Shown here in pieces: positions 1 through 64,000 of a stretch of DNA of 64,000 nucleotides. A program made the translations under genes and the position numbers. Source of the DNA: Blasia pusilla. Lineage: Eukaryota. The notes under the pieces were generated by a model, which did no database searches, was not told the DNA's origin, and worked only from the letters and a program-made list of their open reading frames with translations. Location: assembly GCA_050084515.1 (NCBI GenBank), contig CM114271.1, positions 14,632,001 to 14,696,000 of the forward strand. Reading direction: 5' to 3'. How positions within the stretch are numbered: position 1 is the first letter of the stretch; every line of letters begins with the position of its first letter.

Positions 1-849
1 ATTTTTTTAATGATCAATTTTCTTATTTTTTATATATCATACGATGCTATGTGGTAGTTAATTTTGTATTTAGTGGGGAGGATGTCCCTGCTTAGCCATA
101 CAACCTCCACCATAATGAAGCATCTCGGTGGAGATGCTCTTAGTATATATATAACAATGTTTCAGTTGTGTTACATTGGACCAATAACTATCTTGTTTAA
201 ATTTTCATTTTTTTTTTCTTGTTTGTGTAACCACAATCTTATAAGTGATGCTTGTATAAGTGGGGTGCCTAAGTCACAGATGCTAGCAAATGGAAAAGTT
301 ATCTTTGTTCAATAATATAGATATTTATTTCCATAGAAATTATATTTTGGGTTATCATGTCAAGTAATACACTACTTTTATATTTCTTCATACAAAGAAC
401 ATGATATTTTAAACTTGTATTACGATAAAAATTCAGTAAAAAAATTTAAAAAAATAAAGAATTCTTCTTTCCCTCGTTTAGCGTCACTTCCCCATTGGAA
501 AAAAAAATCCTCCTTCCACCATCTTCCTATCTCCTATGATCATTATTCTAACTAGTTCTGCTTGTACGATTGAACTTTTACATTTCAAATTAAAGGTGAA
601 GAGTAATAGTTTTTATAACGAGTTTCTTGAGATAACATAATGAAGAACCTAATTTCTAAAAGATAATGCACCGGGATGATAAAAGTAATATCTAAGGATA
701 TTAGAAATTTTATCTTCTTTGATAAAAAGAAAATAAAATTATTTGTTTGGACTTTTATCATATGGAACCATAGTAGTTGTCTAGCTCCTATCACCTACTT
801 GTACTAATGACATATATAATTGGCCATAAGATAAGATATGACATGCAAT

Positions 850-1730
850 TCTTATGAGTCAAATGAAGATTCCATCACTTAGGTATCAAGAATATATTCT
901 TAGATAGAGATATTCATAAAGACATGTACGTGATTCAACCATATAGATATAAGTATCCAAAGTTTCCATTTCGTATTTGCGCAATGAAAATAGTCTAATT
1001 TAATAGGCTCAAGAAATCTCTAAGAGCTTGGTTAGATAAGATAAGACATATATTGTAAGAGTTTATGTTTACAATATTGTAAGAGTTTATTCTGACTTTT
1101 CACTATATGTCTTAAGAGGAAATAATCACACAATTGTGATTATTTTGTATGGTGATGACCTCTTAATATGGATATGGTGTAACAACTAAAAATATATAAA
1201 GGATATGATATAACAACTAAAATTTTAATATGAAGGATCCGAGAGAGCTCAAATACTTCCATGATGTTGAATGTATTAAAGTTAGCGAAAGCATCTGCTA
1301 ATCACAATGATCTTCTTTACACATATTCTCCAAATATGGTATGATGATTTTTGAGCCAATATCTAAAATTTGGGAACATAATATAAAGTTGAAGTTGATG
1401 AAGAAGATTTTTTTGCAAATTCCAACATATTTGAATGACTGGTAAAATTTTGAATTTTTTTGACTATTATGAAGTCAAAATTGACCTATGCAATTGGCTT
1501 GGTGAATCTTATACGAACGTCTCATTATCCTCATGTTAATATTTTGAGAAGGATTATGTGGTATATGGAGTTCTCTCTTTTGTTTAGGCTTTAATTTAAA
1601 GCTTCTTTGAGTTAAAACTTTTAGGAATTCCCATATGTTGACTGGGCAATAAGTGTGTTTGATAGGCACTTTACACTCTAGGTCTTTGATCACTGTGGAA
1701 AGAGCTATATTCAACTAGAATTCAAAGAAC
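850..1730 (+). mobile_element. Highly degraded Ty1/Copia reverse transcriptase/RNase H remnant
   Basis: Fragments read LYGDDLL (YxDD, ~1146-1165), a KDPRELKYF-like segment (~1233-1260) and a YVDWA-like RNase H start (~1634-1650), with many stops. Nearby 1750-1955 resembles the Copia LTR at 62023-62335 (shared ttctccatggtgatg). Confidence 0.6.
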
Positions 1731-4700
1731 TAACATAAAATTCCTTTGTACACGTTTCATTAATGAATTATGTGAGATAATATGGCTTTATTAATTAATT
1801 GTTGAGAATTACGTTGTGAAGGTTAATTAATTAACCAGGGTGAGTTAATTAGAATTAATTTGACTAGATATAATAGTTACGACTATGGCTTCTTGTATCT
1901 ACCCTCTATGATTGAGGAGGGTAGCATTCTCCACTTATTTTCTCCATGGTGATGCGACAATGAGAAGGTTGCATTTGGATAAAGTCAGTATCATTTGGAG
2001 TAAGTCCATGCCAGTGGACTTACATCCCCTTCTTTCTCATTCCCCTCACTTGCCTTTGTGTTTTGTAATTTTCTATTTCTTCCTCCTCCACCTCGATTCC
2101 CTCCCCTCTTATTGCCCTGCCCGCCCTTACCCTATCTTCTACCATGAGCTATAAGTATGGGCCCCACATGCTGCAATCCATATCCAGATCTTTCCGTTTT
2201 TGTGCAATCACGGTCAATAAGAGCTATATCCCATCAATTATGCTTTTTAAGCATTTATCAAAAATGAAAATACCAATATACCCACGACGCCAATCCCTTT
2301 AACAAATCTTCACCATCCTTACACCATCACGTTACTTCTTCAGCTCAAGGTCTTTGCTCCCTTCATCCTACAAGTTCTAGTTATCCCTTCAATACTAGCA
2401 GGTTCTTCTTAGAAATACATAAGAAAATCAAGGAATAGAAACCTTGAACCTCCCATATTTGTTGTGCCCTCTATTTTCAAGAACTACATATCCTCCACTC
2501 ACCAAATGAGGTATCTCAAACAAGGTATCCACATAAACTTGATGCAAACTCATCTTGAGAGACTGTAAAATTGCACATTATTTCTTCCACTAAAACCATA
2601 ACCACAATCATGGTCCTCATACCTAAATACACACAATCAATCCTCAATCCTCACGTATCTTTATGGTGTGAAAATAAATTAGGTCACTTATTGTTCTCTT
2701 AATCGTTATTAAGCTCAATCTATGCTTCACTTGAGGGAATCAAAGTCTAATGTACTGTCGTCATCACCTTTACTCTAGCATATGTTTGGAAGGTTTAACT
2801 CTAAAATACGATCAACCTTTTCAAGATTTTTCTTTGGGCATACTCGTATCTAAGATCCAAGCCTCAAAAAAGATGACATATACATACATGTAACTAACTA
2901 ACCAAGGAACCTCTAACAAACCTCCAAGAAGATTCCAAGAAGCCCCTTACAGAGGATGAAATATATACAATATCATGAATAGAATCCAATTTGTCACTTT
3001 TGGCCTATCCATCCCTTGGGACACATATAGCCATTCTAGCAAAACACATTATCTACTCTCCCTCAACTACACCTAACATGATATCTAGGACTATCGAAGA
3101 CATCTACATACTAAATGATCACAATACTTTCATAACCAACGAGAGTTGCAAAATATATCATTAATATTGAAATTCTCATTATTCAAATTAAATATGATTA
3201 AATTAATTCTCTTATTTTCCCTCAAATCCATGAGTCTAAAGTTACTCTTCTCATTTCTTGTCCAATGCTATACAGAGTTTTGGTTGTCATCACCTTGGCT
3301 GCAAGACTTGATTTCTCATCATAGTCTAAACCATATTGTTATGGATATCCCTTGGCTTCTGAGTGGCCCTATACATATTGACTCTATCATTTGAATTCTG
3401 TTTCAACTTGAATATCCATCTATATCCTTATCCTTATCTTGTGGAAGATCAACCAATAACCAATTTTGTTTCTCCTCTAAGGCTATGAGGTCTTCATCCA
3501 TAAATTCAACCCGCTCTAGGTTGCACTTCACGAGTGCTTGACTTATACACCTTAAGAATCTTCATCATATTTGTATGTTGAATTTCCAAAAAGTCAATTT
3601 TCCTAAAACTCTGCACATGATATCTTATCCTATGTGATGCTCTAAGCATGTAAATCAAATAAGGATTGGAATACTCTGCTCCATCACCTATAGATCTTGG
3701 AACATTTGAATGGTGGATAACTCCATATCTTCTATTGAATCTTTGATTGAAAATGCTTTCTTTCCCTTTAATTATGATCTTAAACTCCAAGACTTTTCAG
3801 AGTTGATAACATCTCTAATTCTTTATTGGTATGGTTGGATGATGGTTCTTGATTATCCCTTCCTAGATTTTGAATTAAGTCATCAGATATGCTCACAACC
3901 CAAATGTAATTTGGTTTCTCATACCTTGACTTTATTTCATCCAACATCACATCTATATAACGCAAAATTATTTAGTTTAAGATTTATAACATCTTTAATC
4001 CTTCCATACAATAGTCCAAGAAAATACATCTTCTTGCTTTTCTCTATAACTTGTTGGGCATATAAAAAAAACATCTTCAAGAATGAAAGATCAAGCTTGT
4101 TCCAAAAGAAGACCTCAATGGGTATCTTTGTATGTTGAGTTGTTATAGGTGTTTAATATATTTATTAGATACATCCACATACGCAAATATTTATGCCCTA
4201 TACATCATAGGCTTGTTCTTCTTTTCAACATCGCAAATTTGGAATTATTGATTCTATATGTCTCCTACTCCATTTTGATTTGGACTATAAGTGCAAGTAA
4301 CTTACCTTGATGTCATGTTATTTGAAACAGACATCAAACTCAACTCCTTCATCTCATCTCAATTTCAAAACTCATTATCTAGATAGCTTCTCAACCAAAT
4401 TTGACGTTCTTGAATATCTAAAAGACTTATGGCTTTGCTTTCAATATGTTCTTCTAGAGGAATCATCAATGACGGATCCAAATAACTCAAGCTAGGTTGA
4501 GATATTAACCAAACATATGTTTGTAGAAACTCTAGTATTCTAGATCCCACATTTACCTTTTCTTGGAAATAGCTACCTTACATGTTTTCCAAATTAACAA
4601 GCACCACAGACTTTAAAATGAGAACTAAAAGAAATGAAAGATGGTACTCCTATCACAATCTTAGATTTTGGCTTTTTCTTAATTCAATCTTTGATAGTTG

Positions 4701-7700
4701 TGTCCAAGGTTGCACCCAATGTCACAGACCAAGTCTTTGTCAGTGGATTTATGTCTGTCCCTAGGATGGACATGTCCATGCAAGCGTGGTTTCCTGCGGT
4801 CTGTACCCGGGCCTACCCTGCCCACAGCGTAGATTCATGCTTGGCGAGCCTGTACCCAATCGAACGATCCGTCCCCAATTTTTCCACCAATTTTGTAGCC
4901 CGCACCGAGCCCATGTGTCATTCCTACAAGCCCCTACCAAGCTCGCGCGTGGCCTTTGCGTACATGCGTTGTTGCTTCTACAAGAAGTATATGATCATCT
5001 AATTTTAATTTCCTATTAGATTTGCTTTCTCTTGTTTACTATCATGTAAGAAGTTAGAATTCGATAAAAAAACCTTGTTTACTAAATCCGTCATGGTAAT
5101 TATATTTTTCATATATATTAAAGAAATTAGATTTCTCATAATAGTAGGAATTGATACACATAGAATATCTCCCAAAGCACTAATGATAGAGGATAGAAGA
5201 GTGATCTAAATTTTATCCATATGAGTGATTCAATATTTTGTACAATTAAAAATTGTTTTGGAGCTCCCAACCTAGACAAAGAGCTGACACAATTCGAAAT
5301 TTGCAAGAAGCTCAAAAGCATTTGAGACAACAGGGAAGAGTGAGGATTTACATCTACATTGCTGAGCAAGAAAAGCACTGAAATGAAGTATTAACAACCT
5401 AGAGTGAATGATTGTTGATATTATATCTAAGCTCAAGATAACTCGTGTAATACATTGAAATTTAAAGGGAGAGAAAAAAAAAAGTGGTTTATGTAGGTTT
5501 AGGTGATAAGCCTTTTAAATGGATTATGTGGCAATCACTTCTTGTCCCTGCCTTTAAATATAGAAAAAAAGGACTCTCATTATAATGTGCACAAAAGGGA
5601 TGAGAGATCCTCATTAATGAGCATATCCGATTCTCTTTGTGCACATTATCACTTTTCTTGTTATTATCACACTATCACGTGTTTTCTTTTGGTCAATAGG
5701 ATATTTTGAAAGAAAGAGTGGAATTCCAAATTCATGATTTTCAATCTACGTGTGTTATAATAGGGGAGAAATGAGAGAAGGAAAAACTATCCCACATGAA
5801 AATTCATAATCAAGAACTTTTTTATGGGCCTCAAACTTTTGGATCTAATCATAAGTGATGAACTCAAGGAAAGAGGGGGCTTTACTAACCCAAAGGCCAA
5901 CCAGGAAAAGGAGGCCAAGGCATTAATCCATTACAAGTCAAATTTCATCAAATTAAATCTATCATCATAAGTCACATTTAGGATGCACAAATATCATGAA
6001 GCGTAGGATGTAGTATCTAAAGTATTAAAGTCATATGTTAAAACTAGAAAGTTAGAATTGAAGCAAAAATTGATGAGACAAGGAAATGATCTAAGAGCAT
6101 AATTGATTATACATTCATTAGTTAGATCCTATTATAGTCGATGTGTATGGTGATGATATGATCATGATAACAGTCCAAGGATTAGGAAAGAATTACAAGC
6201 CTTTCAAGATATAGATTCATTCTCTACATTTTAAGTACTAATTCAATTTCAAATTAGTGGGGATGCAATTCAAACCTATTGGTTGAGGTCAACATAATCA
6301 AAGCTACGAAGATATGTAATAACCACAACAGAATCATTAAAAAAAAAACTTTTGTAGAGGAAGGAACAACTTCAAAGATAGAGGGAATGCCCATGATCAA
6401 GCTTACCAACCACTTTAGACCTTGCAACTATTATGGGGTCGAAGTCATTATGCCAAGGGCTCGTTCAAAAATCAAAACACTAGGAGATCTTGAATTCTTC
6501 CACAATACATTTATGTGGTTCTATTTTAGCCTTATTACATAGGCTTAACATTAGCTAAGAATAACTTTATTTCCCTTACCAGCAAGGCACTTAATGACAG
6601 TTTCCCCTCCAGTTTCACCCTATCATTTAAAAAATCCCTAGTGGATGGCCAGGTTATTGGTGAGTACCCTTAGTACTCTTTTGTTTGAACTTACTTCAAT
6701 GTGACTAACTAATTAACTAGACCAGATGTCACTATAGGAGGACTACCCCAAAAGATAGGTGTTAAACCGGGAAATGTTTGCTGTTGAAAGGCCTCTCTCT
6801 AATGACAATGTAGATTTAAGAAATAAAATGTCCGCATGCTACCACGTACTAGATTAATTATGTCAAAACAATCATAATATGGACAACCTCGAGCCTGGGG
6901 AGGTAAATTTGACCCCATTCCATGAGCAATTTTTTCCAATAACACACCTATCTGACGTACACATGCTTAAACCCTAACATTGAAACACAATGGTGGTTAT
7001 GCACTTCCTTTAAAGTCTCTCAGTTGCTCAAGTAATTTGCTAGTTTCATGAATAATCAAGCCGTTTGATGGACCTGACCTTTGACTGTTTGATCCTTGAA
7101 AGAATCAAACACATTGGTTGTACACCCTTTATTAGTTCAACCGCCTCGGAATGTGCCATCTATCCACACCCTTTCATTCTCCATGTAGAACTGAGTATGC
7201 TTAGTCATACCACATCAGTCAAATAACCCATATGCATAGAAAGAGGTAGAAGACACAAGAAAACCCCACCAATTCATCAAATCACCAGGAGAATATGCTA
7301 ACACAACTTTATTAACATGCGGTAGCCACATCAACAATTTGGAAGCGGAGTAAATTTGACATTTTAACCTGAGATACAGAGGATACATCATTACTGACCC
7401 ACACTTCCTCGGGAAACCCCTGTAAGTGGGTCCTTGAAAATGTATATTAAGGGTGGGTAAGCAGATGCTCAATGCAATATCTGTATAACGTTGCCAGTAA
7501 TGAAACAATGGCGTTTGAGCAGTCCATGTGTTGGTTTCAAGGCATCAACTTTCTTCATTGCCTGAGTTGACCACCTAGACCACCTTTGAGCTCTCATGTC
7601 TCGCTTTTGGTAGCATTTGTAGTGATGATATACTTGCTTCTATGATGCAGCACTGCATAATTCTCCAAGAGTACAAAAATATGTTGGTAGCTCTTCTAAC

Positions 7701-7889
7701 CTACAAATCTAGTTCTTGTCATTTGCCAAAGCAAACTCGCGCTTACCAACACCATAGCAATCCTCATAAATGCAGCCGGATTCAATAAACTGGAATCTAA
7801 TTCCTTCTCTTTCATGTGTACTTAAGCTCATGGTCAAGGAAACAAAAGAATGTAACACCAGTCTGGTGCTTTGTATCTTCCCTGTTGGC

Positions 7890-10800
7890 CTATGCCTGGT
7901 ACGGCCCAAATACTACGCACGAATTATGGCCACCAAACCCGAAGGAATTGGAGATGGCTGCAACACAACCGTCATTCAGTGTCATCATCAGTCCAACGTG
8001 CATATTGTATCAGAGATTAGAAAAATCTCAGGTAGAAAAAGGCCGAAGCTTGATAACTATCATCAAAATAAGTCCTGATTCAGTCACTCATTTGGCCTTG
8101 CAGAAGGCACATCGCCACTTTAACACTGGGAATTTTATTCCATCAATATCTCTTTGAACAAAGGAACTTACCAACATTGACCTTGTGCTCCGTCTTCACA
8201 TTCGCAACAGTGTCAAATGTTACAGCTGGCTCAGGGTTCTGAAATTAAGTCAACAGCGAGCAACATTCAGTACACTTCAGCTCAGATCCATATGTTCGAA
8301 CACTCTGCATTAGGGCCCAAGACACAAAATCCACATACTGCACTCCAGGACATGTAAATTCTGTAGTTGACATTTTTGCTCTACATGGTAATAATTATTG
8401 TGGCATGACCCTGTGTGAGAAGAAGTTCAATTACTCACAAACTGATTGATAGTAGGGTGCAACCAGCCAGTGTTAATTGCTTGAATAGTGGCAATCGCTT
8501 CCAGTCCCCCAGCAGCACCCAAACAGTGTCCGATCATAGACTGCACATACACAAAAGTCCAAAACAATTGTTGAAAAAAGATTGCGGATCCGCAATGAAA
8601 CCATGAAATGCCACAGATGGGAAGTCAAAAAGGGTCACTCAGTATGACTGACTGACGTTATGTAGTGCCAAGTAGGTATAAAATATTACTGTTTTGACTC
8701 TTCAAAGGGATTGGTCAGCTGATCTGAATACCGCGAGACTAAAGAACTGGAACTTGCCTTTTTTTCATTGATCAAGGGAGTGACTAGTCCTTGACTTCTA
8801 CACAAGAAAAGCTTCTATGCTAGAGGAACCTCGCAGTACGACAGGCCACTGAAGTTTAGAAGTTCATGGTGGAGATGGCTGGGTCTTATATGAGGAAAAG
8901 AGTCTTGTTCCAAGGGGCCCAAACCATATCTACTTGAGATGTATATTCAGTTTTTTTCTTCTCAGGTCCCCCAGGGTACTTTGAGGTTAATAACCTCTGC
9001 TAATTAAAGATACCAGTACATCATGCCCTGCCCCTGCATTGCCCTGGGCCAAGTATCTTGAAGTTGACATATGGTATCAAAAGATTCTAGTGAACCAAGA
9101 GAGTGCAACATTAAAACCATGGCCAGACTCCAGTGTGGTAAAGTATCTTCAAGAAGGCAGCATGTAGTTCTAAGAAATTCCAAGTAAATCAAGAGTGAAA
9201 TTCATTTTCTTGAAACTGTGGACTTGTTCTTGCCTACCTAGAAGGCAAGTGTCAATATTTCCCGAAGATAGTGACAAATCAAGATAGTGTCCTGTCCTAA
9301 TTTTAAAGAAAACACTCCCAAGTTTTAACCTGATATTAAGGGTTAGTGCACAACGGAGTGAACCCTGCCAGAAGTTACGCAAATAACATGGGTTCACAAC
9401 AAGACAGATCCTTGAATGAATATTATTACACAGATTTAATTGTAACAAGCAAGTTCAAACAATTCCATCTGAGTCTTCTTCGCAACAATCAGGGCAAGAG
9501 TTTTGGCACAGTACCTTAGTTGCATTCATTTTTATCTCAGAACTATCCTTAAACACTTTCTTCAGGGCATTCACCTCCGCTAAGTCACCAACAATTGTAG
9601 ATGTAGCATGGGCATTGATGTAGTTCACCTACAACACATCATAATATTTTATGAAATACAACAAGCATCATCTTAACAAAATTGAAATATTCCTGGGTAT
9701 TAGTTCATTGACTTATAACACCAACAACCGCTGTAGAATCAAGGAGCCCATGCCTTACCACACGAGATACTCACAATGTGGCAATCAAGTATAGTCACAT
9801 GCATTCTTTGCCCTATCAAGCCAACTGCCATGTAGACATACAGATGTACAAGAATCTCCAATTAAACTCTCTATCCTCAAATTTGCAATTCCCAAGGGTC
9901 CTTTACCTCTTCAGGTGATACTCCTGAATCTTCCAGGCTTCTCTGAATACAGGATGAAACTCCGAGTCCATCTGCTCGAGGATCAGTCATGTGGTAAGCG
10001 TCACAGTTGACAGCCCCACCAAGGTACTCAGCAAGGATTGGTGCGCCTCTTTTTAGGGCATGCTCCAAACTCTCCATGACCTTCATTATAATCAATCCAT
10101 GAGTCTTTTGAATATCATATTTCATGACTTAGAAATGACTACTCCATACTTGGAAAACATAAGGAAATTCTCAGGACTACAGTAGCCGAGAAAAATCACA
10201 CAAGTCACACATACCAGGACACCTGCACCTTCACCCATAACAAAACCCTCGCGTTCCTTGTCCCATGGCCTGGATGCAGTTTGAGGATCATCATTTCTTG
10301 TGGACAAAGCTCGGCAGGCAACAAAACCACCTAACCCAACTGGAATGATGGCGGCTTCTGTGCCACCTGCAACCATGATATCTGCCTCACCCCTTCGTAT
10401 ATGATTCGCAGCTGCATAAAAACAGTAGTTTGAGGTAGCACATGCTGTTGAGATTGAGTAATTAGGGCCCATCAACCCGAGTTCAATGGCCAAAAGGGCA
10501 GAAGCCATGTTGGTGATAGCATAAGGAATAAAGAAAGGTGTGATTCTCTTGTATCCCTTCTCTATGAGAGCTTGGACACCATCAGAAAACACTGACAATC
10601 CACCCATGCCTGTGCCGACCAGAACACCAACTCTCTGCTTGTCTACCTGCAACGATTCAAAACAGAATATAGTTATGAACCAAGAGACTTGTGCAATATC
10701 TGCATACAACAAGATGGACACTGCAAGCCATCCAAGGTGTTGCAGACGATTACAAAGACCACTACTGGTTCAAAGGTGGGCATCCCGAATGTTGGTAAGC

Positions 10801-13657
10801 ATGCCTAAGCTAGCAAATTGCAGACCAGAAAATCCTTGCATCTACACGTCATCCACAGAAATGCCATGACCAATGCCAACCCAATAAAATTTGACCACTT
10901 TCAAGATTAACCTTATTAATTCCGTCAGGGATTACTCAGAAGATTTAGGTGGGAAATCCTCTCAAACACAACACTCAAGGAAGAAAAAACCATTTTTCCA
11001 AACTATGGTAAGCCCATGATTTGATCCTTTCAAACACAATGCTAAAGGAAATAAAAACAAATACCCATTTCTACAAACTATGGTAAGTGTGTGTTTTGGT
11101 GATTTTAACCCTTGACACTATCAGATCACATAGCTGTAAATTATGACAAGGTCACATGTGTCGATTTCGACCCCAAAAACCAGCCGCTTACATCGAACTG
11201 ACTGAAGTCTCAAATTTAAGGAGCCTTGAATTGTAGAGCAGCCATGCAGGTGAGGAATTTTCCTACACTTGGATCATACTAATCCAATATTGGGTGGAAA
11301 TTGCAGGCAACCCCTCCAAAGTATCTAGTCAATAGACATAGGACAAAAACTGTGACAAACCTCCAAGAATCACAGAAATTCACCTATTCAGTAACAGACC
11401 CTGGTTTCTAACAAGTGAATATTATTAAAGACGACAAAAGTCCAGCTCAACTCTTGATTGCCATGAAGGTGCTGCAAAAGTTTTGTTTTAATTCCATAAA
11501 CTGCCTGGGAAAACAAAAATGGCTGGGAATACTCGGTAACTGTGTTTCTTGCTAACATAATGAGAACATATTGAAGGGTTGGTAGTAAGAATGCAAGGCT
11601 TATATGCACCTTCCGCTTGTATAGTCTTCTTCTCAATCACTTCTTCCAACAGCAATCACTATCTCTCCATAGTCCATCCATGACCCCAGGGTCTAGATCA
11701 AAATGTCCACAATTGGTAATTCATGCTGATAGAAAGCAGTTTTTCAATCCTTCTGTCCATTCTTTGTTCTCACTTTTGTTGAGTTATCTTGTGAGACAAG
11801 AAGATGTACACACCATGCGTTATGTGGTCTTGAAATGACACCAATCCAGTACATGTTCCATTTTAAGACCAGTACAAAGCAACCTGTAACTCTAAACATA
11901 TTCCGCAACAAATTTATGCACTCAGGTGGTACACCTGCAGAACCATTTCACATGACTAAGCAGTCTTAAGGAGGGACCGGCTCTATGGGAAAGTATTTCC
12001 CAAACAGAACTAAGCCACTCAGGTGGTAAACCTGCAGAACCATCGCTCATGACTATAGGCTTAAGGAGGACATAGGATCAAAGCCAAACCATCAAATCAG
12101 GCGACACTCAATTGGAGATTTCTGGTCATCTTCTAATTACGTCACGTCAACTCACAACCACAAGAAGTCTCCCTAATTATCGTCATCGACTAGCTCCTCA
12201 TGACCTAATACTTTTACGGTCTTTCAGAAAAACTTGAAAGACCCTCAACTCATGCTACATTTTTCCATCCCAAGGTGCTGGGATGGAAAAATGTCGCATG
12301 GGCTGAGGGACTTCATATTTTCAGTTCTCTGTGAACTCACTCAAATCCAGACCAGAGGCTAGCGACCATTCGGATCCTCTCGTGTCGGGTAGGATTGTGA
12401 TGACCAGGCCATACCACAAAAAACTACCCCAGTGGGAATAAAAGATGCAGCAAGAAAAAAATAAACATTCGATCATTTGTTTCACTTTCGAATTTGTTTT
12501 GGGTCCTCTGTAATGGAGACTTCTTTGGATACTGGGTTCAGCAAAAAGACATGACTCGCTTGGAATTGACTCATACCTTGTTCAGGTCCTCTCCGCCCAA
12601 CTTCGCATGCTCTAATGCCTTCTGCCCACTGACCAAACAATATCTAAGACAGTCATCCAGGCGGCGGTCGTTCTTCCCATCGATGTAACCTTGCGAACTA
12701 AAGCCACGAATTTGTCCACCAAATTTAGTCGGGAAGCTGGAAGCGTCAAACCGATCTATCAAAGAGATTCCACTCTGTCCTTCAAGAAGTTTGTCGTAAA
12801 AGATGTCCACATCGTTTCCGAAGACAGACACGACTCCCATTCCCGTGATCACTACTCTCTTCTTAGGATCCGTCTCTCGTTTTGGCGCAGTGACAGTTGC
12901 ATTCATTGCCCTCACTCCGGCCCTCCTCGCTCCTGCTGAAGCGAATGATTTAAACACGTCAAAGACATCACAAAACGAGAGCACGTCCACTGCCCCAATT
13001 CCAAATTTTGAAGTCCAAACTCGATCTTTGCTACAAAATATCTCGAGTCAGGAATAGGGAGTTCCGAAGGAACACAGCTAGACGCGAAGGTAGATAGATA
13101 TCTACTTCCAGGACCGGCTCTGCTTCACTGGAAGAGCGAGTTAAGCGGATCCGTACGAGCAAGGAAATTGGCAGGCTATCGTCGGGAACGTTATCGTTCA
13201 TGTGTATAACCGTGAAGCACATGAGCGTCCCAATCCAACAATCATCCGATGATTTGCAATTCCCATGGAAAATGACGCACAAGGTTTGACCTTTAACGCG
13301 ACGTAACCGAGTCGAAAAATGCCATATCCGGGTGAAAAGAAGAGATTCTGCTTAACAAAGAAATGCTCGTCTTTCAGAAGGACCTGGTTGACCCGAGGAA
13401 TATAGCGATGTCACGGAGAAAGTCCACAACCGACGACAAGCTAGTCTACACACGAGAGGAATCCTCCGAAACTCTTTCAACCTGTACTGTAGAGGAGAAA
13501 TGCCTGGGGGAGAAGCGGGACTCGTACCACATCGAAGCTGGCCAGCGGCAGGGGAGACACCGCGGAGCGCCAAGCGAGACTCATTCCCGGCCGTGCGAGT
13601 CTCTACAGCTCTGAGACCTTCGAATACAGCTCCGACCACGGCACCCACAGCTGCCAT
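7890..13657 (-). CDS. KASI: Plastid 3-oxoacyl-[ACP] synthase I (beta-ketoacyl-ACP synthase I), 8 coding exons, 481 aa
   Basis: Exons read manually with GT-AG boundaries: 13657-13528, 12935-12577, 10646-10215, 10080-9907, 9628-9515, 8540-8439, 8238-8172, 7957-7890. Total 1446 nt, in frame, TAG at 7892-7890. Transit-peptide-like N-terminus, then KRETDPKKRVVITGMG typical of KASI. Cys-His-His triad in TACAT, NAHATST and GHCLG; C-terminal SNSFGFGGHN. The exon 1 donor and exon 2 acceptor are the least certain boundaries. Confidence 0.95.
11920..12070. repeat. Imperfect direct repeat (~50 bp x2) in KASI intron 2
   Basis: cactcaggtggta(c/a)acctgcagaaccat...catgacta...cttaaggagg at ~11920 and ~12016. 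Confidence 0.8.
12242..12309. repeat. Intronic inverted repeat (31-bp arms, 6-nt loop)
   Basis: ccctcaactcatgctacatttttccatccca-aggtgc-tgggatggaaaaatgtcgcatgggctgaggg; 28/31 positions complementary. Confidence 0.9.
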
Positions 13658-13705
13658 GGCGCCTCCCGTCCTTCAAAATTCAATCCCAGCACGGGGGACA
13701 CCGAC

Positions 13706-14033
13706 CTGAAAGCTCCAAAAAAAAACGGAACTAAAAACCCACGAGCAATCCGTCTCCTAAACAGGACCCAAAATGACCGTAATCACCACCTCAAGCACTC
13801 GGAGCACCGAATGTACATTGTCTCAGACGAAACGAACTCTCCGTCCCTCCCTCCCTCCCTCCCTCCCTCCCTCACGCACACGCACTCGCACGCGCACACT
13901 TTCCGGAACAGAGCCTCTGTGAAAGCACACCACCACGCTTCCAGCAGCAGCCACCCAAAGACCCAAAGACACCAGCCTCCAATCGATTACACACGCGCTT
14001 CACGCCCTCGCCATCCTCCATCTCCTTCCTTAC
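13706..14033 (-). other. Predicted 5'UTR intron of KASI
   Basis: Strong donor GAG|GTAAGG at 14033. Polypyrimidine tract plus TTTCAG| acceptor at 13706, 48 nt upstream of the GCCATGG start. No uATG in the spliced leader as far as ~14200. Confidence 0.7.
13845..13873. repeat. (CCCT)n microsatellite
   Basis: Run of tccc/ccct tetramers read directly, inside the 5'UTR intron. Confidence 0.9.
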
Positions 14034-14056
14034 CTCTCTGCTGCGAATGACAATGC

Positions 14057-14340
14057 CGTCGGTGCACTCGGCTGATCGATCGATCGATCGTCGGCAGCAG
14101 CAGCAGCAGCAGCCGGGCGGGCGGGCGAGCCTGCGGACGACTACGGCTTTCCCGTCGACTCGTTGCTCTTTGCTCTTGGAGAAGGAATGAAACGAATGAA
14201 TATTACGATAATGGGGCTGGGGCCGAGACTTCGTACACTCGCTCGGCCAACGGACGGCGGAGTTGGGACACGCGGGGACGGAAATAGCGAGGTGTCGCCA
14301 GCGATCCAGCACCGGACGCCGCTGTCGCGGGACACGTGGA
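14057..14340. promoter_or_regulatory. KASI CpG-rich promoter/leader with AW-box-like motif (14057-14070) and G-box/ABRE (CACGTG 14333-14338)
   Basis: CGTCG-GTGCACT-CG fits CnTnG(n)7CG; ACACGTGG is present. The region is GC/CpG-rich and also holds (GATC)4 and (CAG)6 at 14095-14112. Confidence 0.35.
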
Positions 14341-16211
14341 GAACAGAACCTCCGCCAAACTGCGCACTCGCTCGATCCTTCACTACTACGACTCTTTACC
14401 CGCGCCGGACAGGTCAACAAAGAAGGAAGGGACATGTTTTGTTTAGCGGGGCTCTAATCCGGCGGGCTTCGGAACGTTCGTTCGATCCCCGCCGAACCCG
14501 ACCTTATCACACTCGGTCTGTCCGCGCTCCAGTCCTGGAGTCGCGTCTCGGTCCTCATTGGTCGTTTCACCTCGACCCGCCACAACGTAAGGCTGTGATC
14601 GTGCTCTCATTGGCCAGCATGCTCCGGCCTCCCCCGTCCCTACTGGTCCTACTCGCCTCGTCGACCTTTCCTAGTCACCACCTACCGTAGCGGGCTCCTA
14701 TCCTACTTCTTGATGTGTTTTTCTTGCGCTTTTCCGCTTCGGCGTAATATTTATTGCATATTTCTGCATTTCTTTTAGGTTTATCCTTTTCTCGGCGAAA
14801 AATTGGTCATAATAGGGCGTCTCAAGTTTGTGTCCTAGTAAGGGATGTCTTGTCCATATTTCTTTTTATTATGGCTTTAGGGTAGATCAGGTGCGGGGTG
14901 CCGGAAGAGGTAGACGCTGGCCTTTTGCTTTCGGACGTAGAAATATACTCCCCATTCGTCTAATTCACGTCCCGTGAAAAGCATGGAACATGATAAAATG
15001 GCATGCCCTTTGATGTGGAGAGACGTCGTCCTTCTTTTACGGCCAATAGCTCGGGAGATGATGCAGGACTTGTGTCCCGCAATTTGAGACACCCTAATAG
15101 GGCCACTCACTTGTGTCCAATGGGGCCGGACGGGGGCTCCTGTCGTGGAGGGCAACGACGATGAGGCGATGAGTCGTTCCCAGCGAAGGCAGCCCAAAGT
15201 TGGCTCCCGTTTCCTTACAACGACGGTGACCAAAATGCTTTTCTTTGGAGTGATGAGGCTCGTTTTCAAACCATATCATAAAACCGGAGGTTTTTCCTGG
15301 TAGGGCGTCACTCAAAGCTAAACTTCTATTCCCATCCTTCACCCCATATGCTATATTACGGGACCCAAATTCATCCCGTATATCTTTACGACAACGAAAG
15401 TGCTTGGCCTTAAGAAGATGTAAATGAGAACTAACTTTACACCATAAATAATCTACCCCTCCATTACGTTTCATTGAGAAGTGGGGTGCACTCATATCAA
15501 GATCTACGCTTGTAAGTTCAATGTGTCATGATTTTAGGTGGCATTTTGGTGAATGGAGCCAAGAAAAAGCACAAATCAAGGAATGGATATTCTTATTAAT
15601 AAATCTCAACTCACTCAATGTTTGATCCTATTTGTCCTTGGATTCTCTTGGTTTAATGTGCGTTTATAGATAGCTAAGATAATGAATTTTTCATTATTCT
15701 CCCTCCTAGCAAGGAGGATAATATAGCATAATGGACGAGAAGAGCCCAAAGCACATCAAATTGTCCCAAGTTCAGGTTTGGCCTTGCAACTCAAGTTTTG
15801 TTGGAATACTCCTCCTTGTCAAAGTCACCCGTTCACCCTCTTGACCTAACTCAAGTATGAATAGGCTCAAGGAACTCACTAGTGAAACCAATGTGTGGTC
15901 TTTTGAGAGCCCCTTCGCCACCAAGGGGGAAAAAGGAATCAAAATCACACTTTAGGAGAATTGAGTGTGGACATGTGGATAGGTTTTATGAAGAGATTTA
16001 GTTTGGTCTTTTAGAAGCCATAAAGACCTACAAAAGCTCTAAAAATCACGTAGAGTTAGAAGGTACTTGTTGTCTATTTTGTCATTTAGCTATTTGTGTC
16101 TTTTAATGGTATAAATGGCGTGTCACGTGCTAAGCTCTCACTATAATGTTTTCCCTTTTTTTGGTTGGATGAAGGGACTACTTGAATGTATCTCCCAAGA
16201 TGTGTCAGTAC

Positions 16212-16408
16212 TCTATATTATTATTCGAGAGTGCCTTCTTGATTTGCCAACACCTCTCTACTTGACATGTTGAAACTGAGCAACAAGAAAATGTTTCCTA
16301 CTCTTCCCGCAACAAGAAAACGTTTTCATTCTACGAGCAACAAGAAAAAATTTGTGTGCAACACAATTAGTCCCTACATTCCCATGCACGGCATGGGCTA
16401 CACACTAG
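16212..16408 (+). mobile_element. Non-autonomous mini-Helitron (~197 bp)
   Basis: 5' TCTATATTATTATT..GAGAGTGCCTT, shared with the large Helitron 5' end. 3' hairpin CCCATGC-ACG-GCATGGG (16381-16397), then CTAG|T. Confidence 0.8.
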
Positions 16409-17379
16409 TTTTAGTGAATGTAGATGACTTTCTTAAGCCTTCATAGAGAAACTATTCTATTTCTCACTTGTAGAGAGAGGAACTCCTTCTTCTTCCGTGA
16501 TTCCCCTCTAGACAAAACATAAAGTCATTCCATCGTCATAATATCCTAGTATCATCCATCTACCAAAATCATTTCCAATCTTTACTGTTTTTTTTTTCAT
16601 ATCTCTACTCTCATGGAAGCTCTTGTGAGGAATGGAGAGGCTATGTCCCTACCCTCTGTTTGCTTGTCCCATCCTCCTCTCTCCTAATGTTTCTCATTTC
16701 CCTATGAGGGACTAGGGAGATTAATAAGGAAATAGAGACAAATTCTTTTCCTCCGTCTATTGGACTAGATAGAGGCTCATCAGTGTTCCCTCCATCTTTG
16801 GAGAACACCCTCTTTCAACTTTGACTCGTCCCTTATTGGAAATTGAATCCTTCCTTCAAAATATTCTTTATAAAACTCTACACTACTAAAATCTATGCCC
16901 CTCCTATTTCAATTTAACTTTCCTTCCTCTCCCCTATTTAGATTTCCCTATCTCTCCTTCATTCTCATTGTGCAAATTTAAAACTTTTAAAAGTAATCTA
17001 TAAAAAGCCCTTGTCAAAAACTACGTTTTTCTCTCTTCCTCTCTCCTCTTGAAATTCAATATTTTGCCTCCAAATCTATTAACATGTAGCATACATTAGC
17101 ATGTAACCAAAATAATTATATAGATTTTAATGGAAAAATCTAATCAAATAAAATTTGAAAGTCACACTCAAAAAAATTTACATCATTTCGTATTGAAACT
17201 TGAAGAAAGGAAGGATACATGGTGCTCATAAAGAGTTATGCATTCAATAATCCCTAAAATTGATAATATTATAGATTACAAGTAAGGTGCCCGTGCGATG
17301 CATGGATGCAAGAGGAATACGAAAGATACAAATAGGCATGAAGGAAAAAAAATTCTGATCTGATTTTTAAATATTTATT

Positions 17380-20300
17380 TTATCCAAAAATTTCTTTATA
17401 TACTACATTCCGTGTATAGTCACCTTCCTTATTTGAATGTTCATCGCTTCCAATTGTAATGTGGATAGAACTTCTCTTCCCTACTCTAGATAATGCTACA
17501 TACAATTGGCCATTAGAAAATACTGGAGTAGGCAAGTAAATGCCCACCTTTTGCAAAGTTTGACCTTGGGACTTATTGATAGTCATAGCAAAAGCCGGTC
17601 GAATAGGGAATTGAAACCTACGTAAAGCAAATGGCAAACCTGAATCTGATGCAATCAATGAGATACGTGGAAAAAAAATTTGATCTCCAATATTCTTCCC
17701 TGTGATAATTTCAGCATCTATGCAATGTTGCATAAATCCACGAATCACCAATCTTGTCCCGTTTGCTTGTCCATGTGCTCCATTCATGTTTCGTAACAGC
17801 ATGATTGGTGCCCCAATCTTCAAACACAATCGGTGCGGAGGAAGTCCTGAAGGCAAGCATGTGTTCAAAAATTCAGTTGGATATATATGAGTCATCCCCT
17901 CGTTTGGAATAGAGTCGACGCTGAGGTAAACTTGCTCCTGTACACAAAATATAATGAGTTTGTAAGAAAAGGTAATATTAATATCCAAACTTGTAATTGA
18001 ATAACTCTTTTATAAAAGTTAAAGGGATTACCTCTCCTGGAAACCGCGACATTACGCTTGCATTTATGTCATCTACATCTTGATTTCTTAGAGTCAAAAT
18101 TGCCGTATCTCTCAAGAAATTAATGTCATTGAATTCGGATGGAAAATTTTGATATATCAAATCAATAAGATCACATATCTTATTACTTCTAGTAACAATT
18201 TCAGATGGTAATTGTATAAAATTTTCTCCCAAATGTAAATGCAAAGGTACACGACCCTCTCCCACTTCTAATAACCAATCAGCAAAAGATTGTTGTTCAC
18301 TACGCAAATGACCTTCCAACCTCTGAACTCGCATGTTTGTAGTCAACTTCATGACCTTTGCATTAGACCAAAGAGATGACCTCTTTATGGTGGCTTCGAT
18401 GATTTGCGGCCGATCCCCATGACGAACAACAGACAACACTTGACAAAAATCACCACCAAATACCATAAGTTTTCCACCAAATAGTAATTGTCGGTGTTCA
18501 TAAAAAAAAACTCCCATAATATCTTGTAAAGTTTGATTTGCAGCCTCAAATGCGTGACGATGAGCCATAGGAGCTTCATCTCATATAATAAGAATTGCAT
18601 CACGGATTAAGCGCGCTCCATCACTATTAACCGACAAACTACAATAAGAAAAGGGGAGTAAATTAGAACTTGTGCCACTAGAATTGGAGGAAATTAAAAA
18701 TTTTGCATCACCAGATTGGCACTTACTTGCAAGTAGAGCTCTCATGAATATTGATGGGGATTTTGAATCGCTAATGTGCAGTACGTCCTCCGTCTAACAA
18801 TAGAGCAGCTATTCCAGATGACGCCACAACCAAAGCTATACCTCTTGCACTCCTTACACTTGCAAGAAGAAGATTATATAAAAATGTTTTTCCTGTTCCA
18901 CTTGGGCCATCGATGAAAAAGACTTTTGGAGATGATGGAGCATCCAAGCATATTTTATCAAGCTCATCATGTATACCATCCCAAATAATACGTTTTCCTT
19001 CATTTAGACAAGCTTCTCCTAATTGCACTTGCTCAAATAGTTATTCCGTATCATACAAAAGCTCTTGTTCCTCCAAATATGAATTTGATTGAAGTCGTTG
19101 GAAGTCATGTTGGGGCATGTCTGGAAAGCCTGACAGTATTTTTCCTCGATCTTGTAAATAATAATGGACTTCCAACAATGCAGTATTAACCATAGCATCT
19201 TCAACACGAAGATTAGGAATTCCAATTTTCTACAAAATAGGATGATAACCCAAAATTTGTTAGACTGTTGAATGCTCAATAGAAGATACTATTAAGAATA
19301 AAAAAAACATGCAAGGGTATTAATGAATTCTTACCAGACGCCGTTCATATTCGAGATCTTCTACCATTGGAACCAAGAATTGACTCCAAAGTGTTGCAGG
19401 TTGAGCAGGTGTGTTGTACGCTAGAATAATTGCAAATAGGCGACGAAGTGAATAACCTGTACGAATTGTAGAAGCTTCTTCAAAGCAAGAGAACACTTCC
19501 CTATCATCCTCAAGAAGTCCCAATTGGATAGAAGCCTCCTTGAATGTTGGACATAATATCCCATTAACAGTTCTCAAACATTCATGCGTAGTTGCTCCTC
19601 GAACATGATGGAGAAGTAATCTCAACCAATGACGTTTTCCTTCACCTATGAGGAATTAAACTAAATGAGTTTATCCCAACATATAGATACATTGCTTTAG
19701 AGGTGGAATATAAAAGGAATTATGTACAAAGAAGTTGTGAGCATTTACTTGGATGAGTAAGGTATAAGCGACCAATGGGATGGCCACAACCATTTTGTTT
19801 TTGTACCCTACGAATCCATCTCTTGTTACTCGAACGATAATAAGAAGGAAAATCTATGTATAGATATTTTCGAGCACTGGAGTCAGATAGATTGGTTGCA
19901 AACCATTGGGTCAATGTTGTCTCTCTTTTTAGTTGCAAAATATCTCCCGGAGCGTTAACATCATTGAAGTAGACTAATTGTTGTTATGGAAGATGGACTG
20001 CTAGTCGTACGATACTTGGAAGTTCAGCATGTAGACTAAACTTAAAGAGATGCCAACATGCTTCCGAAGACGATATATATCTGGAATAATGAGAAATTCC
20101 AAGTATTTGAGTAAGGACAATTACATGAAGTTGAGAAATAAAATATAATGCATCAGAGAAGTCAATCCATAAAATCATACCTCGCATCAAGATATGACGT
20201 TGTCTCGTCAATAACTTCGGTTATATTGGATGTATCTATATCCTTTGACAACTTAAATGACACGGCATCAGATCCTTTATAAACATATTTGTATAAGTAC

Positions 20301-23300
20301 TTGACAACAGAAACACTACTTGTAATCTCCAAATTAATGTGACAATCAAATAGGGTGCATAACATCGGATTGTAAGGTACAACCCAACGATTATCCAATG
20401 AATGTTCGCTCTTAATTATCGCCCTTCCATTCTCCAATCTACAAAAATACAATAACAATCGTAATTAATCATGAATGAATGTATAAGAAGGAATCATGAA
20501 TACAAATGCCTAAAAAATAAAAGGGTCCTTACCTACGATATATCGGATAACCATCTTCTGTTTCGGTAGTGTTGGCCGCAAAAGCTTTAGGATAGCCTTT
20601 TGTACATTTTTTTGTTTCCTTATCCATACACGGAGCATTTGGATTTAATGGTCCACATGGACCGTGAACCATGCAATTAGCAACGGTATAATACAACCTT
20701 GGATGGGTAGATTGATTAGGGATTTCAGCTGAAATGATACGATCATAATCAATTGTGGTACGTGGTTTATCCTCACGACCTAAAATAATAATGACATGCA
20801 CATGCGGTAATCCTCTTTTTTGGAATTCCACCACATGGATGCATCCTACAACTCGGCCTAATATCTGCTTCTTGATGATAAGTCGTAACAACTCCTTCTT
20901 TTTCTTCTAAAAAACCCACACAACCAAATCTGGTCGGTCTGCAGCTGATTGGACCGGTAATAGGGCTGAAGTAATCTTCTCTCACTTTGGATTGCATGTC
21001 ATGGTTAAGAAGTAGTCATGCTTCCCAAAATGTCGTACAATTGCCATTACATCCTGATACAATTGATGCATATGACGTGGCCCTCCAGTAAAAGAAGAAG
21101 GTAATACAATCCATTTCCCAAGCCTTCGGCTATCCGCATCTTGTCGATGCATGGCATCCTTTACACCTTGATATAATTCAGCCCTCAACTCCTTCTGATT
21201 TAAGCGCACCCATGATAATCGTTGCATTTCCACAGTGGCATAGAGGTCAACCATATATTCTTGAATAAGTCAACGAAGCCGCAATAAGCGATTGTCATCT
21301 TCTCCTCCAACCCGAGTTTGAAGTCGAAAACATGCAAATTGCAAGGCCATAACACATTTTGTTCTTCTTTCCTCAACAATATCACCATAAACTATGTCCT
21401 CATCCATGCAATCATCTGCAGGTTCAGGATGTCCCTCCTCTCCATGAATAATGTGGCCCAATTGTCGGGATTCCCTACAACCTTCAATTCGCCCAAAGGG
21501 TATTCCAAGATGCCAACCTGCTTCACCATAGATAAATAACAAAACAAAGTGTAAGGGAATATATACGTTTGACTCCTCCTCCATGTAATCGTACAATTAT
21601 ATCACGATGCTCAACGAGTTCACTTCCATCACCCGGAAAAATAGCAGCAACTTCAGACGCAATTGGTAAGTTATAACGCCTTGCATCAAGTCCTCTCTTA
21701 CTTGCCTTGAGGATAATCCGCACATTAAGATCACTTGCTTCATATGCCATATGACAAAAGATCTTCACATATGGATTGCATTCATGTAACATATCTTGGA
21801 GACCTTTCAAAATATCCATTTTAAGAATAGAAGATGTAGACATAACTCTAGCACGATTTTCCAATTCATTTGCAGTATCATGGATGTATAGTTGAGCAAA
21901 TTGAGGATGTCCCCCAATATCAGGATGTAAAGGTCTAATGGAATGATAGATCCCGCCTTGGACCCTAAAGTGTCCAGTGCCACCAATTTGTTCGTTTACA
22001 TGTACCCCGGTAGATGCAAGTTGAAGTGCCGAATTATAAGCTCGAGCATGTGTAATAAAATGAACGCTTCTAGGACCAACACCCAAAATCAAGGATTTCA
22101 GAAATGGAGGAGATGATCTCAAGAGAGGTAAGTATATACTTCCATGGCCACAACACATGCCATATGGTGAGTCACCAAACTTAGTACCTTTGACCACTTC
22201 ACATTTCCAATGCAAATCACGGCATGAGGGACATATCTCTGTCATAGAACCTAATGTATGACGACCGCTGGTACGATTCAAACTCCTTTGTAATCGCAAC
22301 TTTCGAATATCACTTTCTTGAAAATTTGGCCTCCTTGCAAGATTGAGTAATGTATTTAATCTTACAACTCTATCAAGGGTAGACGATGCACAAATTATAG
22401 AAGTGTTTGGTACAGTGGCTCGTTGTGGAGATAACAAAACTCCATTAGGAGACATGGCATCTACTCTTGACCTTGATTCATCCCCGAGTTGGACAAAAGT
22501 CGAAGAATTGTTGAAAACTTCATCTAGAACAGGAATAGGAAGAGTGGTCGACGAATTGTCGACAACTTCATCTTGAACTTGAATAGGAAGAGCGGTCGAC
22601 GAATTTTTGACAACTTCATCTTGAATTGGAATAGGAGGAATGGTAGGTAACTCAACTTGTGGTGGCCCAATCGTGGATGTATTCTCGATAACTTCATGAA
22701 ATGCATTGTCAACTAACTCGAGTCTTGGCGATATATAAATATAATCCGTTGATTTTTCGCTCACTTCTTGATTTTCTTCTACTATTATTCCATCTTCATT
22801 TGAAGGCCTGAGAAAATATGTCAAAATATTGATAAGAATAAATACAAATCAAATATGGAGTAAATCAAGTAGTTATGAAGTGAATAGTTAGATATAGGTA
22901 CCTATTCAATGGAATAGGTGCAATACTCTCAGGCTGAACTTGACCATTAAGCCCTTTCCTTCTTTTTCTATACTCTCGATAGTAATTCCTCTTTTTTTCT
23001 TTGAGAGCTTCCATTCTATCAGCCCGAATAGCACGCTTTCGTTTTTGGGCTTCGCCATGTAGAACCTTCCGGAAGTCACGTATATTGACAGGATTCAATG
23101 GGATTGGAAGTCTGGAACAACACATGAATGTTAAAAGCTTACAAAATTAAATGAAAAGTCAATATTTGGTGGGAAATTGGACTGGCTAAATGAACGTCGA
23201 TGTAGTAAACTTACGTTGGAGATGTTTCAGGTCGGAGTTCATCTTCGAGACGTGTTTGTTGTGCTAAGATTTCCTTGCGACGGACACGCTTTTTTTTGTG

Positions 23301-23610
23301 TGCATTCGCACGCATCAATTTTTGGAAGTCACGCAAATCCGTAGGATTTGATGGAAGAGGAAGTCTGTGCAAACATTGGGTTTAATGCATGAGAAAAATA
23401 TATTGTCGAGAAAATGGTATGTAAGGCATCATCGTTGAAATGGAAATAAGGTGCTTAAGTCCCTACCCTAAGCAAAGGTTCTTACATCAAGGAGGTATTC
23501 TGCGATACTTCAATATGTCTTCCCGAACTTTGTTGCGAAATTGGCATATTTGTAATAATACCAAGTGGCCGTCTCTCCCTGTTTAGTGACGATCCGCCAA
23601 CACTCATCAT
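17380..23610 (-). pseudogene. Helitron RepHel (HUH/Y2 Rep + PIF1-like SF1 helicase), spliced, disrupted by frameshifts and stops
   Basis: Zn-finger-like CPSC...CCGHG. Rep motifs FLTMTCNPK, VVEFQKRGLPHVH (HUH) and VKYLYKYVYKG (Y2). Helicase motifs [39 protein letters not shown] and GQLYVALSRV. About 9 short GT-AG introns. N-terminal exons 23610-23486, 23364-23215 and 23111-22902 splice in frame to 22807. Frameshift near 21565 and several in-frame stops. Confidence 0.93.
22490..22640 (-). repeat. Coding tandem repeat, 48 bp x3, in RepHel N-terminal region
   Basis: IQDEVVKNSSTALPIQ / VQDEVVDNSSTTLPIP / VLDEVFNNSSTF in ORF 21523-22824. Confidence 0.85.
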
Positions 23611-23789
23611 CTACATGACACACAACGGAAGTATTGAGAATTGAAATAAAATGACCAAAAGAAGAAAGAATAAAAAGAAAAGAGAAGAAAAGAAAAGAGG
23701 AGAGAAGAGAAAGGAAATTAGTAAGGGCAATTTCTCATTTCCAATTTGATTTTCTTTAAAAATTAAAAATTGAATGAAAAAAAGAGAAT

Positions 23790-23975
23790 ATGAAATTTAT
23801 AAAATAAAATTTAGGGAAAGAAAAGAATTTAGGGAAGAAGAGTAAGGGGGCAGATTTATTTTAATAAAAATTATAAATTGAAAGAAAAACAAAGAGAAAA
23901 TGAAATTTATAAAATAAAATTTAGGGAAAGAAAAGAATTTAGGGAAGAAGAGTAAGGGGGAAGATTTATTTTAAT
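23790..23975. repeat. AT-rich direct repeat (~75 bp x2, 110-bp period) inside the Helitron
   Basis: tgaaatttataaaataaaatttagggaaagaaaagaatttagggaagaagagtaaggggg occurs twice. Confidence 0.9.
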
Positions 23976-24208
23976 TTTCTCAAAAATTGTAAATAATTGG
24001 GAAACAAGGTAAAAAGGGAGAAAATTACATAAAAAAATTTTTGTAAGGAAATTCATTAAAAAAAACCCAGGTTTGATAGGCCGAACCTGGCCCTAACCTA
24101 ACACTCCCAACCCTAGGCCTGAACCGAGCCCCGCACCCTAATGGCGTCGCCTTCGAATCCTAGGGTCAGATTCGAACCCTTCTCCCATCTAACGGCCATG
24201 AAAAACAG

Positions 24209-24290
24209 GCCGTTAGATGGTGCATCTGACCGCTCACGGCATGAGCCGTTAGATGGTGCATCTGACCGCTCACGGCATGAGCCGTCAGAT
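24209..24290. repeat. 36-bp tandem repeat (x2.3) inside the Helitron
   Basis: gccgttagatggtgcatctgaccgctcacggcatga x2, followed by gccgtcagatg. Confidence 0.9.
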
Positions 24291-27200
24291 GCCTCCACCC
24301 TCCACCCTTCCCCCTATCCAATCGTCCAACCCCCTCACTCCCACCCCACTTCGGCCGCCGCCCTTGTTTGCATGTCTCGTCGTCAAAATCGTCCGTCCGC
24401 CCTCCTCTCCGATCCCTCAGGCGCCCGCTCTCTGAGTGCGTTAAACTGGCCCGCTTGAGCGCGCCCCTCCGTTCGGCTCGTCGCGGCGCCGAGCACTCCA
24501 GCCGCACACCCTCCCGGCCAGGCGCTTTTCGAGCGCACTCGATCTGCAATGTTCATTTTCGGCTCTAAGCTAGGCTGTCTTGCTAGCTTTGACTCGGGTA
24601 CCTTTCAACGCCGGGAATATTTTCGAATGCAAACAAACTGCGCAGCTCTGGAGATCTGAACGCAAGCGGTCCGGATTCAAAATCGCTTCGCAGTTTGCTT
24701 CCCAGTCCCAATCCCCCTCTCCTAGTCCGTGTCGGGCTTGTACACCTCGGTGCTTGAACATCTCCCCTGATAGCCTGGCTTTTTGAAACTCGATCTGCAC
24801 ATTGAAGGTCAATTTTGGCTGTGCATTTGGGCTCTTGGGGTTTTGTGACAGTCAAACTCATCCCCCCAACGGTTCTGCTCTTCGGTGTTCTTGACGGTCG
24901 ACGTCTTTCCCTAACTCTCCGGCTCTCAGGTTATCTTGCTAGGCTCTCTTGCTACTTGTTTGACTCTGGGTATTTTTGACGGTCGGGCTCTCTTGCTAGT
25001 TGTTTGACTCGGGTGCTTTTGACAGTCGGGCTCTCACAACCTTGCAGATCGGGTCTCGGGGATCTCTTCACGGTTGGGCCCTCACAACATTGCACATCGG
25101 GTCTCGGGGATTTAGTTTGGCTACTGTGCTTTTGATGGTTGGGCTCGTTTGATAGTACACTCTTTCGGCATAGCGCATTGGGTCTCATTAGTTTTTTCAC
25201 ATTTGGGCTACCGATCCCTAGCACTTCGACTACTGTGTCTCTTTTGACAGCCAGGCTATTGGTCTCCGAAGCTATTTTCTCTCGATGTTCTCGTTGGTTT
25301 GTTTGGAGATATATCAAAGCTATTACACATGTACACGTAGGGGCAAAATGGGTGGAGTTAATACTCAATTTGAATACTGAAAGAGGGGTTGGCAGAGACA
25401 TTCAAAAAACTCTCTAAGTCGCTTTCATTTCAAAGTAAGCAGTACATGACTATTTGATCTACTCTACTCCTGATCGGCATGCTCACCCTCTCCGAGATCC
25501 CAAATTCAGATATGGATCTGAATATTCACTACAACTTCTTTCCCCTTTTGCCCTTTATGTGGGGATTTCTTCGTGCACTGTGGAGTTACCGCGGACCTTC
25601 CCTTGGATGGTGAGCTTTGCTGATTTCGGTTAGTGTGCGGGGTCATTCTCCGGTTCTTAGCAAAGGCTCCCTCCTCGGTATGTTCCCTTTCTATGCCGGG
25701 CCTCCTTATGTGATAGGGAGGAGTCCCTTCCTCCTCTACAACATCTATTCCCTCTCCTCCAACTGGCTTCGGATCGTACCCTTTGTCGGAACATGTAGGG
25801 AGGACTGCAGCGGGCATGGAGTCCTTTATTGCATACTCAAATCCCGGAGCATGCACGGGGGTGATCGGCTCTCCCCAAGTGGGACCATCACAGTGCAACT
25901 TGTTCCATTTGCTCAGCGCATCTGATCCCCATGACTTATTGGAGACCATTTTGTACTCTCCAATGCTTGGAGATCTGGTGACTTTACACCGTAATGTTTT
26001 TTCGAGCTCGTTACCTTAGACACACTCTTTCCTCTCCCTTGTGTTGACTTTTTTGCTGTGATTCTTGTTGCCATCTCTAGGTAGTTCTCGTTCTGCTCCT
26101 TTGCTGTTTCGGATGTTGCAGATGTCGGAAGATGATTAAAATGTGAGGAGCTCTGGAGGTGATGGAGCGAACGTCGAATGTGGAGGAGCTCTCGAAAAGT
26201 CGTTAAAGTTGCTGTAGAGCTTGAGCAGGGTAGGGGACGTCAAGAACGCGGGAGCTGATCTTGAGATCACATCAAGGGCTGCTTAATCGGGGCAAACTGA
26301 GCCTGCTATGTTTATCCGCAACTACATAGAGCTCAGTATTTTAGTTCATAGAGCTCAAAGCAATGTAGACTCGTAAAGCAGAGACATGTCTTACTCTATC
26401 TAGCAATAAATGAAGTTCAGCGTGTATGAATGACAGTAGAGCTCGGTGAATGAATGAGTTCACTTTACCTCAACAACCTTCGTGAGAAAAATGGGGACTA
26501 TAATTTGTAAGAGGGAATAAATAAGGGTCAAGTTTGAATCACAACCCTCACAACTCACTACTCGAGAAATAAGAAGCCAATCTCATCGGACGACGCTGGT
26601 TTGAAGGATCCAAACCGGAGAGGACAAAAATTTGACACAAAAGTTGCGGCCAAAAATGAAACCCTAAGTTAGTCGCACGTGCTAGGTACGCTTCAGACGT
26701 GCCAAAATTCCAGGTTCGTTAGAAAAACTGTTACAGGAGGCTAGGGCGGCTATGAACAAAACCCTAAAACAGACTACGTCAGACGTAAGCACGAAACACC
26801 CTAGTTCGCTTGAAGTGCCACGTGGCAGTTGGAGAGGTGTTTGCGCAGCGAGAAAGGACTCTCCCATAATAGTATAGATAGTGCAATGCCTCATGTGACA
26901 AGTGATAGAACAACTTAAATTCCAAATTTATCTTAAAATAAATATGAAATTTAAGTTCACAAAAATGTTGAGGAAATTCTTAAGAACATAATCTAACATA
27001 ACATCATTTTGGCATAAAAAATGACATAATGTATTCATGGAGTTTCTTTTTACATTAAATGGCTTGTGCAATGCCAAATAATAGAAGCTCATTAAAATTT
27101 TATATTATATTATTAAAAATAAAATAAATTAAATTAATATAAGAAAATACTATTTAATAGGTAATTCAACATATAAATATCATCTTTGTAAGACACATGC

Positions 27201-27306
27201 AACTCTCCTTCTTAGGGACTCTTATTGAGGCCCTTCTCTTCAAAGAATCTATTTATTGTTTGATACCATATCCTAGGCAGTTTCTTAAGCCCATATACTG
27301 CTCAAT

Positions 27307-28424
27307 TGTCATGAATATCTAAGTTTATGGTGCTCACGCTAGTGGGGACCCAAAAAGTGAGTCATAATCATAGGTCCAAGGAGGAAAGATCTTGGTTTGA
27401 TCCACTTAAATTGGAATGTAGACTAGCTAGTTGTCAGACTAGGAACGGTGGTAGAATTGGCCATGGGACTAACGCTAGGCAAGACGAGCATGCGCGTAAT
27501 GCTTTAAGACTTGCCTTAAGTCATAAATTGGATGTATCTACTCGCGAGGGTAAGGCAACGCAAGCAAGCAGTGAGACCCTTAAGCTAAGCTCCAAGTCAA
27601 GGTTACGGAGCAAGGAACATGTGATTAGTCAAAATGGGTTAGAAATCATGAGACTAGTCGCAAAACGCAATGAGCGGAAAAATAACCATATCAAAACCAA
27701 ATGTCAGAGTCAAGATGAACCGTGCCATAAGACATATGAGATCAAGGTTCTAAGCCTTAAAATATGTTTGGAAAGTTGAGAGTTGTAGAATATGCAAGAA
27801 GACTTTGGCAAACCATCTTGGGGAAAACTAGTCGAAGGTCAGTATGCGGATCACAAACCACATTTGGATCGGGGGCCAATATCAAGGGTCCAATATGGAC
27901 AATGGGAAAGGCAGGGTTCCCATGGAGAACCCCTGAAGTGCTTATATGGGGGGACACTCTCCCTCCCTATCTATTGAAGTCCATGAACAAGGGACTAATC
28001 GTGATATGTGTTTGGCCTTCTTTCATGTTTGAGCTAAGGCATCATTTGGGACACACCTTGAGGAAATGACCAACTTGCTCTAGTATAGGAAAGAAACTTA
28101 GGGAAGAGACTTTGTAGGGAGATGGTACGCATGTGGGGAGACTCGACCTGATTAGCGATTGGCACCTTCTTGATTGACTTTGGAACACACAATCAATTAA
28201 GTCTTTGAGACTCAATCTAAGACTTCCACTTGCAAAGCTCAAGATCATGAGTGTTTTAGGATGAATCAAGAAGCATTAGAGGATGAACTCTACAACATCA
28301 ATAAAGAAACCATATTTTCTTTTCTAATATATATGTTTTAAAACTTGATGGTTGAGATACATAGATCTTTTCCTTAAGACTCTCGTTGAGAAATGCAGAC
28401 TTCACATCAAATTGGTATTAAAGC
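27307..28424 (+). mobile_element. Probable LTR followed by an iMet-type PBS; internal region lost
   Basis: Begins TGTCATG (~27307) and ends ...CACATCA, then AAT-TGGTATTAAAGC (degenerate TGGTATCAGAGC). The left boundary is tentative. Confidence 0.45.
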
Positions 28425-28429
28425 TAACA

Positions 28430-31400
28430 CTTTGTTCCCATCATAGCTAGAGCAAGTAAAATAGTTGTCATATTATAACAAAGGCCTCTACTAGAAGAAG
28501 ACTCTTTCTTTTCTCTGCACCCCCATATTCCCGCTCTTTAGGAGTGCTAACTAAAAATCCGAAAACTCTTTCTCTACCTTCATAGGACCATCTCTCAACT
28601 TCTCTCTATTCCTTTCATGACCTACAAATGCAGAAGGAATTGAAGTGATCTTGTTCCATCCTGACTTCTAATACGGGCATAATGAGACCCATCATCCATG
28701 ACTTTGGTCTCCATTCTAGATGCTGTGATGTAAGGTTGCCCAAGAATCACAGGATAAGCAGCTCCATTCTGAACAAAGAAATTTTGCTCAATCAACACGT
28801 CTCCGATACGAGTTTTGACGGATGGACAAGCACCATAGAGTTCACCTTTTTGGTTGTTAGCCGCTCGTAGTACCCATCCATGCCCTGTATCAATTGGCCA
28901 CATCCCTTTGTCGTACACACTTCGCGACATGATGTTGATCTCCGAACCATGATCAACGAGAGCCAGAACTGACTCTTGAAGAGAGCCAAGTCGAACTCTA
29001 GCCTCCGTCGTTGCACGCGCCCAATATGATCGAGAATAGTGTCCACCATTATGCCTTTCTTCACCTTGTTCTGTCAAGGCTTCTCCTACTCTCGCCTCTT
29101 TTCCCTGTAAGTCAAGCTTTTGTCCAAACACTTGGAAAAGCTCTTCATCTTCTTCTTCTGTGATGTCAGTATCCAAAGCTCTCACCATCACCATATCTGC
29201 ATTCATCTACCTCTTCCTTTTGATCACATCTATGATCAACTCATGAAAGTCACGTTTGGCTATGCCCAAGACTTCCCTCAAAGAAAACTCTATTTTCGCA
29301 TCCAAAATCCTCTCCTCAAGAATCTCCTTTAAATTCTTGCTTGTCTCGATATCATATTGCAGCTTGTATGTAGGAGTCTTACCCTTGGTCTTCTGAGGAG
29401 ACTTCAATTCGTTCTCCTTTGTCCCTGCTTCTTTGACATGAGAATCCCTCACAGATTCAGATGTGGAAGGTCCTTCTTCTCTTGATGGCTGCGCCTCCGG
29501 TTGTCCTTTTCTTCTTAAGATCCTTGCTCTTCTTGCGGCTTCCTCAGCATCAACACCATCATTGTTGCGTCTCCTCTTCTCCTCCACACTAGCATCTTGC
29601 CAACTCACATGTTTCTCTTGTTCTAGGTATGCTTTAACACACCTAGCTTCCACTAGATCATCCCATCAAGTCAGATGACGGATAGTCTCTACCCCTCATA
29701 TCATAACTTATCGAAGAAATTCTAATGATTCACTTTTAGCTACAGATACAATAGGCGCTTCTATTTTTATTGCAAAGGTATCAGAATCTAATGTCATAGT
29801 GGCAACTCCTTCTTGACTTCTCACTAAGCCTTTCATACCTCCTCTACCAAAGTTGGTATTCAACGACATACCAGTCTGCGTTGAATGAATCTTCCCATGT
29901 TTGAAGTTTACTATTCGATTTCTAAGAGCTTATGAAAATTCCTCACATTCTCGACGTTGATGCTCAACACTATCACACCATATACATCTTCTCACAAAGT
30001 TCTTAATTATTGAAGGAGCACCAACACTAGGATTCCTATCAAGTTTAAGCTCAGCCATTTCTACTCTCAACTTCTTAAACCTTTCACCAACTCATCAATG
30101 GTAGAATCTTCAAGCTTTGCTTGCATGGGCTTAGGCAATGGATTTGAAATTGGTACCTCGGACTTGAATACTGTGGTTCTACCTCTACTTCGACTTTGCT
30201 TTGTGAGGATAGCAACAACTTCTTCCACTTTCTTCCAATTAGTGCTGACACCTCCTTCTTCATTCTTGTCCGCCAACATTATGAAAAGCTTGTCCTCCAA
30301 ATTCTCATCTGCCGCCTCAAGGAATAACTCAGTTTTCCTCAAGTCTAGAGTTGCCCTTTCAAAAGGAGAAAGCTAAAAAAATGCTTCTCAAACTCACGCA
30401 ACAACTCATTTGAAGTCATTCCCTTCCCTGGACGTTGCTCTATCCATTCTAGAAAACTCCTCTTAGTCACCCGATCCACATCATCATCGAAGAATTCTCC
30501 TTTCAGCAACTGTTTGTACTCCTCCCATGAGCTTGGATTTTCTACTCTCAACTTCTTTACTTGACTACGGATCTCTGGTATTACAGCTAACTCAAAACTT
30601 GACACCATATCACCTTTGGGTACACGGTTTACCTCCATCTCACAGACGTACTCTCGAACATACTTGGTGATGTTCTTGCCATCAATTCTCCCCAACTTCT
30701 TCACAATCGCTTGGAGAGCCCTTGTTGATCTTTGCTCTCCGATGTGAACTCCTCCTTGTTGGCTCAACAATGTTGTCAAAGTTCGGAGAAGATCCTCAGC
30801 TCCCTCAGTTCCCATTGATGAAGTACTCCCAAAAGTAGTCATCTTGATAAGACTCCAACTTGCAAACACAAACTACCGCCTCAAAGAGCTCTCAATGGAA
30901 GCACCATTTGTCGTGTCGAGAGTCTTTCTTCGAGCAAGGGCGGGCCTTCTAGCTGCGGTAGATGCGGTCAATGCAAGGTGAACTCTCTAATAAGTTCTCC
31001 TTTTTCAATACAAAATTATGATGTACACTCTCCATTCTCTCACGACAGGTATCACAAATGGAAGTGCCGAGGCGATCACTTCTTTGTAACATCGGACACC
31101 AAAATTCTTAACTATAAAATCCCTATAAACTATTTTACGCTTGTACACGAGGAAGATAGCACAACTAGTGTTAAACCCTACTTGAGCAGGCCTATTGATA
31201 TCCATGGATCGCTATATAATGACATACAAAGTACAATCCCATGTCCTTCCATATGTGACAATAGGAAGAATCATCGGAGTTGGAAATTGCATGACCTGGT
31301 TCATGAACGCCTCCCCAAAGTGATAAACTAAATAGCGAGTGAACCAATGCCTCTCTACAAAGAGTATCTTAACATGGTAAGGATTGAGGAAAGGAAAGTC

Positions 31401-32156
31401 GGGCACAGCTCGTGGTGCACCCCTATCCATGTTTGACACACATTCTCTACTCTCCTCAAGAATGGGTTTTGGCGGAGTTATTCTCCCAAGAGGGGTAATC
31501 CACTCTCATTGGGGAAGTAACAAGCCAAAACATCCGCTATTTTAGAATGACTAAACTCCTCTACGGTGATAAACCTCTCATCCCCCCACACACACACCAC
31601 ACTCTAGAAATCTCTCGAAGAATAGACCATGGTCAAGTTACTCTCCCAAGAGGGGTGATCCACTCTCATTGGAAGAGCAAGCAATCCCAAAGCCATACAC
31701 TCAAGAGAGACACGAGAGACTCAAGATGTGGAATAGAAGGTGATGAACCCTTGAAGGTCCCTCCTCTTTATATACTCACAAGGGATCTACAAGAGTACGA
31801 AATAGAGCTTATCTTATCTTGTGCCACATGGCTTTCTCTCAAGGTTTAGCCAATCACACTTTGACACAAGTAGATTTCCTCTTACCTCTTCCAAAATATC
31901 CTCTTTTACCCATATGATATTTTCCAAATTACCCCAACTAACCTAGCCACCAACCAAGACTACTTTTGCTTTTCATTAAAGCAACTACTTTACTTTTATA
32001 AAGTCATCTTTTATTTATTACCTCCTTTTCCTAAAGTTGGTCCAGCATAAAAGAGGCACTATAAAGAGGTTTAAACATAAGAATCTCCTTTTTCTAAGCC
32101 AATTTACTTAATACTAATGAAACTCTATCTAACACTTAATGACGAAGGATTTTACA
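28430..32156 (-). mobile_element. 3'-truncated Ty3/Gypsy LTR retrotransposon (5' LTR, tRNA-Thr PBS, gag, aspartic protease)
   Basis: LTR ~32156-30909 (TGT...ACA, TATATAAA near 31770, internal ~38-bp duplication). PBS TGGTGCTTCCATTGAGAG at 30906-30889. Gag ORFs 30869-30345 and 30342-30067, Zn knuckle CIWCDSVEHQRREC (~29985-29945). Protease LALVDHGSEINIMS...ILGQPY (29206-28622). Confidence 0.85.
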
Positions 32157-32179
32157 CACTGGTTGATTTTACTATACGA

Positions 32180-33298
32180 CACCGCTCCAAGCTCCAACAT
32201 GCTCCAATCTGTGTGCAACTGGAAAAGACGCCCCGTGATGAGTCTCCTCAAGATGGGCGTGAACGTCAATCTGTCTTAGAACAACTGAAATGCTTGCTCT
32301 TGCTCATCTCCCCAATGCCACTCGTGATCCACCTTGGTTAGCAAGGTTAGCGGCTTTGCAATCGAATTGAATCCCTTGACGTACCGTCGATAGAAGTTTT
32401 CCAATCCCATGAATGCATTAACACGGCTCACATCTGTAGGGCATGGAATGCGTGAGATAGCCTCTACCTTCGTCTGCTGAACACCAAGGCCCCCTGGGTA
32501 TATTGTATGACCTAAGTACTCAATCTAGTCGTAGAAGAACTTGCACTGGCCTCGATGTAGCTTCAGCCCATGTAATTGCAATCGTCAAAACACCTCCTCT
32601 AGATGTCGCTCACGCTCCTCAAGTGTGGCGCTAAAGACTACGATGTCATCAATATAACACCTAGCAAAATCTAGACCAGCCAAGATCCTATCCATGACCC
32701 TCTGAAACTCAGCCGGGGCGTTCTTTAATCCAAATGGTAAGAATCACCACTCGTACAAACAATCCTTCTTGTGAGGATCGATGCCCCAAAATATCGTCTT
32801 CTGCCTGTCCTCCAATGTGATAGGCAACTGATGGTATCCGGCTCGCAAATCCAATGAACGGAAGACCTTTGCGTGACCAATCACATCAAAGATCTCCTCA
32901 AGGATGGGCATGGCATACCTATTGGACTTTATCCGCCGATTGATAGGTCGGTAATCCCCACACATCCGTCTATCCGTCCAGTTGCCATGCACATCCTTCT
33001 TGGCGGGCATGACACTAGCAGATGCAAACTCCCCATGCGACATCTCCACTAGTCTTGCTCCGACCAAGTCCTGGCTCCTACTCTGAATCAGAGCCCTCTC
33101 CATATCACTATACCTGTAGGGTGGTCGGAAGATCGGCGTATCACTCGACAACTCAATGCGGATCCCCGGTCCCTTCAGCGTACCCAAATCCTCCATGCTA
33201 AACGCAAAGTAGCTCCTATAACTCTTGAGGAATTGATGTATTCGGCGCCGCTCTCCTCCTGTCAACTCAGGCCCCATATCTGGCTCCCAAGTCTCCAT
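32180..33298 (-). pseudogene. Gypsy reverse transcriptase and start of RNase H
   Basis: RMCGDYRPIN, LDLRAGYHQL, LPFGLKNAPAEFQRVMD, CYIDDIVVFS, IEYLGH, FMGLENFYRRYV, LHTDWS; contains in-frame stops. Confidence 0.95.
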
Positions 33299-33629
33299 CG
33301 TGACTACGGTAGGACTCTCTGGCGCGGGTATTTGTGGTTGCTATGGTGCAACCCTGTCTCGAACAACAACACTCGGCCACTCTCCTATAGCCGATTGCAA
33401 ACTCTAATCTTCTCCACATGCAGCGCCCAAAACCACGCTCGATGCTGTGGCTATCATCTCCTAGCGTACCTGCAAAACATCCCAAGAAGTCCAAAGGTGT
33501 CTCTCCCGATCTCCCCCGGTGTGTAGATCTCCTCCGGTCTCGCCCCTAGCCACTGCCAACACCGTCTCGGTAGGCATGGGGCTCACCAATGCAATCGTTG
33601 TGATCTGTCGCGATCTCATACGGCGCTAC

Positions 33630-34590
33630 TCAGCCACTCCCAAGCTGAGGATCCATGTCAAGCTATTAATGTCCATCGTCTGACCCAAGACATGGTGTCA
33701 TGATGCCTCTGACACTGACGATACTGCCTTCACTCCTGTGGGAAATCCCATTGCTCGCTCTCTCTCATCGGCGTTGGGCTCCACCAACCCCTAAACCCTG
33801 GTCATCCCAAACCAAGCCAGGACCGGCCTCCTTGTATGCATAGGAAGCAAGAAAACTCACAAACGTGGGCAAGGCTACCCGCGGCCTGCCTAACCTATTG
33901 ACCACAGTCAAGGGTGGTCGATCATCGTGCCTCACTACTTGTGATTGACAACCTGGATCCAGAATGGAATCCATTAACAAATGGGAGGGGCGCCCCACTC
34001 TCGCATACGCCCTCCATAACATCGCATGGTGCACCAAGTTGGTCCACCATAGAGGCGGGCGATGGGCTCTAGAACCTACACTCGCCGCATCCAAGAACAC
34101 TGTTGGGCCAATCCAGGCACGCACCTGATGAGCACTCGTCACCACCCGTGACCTGGAGTCTCCTAAGATCGGCACATTCTCCAGAATGTAGGCAGGAGAA
34201 TGAGATTGGTGCTCCTACAAGTGCCGTAAGACCCTCAACATCTCCCAAAATAACCTAGACCGAGTGTCCGCCAACGCGCTGCCTCGTCCAACACTCGATT
34301 GGCCTTGACATGGACAACCGGAAATGACCAAATCAATGGTCCCTACCCACTCTTAGTCCTGCGCCCCCAACAACGAAATATCCCTCGGTAGGGAACTCTG
34401 GTACCCTTGTACCGTAGACAGTAAGTCGGGAAAACAAAGATGTAACTGCGCCACATGTCGTAGTGAGATGCGCCTTGCAACATCATCACTCTCCACATAC
34501 AGGTACTATTGCATCGCACTCTTGACTGCAAAACAACAGCTAACCTGGTGCTAATCCCTCCAAAGAGATCTAACACTCGAATACCCTCCT
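33630..34590 (-). pseudogene. DNMT3-like DNA (cytosine-5) methyltransferase domain within the retrotransposon polyprotein
   Basis: Motifs in canonical order: I RVLDLFGGI, II YLYVESD, III PRDI, IV IDLVISGCPCQG (catalytic Cys codon 34310-34308), V DTRSRLFWE, VI YILENV (34181-34173), VIII AHRPPLWWTNL, IX ERERAMGFP, X (R)HHVLGQTMD. Two frameshifts and four in-frame stops. Confidence 0.9.
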
Positions 34591-37500
34591 CCGGGAAACA
34601 CCACACAATGGGTGTGGTATCCAAGGGTGTCATCGTAGCACTCCCTGCTACCTCAGGCTCCTCAAACCTGTCACGCTCCGGTGCAAACGCCTCGCTCCAC
34701 GCGGTCTGCACGTGCTCATTTGCCAATCGTCGAAGCTCCTCAGTCAAGCCCCACAACGACACCTCTTCTCCACAGAATGATGCAGCTACCATAACACTCC
34801 TCTCCATTAAAATTTTAGGAACAAGAGTATCCTTTGCATGGACATATCCCTCAATCAAATCACTAGGCCAAGTGATGGCACTGTTAAATGCTGCTAAGGT
34901 CGCCACCTCTACTGGCCGTCCCTCGATCACTGCACATGTGAATCAAACAGGTAATGAGCTAACGCGCCCATCACCTGACTGCCATCCTGGTCTGTAGGAC
35001 GTTGACTCCTCCCAGTAATCCAGGGAAAACCCCATCGGGTATAATATTGTTCCACCAACCAAGACGTCGTAGGACTCTTCATCAGTCACTATCGCCTTGG
35101 CTCGCACCACGGAATTATCTGTAGGATGTCCCGGGAGAATCCTCACCATAACCTCATGGCGGGTGATATACAGTGTGATACTCGCTCCACCCAAGGATGT
35201 CTGTATCCGGAATGGACAACGCTCCACATCGGCTCTCGTCAAGCCCAATCCTCTAAATGACGCTTTTCCCAACATTAGGGGTTGCGCTCCTGAATCCAAC
35301 AAGACGCGCTGCACACTAAAAGCTCTACCTCCGTGACTAACCAATTGGAAGACCTCTCCTCGATTATCCAACAACACAATACCAGGAGAAGCCATGGCAC
35401 GCTCTATCCTGGGTCTAGCGACATCTCCGCCATCCTAGCACCCCTAATCTGCCATGAATTTGACATGGACGGCCCCAGCATCCGCTCCAAGGGCAAGTCC
35501 ATCACCTCCTGTGCAATCACCTCTCAACGTGGTGCAGGAACTCCAACTCCGCGCTCACATAGTGAAGTGGCCAGCCGAAAAGCCTCAACGGGCTTCCCCC
35601 CCAACGTCATAACATCAGAAGCAGAAAATAAAGGAGTGTGGTACACAATGGTGGCCGCCCCCAACAACGTGCTCGACACATGCCCCTCCTGAGCATCAAC
35701 AATAGGAGTCGTCATACTCGCTTCTCCCATCGCCCTTCGTGCCTGCACACCAACAACATCACCAACTCTCCAAGAACTTTGATGAGGACCCATCGATAGG
35801 GTCCTCATCGCTTTGGACAACGTGAAAGATTGAGGAAGCCTAATCTGTTTTCTGGCTTCTCCTCGATATGGATCCAACTCTGCGGTTGCTCCACGCGTCA
35901 CAACTGCGGCAGCCTCTATGTGGGAAATCCCACACATCCAACCAGGATCCTCCATATCTCTGGCTGCTCCATATGATGTCGATGCCACAGATCTGACATC
36001 GAGTAACCTCAATGCCATAGCCGCAATCTGCTCTTGTAGTTGCTGTATCTAAGCAACCATTCTAGCCTCACATCCAGTGTCTCCCTCGGCGCGTCTAGGT
36101 GGTGGTACTCTACCTCCTCCATGGGCAGCTCCACCACCCTGTCGGGCAACTCCAACTCCTCGTCCCTCAATGGGACCACCTGGTGCACGATCTCTAGCCC
36201 ACGTGGACCGGCTACTCGCTCTGTTGCCCTCTCTGGCCCTCGATCCGGATAAAACTCAAGATGTAAACTCAAACACCTGGCGCATGTATGACCATACCTC
36301 TGACAATAGTCACACTGATAACCTCTTGGTGCAGCACCATCTCCTCCTCCATGCTGAGGCACACGTCCATGACCATGACGAGTGCAATCGCGTTGATGAT
36401 GGGCTCCACCACATGACTAACAAGTGATAGTAGGCGGCTACTGTTGAGTCGCATATGAAGGCGCAGGTCTCTGTGGCACGGCCTCCCGGTATCCTCCCTC
36501 ATCTCGTGGTGCCACAGTCGACCTATCTCGGAGTTCACGTTGCTGCACAGGAGGTGCAGCCAATTGTGACTGCTCTCGCCCATAACCGATGGTGGCTACG
36601 CTCTCCTCCTCCATGTTGCGCTCAATGTTCTCAACGGTCCTAAGAACATATCTCAACATAGGGGAGGTGTTCATAAGAAGCACCCCCTCCCGCATCCGTG
36701 TCCGCAGGGTCTGGTCCAACATCGCGTACAATGACTGGATAGCGTGAGCCTCCGTCACCCCTTGAGTGATGTTGATCAACCAACACAAGCAAGTGTAAGC
36801 CTCACGTAAACTCTCACCAGGCGCCTCTGGAAGTCGTGGATGCTCCGCAACTTCTCCGTCCGTACCCTTTGGTAGTTGGCCCTCAACTCAGCGAAGAACT
36901 CAACCACGGGGTTGAACCTGGGACGAACCTCACTAGATGGTGCAACTGCTCTAGTGCGAGTGACCCCTCCAAAAACATCACAAGTGGAAGAGGAAGTAGC
37001 CTCTCTTGACTCCTCCTCCTCATCTGGGAACGGCTCCGTCCATGACACATAGTGTGGGTCATAGTAGAGTCGCCATGCCTCAATCTCGTGGGCATATATG
37101 TGGGAGAACTCATGGTAATCGTCCATGGGCGCCCCCTCTAAATTCAGGAACATACCGTTCCATGCTGTAAATGGGTTGAACTCTCTAGAGTTCTTGGCCC
37201 ACTGGAAGTCGCACCAACTCCTAAACTTTGCTATGAAATCGTGCAACTCAATCGTGCCTACTGCACCTGAAAACCTACGCGGTCCTCTACCCCGATCGTC
37301 CATCTCGTATGCCCAACTGGTAGGACCACTCACAATGTGTGGCGATGTGCTCACAAACTCCTCTACACCCTCCATCTTGTCTGACGATGATACATAAGAA
37401 GGTCGAGGTGGTCCCTTACGTGGAGACCTTCGGAACCTCGCACCACTCCGCGTAAAACCCTAAACCACCTCGCCTCTCCAAGTCCTGAACAGACCCCATG

Positions 37501-38703
37501 ATGACCCTCGTTCCCCTCTCACCCAATCACTCTCAATCTCATGAGTAATCCCTCAATCACTCATCCCAAACATGCGGCACTTGATCTACACTCTCCCTCC
37601 CTGAGACGTGTAACGTGCGGCAACATGCCGCGTGGTGCGGCAAATCGATCAGACTATCATCTCATCGACAACCTACCCTCAACTCCGGACATCCCACACA
37701 GGTATATGTCCCTTAAACCACATACATGAATGATGCTCTCAGCATCCACACAACCCAATATCCCCAAATAAATTATCCAAATCCGAGAATTCCTCACACA
37801 TGTAGGGTAAAAGACCAGAATGGGTAACCTGAACACATGTCGATGTCGAACCTCAGCAACTGCAAATCTTGACCCCAACTCAGTCTTGAAGACAACTCCT
37901 CCAATTAGCAAGTTGTACTCCTCTCGTACTAACGCTCAACCTCCTCGATTTGCGGTGCAAGTCGAGCGGTCCGGTGCGACACTGGCGGCACGAAATGGCT
38001 ACAAACAGCACGACACTCAGGAATGGGATGCGGCACTTGGCGGCATACCCTCCTCAATCAGAAATTCACACACTTTGCTCCTTAGTGAAGGAGCGGTTCC
38101 ATGATTGAGACGGTGTGATGCGACCATGAGCGGCACGACGCAGCAATCGGCGGTGCGTTGCGGTTACGGGCGTCACGGCACGGTACTTGATCGTCGTCGA
38201 GCGGTTACTAATCACAACATAGCAGCATGAAATCAAAACTCAAATACCATAACCGGAGGTCATCTGCCATCAAAGGTTGATGACGGAACTGCGATGACGG
38301 TGGCGACCAAAACAAAGTACGTGGTGGCAACGGAAGTCAGAGAATCAACGAACGTCGTGGAAGACCCTCCACTCTATAATGGCGGAAATGGCAACCAAAG
38401 GGTGGACCATGGACGGTTTATTGATGATGTTGATGACCAACCGATGACAGTGACGGTGAAGATTGATTGTTGATGGTGACTATGATGGCGACGGACGCCA
38501 TCGGCGTGGCGGCTGGTTTAGGGTTTGAACAATTTAACCCTACAAAATTGCCTAGTAATGGAAGTTTTGCAAGATTGACCATAACTTTTTGCTTGCAACT
38601 CCAAATTGCACATTATTTGTATCACAATGTGCATAGCTTCACGATCTACAACAGTGTCAAAAAATATTTTTAAAAAAAAATTCGAGTAAAAATTGATGGG
38701 GAT

Positions 38704-39579
38704 TGTTGTAAAGCCCAATGTCTCTTTCTCCTACACAAAATTTGGCAGCGCTTCCGTGCTGATTTTTCCCAACGAAAATATAAAACCTGTAAAAATACAA
38801 ATCAGCAAGCTACATGGTGCTCTTGAGAGCATCCGCATGGGGCAACCTACCCCCATACTCAATCCCTATAAAAAATTGTGGAGCGCTTCCTCGCGCCACT
38901 CTTCCACATGAACAATTGGCAAATGCAAAGAACAATCAAAGCATCCCTTGCTCCGGTGATCACTCTCATTAGCCGCTGAATGGGGAACACAGTCGTCAAC
39001 CTGCAAAAACAGCAAATGACCACCGAGCTCCCCCATGAAGCTCTCTCACTCTCTCATTCTCTCTTTGTAAAGTAAGATCCAATCTCTCTCTACACCATCT
39101 CACACCATAGCTCTCAAAGGTGTGCACTCTCTCTCATGTCAAACCAAACCCACTCTCCTAATGAGAGGCTTGGGTTACACTCACATGGCAAGGGACCATA
39201 GTTAGGCCGTCTTATGCCAAGAGGTTCAACAAAGAGAGAATGAGCTCTCAAGCTCTCTCTCTTGGAGGTATACTCCCTTCCCTCTCCCAAGCCCTCTCAA
39301 CGGTAACCTATGCTCGCAGGTCATCTCCTTGGATCTTGACCTTCTATAGCGGGTCAAGGGCCAATTCCCAAAGTTGAAATTCAACTCTCCCTAATATGGG
39401 AACTTACCCGAAATAGTAAGTTTCTCTATATGGCTTCAAATGAGCCGAAATGAAGGGGAAACCTGCTCTCTCAGGTTGTGCGAAGCCTCAACAGGTCATT
39501 CTCAACCTCTTGGGCGTGTCCTCCAATACTCGTGCAGACACTCTGCTAGATCCTACCGATCTATCCTAACACTCGTGAT
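38704..39579 (-). repeat. LTR-like repeat of the DNMT-Gypsy family (copy 1)
   Basis: Colinear with the reverse complement of 59121-59997 over its length, and with 49048-49562 over ~510 bp. Confidence 0.85.
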
Positions 39580-40130
39580 CTACCACGTCGACGACAATAG
39601 TGTGTTAACGGGTTGTTTGGGTGTAACTTCGCCTTGAGGTGCCGGATGAGGTCGACAACATATCTGTTGTGTCGGGAATGTTGTGTATGGTTATTTCCAT
39701 ATTTTGCTCTTTGATAGTCAAGTGACTTATTGAATGGGCCAAGGCTCACTCGATAACTTGTGCATGCATGTTACTATTGGAGAGGATATTTCTGTGGGAA
39801 GAACCTTTGGCTCTTCCCAAGGCTATAAGAGATGGAGAGATGGCTTTCCCAAGCCATTTGTCTCATGTTGGGCCTCAAGAGCACCTCTCTGGAATGTGTG
39901 TGTATAGGAACTAGGTTGCTAGCATCAAAATTCCCTCATAGCGGAGGGTGGATGTGGCTCAATATTCCAATGTAGATTCAAGAGTGGATTTTTTTGGCCG
40001 TGGGAGCCGTTTTTACTTATATTTTTTTTCTGTGGTTTCGATGTACATGTATGAGTATATTTTGTTTATGAGTGGATCGACCCGTGTGTTGGGAAGATCG
40101 GTGTCGTGTGGTGTGTAGATATGACCATAG
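39580..40130 (+). mobile_element. Possible solo LTR of another family (related to ~55430-56158)
   Basis: Shares gagggtggat(g/t)tggctca and a TG-rich 3' tail with 55430-56158, which ends CGTGACA. TATA-like ggctataag at ~39822. Boundaries approximate. Confidence 0.35.
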
Positions 40131-41265
40131 ATATCTATGCGCATGATACATCAGCATGAGTTCAAGCATCATGATATGAGCAACTTTTTATCCTTTGACT
40201 CAATTTCCCCCCATTGCAAATGATTGGCCGCTTAATTGCCCATATTATGTTTCTAATGGCCCCACTTCTCAATTTTCTTCAAAGGATCTTCCCCAAATAT
40301 ATCAAATCCCCATTTACAATTGGCTAGATCCCTTCACATCCCTTTTCAATCTAGCATAGTTTTTTTACTAATATTTGCACAATTAATTGGTAGTTGCAAA
40401 CATTCACTTGAGGTCTTGGAAGTTAAGCCTACAAATACTTGCCTTTCCATTTCATTGCTAATTCCATCTGCATGAAGAGAGCTTCACTTGAGCATGTGGC
40501 CTCAAAACCTAGTATGTGAGAGGAATTCCTTCCTCTCTCCAATGAATTTTTACTTGCAATACCCGATTAAGATGCTAGCCAATTAAGTTCAAATATGCTA
40601 ATGGAAGCATTGAATAATCAAAGATTTTTCATCACCCTTATAGAAGTAGAAGTCAAAATATTTATGGTATGTGTTTATTATCATTTAATGCCTTCCAAAA
40701 AGTCCTTGATCTAGGACCATCACACTATTTTCCTCCCCCATGCACTCTACAATAGTGAACAAAGAAAGTTCAAACTTTATTGTGAGGATGCTTGTGAAAT
40801 CCACTTGCAACATATCTTATAGGATATAGTACATTTTTTAAAATGGATAGTGGAAAAAGGTCTCCACAATATTTATTGCATATATTAGATGAATTGTGAG
40901 TTGGGTCTAATCTTGGAGAAACATGCAAAAAAGGAAAATAAGAGTAAAGTAAAAAAAACATTCAATGCACTATCCATTAAGGATACCCACAAAAATAAGT
41001 TTGTGAATGGACCTTCCATCTCAAAAGCAATTCACTTATTTGAGACATAACTTTCGCAAATAGTCACCTTATTATTAGCATTATGGTAGCTTGTTAAAAA
41101 TTCTTAATGATGAATTATACTTGTGAATTTTTTCCTCTTCAAGAAAATAATGTATTGAAATACCAATTCCCAATGGATTAATGATGGTGAATTTTAAAGT
41201 CGTTAGTCTTAAATAATACATGACAGGTTCTTCTTAAAAAAAGAAAGGGTATTTTTTTAATATAA

Positions 41266-41483
41266 TCTATATCTATATTATTATAGGAGAGTGCCTTCTA
41301 GATTTGCAAATACCCCTTTGCTTGACATGTGGCAACTCGGCAACAAGAAAAAATTTCACATACGATGGGCAAAAAAAAAATCAAAATTATGTGCAACATC
41401 ATTAATGTCTTCCCTTCACAGGCTATACACTAACTCTTCAAACACTTTTTTATTTCTCGTGCATCGCAAGAGCACCTTACTAG
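41266..41483 (+). mobile_element. Non-autonomous mini-Helitron with doubled 5' head and two 3' tails
   Basis: A|TCTATA-TCTATATTATTATAGGAGAGTGCCTT start. Degenerate ggctatacactaa tail at ~41421-41434. Final ctcgtgc-atc-gcaagag-caccttaCTAG|T matches the large Helitron 3' end. Confidence 0.8.
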
Positions 41484-41815
41484 TTATTATTATTAGAGAC
41501 AAGCGTCCCTCTTTCACACATGTCCTATGGGGTTTGGCTTCCTATTATTATACATGTTCCATCTAATTAGTTAAGTATACCCATCTAAGTTTAAAGGAAT
41601 GTACCAATGGTGCTCATTATTAGCCTGTGTAGAGCACAGACCTCTATGAATAGATTAGAATTTACAAACCTCAATCCCCTTTCCTCTATTTTATGTGTTC
41701 TTCCACTACATTTTAAACTTCAATTTTCCAATCTTATCCATGATTCTCTCTCTTCTTCATTTGAAAAACGTTCACTCTAACCTCCTTGCTTCATAGAAGA
41801 AGAGAAGCAATGGTA

Positions 41816-42113
41816 AGTATAACAAAGTAAACTATTGAGTTCATACTTCATAGTGATCACATGCATGGATAGTATGTGGTATATCACTATGTATTAGATA
41901 CGGAGTTGAGTGGGGGAAGCAATGTATTTTTATGGGAAAAGCGTGGTGATTGGGGATAATTTGGAAAAATTATCCATTAATGTGATCACTAATCGGTCTA
42001 ATATAGAAAAGAAGTAGTAATCTCAATAGTAATCTCCACAATAATCTCAATCACTCCTGCATTGAGTAGAGCCATTCAAAGCCGGACAACTCAATAGTTT
42101 ACTTTGTTATACT
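41816..42113. mobile_element. MITE (298 bp) with perfect 26-bp TIRs and TA flanks
   Basis: TA|agtataacaaagtaaactattgagtt ... aactcaatagtttactttgttatact|TA. Confidence 0.85.
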
Positions 42114-42542
42114 TAGCATGCCCATGCAAAGCATGAAAAGAGAACTTATTATTAAAAAAAAAATTGCCACTCCCCAATAAATTTCTCTATTCCCAAATCC
42201 ATTCATTTTTTCAATTTCTGAAAGGAGTGGTAACACCTCATTCCATTAAATAAACCCACTCCTAATCAAAGGTTGAAGTAACACCTCACTCCTCCATGAA
42301 GTTTGAAATGACGCCCCTCTCCTCAACACAAGTTGAAATAACATCCCACTCTTGTACAAAGATTGAAACCATATCCCTTTCCTTCCTGAAAGTAACATCA
42401 CTTCTTCATGAATTAAATTAGTTCCCCTATCCCAAAATCCAAACTAGTTTTCCATCTCCAAAATCATTAACCTTGAATTGAAAGATAAAATAATATTCTT
42501 ATTACCAAAATAGTATAGTGTCTATTGTCTTTCTATTATGTA

Positions 42543-42771
42543 CTAGTGGGTGCCCCTGGAAACAAAAAACGTTTTAGAGGAGTCATTTAAGGTCCATCTT
42601 GTGAAAAAAAGTGACGAGAATGAAATGACTAATGATAAATTCAAAAAAAATTTACACATTCAAAGAAAATTTACCGCCAACGCATGAAATATTTTCTTGC
42701 TACCCAATTGCCACATGTCAACGGGAGACCTGTTGGCCAATCAAAAAGGCACTCCCCAACAATAATATAGA
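42543..42771 (-). mobile_element. Non-autonomous mini-Helitron (~229 bp)
   Basis: Minus strand A|TCTATATTATTGTTGGGGAGTGCCTT...ttgacatgtggcaa...gcaagaaaa; ends gggcacccaCTAG|T. Confidence 0.75.
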
Positions 42772-43566
42772 TTCCTGTGCTTATTGAATTACCGATAATA
42801 GCATAAATTCCTCGACAAATTGTTTAGGTTAATATATGGCAAATTGTGTTCACTCAAATGACCACAAATGTCAACATCATAGACCATAGAACAAGTTTTT
42901 CTAAGAGTTTTGCTTCAGATTGCTGCGCTTTTCTGCATATGGATGATAAACCCATAGCGAGTTAAAGTCCACCACCCTACTCATGTTTCACTAGCCCTAC
43001 CATCGATAATAACAGCAGCTGGTACTTAAAACTCACAGGTGGAGAGAAAGTTTAGAGTCCGGGTCCAAAGAACATCCTCAACAACAGTTCTCATGTTATT
43101 GGAATTATGAAGTAAGAACAGTTAGAGGAGCTCGTGGCTCAGTATTTCTGAACACATCTCAGTTTATCACAAACATAAATAGGGCATAAGGCAAGGGCAA
43201 ACAAGTAATACTCAAGGTAATTAACAGCTTTGGACATCCAATACTAAGGTCGCCCAGAGTGGTGTTAAACTTTGAGGGCTGAGCCAGATCTTTCGACTCC
43301 AAACGCACAAACTTGCACAAAGAACAAGTATTTCTGTTCTGCAATGCCAGATCTATTTCCGCTGCGACACGGCTCCAAGTCCCAAAACTCATACTAATTC
43401 CCTAACAGACTACACTATCAAAATTCTCGAACAATCTCAATTCAGATCTTCACACATTCAGGCCATGCAGCTTGTTACTAAGTTAGTGAAGACACTGCAT
43501 CGTATCATTGTTGAATGTAAAATTATCTGAATTCCATGAATGTGAGTTTAGGTGAGTTTAGGAGCA

Positions 43567-46500
43567 CTAAATGTAGGAAATTTGTTGCCACTTGTTTGCA
43601 CTAAAACTAGCATCTCGGTAGCCCATTTTGTTCAGCAGCCGATCCATTTGTCTAGCTCCCTCCTCATCACCTGCCCTCATACAGCGCCTCCAGATTTTGA
43701 AAATACTTTCTCTGGGTGGGGTGTGTCCTGCATTAACCTTCAAACCACCGTGTTGGAATTAGCAACATCACCCTAATAACTAATTACATCCAACCCGGAC
43801 AATATTCCAAAATGCCTATCACCATGACATTGACAAGTATCATTGTTCAAGCCAACCAGACCATTGAGGTAAAATGAGATCCAAACTTTCAGAATTTACG
43901 GCAACAATTTATAAGCAAACTAACAGTCAGATTGCATGAGAAACACTGGGCTTTGCTCGAATGTGGCCCCAGGAATGTGTAACAATTTTCAATAGATCAG
44001 GCTTATTAATTCATCTTCTGCCTCGAGTAACCACAAAAGAAAGATACACTAAACCCGGACCACCTACCATGGCATCCAACGTATCCATAGCAGCCTTGAT
44101 ATCTCGATTAACAAGATGGGCATGAATGAGAACGCTGTAAGTTCGATGATCTGGTGCTATTGCCATTTCTGACATGTAACTGAAAATCTGTAGCACTTCT
44201 GCAGTCTTCACACGACAAAATGAAGAACAAATACATTCAGAACCCCACTGCAGAATTCATGCAATATCTGTTGGCCACATCTGGATACAACAACATTCAG
44301 CTAAGGGTTGAAGCACACTTGTATCCAGACATGACCTATCCTTCAAGCTATGTGTCCAAACACCAGGATCCAAAAACGAAATCAAAACTTTCTTTTTGCC
44401 AAGCCAATGCTGAGTTCCGAAACTTGACGACAGCAAAATTTGTGAGTGATATGTTGAACTCTAGTAACCATTTTGAAGTGAAAAATATAAGCGGAAAGGC
44501 TCAGGATCTGATTGTTTGACTACTTAAAGGATCCATACTGAAGCCGAACAGGAATAAAAAACTGAACCCCTTCTAGCACATCTCAGACACTGCTTTTATA
44601 CCTTCCTGTTTTTGCCAAAGACATCCAACAGGGCATTGCAGGAGTGCACATCAGGCATCAAATTGAAAGTGGTCCCAATTGCTTCAAAAGTTTGGTAAGC
44701 TCGATCATAATCCCAAATGTTTGAACACCCTTGAATCACGCAATTGATTGCTGACAGAGCCACCTGTTTCTCACTACTTTGCATTTCTGCCAATTTGTAG
44801 TAAGCCTGTGAGCAACACACACACCTATTCTCGGCTTAGTATCAAAATTACAAACAATTTAAGCTTGAGGAAATTGAGATCACGATACAGTAAGACAACA
44901 GCTTCAAATGCTCTGATCTATCTTCCTCTCCAGATCCTGATAAAAGTGGCTGATTAACCTGTACAACAACATAGATAAACTGATACAGAATTTGATTTAA
45001 GAATTACATATAACTGTCGCCATTCAAATATCCAGAGTGACGAAGCTCAACTCTTGGTTGGTATTAAAGCACAAAAATTCAACATCACCTCAACCTCACC
45101 GCATCAAGAGCTGCAAACCCGCCTCGTGTACATGCCAATACAAGCGGTCGCAAAGATGAAACTGGGGAGAAAATTTCTCTCTCTACGTCATTCTGGGAAG
45201 CACCATACACAGATTCCATCTCATGCAATGTGCTAAAAGCTATGTCAAAGTCCCCAGCTGAAGCAAGTGCATGTATGCGGGCATGATAACTTGAGGGACA
45301 AGGAGGTTTGGTTCCACGGAAGGAACTTCGGAGTATGGTCCAGGCTTCTGTTGATAAAGCAGCATCCCCAGCCCTGGCAGCACAGGCAAGCATTGCATGA
45401 ATGCCACCTTCGTCCATTGTTAGGTTTCTTGTAGACCTGCTTAATTCTGTTTCGGAGAGAAATTTAAGGGCAAGGTAGACACACTCAGCATCGTCAAACT
45501 CTGCTGCAACTACAGCCAATTCCGCAATGTTTTGTAGTTGTGGTACAACATTATGCGCCTGCACACGGCAATACCAAGCATCTCAAGCCATCAGAACCCA
45601 GCCATAAGAGCTCTTTTAGTACCGAATGGACTCTAGAGCAACGTATGTAGTGAAGCCAATGGCACTAGGTTAGGAACTCTAGATACAGCGAAGTAACAGG
45701 GATCGATTGTGGAAACTCGTGAGTTAAATTATGGACAGCACAAGCACTTTCACATGGGCAGGAGTTACCTTGAGGTCTTTTAACAGGGACACAGCAGTCC
45801 TAGTGCGAAGCAGTCGTGTAGCAGCGAGCAGCAACTCGTTGTAGGTTGTTTTACTGGGCACATAACCCCTTTGATACATTGCTTGTAAATGCTTCATGGC
45901 AGAATCAAGTCTTCTATCGAGCGCACAAAGAACAATCACAAAGTTGTACGAATCGCCATCTGGTTGCGCCTCCGGCCCAGATTGCTCCATTCTGATTGAT
46001 AGAAAACCAGAAAGAGAGAATTGGTATGCGTGTCTAGTTCACTCGACGGAAAGACCCCGAGAAAATTCAATATCGATCGCCAATCAGACTACCGCAGTAG
46101 CTAGTGAGCCGAAAGGTTTTCACGGTCCGGCAAATCGTAGGGCGTAAAATCAAAACTTTGCACGACAACCTGCCAAATTTCTGAACACATATCAGATTTC
46201 ACGCACCTCTCAAGTATCTTCTCTGCCATTTGGGAATCCCGCTGACGAAAGATAGCTCGCAAGAGAAAATTGTACGTGAGGAGATTAGGCTTCGCTCCGC
46301 TGAACTCCATCTCCTTCACAATTTGCATCAGATTCTGAGGATCTACACCTAGCCTTAGTTTCGCATGAAGCAAGAGATTGTAGGCCATTACATTTGGGAC
46401 CTTTGCCTTCCCATCAAGATCCGGGAATTTGACCCAGTCTTCAAACAGTTGGATAGTTTCTTCCAGCTTACCAAGGGAAAGACGATTGGACATCTCTCTT

Positions 46501-46955
46501 CCTAGCATTTCAATACTAAGCCTTCCTACTTCAGATGGAGGACTCAGACCTGCCGGAAGGCCAGCTGCAGGGTTGGGAAGCACAGAGAATCCTGAAATAA
46601 CAGGGCTGTAACTACGGAGTGGAGAGGATACAGGTCGGTACCCTGGCGCAGGCTCCAGGGCAGGGATTTCTGTTTCCAATTGCGAGCTTTGAGAGACCAA
46701 AGCACTTGTTGTAAAGCTCCTCGTTCCATGAAGTGCACGACCAAATTTGATTATTCCTGACTCGTTGATCGAATCCCCAGATTTATCCGTCAAAATCGAG
46801 CTGCTTAAACGGTTGCTTTCCACTACGCTCACCTTCGGGGGTAGAAAGCTCAAGGAAAATAGACATCTGCTTAAACCCTTTAAAGTCGACGCATCTCCAT
46901 TAAAATGCCTCGACAAATACTTGGTGGACGCTCGCAAAGAAGCCATGCTTTCCAC
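43567..46955 (-). CDS. Mitochondrial P-class pentatricopeptide repeat protein (At1g26460-like), 6 exons, 647 aa
   Basis: Exons 46955-46207, 45991-45769, 45558-45100, 44805-44602, 44205-44068, 43737-43567. Total 1944 nt, in frame, TAG at 43569-43567. Arg/Ser/Leu-rich presequence. PPR motifs PNVMAYNLLL, PNLLTYNFLL, PDGDSYNFVI, PSKTTYNELL, PDVHSCNALL, PDHRTYSVLI. GCSNIWDYDRAYQTFEAI recalls the At1g26460 family (from memory). Confidence 0.92.
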
Positions 46956-47366
46956 CCGTGTAATTCAACCAGATCTCTCTTCACACTTAACCGGGCATCG
47001 GAAGCACGAGCATCAGAGGTGCCGGATCGACTTGTAAGCGTCAGGACTACTGGTTTAATCAATTTCCAGCTCCTGCGTCGTCTCGTGCTCTTCCAGCGGT
47101 CGCATCTTTTCCCTCCTTTTGAAAATGTGCATCACTTCCTGTTCCTGCCGATCACGCCTGCACCAATGCCCTGTCCAGAAAAATAACAAACACCGCTCTA
47201 CCTAAAACCCCCGCAACCGATTCAACGATCTCCGTCACATAATCTGAGATTGATTACATGTTGATTTCTTCGAAAAGTCGAACCCATGGTACATCAAAAC
47301 CCCCCACACTCCTCACTCTCGTGAGAATCAGACTTCGTTTCGTTGCGTATCCCGTCCTTTCACAGT

Positions 47367-47375
47367 TAGGGTTTT
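47367..47375 (-). promoter_or_regulatory. Telo-box (AAACCCTAA) upstream of the PPR gene
   Basis: ttagggttt on the + strand, about 410 bp upstream of the ATG. Confidence 0.35.
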
Positions 47376-48919
47376 TTGGACGGAGACTCACGGAACTCAA
47401 CGGAGAGGTTTGTCTTATTTCACGAGGGCGTATCGTAATGAGGGAAAAAGAAGAAATTTTTTTCTTTGTAATTCAAACCACCCCTTCGAGAGGAATGGGA
47501 GAAAACCAGTACCTTTTAGGATTTTGCCTTTTATAATGGAATAACAAGAATAGATGGGGAACAATCGTATTCGGATCGGTGCTAACACATCAGATGTTTG
47601 GAGGGAGAACACTAATCCGGACACACATATATCCTATTTCATATTAATGACAAAATTAATACCAAGCTCGGATGCTAATAGATGCTAACATCCTACCTTT
47701 CAAAATTCGCATTCTAAAGTCAAGAAAGTGCAAAATAATTTACATTTTGCAAGCTATGTAGGGGTAGTAAATAATTAGTAAACATTTGTGGAAGACACTT
47801 GGATAACCTAGATGGGAAAAAAGGAGGGGGGGGGGGGAGAGTGTATGTAGGGGCCGTAAAGACCAAAAATTGTGATTAGAGAATGGAGATGACGGAACAC
47901 AAAAAATGCTCCATGGTTGACCGAAAATAGGTGTTTAGTTCTTGTATGGCAAAGTTACCATGATTCTCCCTCCATGCATAGACATGGTGGGTGCTTGGCG
48001 GGAAAATCTTGGAGCAGCAAGCTTCAAGCTTATGAACTTATTCCACCTTGTAGTACCTTATGTGCTTATTTTAGACGTTGAGCATGCATCAATAGAATGT
48101 TGCCTAAGTGGGAAGGGTTCTTGTTGCAAAGTTGGTGGATGTTGAGATGGAAAAAGAATTCAATTATGAATTCCCTCCGACTTGGGTGAAAGATTGTACA
48201 AGTTCTTACCAACAAAGAATGTCGTTACACTTACCATGCGTGCAAATTCCTCATAAATAACCATAATGGACGTTGTAATAAAACTATAGAATCTTGAAGG
48301 GGCCCTAAAGAGATTACCGACCACGTTCATAGTGAATACGACTATATTTGGTAGTGGATACTCTTTTTGTGATGTGATGGACCATGTAGTCCATTGTCTC
48401 TCGAAGTATATTGTAAGGCATGTTGGTGATGGACTTAACTAAGGTGATTTCGGAAGTTTCTTTCGAATGTTTAAGCATGGACAAGCATGTGTTTCATGTT
48501 CAACTACAATCGACAAGGTTGTAGATGCTACTTGTAGAGCATAGCATGGGTTCAATGGAAAGTGTTGCTCATAGAGCGACATTGCATCTATTTTCAACTT
48601 CAAGGTCACTTCCACTTGCTGTGAATGTGGATGGAGATGCACAATCAAAAAATATAATTTGTTCATTTGGTACAATAGACGTGATGAGCCGCATAGGCAA
48701 AAACCTACTCAACAAGTATCCAAGGAGAAAACGTGACGTTCATGTTGTAGTGGCCAAATCTCATCATCAAGTGAAGGACCTAAAAAGAAGCTTTGATAAC
48801 ACTAGAGGCACCATGAATAGGTTGGAAGCCAAATTTGATAAATTTTGCCATCATGTAAGCTCATTAGTGGAGGCTATTAGATTCATGATTGAGTCTTTGA
48901 AGGTAAGTGTTCTTGGCAT

Positions 48920-50630
48920 TGTCCTGCGCATACACATCACTACACAACATACATTGTTGTCACCAAACATACACATAAACACATACGATCCCATGCTAAC
49001 TCATGGCATCCAAACAACGAGACGAGAAGTACCAAAATATCTCCAATTGTAAATCAATGAGATCTCTCTCAACATCTCGCACCAAGCTCTCCATGGTGTG
49101 CACTCTCTCCCTCATGTCAAACCAAATCCACTATCCTAATGAGAGTCTCGGGTTACACACACAAGGCAAGGAGGACCATAGCTCCGTCGCCCCATGCCAA
49201 GAGGTTCAACAAAGAGAGAATGAGCTCTCAAGCTACATCTCTTGGAGGTATACACCCTTCCCTCTCCCAAGCTCTCTCTCCTCGATAACCTAAGCTCCCA
49301 GATCACCTTCTTAGCTCTTGACCTACTGTAGCGGGTCAAGAGCCACTTCCCAAAGTAGAAATGCAACTATGCTCTAAATAGAAACTTACCCAAAATAGTA
49401 AGTTTCTCTACATGGCTCCAAATGAGCTGAAACAAAGGGGAAATCTGCTTTCTCAAGTTACCCATGGTCTCAACAGGTCATCCTCAACCTTCTAAGGTTG
49501 TCCTCCAATATATCCAAAGGCACTCTACTAGATCTCATCGATCTATCCTAAAAGACGTGATAGTTGTCGTGCGCATACACATCACTACACAACATACATC
49601 GTTGTCACCGAACACACACATAATCACGCACGATCCCATGCTAGCTCATGGCATTCAAACAACGATACGAGAAGTACCAAAATATCTCCAATCGCCTCCT
49701 AATTGGTGATTAGGTCCCTCTAACTCTAGATAGCCATCTATTCCTACCTACCATTACATACATCTCTCGGACGCTAAGAGCAAAAAGGTCGGTTGATCAT
49801 GTGGCCCCATCACTAGTCGTCTTCTTGTCATCCATATCACAGATACAAGTCGGAATGTAGAACTACCTACGTTATGTACATCTGGGACACATCCATCATC
49901 CCTGATGAACCCTAGTGAGAGATGGCGTCAACATACATTGCAAGCTAAGCATGTAGGAACTACTGCTAAGCTCGTATCAACTATACCATCAATGTTAGGA
50001 AGGCAACATGGCGCACAATTACGCACGTGATCCTTCCAAACCATACCATCGCGTACCTCCAATAAGAGAACACCAGATGGCAAAACCTCACGTACTCTCA
50101 AGATAGTGCGTTTTGCAGTCATATCCAATGTCGTGGGTGTCGTTAACTGCAAGTAGACATAATCTCCCTGATGAAACCTCCGGATAGTAGGTCGGTAATC
50201 ACCTCCCTGAATAGTCACATACCTCAACGTATCCCGATACTGCACAATCGCCAAGTTCTCAAACGCCATGGGCATCATTCTCCGAAATAACTCAGCCCTC
50301 TGAGAACATGCTCGCATCCACACATGAGGGTCATCAAGGTTCAACACCTCGCCAACATCTCGACAAATGGCCGCAGGTAGATCCTGCTCTTGGCCATAAA
50401 GTAGCAAGTACGGTGAGAAAGACGCTAAGGATGTCTGCCTGCTGAATCTGTATCTCATCGCCAACCAAGACTACTAGAGGTCCCAATCTCCTAGATGACC
50501 TCTCTGCAAGCCATACTTTGCAATCCTATCTTCATCGTCTGCACAACCCTCTCCGCTAGTCCATCCGCCTCAGGATGATCTCGTGAAGTGGTGCGGTGGT
50601 CGATCAACGCCGGATCACACAAGGCCTGAA
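48920..50630 (-). mobile_element. 3' end of a Gypsy element of the DNMT-Gypsy LTR family: integrase C-terminal half, PHD remnant and terminal repeats
   Basis: Integrase core HRTTSRDHPEADGLAERVVQTMK (~50600-50530), then AMRYRFSRQTSLASFSPYLLLYG and FHQGDYVYL. Ends CNVC and, after a frameshift, LTPSLTRVHQG*WMCPRCT*. Segment 49562-49048 matches the family LTR. Confidence 0.85.
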
Positions 50631-51914
50631 ACAAGGGCTATTGTGACTATTTGAAGCCACAAAAAATAAGAAGCAGCCCCTATGCTTATATGCCTACATT
50701 TGACAAATAGATGCTCCATCAAAAAAATGCACAAGAAATAAGTGTCCTTCCTTTGGAAATAATCATCCGCCATCTTTTGCATGTCCATGGCACCTACTCA
50801 ATCGGATCTTTAAACTAACATGGTCAACTCACAAAAGAATCCCAAATTTTTTCCATGAACAATGATTTAGAGAACGTCAGGACTAATATCCCGCCAAAAT
50901 TTACTACAATCATGAAGCTTGAATTTGAGAAGTAGGAGGCGCATACTTTTTGACATCACCCAAGCTTGCAACATCTTATACTTGAAGAGGGTGCATAGGC
51001 TTGGTTTGTATTGATGTGTTGAAGCGTCAAAGACTAGGTGTTAGAAGAAAAAATTTCATCTATTTCATGCAACAATATTTGTAGTTTAAGAGAGAATAGA
51101 TACTAGGCTTTGATAGGAGACAATGTGTTTAGTCAGATGTACATGTGGAGAGGCCTTGAGTGACCTACATGCATTTTCTAAGAATGTCGTAGAGATTTCT
51201 TGGAGGTTCTTGATTTATTAAAAGCCTGCTATGTAGATGGAGGTTGAGATTGAGGACCAATAACCACCGTATATCTAATATATGATACTCACCTTGGGAT
51301 ATAACAAGGTCAACTCCTCCACGATAGGTTTCTTCTCTAGTAGGTATTGTGGGCATATACATCGCTACACAACCTATATTGATATCAAATATTAATCATA
51401 AGTATATTAACATAATACATACTACATAACATATCACATAAAGAGGTCATACAATAATAATCAAGCCAAATCGTAGACTTACTCGGTATGAGGAAATCCA
51501 TATTTAATGCATGTCAATAACATCTTGTCGTAGCTTATGCTTGGAAGGCTCAACTATGGAAAGATGAGCATCTTCAAATCTCCCTTTAGGATATACCTCA
51601 TGGTATTCATATTATCCATTCTAGTCTTAATCTTGCACTTGTGAGGATTTTCCTAAGGTGTTGGGTATTTGACGTATTACACTGAAAGGGAAAATATGTA
51701 TTGAAGGTAGAATATTTGTGGATTAGGCACGGCATATACTTATATGGGATGCCTTTGAGGGGTTTCCCATCATCTATATTATGATAGAGTCAACCTATAC
51801 TAGTATAGATTGTTACCACGCCATGCCATATATGGTATGCAAACAATCTACGCTACATATATACCAAATCATATGGCAATGTGGATTGGGGTTTTTGTGT
51901 TTAGTTGGCAATTA

Positions 51915-53143
51915 TGTTAAGATTTGGATCAGTGAGACTATAATGTACAAGTGTTTCTAGTTTATAGTCGTTTTAGTAAATTCGATCCCAAGAGGATCAG
52001 TGCTTGATGAAAAGAGAGTTCGGAATTACAATTCTGTTGTAATAGTTGTATTTAAAGGTGTGAGTTATATTCAATGTCTTATCAATATCTTCTGATCTTT
52101 CTTAGTACCAAAGGATCTTTTCTCGATTCTCTCTAGTGGACTTGACAGCAGGTTCAGGTGGATTTTCCTCTCGACATCAAGAAACCTCACAGAGATCTCA
52201 ACACAAAAGCTGGCTTCTCCTACTTTCGGAACTCAATCTGTCTCGGCAGGTTACTCTCTGTCAAACAGATTTCCTACAACTCATGTTGATTATTTCACTG
52301 ATGAGAAAGATTCGCCTCATTCACTCCTCATTCTGCAGACCCAAAGAATACTCAGACATAAGCATCGCACATCAGAATGAATGAATGATTGCTTTACTAC
52401 TCCATCAAGAACGAGAAAGCTTCAAAGTGTATACAAGCTCGAGAGGGTACTACTCTCTTGCTCGGACCATTCCTACAACATAAGGACTTTGTAAGAGAAT
52501 GATGATTATGGCTTCTGCCTTGCTTCTTAAATATTCGCTGGAGTGGAAGTGATCCTAAGATTCGAAACGTTCTTGATGAAGCTAGTGTCTCTTCACTATT
52601 TCTAACTACCTAGATCTATGGTTCTCTTAGCTTTTCCTACGATCCCTGTGAATCCGCAGTACAAAACTGTCCTGATTACCAATTTGATACAAAGGGTCGC
52701 GCGCGCCCCTTCCTAGTCTAACTGTTTTAACATGTGTCTCTTGAAATCACAGTCCTTCTTAGCTTCGCTTCGTTGGACTTCAGGAGGACGAAGTACTCCA
52801 TGCTTCGTTCTTATCTCCTGTGCTTCGTACTTCGTGCTTCGCGCTTCGTTAAAGAGCGAAGTACTTCTTTCTTCTTTTCTTCGTGATGCTTCATTATGTA
52901 GCAAAGCACTTCAAAAACAGAGCTTCGTACATCTTCGTTGAGCTTCATTAAGCTTTGTTCTGAGTCTTGAGACTTCGTTATTGCGTTTTCCTCTCCTCTA
53001 AGGCAAATCCTTGATCTTCCATCTCTCTGCCTTGTCCCAGGAGTTTCGTGATTCACTTATTCTTCCTCATAATAATAAATAATCATAATCAAAATCATAA
53101 TATACAAGAGTCTTTGTTGAATAAAAAGATATATTCTTCAACA
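51915..53143. mobile_element. Probable solo LTR (~1.2 kb) with CTTCG-rich repeats
   Basis: Termini TGTTAAGA...TCTTCAACA. Many cttcgt/cgaag units at 52760-52980. No clean TSD. Confidence 0.45.
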
Positions 53144-53329
53144 AAATTGTGGGTATCACAGAGACAAAGAGTTAATTTTTTGGGAGAGGTATGAGAGTCA
53201 ACGTGGTGATGTGTGGAAACATGTCTCATGAACATATACAAGTCACTTTATGATATGTCACTATAAATATCACAGTACTACGCTGTAGAATATACCTTCA
53301 ACATGAGCATATACGAATGATCCCTCTTC

Positions 53330-53800
53330 AAGCTCAACCCAATATACTTGACATCAAAATGGAATTTCAAGAAATCAAACATACATGTAGATACATCCTT
53401 AGGAAGATGTTAGTCAATTGTTCTACTATGGTCCAAAGGCATCGAGATAGGGTTGGATATTATCGTCCCAAACTTGAAAAGCTTTTCAATAGTTTATCAG
53501 CTTTAAAATAACCACGTATTACCACCATTAATGATTAACTCTATATCTAGAAAATACGTGAGCTCTCCTAAGTCTTTCACCTCAAACTTTGCTTGCAATT
53601 GCATTTTGAGATTATAAATCAATTCCTCCTTCCTATCGATCATAATTAAGTCATCAAAAATTTTGTCCTTAAACTCAAAGTAAGTAGAGTGAAGAATCTT
53701 AATTGCAAACTTGAAATTCAAAGGGGTAGTAGCTTTTTTTAGTCCATAAAGAGCCTTCTTAATATGAAAAATGGCCACAATACATTGATTTGCCATTCTA
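53330..53800 (-). mobile_element. Degraded Ty1/Copia RT fragment
   Basis: KKALYGLK and KFEVKDLGELTYFLDIE in ORF 53503-53850. Confidence 0.75.
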
Positions 53801-56639
53801 CTTTGCAACGGAGCTGAACACAATGCCTTCAAGCATTCCACTATTTCCATACATTTTGGGGATTTAAGTAGGGGGCTCCATCCCTTATGTTGCTATTTAT
53901 ATTTTACTTCCACTTTAGATCGTGTACACTTGTCATAAATAGCATTGTCAAAGTTGTACTAAGTGCAAGGTTGTAAGCTTCTCCAAGGCTTCTTCTAAAA
54001 AAGCCTATTTAATAATATAGATCTCTTTAGAGCGATTGATTTTATATACACTCTTTAAACTCGCAAACTTGCTATACTTTACCCATTTTGTCTAGTAATT
54101 TTTCTAAGATCCATAATGTCCACTTGCATAAAAGTATGCTTCTAAGCTTCCTTCAAGTTTCATGATATGATGTGCCTCATTTGAATTGCTTCCATCGTTT
54201 TCTACACATATGTTTAAAAAAACCACCTTTTTCCTCTAATGTATTCTTTCCTATCGGTTGGATCCTTTGTGTTCTCTTGAACTTGTGTGATTTTAATGCC
54301 AACCTATCCAATAGTCTTTCATGCGTAGGCATTTTTTGTTCCAATATCTCTTTCACACAAGGTATACTTGGTGGGTTTCACACAAAGTTTTCTTCTAGAT
54401 CTATCTTCTTTTCGTATCCATTTCATACCAAGAATATTTAGTAGCCTTTCATAGAGAGTCACTCCTCCGTGGACCCAACTTCTTTTGCAAGTTAATTTAT
54501 TTTATGATTCTATGCTCAAAGACCCCCCATTTTCACCACACTTCTATGTGTGATGTCTTAATCTAAAAGGCTACTACTTTACCTTTTCAAATCTATACAA
54601 GATTCAAGATTAGAATTGGTCTCTTCTCATGGCCACACCGTGTAACGTCTCTTACGATTATTTCAGCCTCAATTTTTATATTACAACTGTGTCTTTATTT
54701 TTCCACTTTGAGCCACAAAATTGCATGCCATGATGTTGAGTAATTTTTAACAAAATATACAATCATTTTCCCTCTTAAGAAACAACCCCAAAACTAGGAT
54801 GAGACATGTCAAAAATATACCTTTTCTCTCTTTTCCTTCTTCCAAAACCTATTTTAGCCTAACATTATTTTTCAAATTTGACTAGATAGATAGATAGATA
54901 TCAAAGCGTGAGACAAGTGGTTGAAAATAAGAAAAATAGTAGATTGAGTGCGGGGCAAGTAATAGTTAAGGGATCTTTATTGCTTAGATGCAAAAGAAAT
55001 CACAACATAGCACAATCATTTCAAGGAAAGATATATGAACGTTGTGGATTAGTATATAGAGAAACAAAAGAAGATCAATAGATGTAGATATAAATACCAA
55101 AGTCAAACGTATGTAGCATAGAAAAAGCAGGACTCTCTCTTGTAAAATACCAATGATGTTCATTATGTACTTTTCTAGATCTATTAGTAAAGTATAAATT
55201 GTGATCTGAGGGGGAATCCAAGTTGGAGGCCCAATACGTATGCCTTATTTGATTGATGTTGAGTTTTTTTGTATGTTAATAAGTGTAGTGTGATTCACTT
55301 TCCATATTACGTTAGTGTTGAGAACCTTCCATCTATCATGAGTTTTACGGAGATAAACGAGATTATATTGAGATCTAAAGGAGTCTTTTGTAGTTCCTAT
55401 TTTAGGAGATTATTGTGAGTTGCTACCTTGGAGGTGACCTATGTGTATACGTCATCCTTGCCTTTGTACGTGGCACGCTCTAACATGTTGCTACTTTTTA
55501 TTTGTCTTGTGGCATATCTTGAGGCCTTTTATATTGATGATGGCACTTGGATCCATGAGGAAAAATCTAGGGGCATTTGATATGTGTTATATAGCGAAGG
55601 TGTCCTCTTTCATGAGGCCTTATTCTCATATGGTAACATTTGGTTAAAGTGGGAGTTCTCACAATATTCACAGTCAAGAAAAAATAGATGGTGTGCCTTA
55701 GCAGGAAGGTTACATATGTAGCAAGATATGGAAAGGGCATAAGTGACCTCCCTTGGTGATATATGTGAAAAAATCAACCTCTGTAATCATTCTTGGAATC
55801 TTTTTGGAAGTTTCTTGAAATATATTGGAGATTTCTGATTAGGTAGGAACTTGCAAAGTAGGTTGAGATGACATTTATGAACATGTTACCTTCTTGGAGC
55901 CTTGGGGGCCTTAAGAGGGTATGCCAAAGGGGAAGGCCTATAGAGGCTCATCTTTCCACAATTGAGCCCTCTAAGCGTAGGTTAGGGAAAAGTATTACGG
56001 ACATGCAATAGACATAGAATCCCTCAGATCGAGGGTGGATTTGGCTCAGTTTGTATTTATTTCCCATTTGATTTTCATGTATAGCCTCTTTTTGTGATGG
56101 AGTATATATGGGTGTGACATGTTTGTGATCAATAGTGTATGAGTGTATGTACGTGACAACAATATATATTATGTAGTAGTATATATATGCATCATGAATT
56201 ATATGTGTACTCTAGATATTTAGACCTACTATATATGGGTACCCAACACATAAAAGTTCTTATGGAGTTGTCAAAAAGAGCATATATACTTTATGAAACT
56301 CATTTGGAGCCCATCTTCCTTAAATCATACCCTTGTTGGGATCTATGATGGGGAGCAACTATGTTATTATATTGAGTTTGGATTCTCTTGAGTAAGAGTG
56401 GACTAAGATTGATTATAGGTAATGCATTCATACTTTATTGCATATTGTCTTATATCTTTTGATATTATCACAATATATATTATTGAATAGATGCCAAGCT
56501 CTATTGAGATTGAATGTTGTGCTAACATATTGCATATCAGCTTTACATTACATACCCTTATGATTCTAATTATTATATGAAGCCTATTTATATTGGAGTG
56601 TGTTAAGTAATTCATACATACATATTTTTGGATTCATAA

Positions 56640-57280
56640 TATAGATGGAATCTAGTCAAGTATAAATGACAAGGGTGACACATATTTTCATATTATATAT
56701 TCTTATAGTTACAACCCTTGTTATAGCTTGAGTTGCATGTGCTCTACTAAAATTTTGGTAGCTCCAACTCTAGCTTGGGTCATATTTTCCCAAATTTCAG
56801 TCATATATGAACTTCATGTTAGCCTCATATCATTATCTTATGAAGTGGCTTGTTTTCACTCCTTCTCCTCCTGTATCACCAACTCAATCAATGAAATGTG
56901 GTTAGGATTATTTAGGAGTCTCTATGCCTCGATCTCTACAACATGCTTGTCAAAGAACTTCAGGAAATCATCCATTAGCAAACCTTCAAGATGCTCAAAC
57001 GTCAACATCACTCTCCATGTTACAAAAAGGGTTAAACGGATGGGAGTTATGAATATCTTGTAAATCAAAACAATTTGATCAAATGGGTTGAGGTGATTCC
57101 TAAAAAAGAAACTTCTACCTCATGCCTCATTCCAAGTATACCCCAAGCCACTATACTCACCAACTCTCCCCTTAAATCCTTGAATACATTCAGTGGTGAG
57201 TCTTGTACCCACTCTTACATACAACTCTTACTCTCATCAAGCCAACTCTCAATCTAATCAATATGTAAGTTTGCAATGCA
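56640..57280 (-). mobile_element. Degraded Ty1/Copia integrase-RT linker and RT fragment
   Basis: Minus strand reads RFNPF, KWVYKT-like and LGxxHE-like Copia RT segments, with many stops. Confidence 0.45.
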
Positions 57281-59120
57281 TATTTTAATCTACACCCTCA
57301 TACGACTTGATAAATGTGTAGTTCGTAAATATGCAACTATAATCTACGTTCATCTACATGAACTTTTATCTTAGTATAAGCAACTAAAAAATCCCTAAAA
57401 GACATCCCATATAGGTATTTGCCCCACTAATCCATGAAGCAATAATCATCACTACATATTTATCCATTTAACTAAACATCCATGTGCCCAATACCTTGGA
57501 AAAACATTCTCAAAAAAGTAAGATAAAACATGCATACAATGATGACGATGTCACTATCCCTCTACAAGTGGCTAGTCATCACCAACTCGATCATACTACA
57601 AACTTGTTAACAACACTTTGAATCCTAAATATTGGCACAACTCCCTCCTTCTTAGCTGTGTTGTATGACCACAAGTGATAATCACGATACAGTGGGGATA
57701 AGAGTGTCAAGACGACAATATGTAACATGGTGCAAAAATATGCGGCACTACCCTCTTTTTAATAATTCAAATTCAATATTTCTAGTGCGGAATATTCAAT
57801 ATATATATAACGTGCAAAATAGTATATTCCAAGTATACTATTTTGCACGTTGGGTTTTTGGTTAAGGTTATTTGTAGGACCTACTCTATGAAGAAAATAT
57901 ATGGTTCCCAATCTATAAAACCAAGAAGAAGTTTTAAATTAAAGCTCTTGGTGTAACACTCCCATATTGTTGAACCGCTTCATTGCATGACTTCTTGTGT
58001 CATGGAGATCATTCTCCCTTTGTTAATAAAAAAGCATATCTCACATACAATCAAATCATAACCCACCAAAGTGCATCAAGAGGCATCTTTCTAATAAAAA
58101 AATCATCCATGCCTAAAATACGGGACTAATTTGAAATGGTAGGTTCCTCTAAATTGCCTTACGTAGCCCCTAAGATTGGGGTAATCTACCCTCACATGTC
58201 TTCCCCTTCTCCAATCTATCATCCTCGACCTATGGGTGTAAACTCCCACTATCTCAATATGCCATGTAGATACTACCTGCACTATTATAAATAACACGAT
58301 CATATTATGTAAATGGGCATATTTACCTTACTTTTGGTTATGTTTCAAATGAAGGGATGAGGCATACATATTTGAACAAATTCTTGGACATATGCTTGCC
58401 TTCTAGATGGTCTCGAGATCATTTATGTTTGAAGATTAGTGCATTGATATATAGTTCTCATCATTGCATAGATTTCATTTGAATCCAATTTATCTTCTGG
58501 TCTAAATTGATTTTATTTCCTATCTATTTAGACAATTAATAAGTCTAATAGTCAAAAATTTCAAAAACTTGGAAGTCCCTTTTACATATTTTTTTCTCGT
58601 AATCAATTGTCTAAAAGATTCTTAAAAGATCCATTTTACAATAGGAAGTGATGGAAATTAATTTATAGTGTTATGGGAGATACCAATTTCGGGTGTAAAC
58701 ACTTGTGATGTCGACACTTTTATTTATTATCAACACAAGTTTGCCACCTCTCCTCGCATATCAACTATAAGGATTGTACTTGTAATGATGATTTCCAATT
58801 CAAATTTATACTTAATCACAAGGCACAAAATTGTATCACTATTGCCATCGCATGAGCACTACATCCCCCAAATTTCCCAATGCATTGCACATGCATCATA
58901 CTACTAGATTATTGGATGAAAAATATCTATATCTTTCTATGACATATAGTATACATATATTTCATTATTACATCATTGTTTTCACAGTGCATTGAAAAGT
59001 ACTAATTTTGCTTGACCGAGTTGATATGGATAATTTAATTGTCCATCATTAAAATAAAAATGACTTAATCCATTCATAAATCTCTTATCCATGTTATTTG
59101 TGATCCTATCTTATCATAGG

Positions 59121-59997
59121 TGTCACGACTTTTTAGGATAGATCGGAGAGATTTGGTAGAGCGCCTTTGCGAGTAGAGGAAGACAGGCTCAGTAGGTTGA
59201 GGATGACCCGATGAGATTCCAGGAAACCTGAGAGAGCAGGTTTTCCCTTCATTTCGGCTCATTTGGAGCCATATCGAGAAACTTACTATTTTGGGCAAGT
59301 TTCAATAGTTGGCAAAGTTGATTTTCCACTTTGGGAAGTGTTCGTTGACCTGCTATAGTAGGTCAAGAGCCAAGGAGATGACCCATGAGTATAGATTACC
59401 GAGGAGAGGGCTTGGGAGAGGGAAGGGGTTTACCTCCAAGAGAGAGAGAGAGGGCTTGATAACTCATTCTCTCTTTGTTGAACCTCTTGGCATGAGGCGG
59501 CGGAGCTATGGTCCCTTGCTTTGTGAGTGTAACCCAAGCCTCTCATTAGGAGAGTGGGTTTGGTTTGACATTGAGAGAGAATGCACACATTTGAGAGCTA
59601 TGGTATTGAGAGAGATTGGATCTACTTGATTTACAAAGGGAGAATGAGTCAGTGGGAGAACTTCATGGGGGAGCTCGCTGGTCACTTGCTGGTTTTGCAG
59701 GTTGGGAATAGTATTCCCCATGCAGCGATTCATGGGAGTGCTCACCGGATCAAGAGCCGCTTACTTTTGATGTTTCCTTTGCCGATTTTTTGTGTGGAAG
59801 AGTGGCGCACGAAAGCGCTGCCCAATTTTTGGTAGGGATTGAGTATGGGGGCATTTTGCCTCATGTTGGTACTCTTGAGAGCACCGTGTAGTTTTCTGAT
59901 TTGTATTTTCACAGGTTGTACATTTTCATTGGGAGAAATCAGCGTGCAAGCGCTGCCAAATTTTGCACATGAGAAAGAGACGTTGGGTTGCACGACA
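59121..59997 (+). repeat. LTR-like repeat of the DNMT-Gypsy family (877 bp, TG...CA)
   Basis: Starts TGTCACGAC and ends GCACGACA; reverse complement of 38704-39579. Confidence 0.85.
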
Positions 59998-60112
59998 ACC
60001 TGCACCAAGAGCACCGGCATGGAGCACCGGTGTGGAGAAATCCTCCCCCATACTCAAGCTATTTTAGGTAAGTCCCCTTTTGAGTATATGATCAACTTTC
60101 TATTTTTGATAA

Positions 60113-62022
60113 GTGACCCTTGACCTCCTACATCAGGTCAAGAGCCAAAGAGGCGACTTGGGAGCATAGGTTACCATTGAGAGAGCTTGGGAGAGGGGAG
60201 GGGTATACCTCAAGGAGAGAGAGCTTGAGCACTCATTCTCTCTTTGTTGAACCTGTTGGCATGCGGCGGCGGAGCTATGGTCTTGCTTGCCTTGTGTGTG
60301 GAACCCAAGCCTCTCATTAGGAGAGTGGATTTGGTTTAACATTGAGAGTGCACACATGTGAGAACTATGGTGTTGTGAGAGAGATTGAATCTTATTTTAC
60401 AAAGAGAGAATGAGTAAGTGAGAGAGCTTCATGGGGGAGCTCGCTGATTGCTCGATGTTTGGTGCAAGTTGGGGGATCATGTTCCCCGCTTCATGGCTCA
60501 TGGGAGTGCTCACTGGAGCAAGAGCCGTGCGAGTTTGTTGTTTTTCTTTGCTGATTTTTTGTAAGGGCAAGTGGCATGCGGAAGCGCTACCCAATTTTTG
60601 ATAGGAATTGAGTATGGGGGAGGATTTCTCCATGTCGGTGCTCCCTGTCAGTTTTTGGTGGAAAATCAAATGGAGAAACCAATTGACAAGATCATAGATC
60701 GAGAAGTGGTGTACGCTGATGAAGAAAGAGTGCATAATTTGGAGATTGGACCATGGAGTTCTGATAATTTTTGTCGGGCTGCCATAGCCACCGTTCCAAG
60801 GTCAAGTAAGGAAAGATAGTGGAGATCCAATTTTCCCCAGGGCTTATTCTAGTTTAAAAAATAATTTAAAAAATAATAATACTGTTGATAGGGGACAATA
60901 TCTATCCTACCACGTCCTAGCCGACTGTCCCGGAGATGCGCAAACCGATTGCGCACTTGCTACTGCCGTTGTATGTTGTGTGGTCTGTCGACGCTTGAGG
61001 GCCGCAACCCGGTTGTCGGACTTCCTAGTGCCAACAAAATACTGAGGTGCCGTGTAGTTGTGCGTTGCTCCATCCGACCATGCAAAACTGCCGCCCATAG
61101 AGCCAGGCGTCTGAATCTCTGTCCCCGACCGCCACGGCAGCCTGTGTTCAGGGCCGATTGTTTGGCAATAGGCAACGCGTTGCTAGTAGACTGTTTTCAA
61201 CACCACGTTGCTTGTTGCCGCACAACACACGTCTCAGTGAGAGAGTGAAGGTTTAGTGCCGCGTGTTGGATTGAGTGATTGAGTGATTACTCGCAAGATT
61301 GAGAGTGATCGTGTTAGAGGGGCACGAGGGTCATCACAACGTCCTTTTGGGACTCTAAGAGGCAATGTGGTGGACCTGAGAGTAACTCTAGAGGGTTTAC
61401 CCGGAGTCGTGCGAGGTTTCGAGAGTGTCCACATGAGAGACCACTTCGATCTTCTTATGCGTCGTCTTCAAACAAGGGGGAGAGTGTAGAGGAGTGTGCT
61501 AGTGATCCACCACACATATTGAGTGGTCCTACCAGTTGGGCATACGAGATGGACGACCTGGGTAGAGGACTGCGTAGGTTTTCGGGTGTTATAGGCACTA
61601 TAGAGTTAGATGACTTCATTGGGGGGTTTAGGAGTAGGTGTAACTCATAGCGGGCTAGGAACTCCAGAGAGTTCAACCCGTTTACAACATGGAACGGATT
61701 GTTCCAGCATTTAGAGGGGGCATCTATGGATGATAACTATGAGTTCTCGAAGAGATATGCCCATAAGATTGAGGTCTGGAGACTCTACTATGACCCAGAC
61801 TACGTATCATGGACTGAGTCATTTCCAGATGAGGAGGAGGATTCAGGAGAGGGTTCCTCCACCAATGATGGTTAGGAGGGGTGACTCGCACTGGAGCAAT
61901 TGCATCGTCTAGTCGAGTTCATCCCAGGTTCAACCCGGTGGTTGAGTTCTTTGTTGAGTTTAGGGTTAGCTACCAAGGGGTACGAACGGAGAAGTTGCGG
62001 AGCATCCACAACTTCTAGAGGC
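60113..62022 (+). mobile_element. Third DNMT-Gypsy family copy: partial LTR, leader and gag N-terminus
   Basis: 60113-60640 repeats the internal part of the LTR. 61476-62022 is colinear with the gag at 37390-36825 (SGPTSWAYEMDD.GRG.RRFSG..GTIEL.DF; YQ.VRTEKLRSIH.F). Interrupted at 62023 by a Copia element. Confidence 0.85.
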
Positions 62023-64000
62023 TATTGAAGATTGAGTTACAGTCAAGCTTATGAGACACATGAACTGCTACATTTGGCACTCAAAGGAAGTAGGGAAGCT
62101 TAATCTTAGTTAGTCAATTAAGCACAATTATCTTAACTAGGGTTAGTTAATCACAGTTAGTCTAACTCGAGACTTTGGTTAAGGGTAGGGTTAGGGTTTT
62201 CTTGTACATATCCCATATAATTGAGAAGAGGACCAACCTCCATTCATTCTCTTATTGCAGATTTCGTTCTCCATGGTGATGTGTGTATGTGAGAGCCGTT
62301 TTCCAGGAGTTATGATTGTTAAGCAGTTTTTCACATGGTATCAACGCGAGAGGAGAACATCACTTGAAATTCTTAGTGTTTGAAGAGAGAAGAGAGGCAA
62401 GAGAAGGCACAATTTCAGTTTGGGAGAATGAAATTTTATTCAAAGCTCAGTGGGTGCAGATTTCAAATGGAGCTTTGACGGTGATAAAACTTTGGAGGCA
62501 TTTTTTAGGGCTTTCCTGATCGATTCAGCCGTTTGGGTCCGCTGAGGCTAGAATGATGCCAAAGGTTGGTTCTAGCAATCTTGTAGAGCTCGTTGAGAGC
62601 TTAACAATACACCCAAACTCGCTCAATTTTTGACACTATGAGCTCTTGCAGCATCAATTTCCATGTAGGAAAGTGCAATTAGTGAAGAAAAGTTGTGCAG
62701 TTTGCTCTCTACACGCCAATTTTGACCAGTTCTTTCATACAGTTGATCAATTTTGGAAAATTTCACGTCAATTTTTGTGTAGGAGTGGTCTATGCTTCAA
62801 TTGGAGCAGTAGAAAGCGTGAAATTATGTTTTTGTGAGTAAAATCGTTTATCATGGAGTATTCCTCAACAGCAATCACAGGCGAGAATCTAGACAAGTAG
62901 AATTACAATGTCTTGAAGTTTCGCATGAAACAATTCTCATGGGTCAAGAAGTATGGGAGCTTATCACAGGTGATAAGTCCAAGCTAGAAGGAGACTCAAC
63001 AGACTTGAATGTTCGCGCTTGGAACAAACGCGCAAGGCAAGTAATCCATTATATTTCAATAACGATAAGTTCGCCTATGATAGGTCACATCCAAGATGTT
63101 GATATTCCAAAGGAGGCCTGGGATGCATTGGAAAAGTTGCTCGAGACATCTAAAAAGGCCATAAAGCTTCAATTGAAATAGTAATTGAATGAAGTGAGGA
63201 AAGGATCGCAAAGCATCAATGATTATATTTTGAGTATCAGACATATTATTGATCAGTTGAATAGCATTAGAGTGATAGTAGAAGATGATGATCTAATTTT
63301 ATTCACTCTTCAAGGCCTTCCAAAGGATTACAAGTCCTTTGAGACCTCTATCTCAGTGAGAGAGAAGTATCCAACCTTTCAAGAGTTAGTTAGCAGCAAA
63401 GGGTCCATGGATCTTACAATTACTGTTGGATAAAGGGTAATTATGCAAAATTTTGCTTCAAGAAGAGGGCAAATATGAGAACATGAGCCTTACAGCAACA
63501 AAACTATGTGGAGCAACAACACCAAGAGGAGTACCAAGAACAACAACATTCACAAACGTAGCATCTCTTGGTCATGACTCATCATATAGGAGCAATGGTC
63601 AAGAAAGACTCGACAGTAGATTGGTACATTGACTCCGATGCATCAAATCACATGACCTCACAAGCGAGATGGTTCAGTAGTTTGGAGCCGGTGAAAGATC
63701 TTGCAATTGTGCTCATAGGAGATGACACTCAACATCATATCACGCATACCGATAAAGTTCCAATAGCATCAGATGGTCTTTGTGCTCTTGGAAATGTTCT
63801 CTATGTTCCTACCATTGCAAGAAATCGGATCTCTGTAAGACAGATAGTAGAAAAGGGTTATCAAGTGAAGTTTAACGCAGATGGTTATTTTATTGAAAAA
63901 ATGGATGACCAGACTACAATAGCCATAGGAACTAGATCTGGAAGAATGTTCAAATTAGATGTTTCTATGCTAGAGATTCAAACAACAATATATGGTCAAA
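62023..64000 (+). mobile_element. Ty1/Copia LTR retrotransposon 5' portion (LTR, iMet PBS, gag, protease), degenerate; runs off the window
   Basis: LTR 62023-62335 ending TTCACA; PBS TGGTATCAACGC at 62336. UBN2-type gag (LMGQEVWELITG, KEAWDALEKL, LQGLPKDYKSF). Protease WYIDSDASNHMT (~63620-63660) and NVLYVPTIARNRISV. Confidence 0.9.

Follow-up and report, generated by a model that had tools for sequence, protein, structure and literature searches.

A degenerate Gypsy-type retrotransposon copy from a probable liverwort and its family, which carries a predicted DNMT3-like methyltransferase between protease and reverse transcriptase

Retrotransposons bearing a DNA methyltransferase (DNMT) have been described in Symbiodinium and Klebsormidium (de Mendoza 2018; PMC5890265). 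In KnitGypsy-Dnmt3, a DNMT3-like domain without introns lies in the pol ORF of a Gypsy-type element, which has split repeats, called DIRS-like in a figure legend of that paper, instead of plain LTRs; the Klebsormidium Gypsy DNMTs grouped with Dnmt3 in the same study. SymbioDIRS-Dnmt3 of Symbiodinium likewise has a DNMT3-type domain in a retrotransposon pol, although it is a DIRS element from another RT lineage and, according to PMC5890265, an independent capture (we compared it by description only). It is the sole transposon-borne DNMT for which that paper gives demonstrated CG methylation activity. The Klebsormidium Gypsy domain produced no methylation in yeast; the authors call this result inconclusive, since human DNMT3B likewise failed in that assay, and by their account no Gypsy-DNMT3 enzyme has yet been demonstrated to be active. 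Release of the enzyme by the protease and methylation of cDNA are offered there as speculation. Why a retrotransposon should carry a host silencing enzyme has been a standing question since 2018, and neither of the earlier carriers, Symbiodinium or Klebsormidium, is an easy organism for experiments. Two later papers mention "streptophyte" Gypsy-DNMT3 elements, in general terms in the portions available. According to a preliminary description of the locus studied here, such elements are not known from a land-plant genome, and we likewise found no paper describing one there; the supplements of de Mendoza 2018 and of a 2025 MBE paper may list bryophyte transposon-borne DNMT3s. We read the family reported below as a further member of the kind already known from Klebsormidium, in a probable liverwort.

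We analyzed a 64-kb stretch of DNA (hereafter the window), in which the preliminary description had placed an intron-free C5 cytosine methyltransferase with seven motifs between the protease (PR) and reverse transcriptase (RT) of a Gypsy retrotransposon. By reading the translated sequence, we located all seven motifs on the minus strand in canonical order (Table 1); we take this set to represent motifs I, IV (PC), VI (ENV), VIII, IX and X. The protease motif LDSGA lies upstream and the RT motif YIDD downstream on the same strand, and both the lack of introns and the Ty3/Gypsy-type setting were supported. Translated, 33629-34642 gives the whole of a C5 cytosine methyltransferase domain, spread over three frame segments (34346-34942, then 33768-34505, then 33629-33790). 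The two frameshifts reported earlier fall at about 34510 and about 33800, and three in-frame stops (34353-34355, 34215-34217 and 33698-33700) had gone uncounted, as had another stop near 33628, where the domain ends. In the profile check that had been proposed, the segment 33768-34505, with stops read as X, matched Pfam PF00145 above the curated cut-off (38.6 versus 22 bits). This match spanned profile positions 61-120 of 324; in relatives, the profile match covered up to positions 4-233. When six stop-free pieces were scanned singly, the PCQ piece matched (E 3.2e-8) and the other five gave no Pfam match. The domain was 56-65% identical to 24 of 27 protein matches, and relatives matched at E 4e-88, far past chance. 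With two frameshifts and three stops, it lacks an open frame from which an enzyme could be made; by contrast, the frame is open in the relatives L003, L059, L064, P0231 and P0235. The earlier statement that this element encodes its own methyltransferase thus fails for the window copy, which encodes nothing and is heavily mutated and truncated.

Table 1. Features of the window attributed to the Gypsy-DNMT3-like family
Feature	Position	Strand	Basis
Probable 5' terminal repeat X1 of window copy	39085..39579	minus	82% over about 500 nt versus 49063-49561
gag region, degenerate	36252..37375	minus	tblastn match to Marchantia polyproteins (gag)
Aspartic protease region and linker	34643..35419	minus	VLLDSGAQ at about 35288-35296
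Predicted DNMT3-like C5 cytosine methyltransferase domain, broken	33629..34642	minus	PF00145 E 1.1e-9, motifs
Motif RVLDLFGGI	34553-34579	minus
Motif YLYVESD	from 34505	minus
Motif DLVISGCPCQG	PCQ = 34305-34313	minus
Motif ILENV	ENV = 34173-34181	minus
Motif AHRPPLWWTNL	34035-34067	minus
Motif ERAMGFP	33740-33760	minus
Motif VLGQ	33680-33691	minus
Reverse transcriptase	32500..33310	minus	RVT_1 E 2.6e-24 at about 32500-32974; YIDD 32645-32656
First half of RNase H, then break point	32181..32314	minus	RT_RNaseH_2 positions 1-51 of 100 only
Integrase fragment of second family copy	49875..50632	minus	tblastx 55-69% to integrase of loci L027, L064
3' end Y1-X2-Y2 (split direct repeat) of second copy	48919..49692	minus
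Third copy, fragmentary: X repeat, leader, gag start	60059..62022	plus

The window copy is collinear with Marchantia polyproteins, with tblastn identities of 31-50% in gag, 45-49% in PR, 59-61% in DNMT and 58-64% in RT-RNase H. The gag region, with an ATG at about 37375, contains two frame changes and in-frame stops and was 49% (37288-36821) and 36-40% (36818-36252) identical to these proteins. The protease region (45-49% identity over 35419-34517) is interrupted by a stop at 34945 and shifts frame near 35415, and the RT-RNase H region (59% over 33310-32138) has four stops. In total, the frame changes five times between gag and RNase H, and stops number at least 14. Of the Pol order PR-RT-RNase H-integrase, this copy retains PR, RT and the first half of RNase H, within which it breaks off at 32180/32181. 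On both sides of that point, RNA reads from other copies depart from the window sequence, and we found no integrase belonging to it at lower coordinates. At the other end, X1 was assigned to this copy as probable, on the basis of its spacing: the distance from X1 down to gag is about 1.7 kb, compared with about 1.15-1.3 kb in relatives, and no Y repeat stands beside X1. A repeat search with a 100-nt minimum returned no LTR pair around the copy, and inspection by eye downstream of X1 revealed no convincing primer binding site (PBS). The stretch 32181-39579 on the minus strand is a dead, 3'-truncated Ty3/Gypsy-type retrotransposon copy, an ordinary dead transposon.

The presence of only one DNMT domain within 64 kb would suit a one-off capture or an assembly chimera, in which a host DNMT3 gene fragment had come to lie inside a single Gypsy copy. 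However, the PR-DNMT-RT order was present in 25 of the 29 metagenome loci of at least 9 kb, and gag-PR-DNMT-RT-RH-INT is collinear in them. The gag-PR-DNMT order also occurs in Marchantia, Closterium and Klebsormidium nitens proteins, followed by RT where the protein extends far enough, and RNA and DNA reads from the host species span both junctions (30 of 30 bins). We rejected a chance capture or chimera, whose probability is next to nil given the order in the loci and proteins and the reads: other copies do have the domain, the lack of which from them the preliminary description had named as able to refute its proposal.

A Gypsy-type family with a DNMT3-like methyltransferase between PR and RT is thus real. 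Its gag-pol is a single reading frame, gag(CCHC)-PR-DNMT-RT-RNase H-integrase. Two metagenome polyproteins, P0231 (2,318 aa) and P0235 (2,327 aa), have zf-CCHC, PR, DNMT, RVT_1, RNase H and integrase, and the Ty3/Gypsy Pol order with RVT_1 and rve is complete in both and in the metagenome loci; K. nitens GAQ93235.1 (P0077) has zf-CCHC, PR and DNMT in that order. The elements do not end in identical LTRs; the family ends are split direct repeats, X1...Y1-X2-Y2, of the type reported for KnitGypsy-Dnmt3, which we found in 5 of 22 loci of at least 10 kb and in the window (in the remaining long loci, the two ends were not both covered or the repeats were not found). The preliminary description considered the domain hidden from ORF annotation, but for the family this does not hold: models bearing it are already public as hypothetical proteins, 16 from Marchantia polymorpha, two from Calypogeia and two from Sphagnum. 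The M. polymorpha copies are very similar and probably recent. A search of a protein cluster atlas with the domain returned generic DNA_methylase clusters only.

We placed 2,037, 1,975 and 2,298 RNA reads, respectively, from three host-species runs on the window copy, and they filled all 30 bins across PR-DNMT-RT. First mates on the plus strand were roughly 10 to 100 times as frequent as those on the minus strand in the three runs, so the family is probably transcribed across PR-DNMT-RT in the sense direction, assuming the usual stranded library chemistry. Most reads differed in length from the window beside the frame breaks near 35420, 34513 and 33797, and 141 of the 142 reads with the first mate on the plus strand that covered the stop at 33698-33700 had a sense codon there. 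The transcribed copies of the family thus lack the frame breaks of the window copy. The family is also high-copy in the host species, with 60,051 contig pieces placed from one DNA run. As an overall explanation, we consider it very likely that the window holds a dead copy of a real, transcribed Gypsy-DNMT3-like family.

The dN/dS comparison across copies that had been suggested gave a split answer. Purifying selection was apparent between lineages (dN/dS 0.26 for nine pairs with dS >1); within one family, the median was 0.61 and the value for the closest pairs 0.95. Across lineages, conservation of the DNMT domain equals that of RT while synonymous sites are saturated, which suggests long-term maintenance of the domain by selection; the value for the closest pairs suggests that recent copies decay neutrally. 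For the window against 47 loci, pN was 0.25 and pS 0.82, a saturated value from which no ratio can be computed. Among the 47 loci that matched at full length in a single frame, only three were stop-free, and most related DNA copies are also dead. All six motifs were kept in 3 of 11 Marchantia models, as scored by regular expressions on models that may include predicted introns.

In the tree described below, the PR-DNMT side includes 59 proteins, of which 20 lack a strict PC[QN] match. Taken together with PMC5890265, in which no Gypsy-DNMT3 has demonstrated activity, these absences would accord with a non-catalytic domain, acting as a DNA- or chromatin-binding module that, for example, tethers the pre-integration complex to heterochromatin. 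We regard this as quite improbable: the catalytic Cys, the Glu of ENV and the HR.R..W.N block varied little or not at all when 18 and 31 sequences were aligned, which would be hard to explain without catalysis, and fragments or decayed copies account for many of the proteins that miss the strict match.

When a profile of the relatives was compared with the PDB, the best 29 matches were all DNMT3A, DNMT3C or DNMT3B (E 2.4e-16 to 5.6e-12). Lower matches were M.HhaI (1.3e-8), DRM (NtDRM 2.3e-7 and DRM2 1.9e-6) and DNMT2 (1.6e-4), with no DNMT1 or CMT among the PDB profile matches. A fold search with the AF2 model (pLDDT 80.6) of a relative lacking stops retrieved only DNMT3A/B/C among the fold matches listed to rank 50, with target TM 0.75-0.83 against their catalytic-domain chains. 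Profile and predicted fold both indicate that the domain is DNMT3-like, closest to DNMT3 among solved methyltransferases, a comparison set that contains no DNMT4, DNMT5 or plant DNMT3; the DNMT3 resemblance noted earlier is borne out to this extent. DNMT3A aligns collinearly with the profile over positions 55-234, whereas plant DRM, a distant DNMT3-type relative with weak scores, aligns over positions 54-115 only, at the C-terminal end of its chain. In the window sequence, motif I lies upstream and ERAMGFP and VLGQ lie downstream, which indicates that the motif order is not rearranged, as the preliminary description had said in setting the domain apart from DRM. Identity to animal DNMT3A/3B/3C is about 20%; unlike these host enzymes, the window-type domain is embedded between PR and RT, and Pfam detected no PWWP or ADD reader domain.

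These matches also bear on the substrate. The domain adjoins RT in an RNA-handling complex, PMC5890265 raises RNA methylation for a LINE-borne DNMT, and the Klebsormidium Gypsy domain methylated no DNA in yeast; a DNMT2-like action on genomic RNA or primer tRNA, with effects on packaging, stability or priming, might follow. However, the profile favors DNMT3 over DNMT2 (E 2.4e-16 versus 1.6e-4), the fold matches listed are all DNMT3 and the yeast negative is inconclusive by its authors' own account, and we think an RNA target improbable.

In a tree of DNMT domains, 45 entries of the PR-DNMT type, the window and 19 domain-only entries were separated from eight entries of the RT-RH-DNMT-INT type with an SH-aLRT support of 99. 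The window fell in a bryophyte group of 21 entries (support 94), and GAQ93235.1 lay on the window's side of the support-99 branch, which fits the suggested link to Klebsormidium transposon DNMTs. The domains of K. nitens, Closterium, Sphagnum-like loci, Calypogeia and Marchantia form one group, with the window among the liverworts. GAQ93235.1, alike in tree position and in its zf-CCHC-PR-DNMT order, may not be one of the elements in PMC5890265, and identity between the K. nitens domain and that of the window is just 34%. The families also differ in host, a charophyte alga as against a probable liverwort, and in abundance, KnitGypsy-Dnmt3 having few copies in K. nitens according to PMC5890265 and the window family being high-copy. 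On the other side of the branch, green-algal RT-RH-DNMT-integrase(-PHD) Gypsy elements also carry a C5-MTase in pol (DNMT 27-38% identical), but place it after RNase H. EpiLTRs (bioRxiv 10.64898/2026.05.21.726589) are likewise LTR-type elements with a C5-MTase in pol, although their DNMT has been added onto the 3' end of pol and, according to the authors, is near DNMT4. The known range of Gypsy-DNMT3 elements, formerly one charophyte, now takes in Zygnematophyceae, mosses and liverworts.

In intact members, the methyltransferase would be made within Gag-Pol and would enter the particle along with RT and integrase; it could then act at cytosine C5 on the element's new double-stranded cDNA or on the fresh insertion. 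A new copy would thus enter the genome pre-marked like host heterochromatin, as camouflage or as self-restraint of copy number. Release by the protease, packaging and DNA rather than RNA as substrate are all inferred, and we put the whole sequence forward tentatively, as a possibility falling somewhat short of an even chance. The enzyme might alternatively act in trans, targeting rival transposons or host DNA at large and adding to host de novo methylation. Such an effect would suit a transcribed, high-copy family, and spill-over is discussed for Symbiodinium in PMC5890265; the K. nitens methylome is ordinary according to the same paper, and action in trans seems to us a poor prospect. The question of why the enzyme is carried becomes testable with the lineage's abundance and transcription in a liverwort-like host and its very similar copies in M. 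polymorpha, a model that can be transformed and for which methylomes already exist. A broader reading would join these points: one old streptophyte-wide Gypsy-DNMT3 lineage, in Klebsormidium, Closterium, mosses and liverworts, would still be young, abundant and transcribed in liverworts, including M. polymorpha, with an active Pol-borne DNMT3 that measurably influences how new insertions, or even the host genome, are methylated. We consider this full combination unlikely.

The window contains parts of two other family copies (Table 1). The integrase fragment of the second copy also matched P0025-P0027 by tblastn. Its two Y copies (49564-49692 and 48919-49047) are 92% identical, lie on either side of X2 (49063-49561) and are 70-76% identical at the nucleotide level to the Y repeats of metagenome loci. 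In the third copy, 61201-62022 is 78.5% identical to 36823-37637, the X-like repeat at 60059-60385 is 79% identical, and gag matches were obtained by tblastn at 61549-62021. The host is probably a liverwort: a PPR exon at 46104-46964 had Riccia fluitans as the closest among its named matches (82% over 35% of the query).

Three-frame translation of 32600-37600, with its stop-free pieces listed, located every methyltransferase motif quoted in the preliminary description, on the minus strand and in the order tabulated below, between the protease (PR) motif and the YIDD of the reverse transcriptase (RT), where that description had placed them. The two frameshifts it reported were also recovered: the methyltransferase domain (DNMT) is spread over three frame segments (34346-34942, 33768-34505 and 33629-33790), and three in-frame stops come in addition (34353-34355, 34215-34217 and 33698-33700). 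When single stop-free pieces were compared with Pfam, the PCQ piece alone matched (1/6; PF00145, E 3.2e-8). With stops read as X, 33768-34505 scored 38.6 bits, above the cut-off of 22 (PF00145, E 1.1e-9), so that the suggested DNA_methylase profile search was positive.

Features of the DNMT-carrying family in the window
Feature	Coordinates	Strand	Basis or remark
Lone X repeat	39579-39085	minus	upstream of window copy's gag
gag	37288-36252	minus	tblastn path
PR	35419-34517	minus	tblastn path
VLLDSGAQ (protease motif)	~35290	minus	three-frame translation
DNMT	34505-33804 and 33829-33650	minus	tblastn path
RVLDLFGGI	34553-34579	minus	three-frame translation
YLYVESD	from 34505	minus	three-frame translation
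DLVISGCPCQG	PCQ at 34305-34313	minus	three-frame translation
ILENV	ENV at 34173-34181	minus	three-frame translation
AHRPPLWWTNL	34035-34067	minus	three-frame translation
ERAMGFP	33740-33760	minus	three-frame translation
VLGQ	33680-33691	minus	three-frame translation
RT-RNase H	33310-32138	minus	tblastn path
RVT_1	~32500-32974	minus	three-frame Pfam scan of 28000-38000, E 2.6e-24
YIDD (RT)	32645-32656	minus	three-frame translation
RNase H domain, first half	~32160-32314	minus	three-frame Pfam scan of 28000-38000
Integrase fragment	50632-49875		followed by Y-X-Y
Y, X, Y repeats	49692-49564, 49561-49063, 49047-48919		same layout as in metagenome loci
Further X-type repeat	59123-59643	plus-strand element orientation	79% identical to 49040-49560; no Y partner in window
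Third family fragment	60059-62022	plus	

Compared with PDB as a single sequence, the domain gave 31 matches at E <=0.01, 29 to DNMT3A, 3B or 3C, the best at E 7.6e-6, and the other 2 to bacterial sequences. The best 29 matches of a profile of 18 relatives were DNMT3A/3C/3B (E 2.4e-16 to 5.6e-12), which aligned collinearly across profile positions 55-234, followed by M.HhaI (1.3e-8), tobacco DRM (2.3e-7), DRM2 (1.9e-6) and DNMT2 (1.6e-4); neither DNMT1 nor CMT appeared in this search of PDB at E <=0.001. We modelled a stop-free relative from a metagenome locus (L064:6482-7882) with AlphaFold2 (pLDDT 80.6, pTM 0.77), and Foldseek of the model against PDB returned DNMT3A/B/C alone among the matches listed (to rank 50), with target-normalised TM of 0.75-0.83 to catalytic-domain chains. 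Sequence and predicted fold thus both support the DNMT3-like, unpermuted domain proposed at the outset. Invariant columns of the 18-sequence alignment included G63, Q67, S70, E109, D139, S145, H148, R149, W154 and N156, and at least 90% of rows retained the catalytic C66; a 31-sequence alignment agreed with this conservation.

A protein search limited to 432-2000 residues produced 27 matches, 24 of them 42-66% identical to the window domain, with Marchantia polymorpha (16), Calypogeia fissa (2), Sphagnum (2) and Haematococcus (1) as named hosts; an exhaustive HMMER search reached 1,370 proteins at E <=0.001, of which 25 passed E <=1e-30. We tagged domains with probes from the collected proteins and found retrotransposon domains adjoining DNMT in 93 of the 177 proteins examined, in two arrangements. 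In the first, that of the window copy, DNMT follows gag/PR or precedes RT (37/93), and the named hosts were Marchantia, Calypogeia, Sphagnum fallax, Closterium spp. and Klebsormidium nitens. Metagenomes supplied two polyproteins, 2,318 and 2,327 aa long, that each combine zf-CCHC, PR, DNMT, RVT_1, RNase H and integrase. In the second arrangement (56/93), DNMT follows RT/RNase H or precedes integrase, and the named hosts were green algae (Haematococcus, Chromochloris, Chlamydomonas eustigma and Cymbomonas). In this second set of Gypsy-type polyproteins (collected proteins P0027, P0201, P0128, P0229, P0230 and about 50 more), a related C5-MTase separates RNase H from integrase, and a PHD finger is often present as well. 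The accessible parts of the literature examined held no description of that order; the EpiLTRs, as far as the available text goes (10.64898/2026.05.21.726589), have DNMT at the 3' end of pol, whereas the second type has it between RNase H and integrase.

FastTree placed the window and all 45 window-type rows, among 202, within one 73-row set (support 99). An unrooted IQ-TREE quick search of 73 rows (LG+G4), in which support involving long rows needs care, split 65 rows (45 window-type, 19 domain-only and the window) from 8 other-type rows (SH-aLRT 99). The K. nitens protein lay on the window's side, bearing out the suspected Klebsormidium link; it grouped with two other proteins at 100, and Closterium formed its own clade. 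The window joined Calypogeia, Marchantia and other proteins, together with metagenome loci, in a group of 21 rows (support 94). All 11 rows from Marchantia clustered in a single clade (support 100), and its short end branches (0.003-0.11) suggest recent copying or amplification; by regular expressions, all six motifs were kept in 3 of these 11 domains (P0005-P0019).

The K. nitens protein GAQ93235.1 carries zf-CCHC, then aspartic protease, then DNA_methylase and shares the gag-PR-DNMT arrangement, and the earlier assignment to Gypsy-DNMT3 was correct. The family is a member of this known kind, traced here to liverworts, mosses and Closterium. The available text of de Mendoza 2018 (PMC5890265) describes KnitGypsy-Dnmt3 in K. 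nitens, with Ka/Ks <0.2 and an inconclusive yeast assay; that of a 2025 MBE paper (PMC12344493), citing the 2018 work, places retrotransposon-embedded DNMT3 'in streptophytes', as does that of the 2026 preprint (10.64898/2026.05.21.726589). Gene models carrying the domain, from Marchantia and others, are already public. Full-text search of the openly accessible main literature found no account of such an element from Marchantia, bryophytes or other land plants, consistent with the preliminary description, which likewise named none in a land-plant genome.

Metagenome scanning yielded 112 relatives, and we retained 80 loci from among them. PR-DNMT-RT stood in order in 25 of the 29 loci of at least 9 kb (gag upstream in 23/25), so the domain recurs in other family copies; three of the 29 showed gag-PR-DNMT-integrase without RT and RNase H, and one was rearranged. 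Single-frame matches of at least 226 residues occurred in 47 loci, 3 stop-free and 44 with 1 to 10 stops. Most metagenome copies are dead. The dead copies have many stops and few frameshifts, and differences between copies in the host are mostly transitions, a pattern that would fit decay by deamination of methylated cytosines.

Self-comparison of 22 loci of at least 10 kb revealed terminal repeats X and Y, laid out as X1 ... Y1-X2-Y2, in five (L027, L064, L066, L067 and L075), with X (~320-340 nt long) upstream of gag and, 3' of integrase, Y (115 nt), X and Y. Three further loci had the X pair alone and one the Y pair alone; the remainder had no repeats found or did not have both ends in sequence. 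The same layout lies behind an integrase fragment in the window, where Y shares 70-76% nucleotide identity with its counterpart in metagenome loci including L027, L064, L067 and L077. Such identity despite saturated synonymous sites suggests a conserved cis element, which may serve priming or strand transfer. The X-type repeat at 59123-59643 is probably what is left of a fourth copy. According to a figure legend in de Mendoza 2018 (PMC5890265), Klebsormidium elements likewise combine the repeat structure of DIRS elements with Gypsy domains, and the correspondence provides a second connection to that family.

Identity between the window and Marchantia was 31-50% in gag, 45-49% in PR, 59-61% in DNMT and 58-64% in RT-RNase H; DNMT is conserved as much as RT. 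Against 47 loci, the window showed a pN of 0.25 (range 0.21-0.41) and a saturated pS of 0.82. Nei-Gojobori dN/dS in the metagenome family had a median of 0.61 (952 pairs), falling to 0.26 at dS >1 (9 pairs) and rising to 0.95 at dS <0.1 (37 pairs). On the purifying selection raised earlier as a check, these values indicate that lineages have diverged under constraint over the long term, and that copies decay neutrally once inserted. As for function, the methyltransferase might methylate cDNA of the element itself or its fresh insertion, a reading we hold tentatively. It seems unlikely that the domain methylates RNA; a non-catalytic role would be about as improbable, and action in trans similarly doubtful.

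By tblastn of Marchantia polyproteins, we traced a collinear path through the window copy with five frame changes (near 36820, 36260, 35415, 34510 and 33800) and at least 14 in-frame stops; the match stops within RNase H. The three-frame Pfam scan of 28000-38000 found no further part of the copy at coordinates below the RNase H half-domain, and no integrase lies on that side of it. At 32180/32181, RNA reads of other copies, from two different repeat families, depart from the window on either side, which marks a break point: a junction where another transcribed repeat cut the element or the element inserted beside it. GC content is 0.50-0.53 in the element versus 0.30-0.42 in its surroundings. 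The window copy is a dead relic with no coding capacity.

Three raw RNA runs of the same species (6-12% of each) gave 2,037, 1,975 and 2,298 reads with at least 85% likeness to 32100-35500, covering all 30 bins. First mates were ~10 to 100 times commoner on '+' than on '-', probably reflecting sense RNA of the minus-strand element, assuming the usual library chemistry. Reads at least 99% alike to the window were few (18, 45 and 25 per run), so the RNA came mostly from other copies. Near the frame breaks at ~35420, ~34513 and ~33797, most reads differed in length from the window; position 33700 had another letter in 37/37, 40/41 and 64/64 first-mate-on-+ reads, so that the stop at 33698-33700 reads as a sense codon in nearly all of them. 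A single DNA run yielded 60,051 contig pieces (~100 contigs at many places), and the family is therefore high-copy. Its anatomy is gag-PR-DNMT-RT-RNase H-integrase with split direct repeats, with evidence of transcription.

Downstream of the break, matches below the Pfam cut-offs to RVT_2 (Copia-type RT; E 1.5e-5, 28303-28477, minus) and DUF4100 (E 1.8e-4, 29200-29509, minus) are other transposon debris. The longest open frame of the window (21523-22848, minus, 441 aa) presumably resembles the N-terminal part of a Helitron helicase-like protein. A pentatricopeptide-repeat exon occupies an open frame of 287 aa at 46104-46964 (minus), and its best named match is in Riccia fluitans (82% identity over 35% of the query), which along with the tree indicates a liverwort host; this apparent host gene sits between two copies of the DNMT-carrying family.

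Follow-up and report, generated by a model that had tools for sequence, protein, structure and literature searches.

The question raised by this locus is how the integrase of a retrotransposon comes to end in what appear to be the letters of a PHD finger, and whether the element to which it belonged also encoded the DNA methyltransferase (DNMT)-like sequence found elsewhere in the window, by which is meant the whole 64-kb stretch of Blasia pusilla DNA analysed here. The sequence-only reading of the window had held that the integrase ends in a PHD finger remnant and not a chromodomain, that the middle of the finger is deleted, and that an intact element would unite a chromatin reader with a methylation writer. 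The explanation that best accommodates the evidence, and which is probably correct, is that the locus represents the defunct 3′ end of a Ty3/gypsy-type element (about 50635 to 48919) with a decayed PHD finger, from a lineage that pairs a DNMT3-like domain with a PHD finger. As part of that same explanation, and with the same good confidence, the lineage is taken to be Viridiplantae-wide, with the window copies in its bryophyte branch.

The integrase copy lies on the minus strand. Its first recognisable part is the end of the integrase catalytic core (50494-50635, minus strand), which tblastn with relatives aligns over 50631-50509, at 66-79% identity to the closest of them. This core end is encoded by a 48-aa piece (50494-50637) in a frame different from that of the 180-aa ORF which follows, a frameshift near 50509-50518 putting the two out of frame; family reads have an extra base at 50518/50519. 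The 180-aa ORF itself (49931-50470, minus strand, stop to stop), which phmmer matches and identity to relatives show to be the C-terminal region of the integrase as far as the point where the PHD finger begins, reads ...VVPTCLACNVC-stop at its end. On its other side the copy ends abruptly at about 50632-50635, with unrelated AT-rich DNA beyond ~50635. When four read runs were placed on 49650-50650, at a likeness of at least 80%, 2143 family reads diverged from the window sequence past 50632, and read depth was near zero (0-1.8) over 50636-50650. No further integrase or RNase H match occurs elsewhere in the 64-kb window. Given the frame breaks and the cut at ~50635, therefore, what had been termed an integrase ORF is a pseudogene fragment and not a gene. 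In other words, an integrase pseudogene runs on the minus strand from about 50635 to 49872 and ends in a broken PHD finger. Between its stop codon and repeat B1 lies an untranslated 3′ internal region (49693-49871, minus strand, from the ORF listing), where the one minus-strand ORF of at least 35 aa (49757-49927, 57 aa) has no Pfam match. In element order the fragment consists of the integrase core end, the C-terminal region, the PHD remnant, a short untranslated tail and the repeats B1-A2-B2. The copy is dead, being truncated, mutated and without function of its own.

The PHD finger remnant occupies 49872-49946 on the minus strand, as delimited by the reading frames, an alignment of homologues and the reads. 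Here a second minus-strand frame reads ...QCMLTPSLTRVHQG-stop-WMCPRCT-stop, in which the motif W-x-C-P-x-C falls at 49878-49895, an in-frame TGA at 49896-49898 and the natural stop, a TAA, at 49872-49874. From the alignment with close homologues and from the reads, Cys1 of the native finger can be assigned to the C of ‘QCML’ (49935-49937), and the letters ‘PTCL’ belong to the native sequence upstream of the finger. Directly before the finger stand 5 extra bases, at 49942-49946, and it is because of these that the frame changes and that part of the ‘CxxC’ in the ORF frame arises. The sequence-only reading had taken this CxxC as the start of the remnant and the last Cys part as its end, of which the latter stands and the former needs correction, since the true Cys1 lies in ‘QCML’. 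The loss of the middle of the finger was recognised correctly, although the 5-base insertion had gone unremarked: there is a gap of roughly 75 bases (about 25 codons) with its junction at 49929-49931, and the lost codons begin with the second Cys and extend as far as the Leu that follows the sixth ligand. The zinc ligands kept in the window copy are Cys1 and the last Cys pair only, such that no single reading frame holds Cys4-His-Cys3, and what is present is a remnant and not a finger. A different account of the break, in which one base was missing and the gap followed the second Cys, was dropped, the 5-base insertion with an in-frame gap fitting the reads better.

The reads supply what the window copy has lost. 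From about 1% of the WGS run came 26,174 reads, the majority <90% alike to the window. Read depth dips over 49922-49955, with 870 of the WGS reads breaking off at 49931 and 1114 at 49947, and the loose ends of these reads, translated on the minus strand, encode the finger's missing middle. The 5 letters at 49942 are left out by 28 of 64 reads and, in the two contig runs, by 3 contigs each. The RNA run contains 1448 family reads, of which 78 break off at 49930 with the finger's middle, and therefore other copies of the family are transcribed. In the window itself, residues 573-591 of one relative (P0172) match 49931-49875 at 63% identity by tblastn, an alignment that links the second-frame piece with the integrase match. 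Across all six frames of the 64 kb, the composite pattern L.P.L(4-9)W.CP.C has a single occurrence, which is at the remnant, and it is absent from 200 first-order Markov randomisations, W.CP.C alone having a mean of 0.095 per randomisation.

Neither PHD nor DNMT gives a Pfam match in the window's own ORFs even at E<=10. These ORFs are too fragmented for Pfam, and the domain calls were therefore made on relatives. A phmmer search of 1.84 billion representatives with the 180-aa ORF returned 996 relatives at E<=1e-3. In 113 of the 150 best, a complete Cys4-His-Cys3 finger stands exactly where the ORF ends; 26 of the 150 are too short to tell, and the remaining 11 comprise nine with a partial finger, one with a variant Cys/His finger and one with nothing. 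All of the 22 long relatives scanned contain PF00628 and none of them a chromodomain (PF00385), in keeping with the claim that the integrase ended in a PHD finger and with the expectation that intact copies would carry the Cys4-His-Cys3 motif after it. Longer proteins were sought with a word-indexed search, and 17 of its 20 matches have PF00628, which is also found in P0172, P0175, P0178, P0260 and P0261. A distant relative, P0318, lists both PF00385 and PF00628, and Closterium P0330, which extends to the C-terminus of the integrase, has no PHD finger. The closest proteins, at 72-75% identity, are MARPO_0060s0038 and Mp_7g09570 of Marchantia polymorpha, one Calypogeia fissa protein and two metagenome proteins, and a Sphagnum fallax protein has 57% identity to the ORF. 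Four of the five closest homologues begin the finger with C-x2-C, about 10 residues and then M-L-[LV]-C-D-x-C-x-R-G-W-H-M-x-C-L-T-P-[PA], and the same four end it with G-[RQ]-W-x-C-P-x-C; the fifth, P0173, is without the last Cys pair and runs on. Like the window copy, P0171, P0172, P0174 and P0175 terminate 1-4 residues past ...C-P-x-C. The eight zinc ligands are conserved among relatives that are only 35-75% identical. It is worth setting against all this the proposal that the PHD-like letters are a product of chance, or an exon of a host PHD protein beside the transposon, which has in its favour the lack of a Pfam PHD match on the window ORFs and a motif split over two frames, but which is refuted by family reads that bridge the gap with finger sequence and by the 113 of 150 relatives in which the finger directly adjoins the integrase. 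The composite pattern's absence from the 200 randomisations also speaks against this proposal, which has practically no chance of being right.

The element type is apparent from the relatives. Their pol order, RVT_1, RT_RNaseH, Integrase_H2C2, rve, is that of Ty3/gypsy elements, the window keeping pieces of it only, and the integrase core region matches Ty3 integrase (7q5b, E 2.5e-14). Among 40 relatives scanned, Phage_integrase (tyrosine recombinase) is in none, and rve and Integrase_H2C2 are present.

The DNMT-like sequence belongs to a second copy, a GC-rich stretch at 39579-32132 on the minus strand, which is the 5′ half of a DNMT-bearing element. It starts with repeat A1 (39085-39579, minus strand, by alignment), followed by ORFs whose translations are those of gag, a Cys/His knuckle and a protease-like protein (34946-37459, minus strand); the gag region recurs, inverted, at 61266-62022, and two Marchantia proteins, P0209 and P0217, match 35715-34517. 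The decayed DNMT3-like domain (33560-34633, minus strand), identified from its motifs and homologues, sits between protease and RT with motifs I, IV and VI. It retains DLFGGIS, GCPCQG, ENVP and ERERAMGFP, which are distributed among three frames interrupted by stops. This region is 57-60% identical to P0209 and P0217. Among PDB structures, those closest to the intact homologue P0191 are DNMT3A/3B/3C (E 7e-11). The DNMT ORF alone has 63 protein matches, with identities of 45-67% for Marchantia (many proteins) and one Riccia protein, 59-64% for Calypogeia and 40-64% for Sphagnum. The RT and the start of RNase H follow at 32132-33340 (minus strand; RVT_1, tblastn and tree evidence), RVT_1 matching 32588-32743 at E 8.6e-11, and the copy is cut at about 32132-32180, where it adjoins a different gypsy element with DUF4100. 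A third copy, on the plus strand (59123-62022, from repeats and translations), keeps its 5′ part only, namely A1 at 59123-59643, a partial tandem repeat of A1 at 60059-60385 and gag at 61266-62022, and is interrupted by a copia element. All three copies are truncated, there is no overlap between the DNMT copy and the integrase copy, and no full-length copy of the family lies within the 64-kb window.

Whether reader and writer belonged to one element must, then, be sought in the relatives. Of the 150 best, 36 have matches to the DNMT region of the window as well as to its integrase, with the order RT-DNMT-INT in 18 of them and DNMT-RT-INT, the order in the window, in 3. That PF00145 and PF00628 might be found together in a single ORF, as had been suggested, is confirmed by P0260, in which Pfam places DNA_methylase at residues 82-140, then RT, RNase H and integrase, and PHD at 1470-1513; P0261, P0143 and P0060 likewise have DNMT-RT-RH-INT-PHD in single ORFs. 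DNMT and PHD co-occur in at least 75 proteins. The Marchantia protein Mp_7g09570 (P0175), which matches both window copies, the DNMT-bearing one and the integrase one, contains a protease end, DNMT motif I, a DNMT C-terminus, an integrase end and an intact PHD finger; it is a gene model that skips most of the element, and as such shows co-location at one locus and not an intact polyprotein. In P0209 and P0217, PF00145 precedes RT and RNase H, and Calypogeia P0253 (RT-RH-INT) is 80% identical to the DNMT-bearing P0217 and 90-93% identical to P0171 and P0174, which are INT-PHD proteins. A metagenome scan with P0001 found 21 related loci with RT-RH-DNMT-INT-PHD, P0001's own contig not being among them; the identity of their best segments is 38-55%, mostly 38-45%, and the 6 loci examined for terminal repeats have none. 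On the evidence of these relatives, the polyprotein of the bryophyte branch is predicted, with support, to read gag-protease-DNMT3-like-RT-RNase H-integrase-PHD.

A quick IQ-TREE of the RT-RH region points in the same direction. It was built from 72 proteins and the window RT read through with X at breaks; 128 proteins matched P0209 over at least 330 of 380 residues, and the rows used were the 60 at least 40% identical plus the first 12 of the rest. Two clades are recovered, of 27 and 46 rows, with support 100 each. In the 27-row clade DNMT lies between RNase H and integrase in all rows, and a PHD finger is present in 23, the other 4 stopping short of the integrase C-terminus. The 46-row clade takes in every row with DNMT upstream together with many PHD rows, and two Klebsormidium proteins belong to it as well, as does the window's DNMT copy, which groups with P0209 and P0253 at support 98. 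Since PHD-bearing and DNMT-bearing rows are mixed in this clade, the two kinds of element do not come out as separate families. The expectation of an intact element with both domains is therefore borne out among relatives, by P0260, P0261, P0143, P0060 and P0175 as well as by the RT tree.

It could nevertheless be argued that the integrase-PHD fragment derives from a PHD-only sister family, whose A-type repeat is shared, or has recombined, with the DNMT family. The window lends this some colour, in that the DNMT and integrase pieces do not overlap and their A repeats are only 79-82% identical, and many PHD-bearing proteins begin at RT with upstream sequence absent. However, DNMT is found in every row of the 46-row clade for which the upstream sequence is known. 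Furthermore, near-identical RT-RH pairs, P0254/P0161 and P0245/P0301, in which one partner is known to have DNMT and the other PHD, bridge the two, P0175 and P0260 contain both domains, and the relatives shared by the two window pieces rank alike for each (P0178 > P0181 > P0001). A PHD-only origin is accordingly held to be very unlikely, and a single lineage pairing the two domains is the reading retained here.

The repeats at the 3′ end of the integrase copy had been seen as the link between the two copies. Repeat A2 (49048-49563, minus strand, LTR-like, by alignment) is 82% identical to 39085-39579 and 79% to 59643-59123, the latter inverted. In element orientation A starts with T(A/G)TCACG and ends with TTTACA, and so has TG..CA-like ends; reading the flanks of the repeats reveals no obvious primer-binding site or polypurine tract. 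A2 is flanked on both sides by copies of a 129-nt repeat, B1 (49564-49692, minus strand) and B2 (48919-49047, minus strand), the two being 92% identical, and B2, from its likeness to B1 and from the reads, is presumed to be the 3′ terminus of the element. In the two 5′ copies A stands alone, with B neither before nor after. The layout that emerges, pieced together from three partial copies, is A-coding-B-A-B. The A repeats shared by the copies are only 79-82% alike, and they are not a plain pair of LTRs. A simpler account would be that B-A-B is a local 645-bp tandem duplication at one locus in a family with ordinary paired LTRs. The window contains a single 3′ end, and its third copy has an unrelated tandem duplication, of roughly 770 bp, of its 5′ region, both of which sit well with such an event. 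Against it, 1313 family reads that match the B end continue into A-like sequence (agreement 0.62), the 5′ A repeats of two copies are without flanking B, and A-coding-B-A-B is published for Klebsormidium relatives in the portions of PMC5890265 available. The duplication is thus considered unlikely, and A-coding-B-A-B is taken as the layout of the family.

As to what an intact element might do with its finger, some indication comes from known structures. PHD fingers in the PDB match the family finger at E down to 7e-15, the nearest solved ones being CHD4 PHD1/2, PHF12, KDM5B PHD1, PHF21A, KDM5A PHD1, DPF3, UHRF1 and AIRE, and we take the nearest fingers (CHD4, KDM5, AIRE and others) to be readers of unmodified H3K4 or of the H3 N-terminus in its unmodified form. 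The Trp that precedes the His in the family finger is aligned opposite CHD4's core Tyr and not opposite a cage Trp. On these two grounds the best guess, made by analogy, is that the family PHD finger would prefer H3K4-unmethylated chromatin. In intact copies the finger occupies the position that the chromodomain has in chromoviruses, and might there tether the integration complex to histone H3 tails, probably ones unmethylated at H3K4. The DNMT3-like domain, for its part, may methylate the cDNA or the new insertion, a role that follows the discussion in the accessible text of PMC5890265. Taken together these steps would amount to a transposon reader-writer pair, in which the finger docks on unmethylated-H3K4 nucleosomes and the DNMT methylates cDNA or insertion, the pairing having been selected repeatedly; as a whole this proposal is doubtful. 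Were it true, the element would reproduce the logic by which ADD and DNMT3 act in the host's de novo methylation, and the two RT clades and two DNMT positions (protease-DNMT-RT and RNase H-DNMT-integrase), with PHD kept in both clades, would speak of repeated selection across green algae and bryophytes.

A further possibility is that the PHD finger has no part in targeting, and instead guides or regulates the element's own DNMT3-like domain, in an ADD-like manner, or recruits host chromatin factors. The co-occurrence of DNMT and PHD in at least 75 proteins and the nearness of the DNMT to DNMT3A/3B are consistent with such a role. It is harder to reconcile with the fusion of the finger to the integrase C-terminus, far from the DNMT, with its presence also in relatives without a detected DNMT, and with its position being that of the chromodomain in chromoviruses. 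Such a role is accordingly unlikely, and tethered integration remains the function proposed here for the finger.

Parts of this picture are already known, namely the streptophyte Gypsy-DNMT3 elements, PHD fingers in transposons, and LTR elements that join a reader to a methyltransferase by means of chromodomains. The nearest described system is KnitGypsy-Dnmt3 of Klebsormidium (de Mendoza et al. 2018), for which the legends of Figs 1e and 4c in the available text of PMC5890265 give repeats in the order A-coding-B-A-B; a streptophyte ‘Gypsy-DNMT3’ is named again in the accessible part of the preprint 10.64898/2026.05.21.726589. Gypsy-type pol, a DNMT3-like domain inside the polyprotein and the A-coding-B-A-B layout are common to KnitGypsy-Dnmt3 and the present family, and the RT clade of the window copy also includes Klebsormidium P0288 and P0337. 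The window copies, in contrast, are dead fragments, and their closest named proteins are from Marchantia, Calypogeia, Riccia and Sphagnum. The text and three supplement files of PMC5890265 make no mention of a PHD finger or of Marchantia, and the name KnitGypsy does not occur in the three supplement files, though the figures of that paper may show more. In the portions of the literature reached by full-text searches, no description was found of a PHD finger on DNMT3 elements, which the figures of PMC5890265 may nonetheless show, or of the abundance of DNMT3 elements in bryophytes and their two alternative DNMT positions.

Other systems resemble the family in part. Chromoviruses have a chromodomain at the C-terminus of the Ty3/gypsy integrase (Gao et al. 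2008, as cited in the accessible part of PMC6673714), and thus share a histone-tail reader at the very end of a gypsy integrase and, presumably, the logic of tethered integration; here, however, the reader is a PHD finger, the 22 relatives scanned being free of chromodomains. A PHD finger in the algal Chlamyvir clade was considered and rejected, the available text of PMC3350952 giving a group I chromodomain instead. PHD fingers are common accessory domains of transposons, as in CR1, Rehavkus and several Chlamydomonas elements (PMC8557442 and PMC6673714, in the parts accessible), which are alike in having the finger on a mobile element; the combination of an integrase-terminal PHD with a DNMT is not described for them in those parts. 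EpiLTRs, which according to the available part of 10.64898/2026.05.21.726589 carry a DAM domain, a DNMT4-related DNMT and a chromodomain, also unite DNA methyltransferase(s) and a chromatin reader in an LTR retrotransposon, whereas here a DNMT3-like domain is partnered by a PHD finger. DNMT3 with its ADD (PHD-like) domain would be comparable in joining a DNMT3-type catalytic domain to a zinc finger that reads the H3 tail in one product, as predicted from sequence; in the present family the finger is a canonical PHD, separated from the DNMT by >1000 residues and placed at the distal end of the integrase. DIRS-like retrotransposons are alike in repeat layout only, the integrase here being of the DDE type, with no tyrosine recombinase.

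The fragment flags, then, a large, transcribed family of bryophyte retrotransposons that encodes a DNMT3-type enzyme and a histone-reader finger. Database proteins of Marchantia, Calypogeia and Sphagnum labelled ‘PHD-type’ or ‘DNA (cytosine-5)-methyltransferase’ are in part pieces of this element, which matters for counts of host epigenetic genes, and the family would make the choice of integration site and the use of methylation testable in a model liverwort. As a rough inference, the copy number of the family would be of the order of a thousand, if the 19 reads at least 99% alike are those of this locus. The RNA reads are strongly one-stranded, with 100-228 per bin on one strand versus 3-20 on the other, which fits sense transcripts under the usual library convention.

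Among the database relatives of the window's retrotransposon proteins (P0001-P0350), the reverse transcriptase (RT) sequences of the broader PHD-integrase lineage fall into two clades, which are distinguished by where the DNMT domain sits in the element. In the first, which includes Haematococcus, Scenedesmus and many metagenome proteins, the DNMT lies between the RNase H and the integrase; in the second, which includes Klebsormidium, Closterium and bryophytes, it lies between the protease and the RT. The two positions may reflect either a single capture of the DNMT followed by its movement within the element, or two captures. A separate observation concerns a single distant relative (P0318), for which PF00385 (chromodomain) and PF00628 (PHD finger) are both listed, along with an RT and an integrase.

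With regard to public annotation, several database proteins from Marchantia, Calypogeia, Riccia and Sphagnum, which carry the names 'PHD-type domain' or 'DNA (cytosine-5-)-methyltransferase', are apparently not host genes but pieces of this retrotransposon family.

Within the window, the base composition of element and host contrasts strongly, the GC content being 49-53% at 32000-38000, where the DNMT-bearing copy lies, versus 34-42% in the rest of the region. The truncated end of this copy is adjoined by a different gypsy-type element (28622-31505, minus strand), which consists of a gag-like ORF, a DUF4100 domain and a protease-like ORF. Between the DNMT-bearing copy and the PHD-integrase fragment is placed a host pentatricopeptide-repeat gene (44000-47000, minus strand), and a second host gene, encoding a beta-ketoacyl synthase in at least two exons, is found at 10122-13047 (minus strand).

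The third copy of the family contains a tandem duplication of ~770 bp, which spans its 5' repeat and leader (59123-60643) and in which 59330-59448 matches 60105-60223, and 59773-59874 matches 60542-60643. This copy is cut by a Ty1/copia element, the start of which, comprising a gag and a Pol beta-barrel, lies within 62822-63999 (plus strand). A further Ty1/copia piece, an RVT_2 fragment, is present at 53506-53892 (minus strand).

Other repetitive sequence includes the remains of a Helitron (17380-22848, minus strand), in which a PIF1 helicase, a Pif1 2B domain and a Helitron_like_N domain are encoded in successive broken ORFs, together with a 441-aa ORF that gave no match in a Pfam search. Two AT-rich direct repeats of 89 nt, 97% identical and spaced at 110 nt, occupy 23777-23975.
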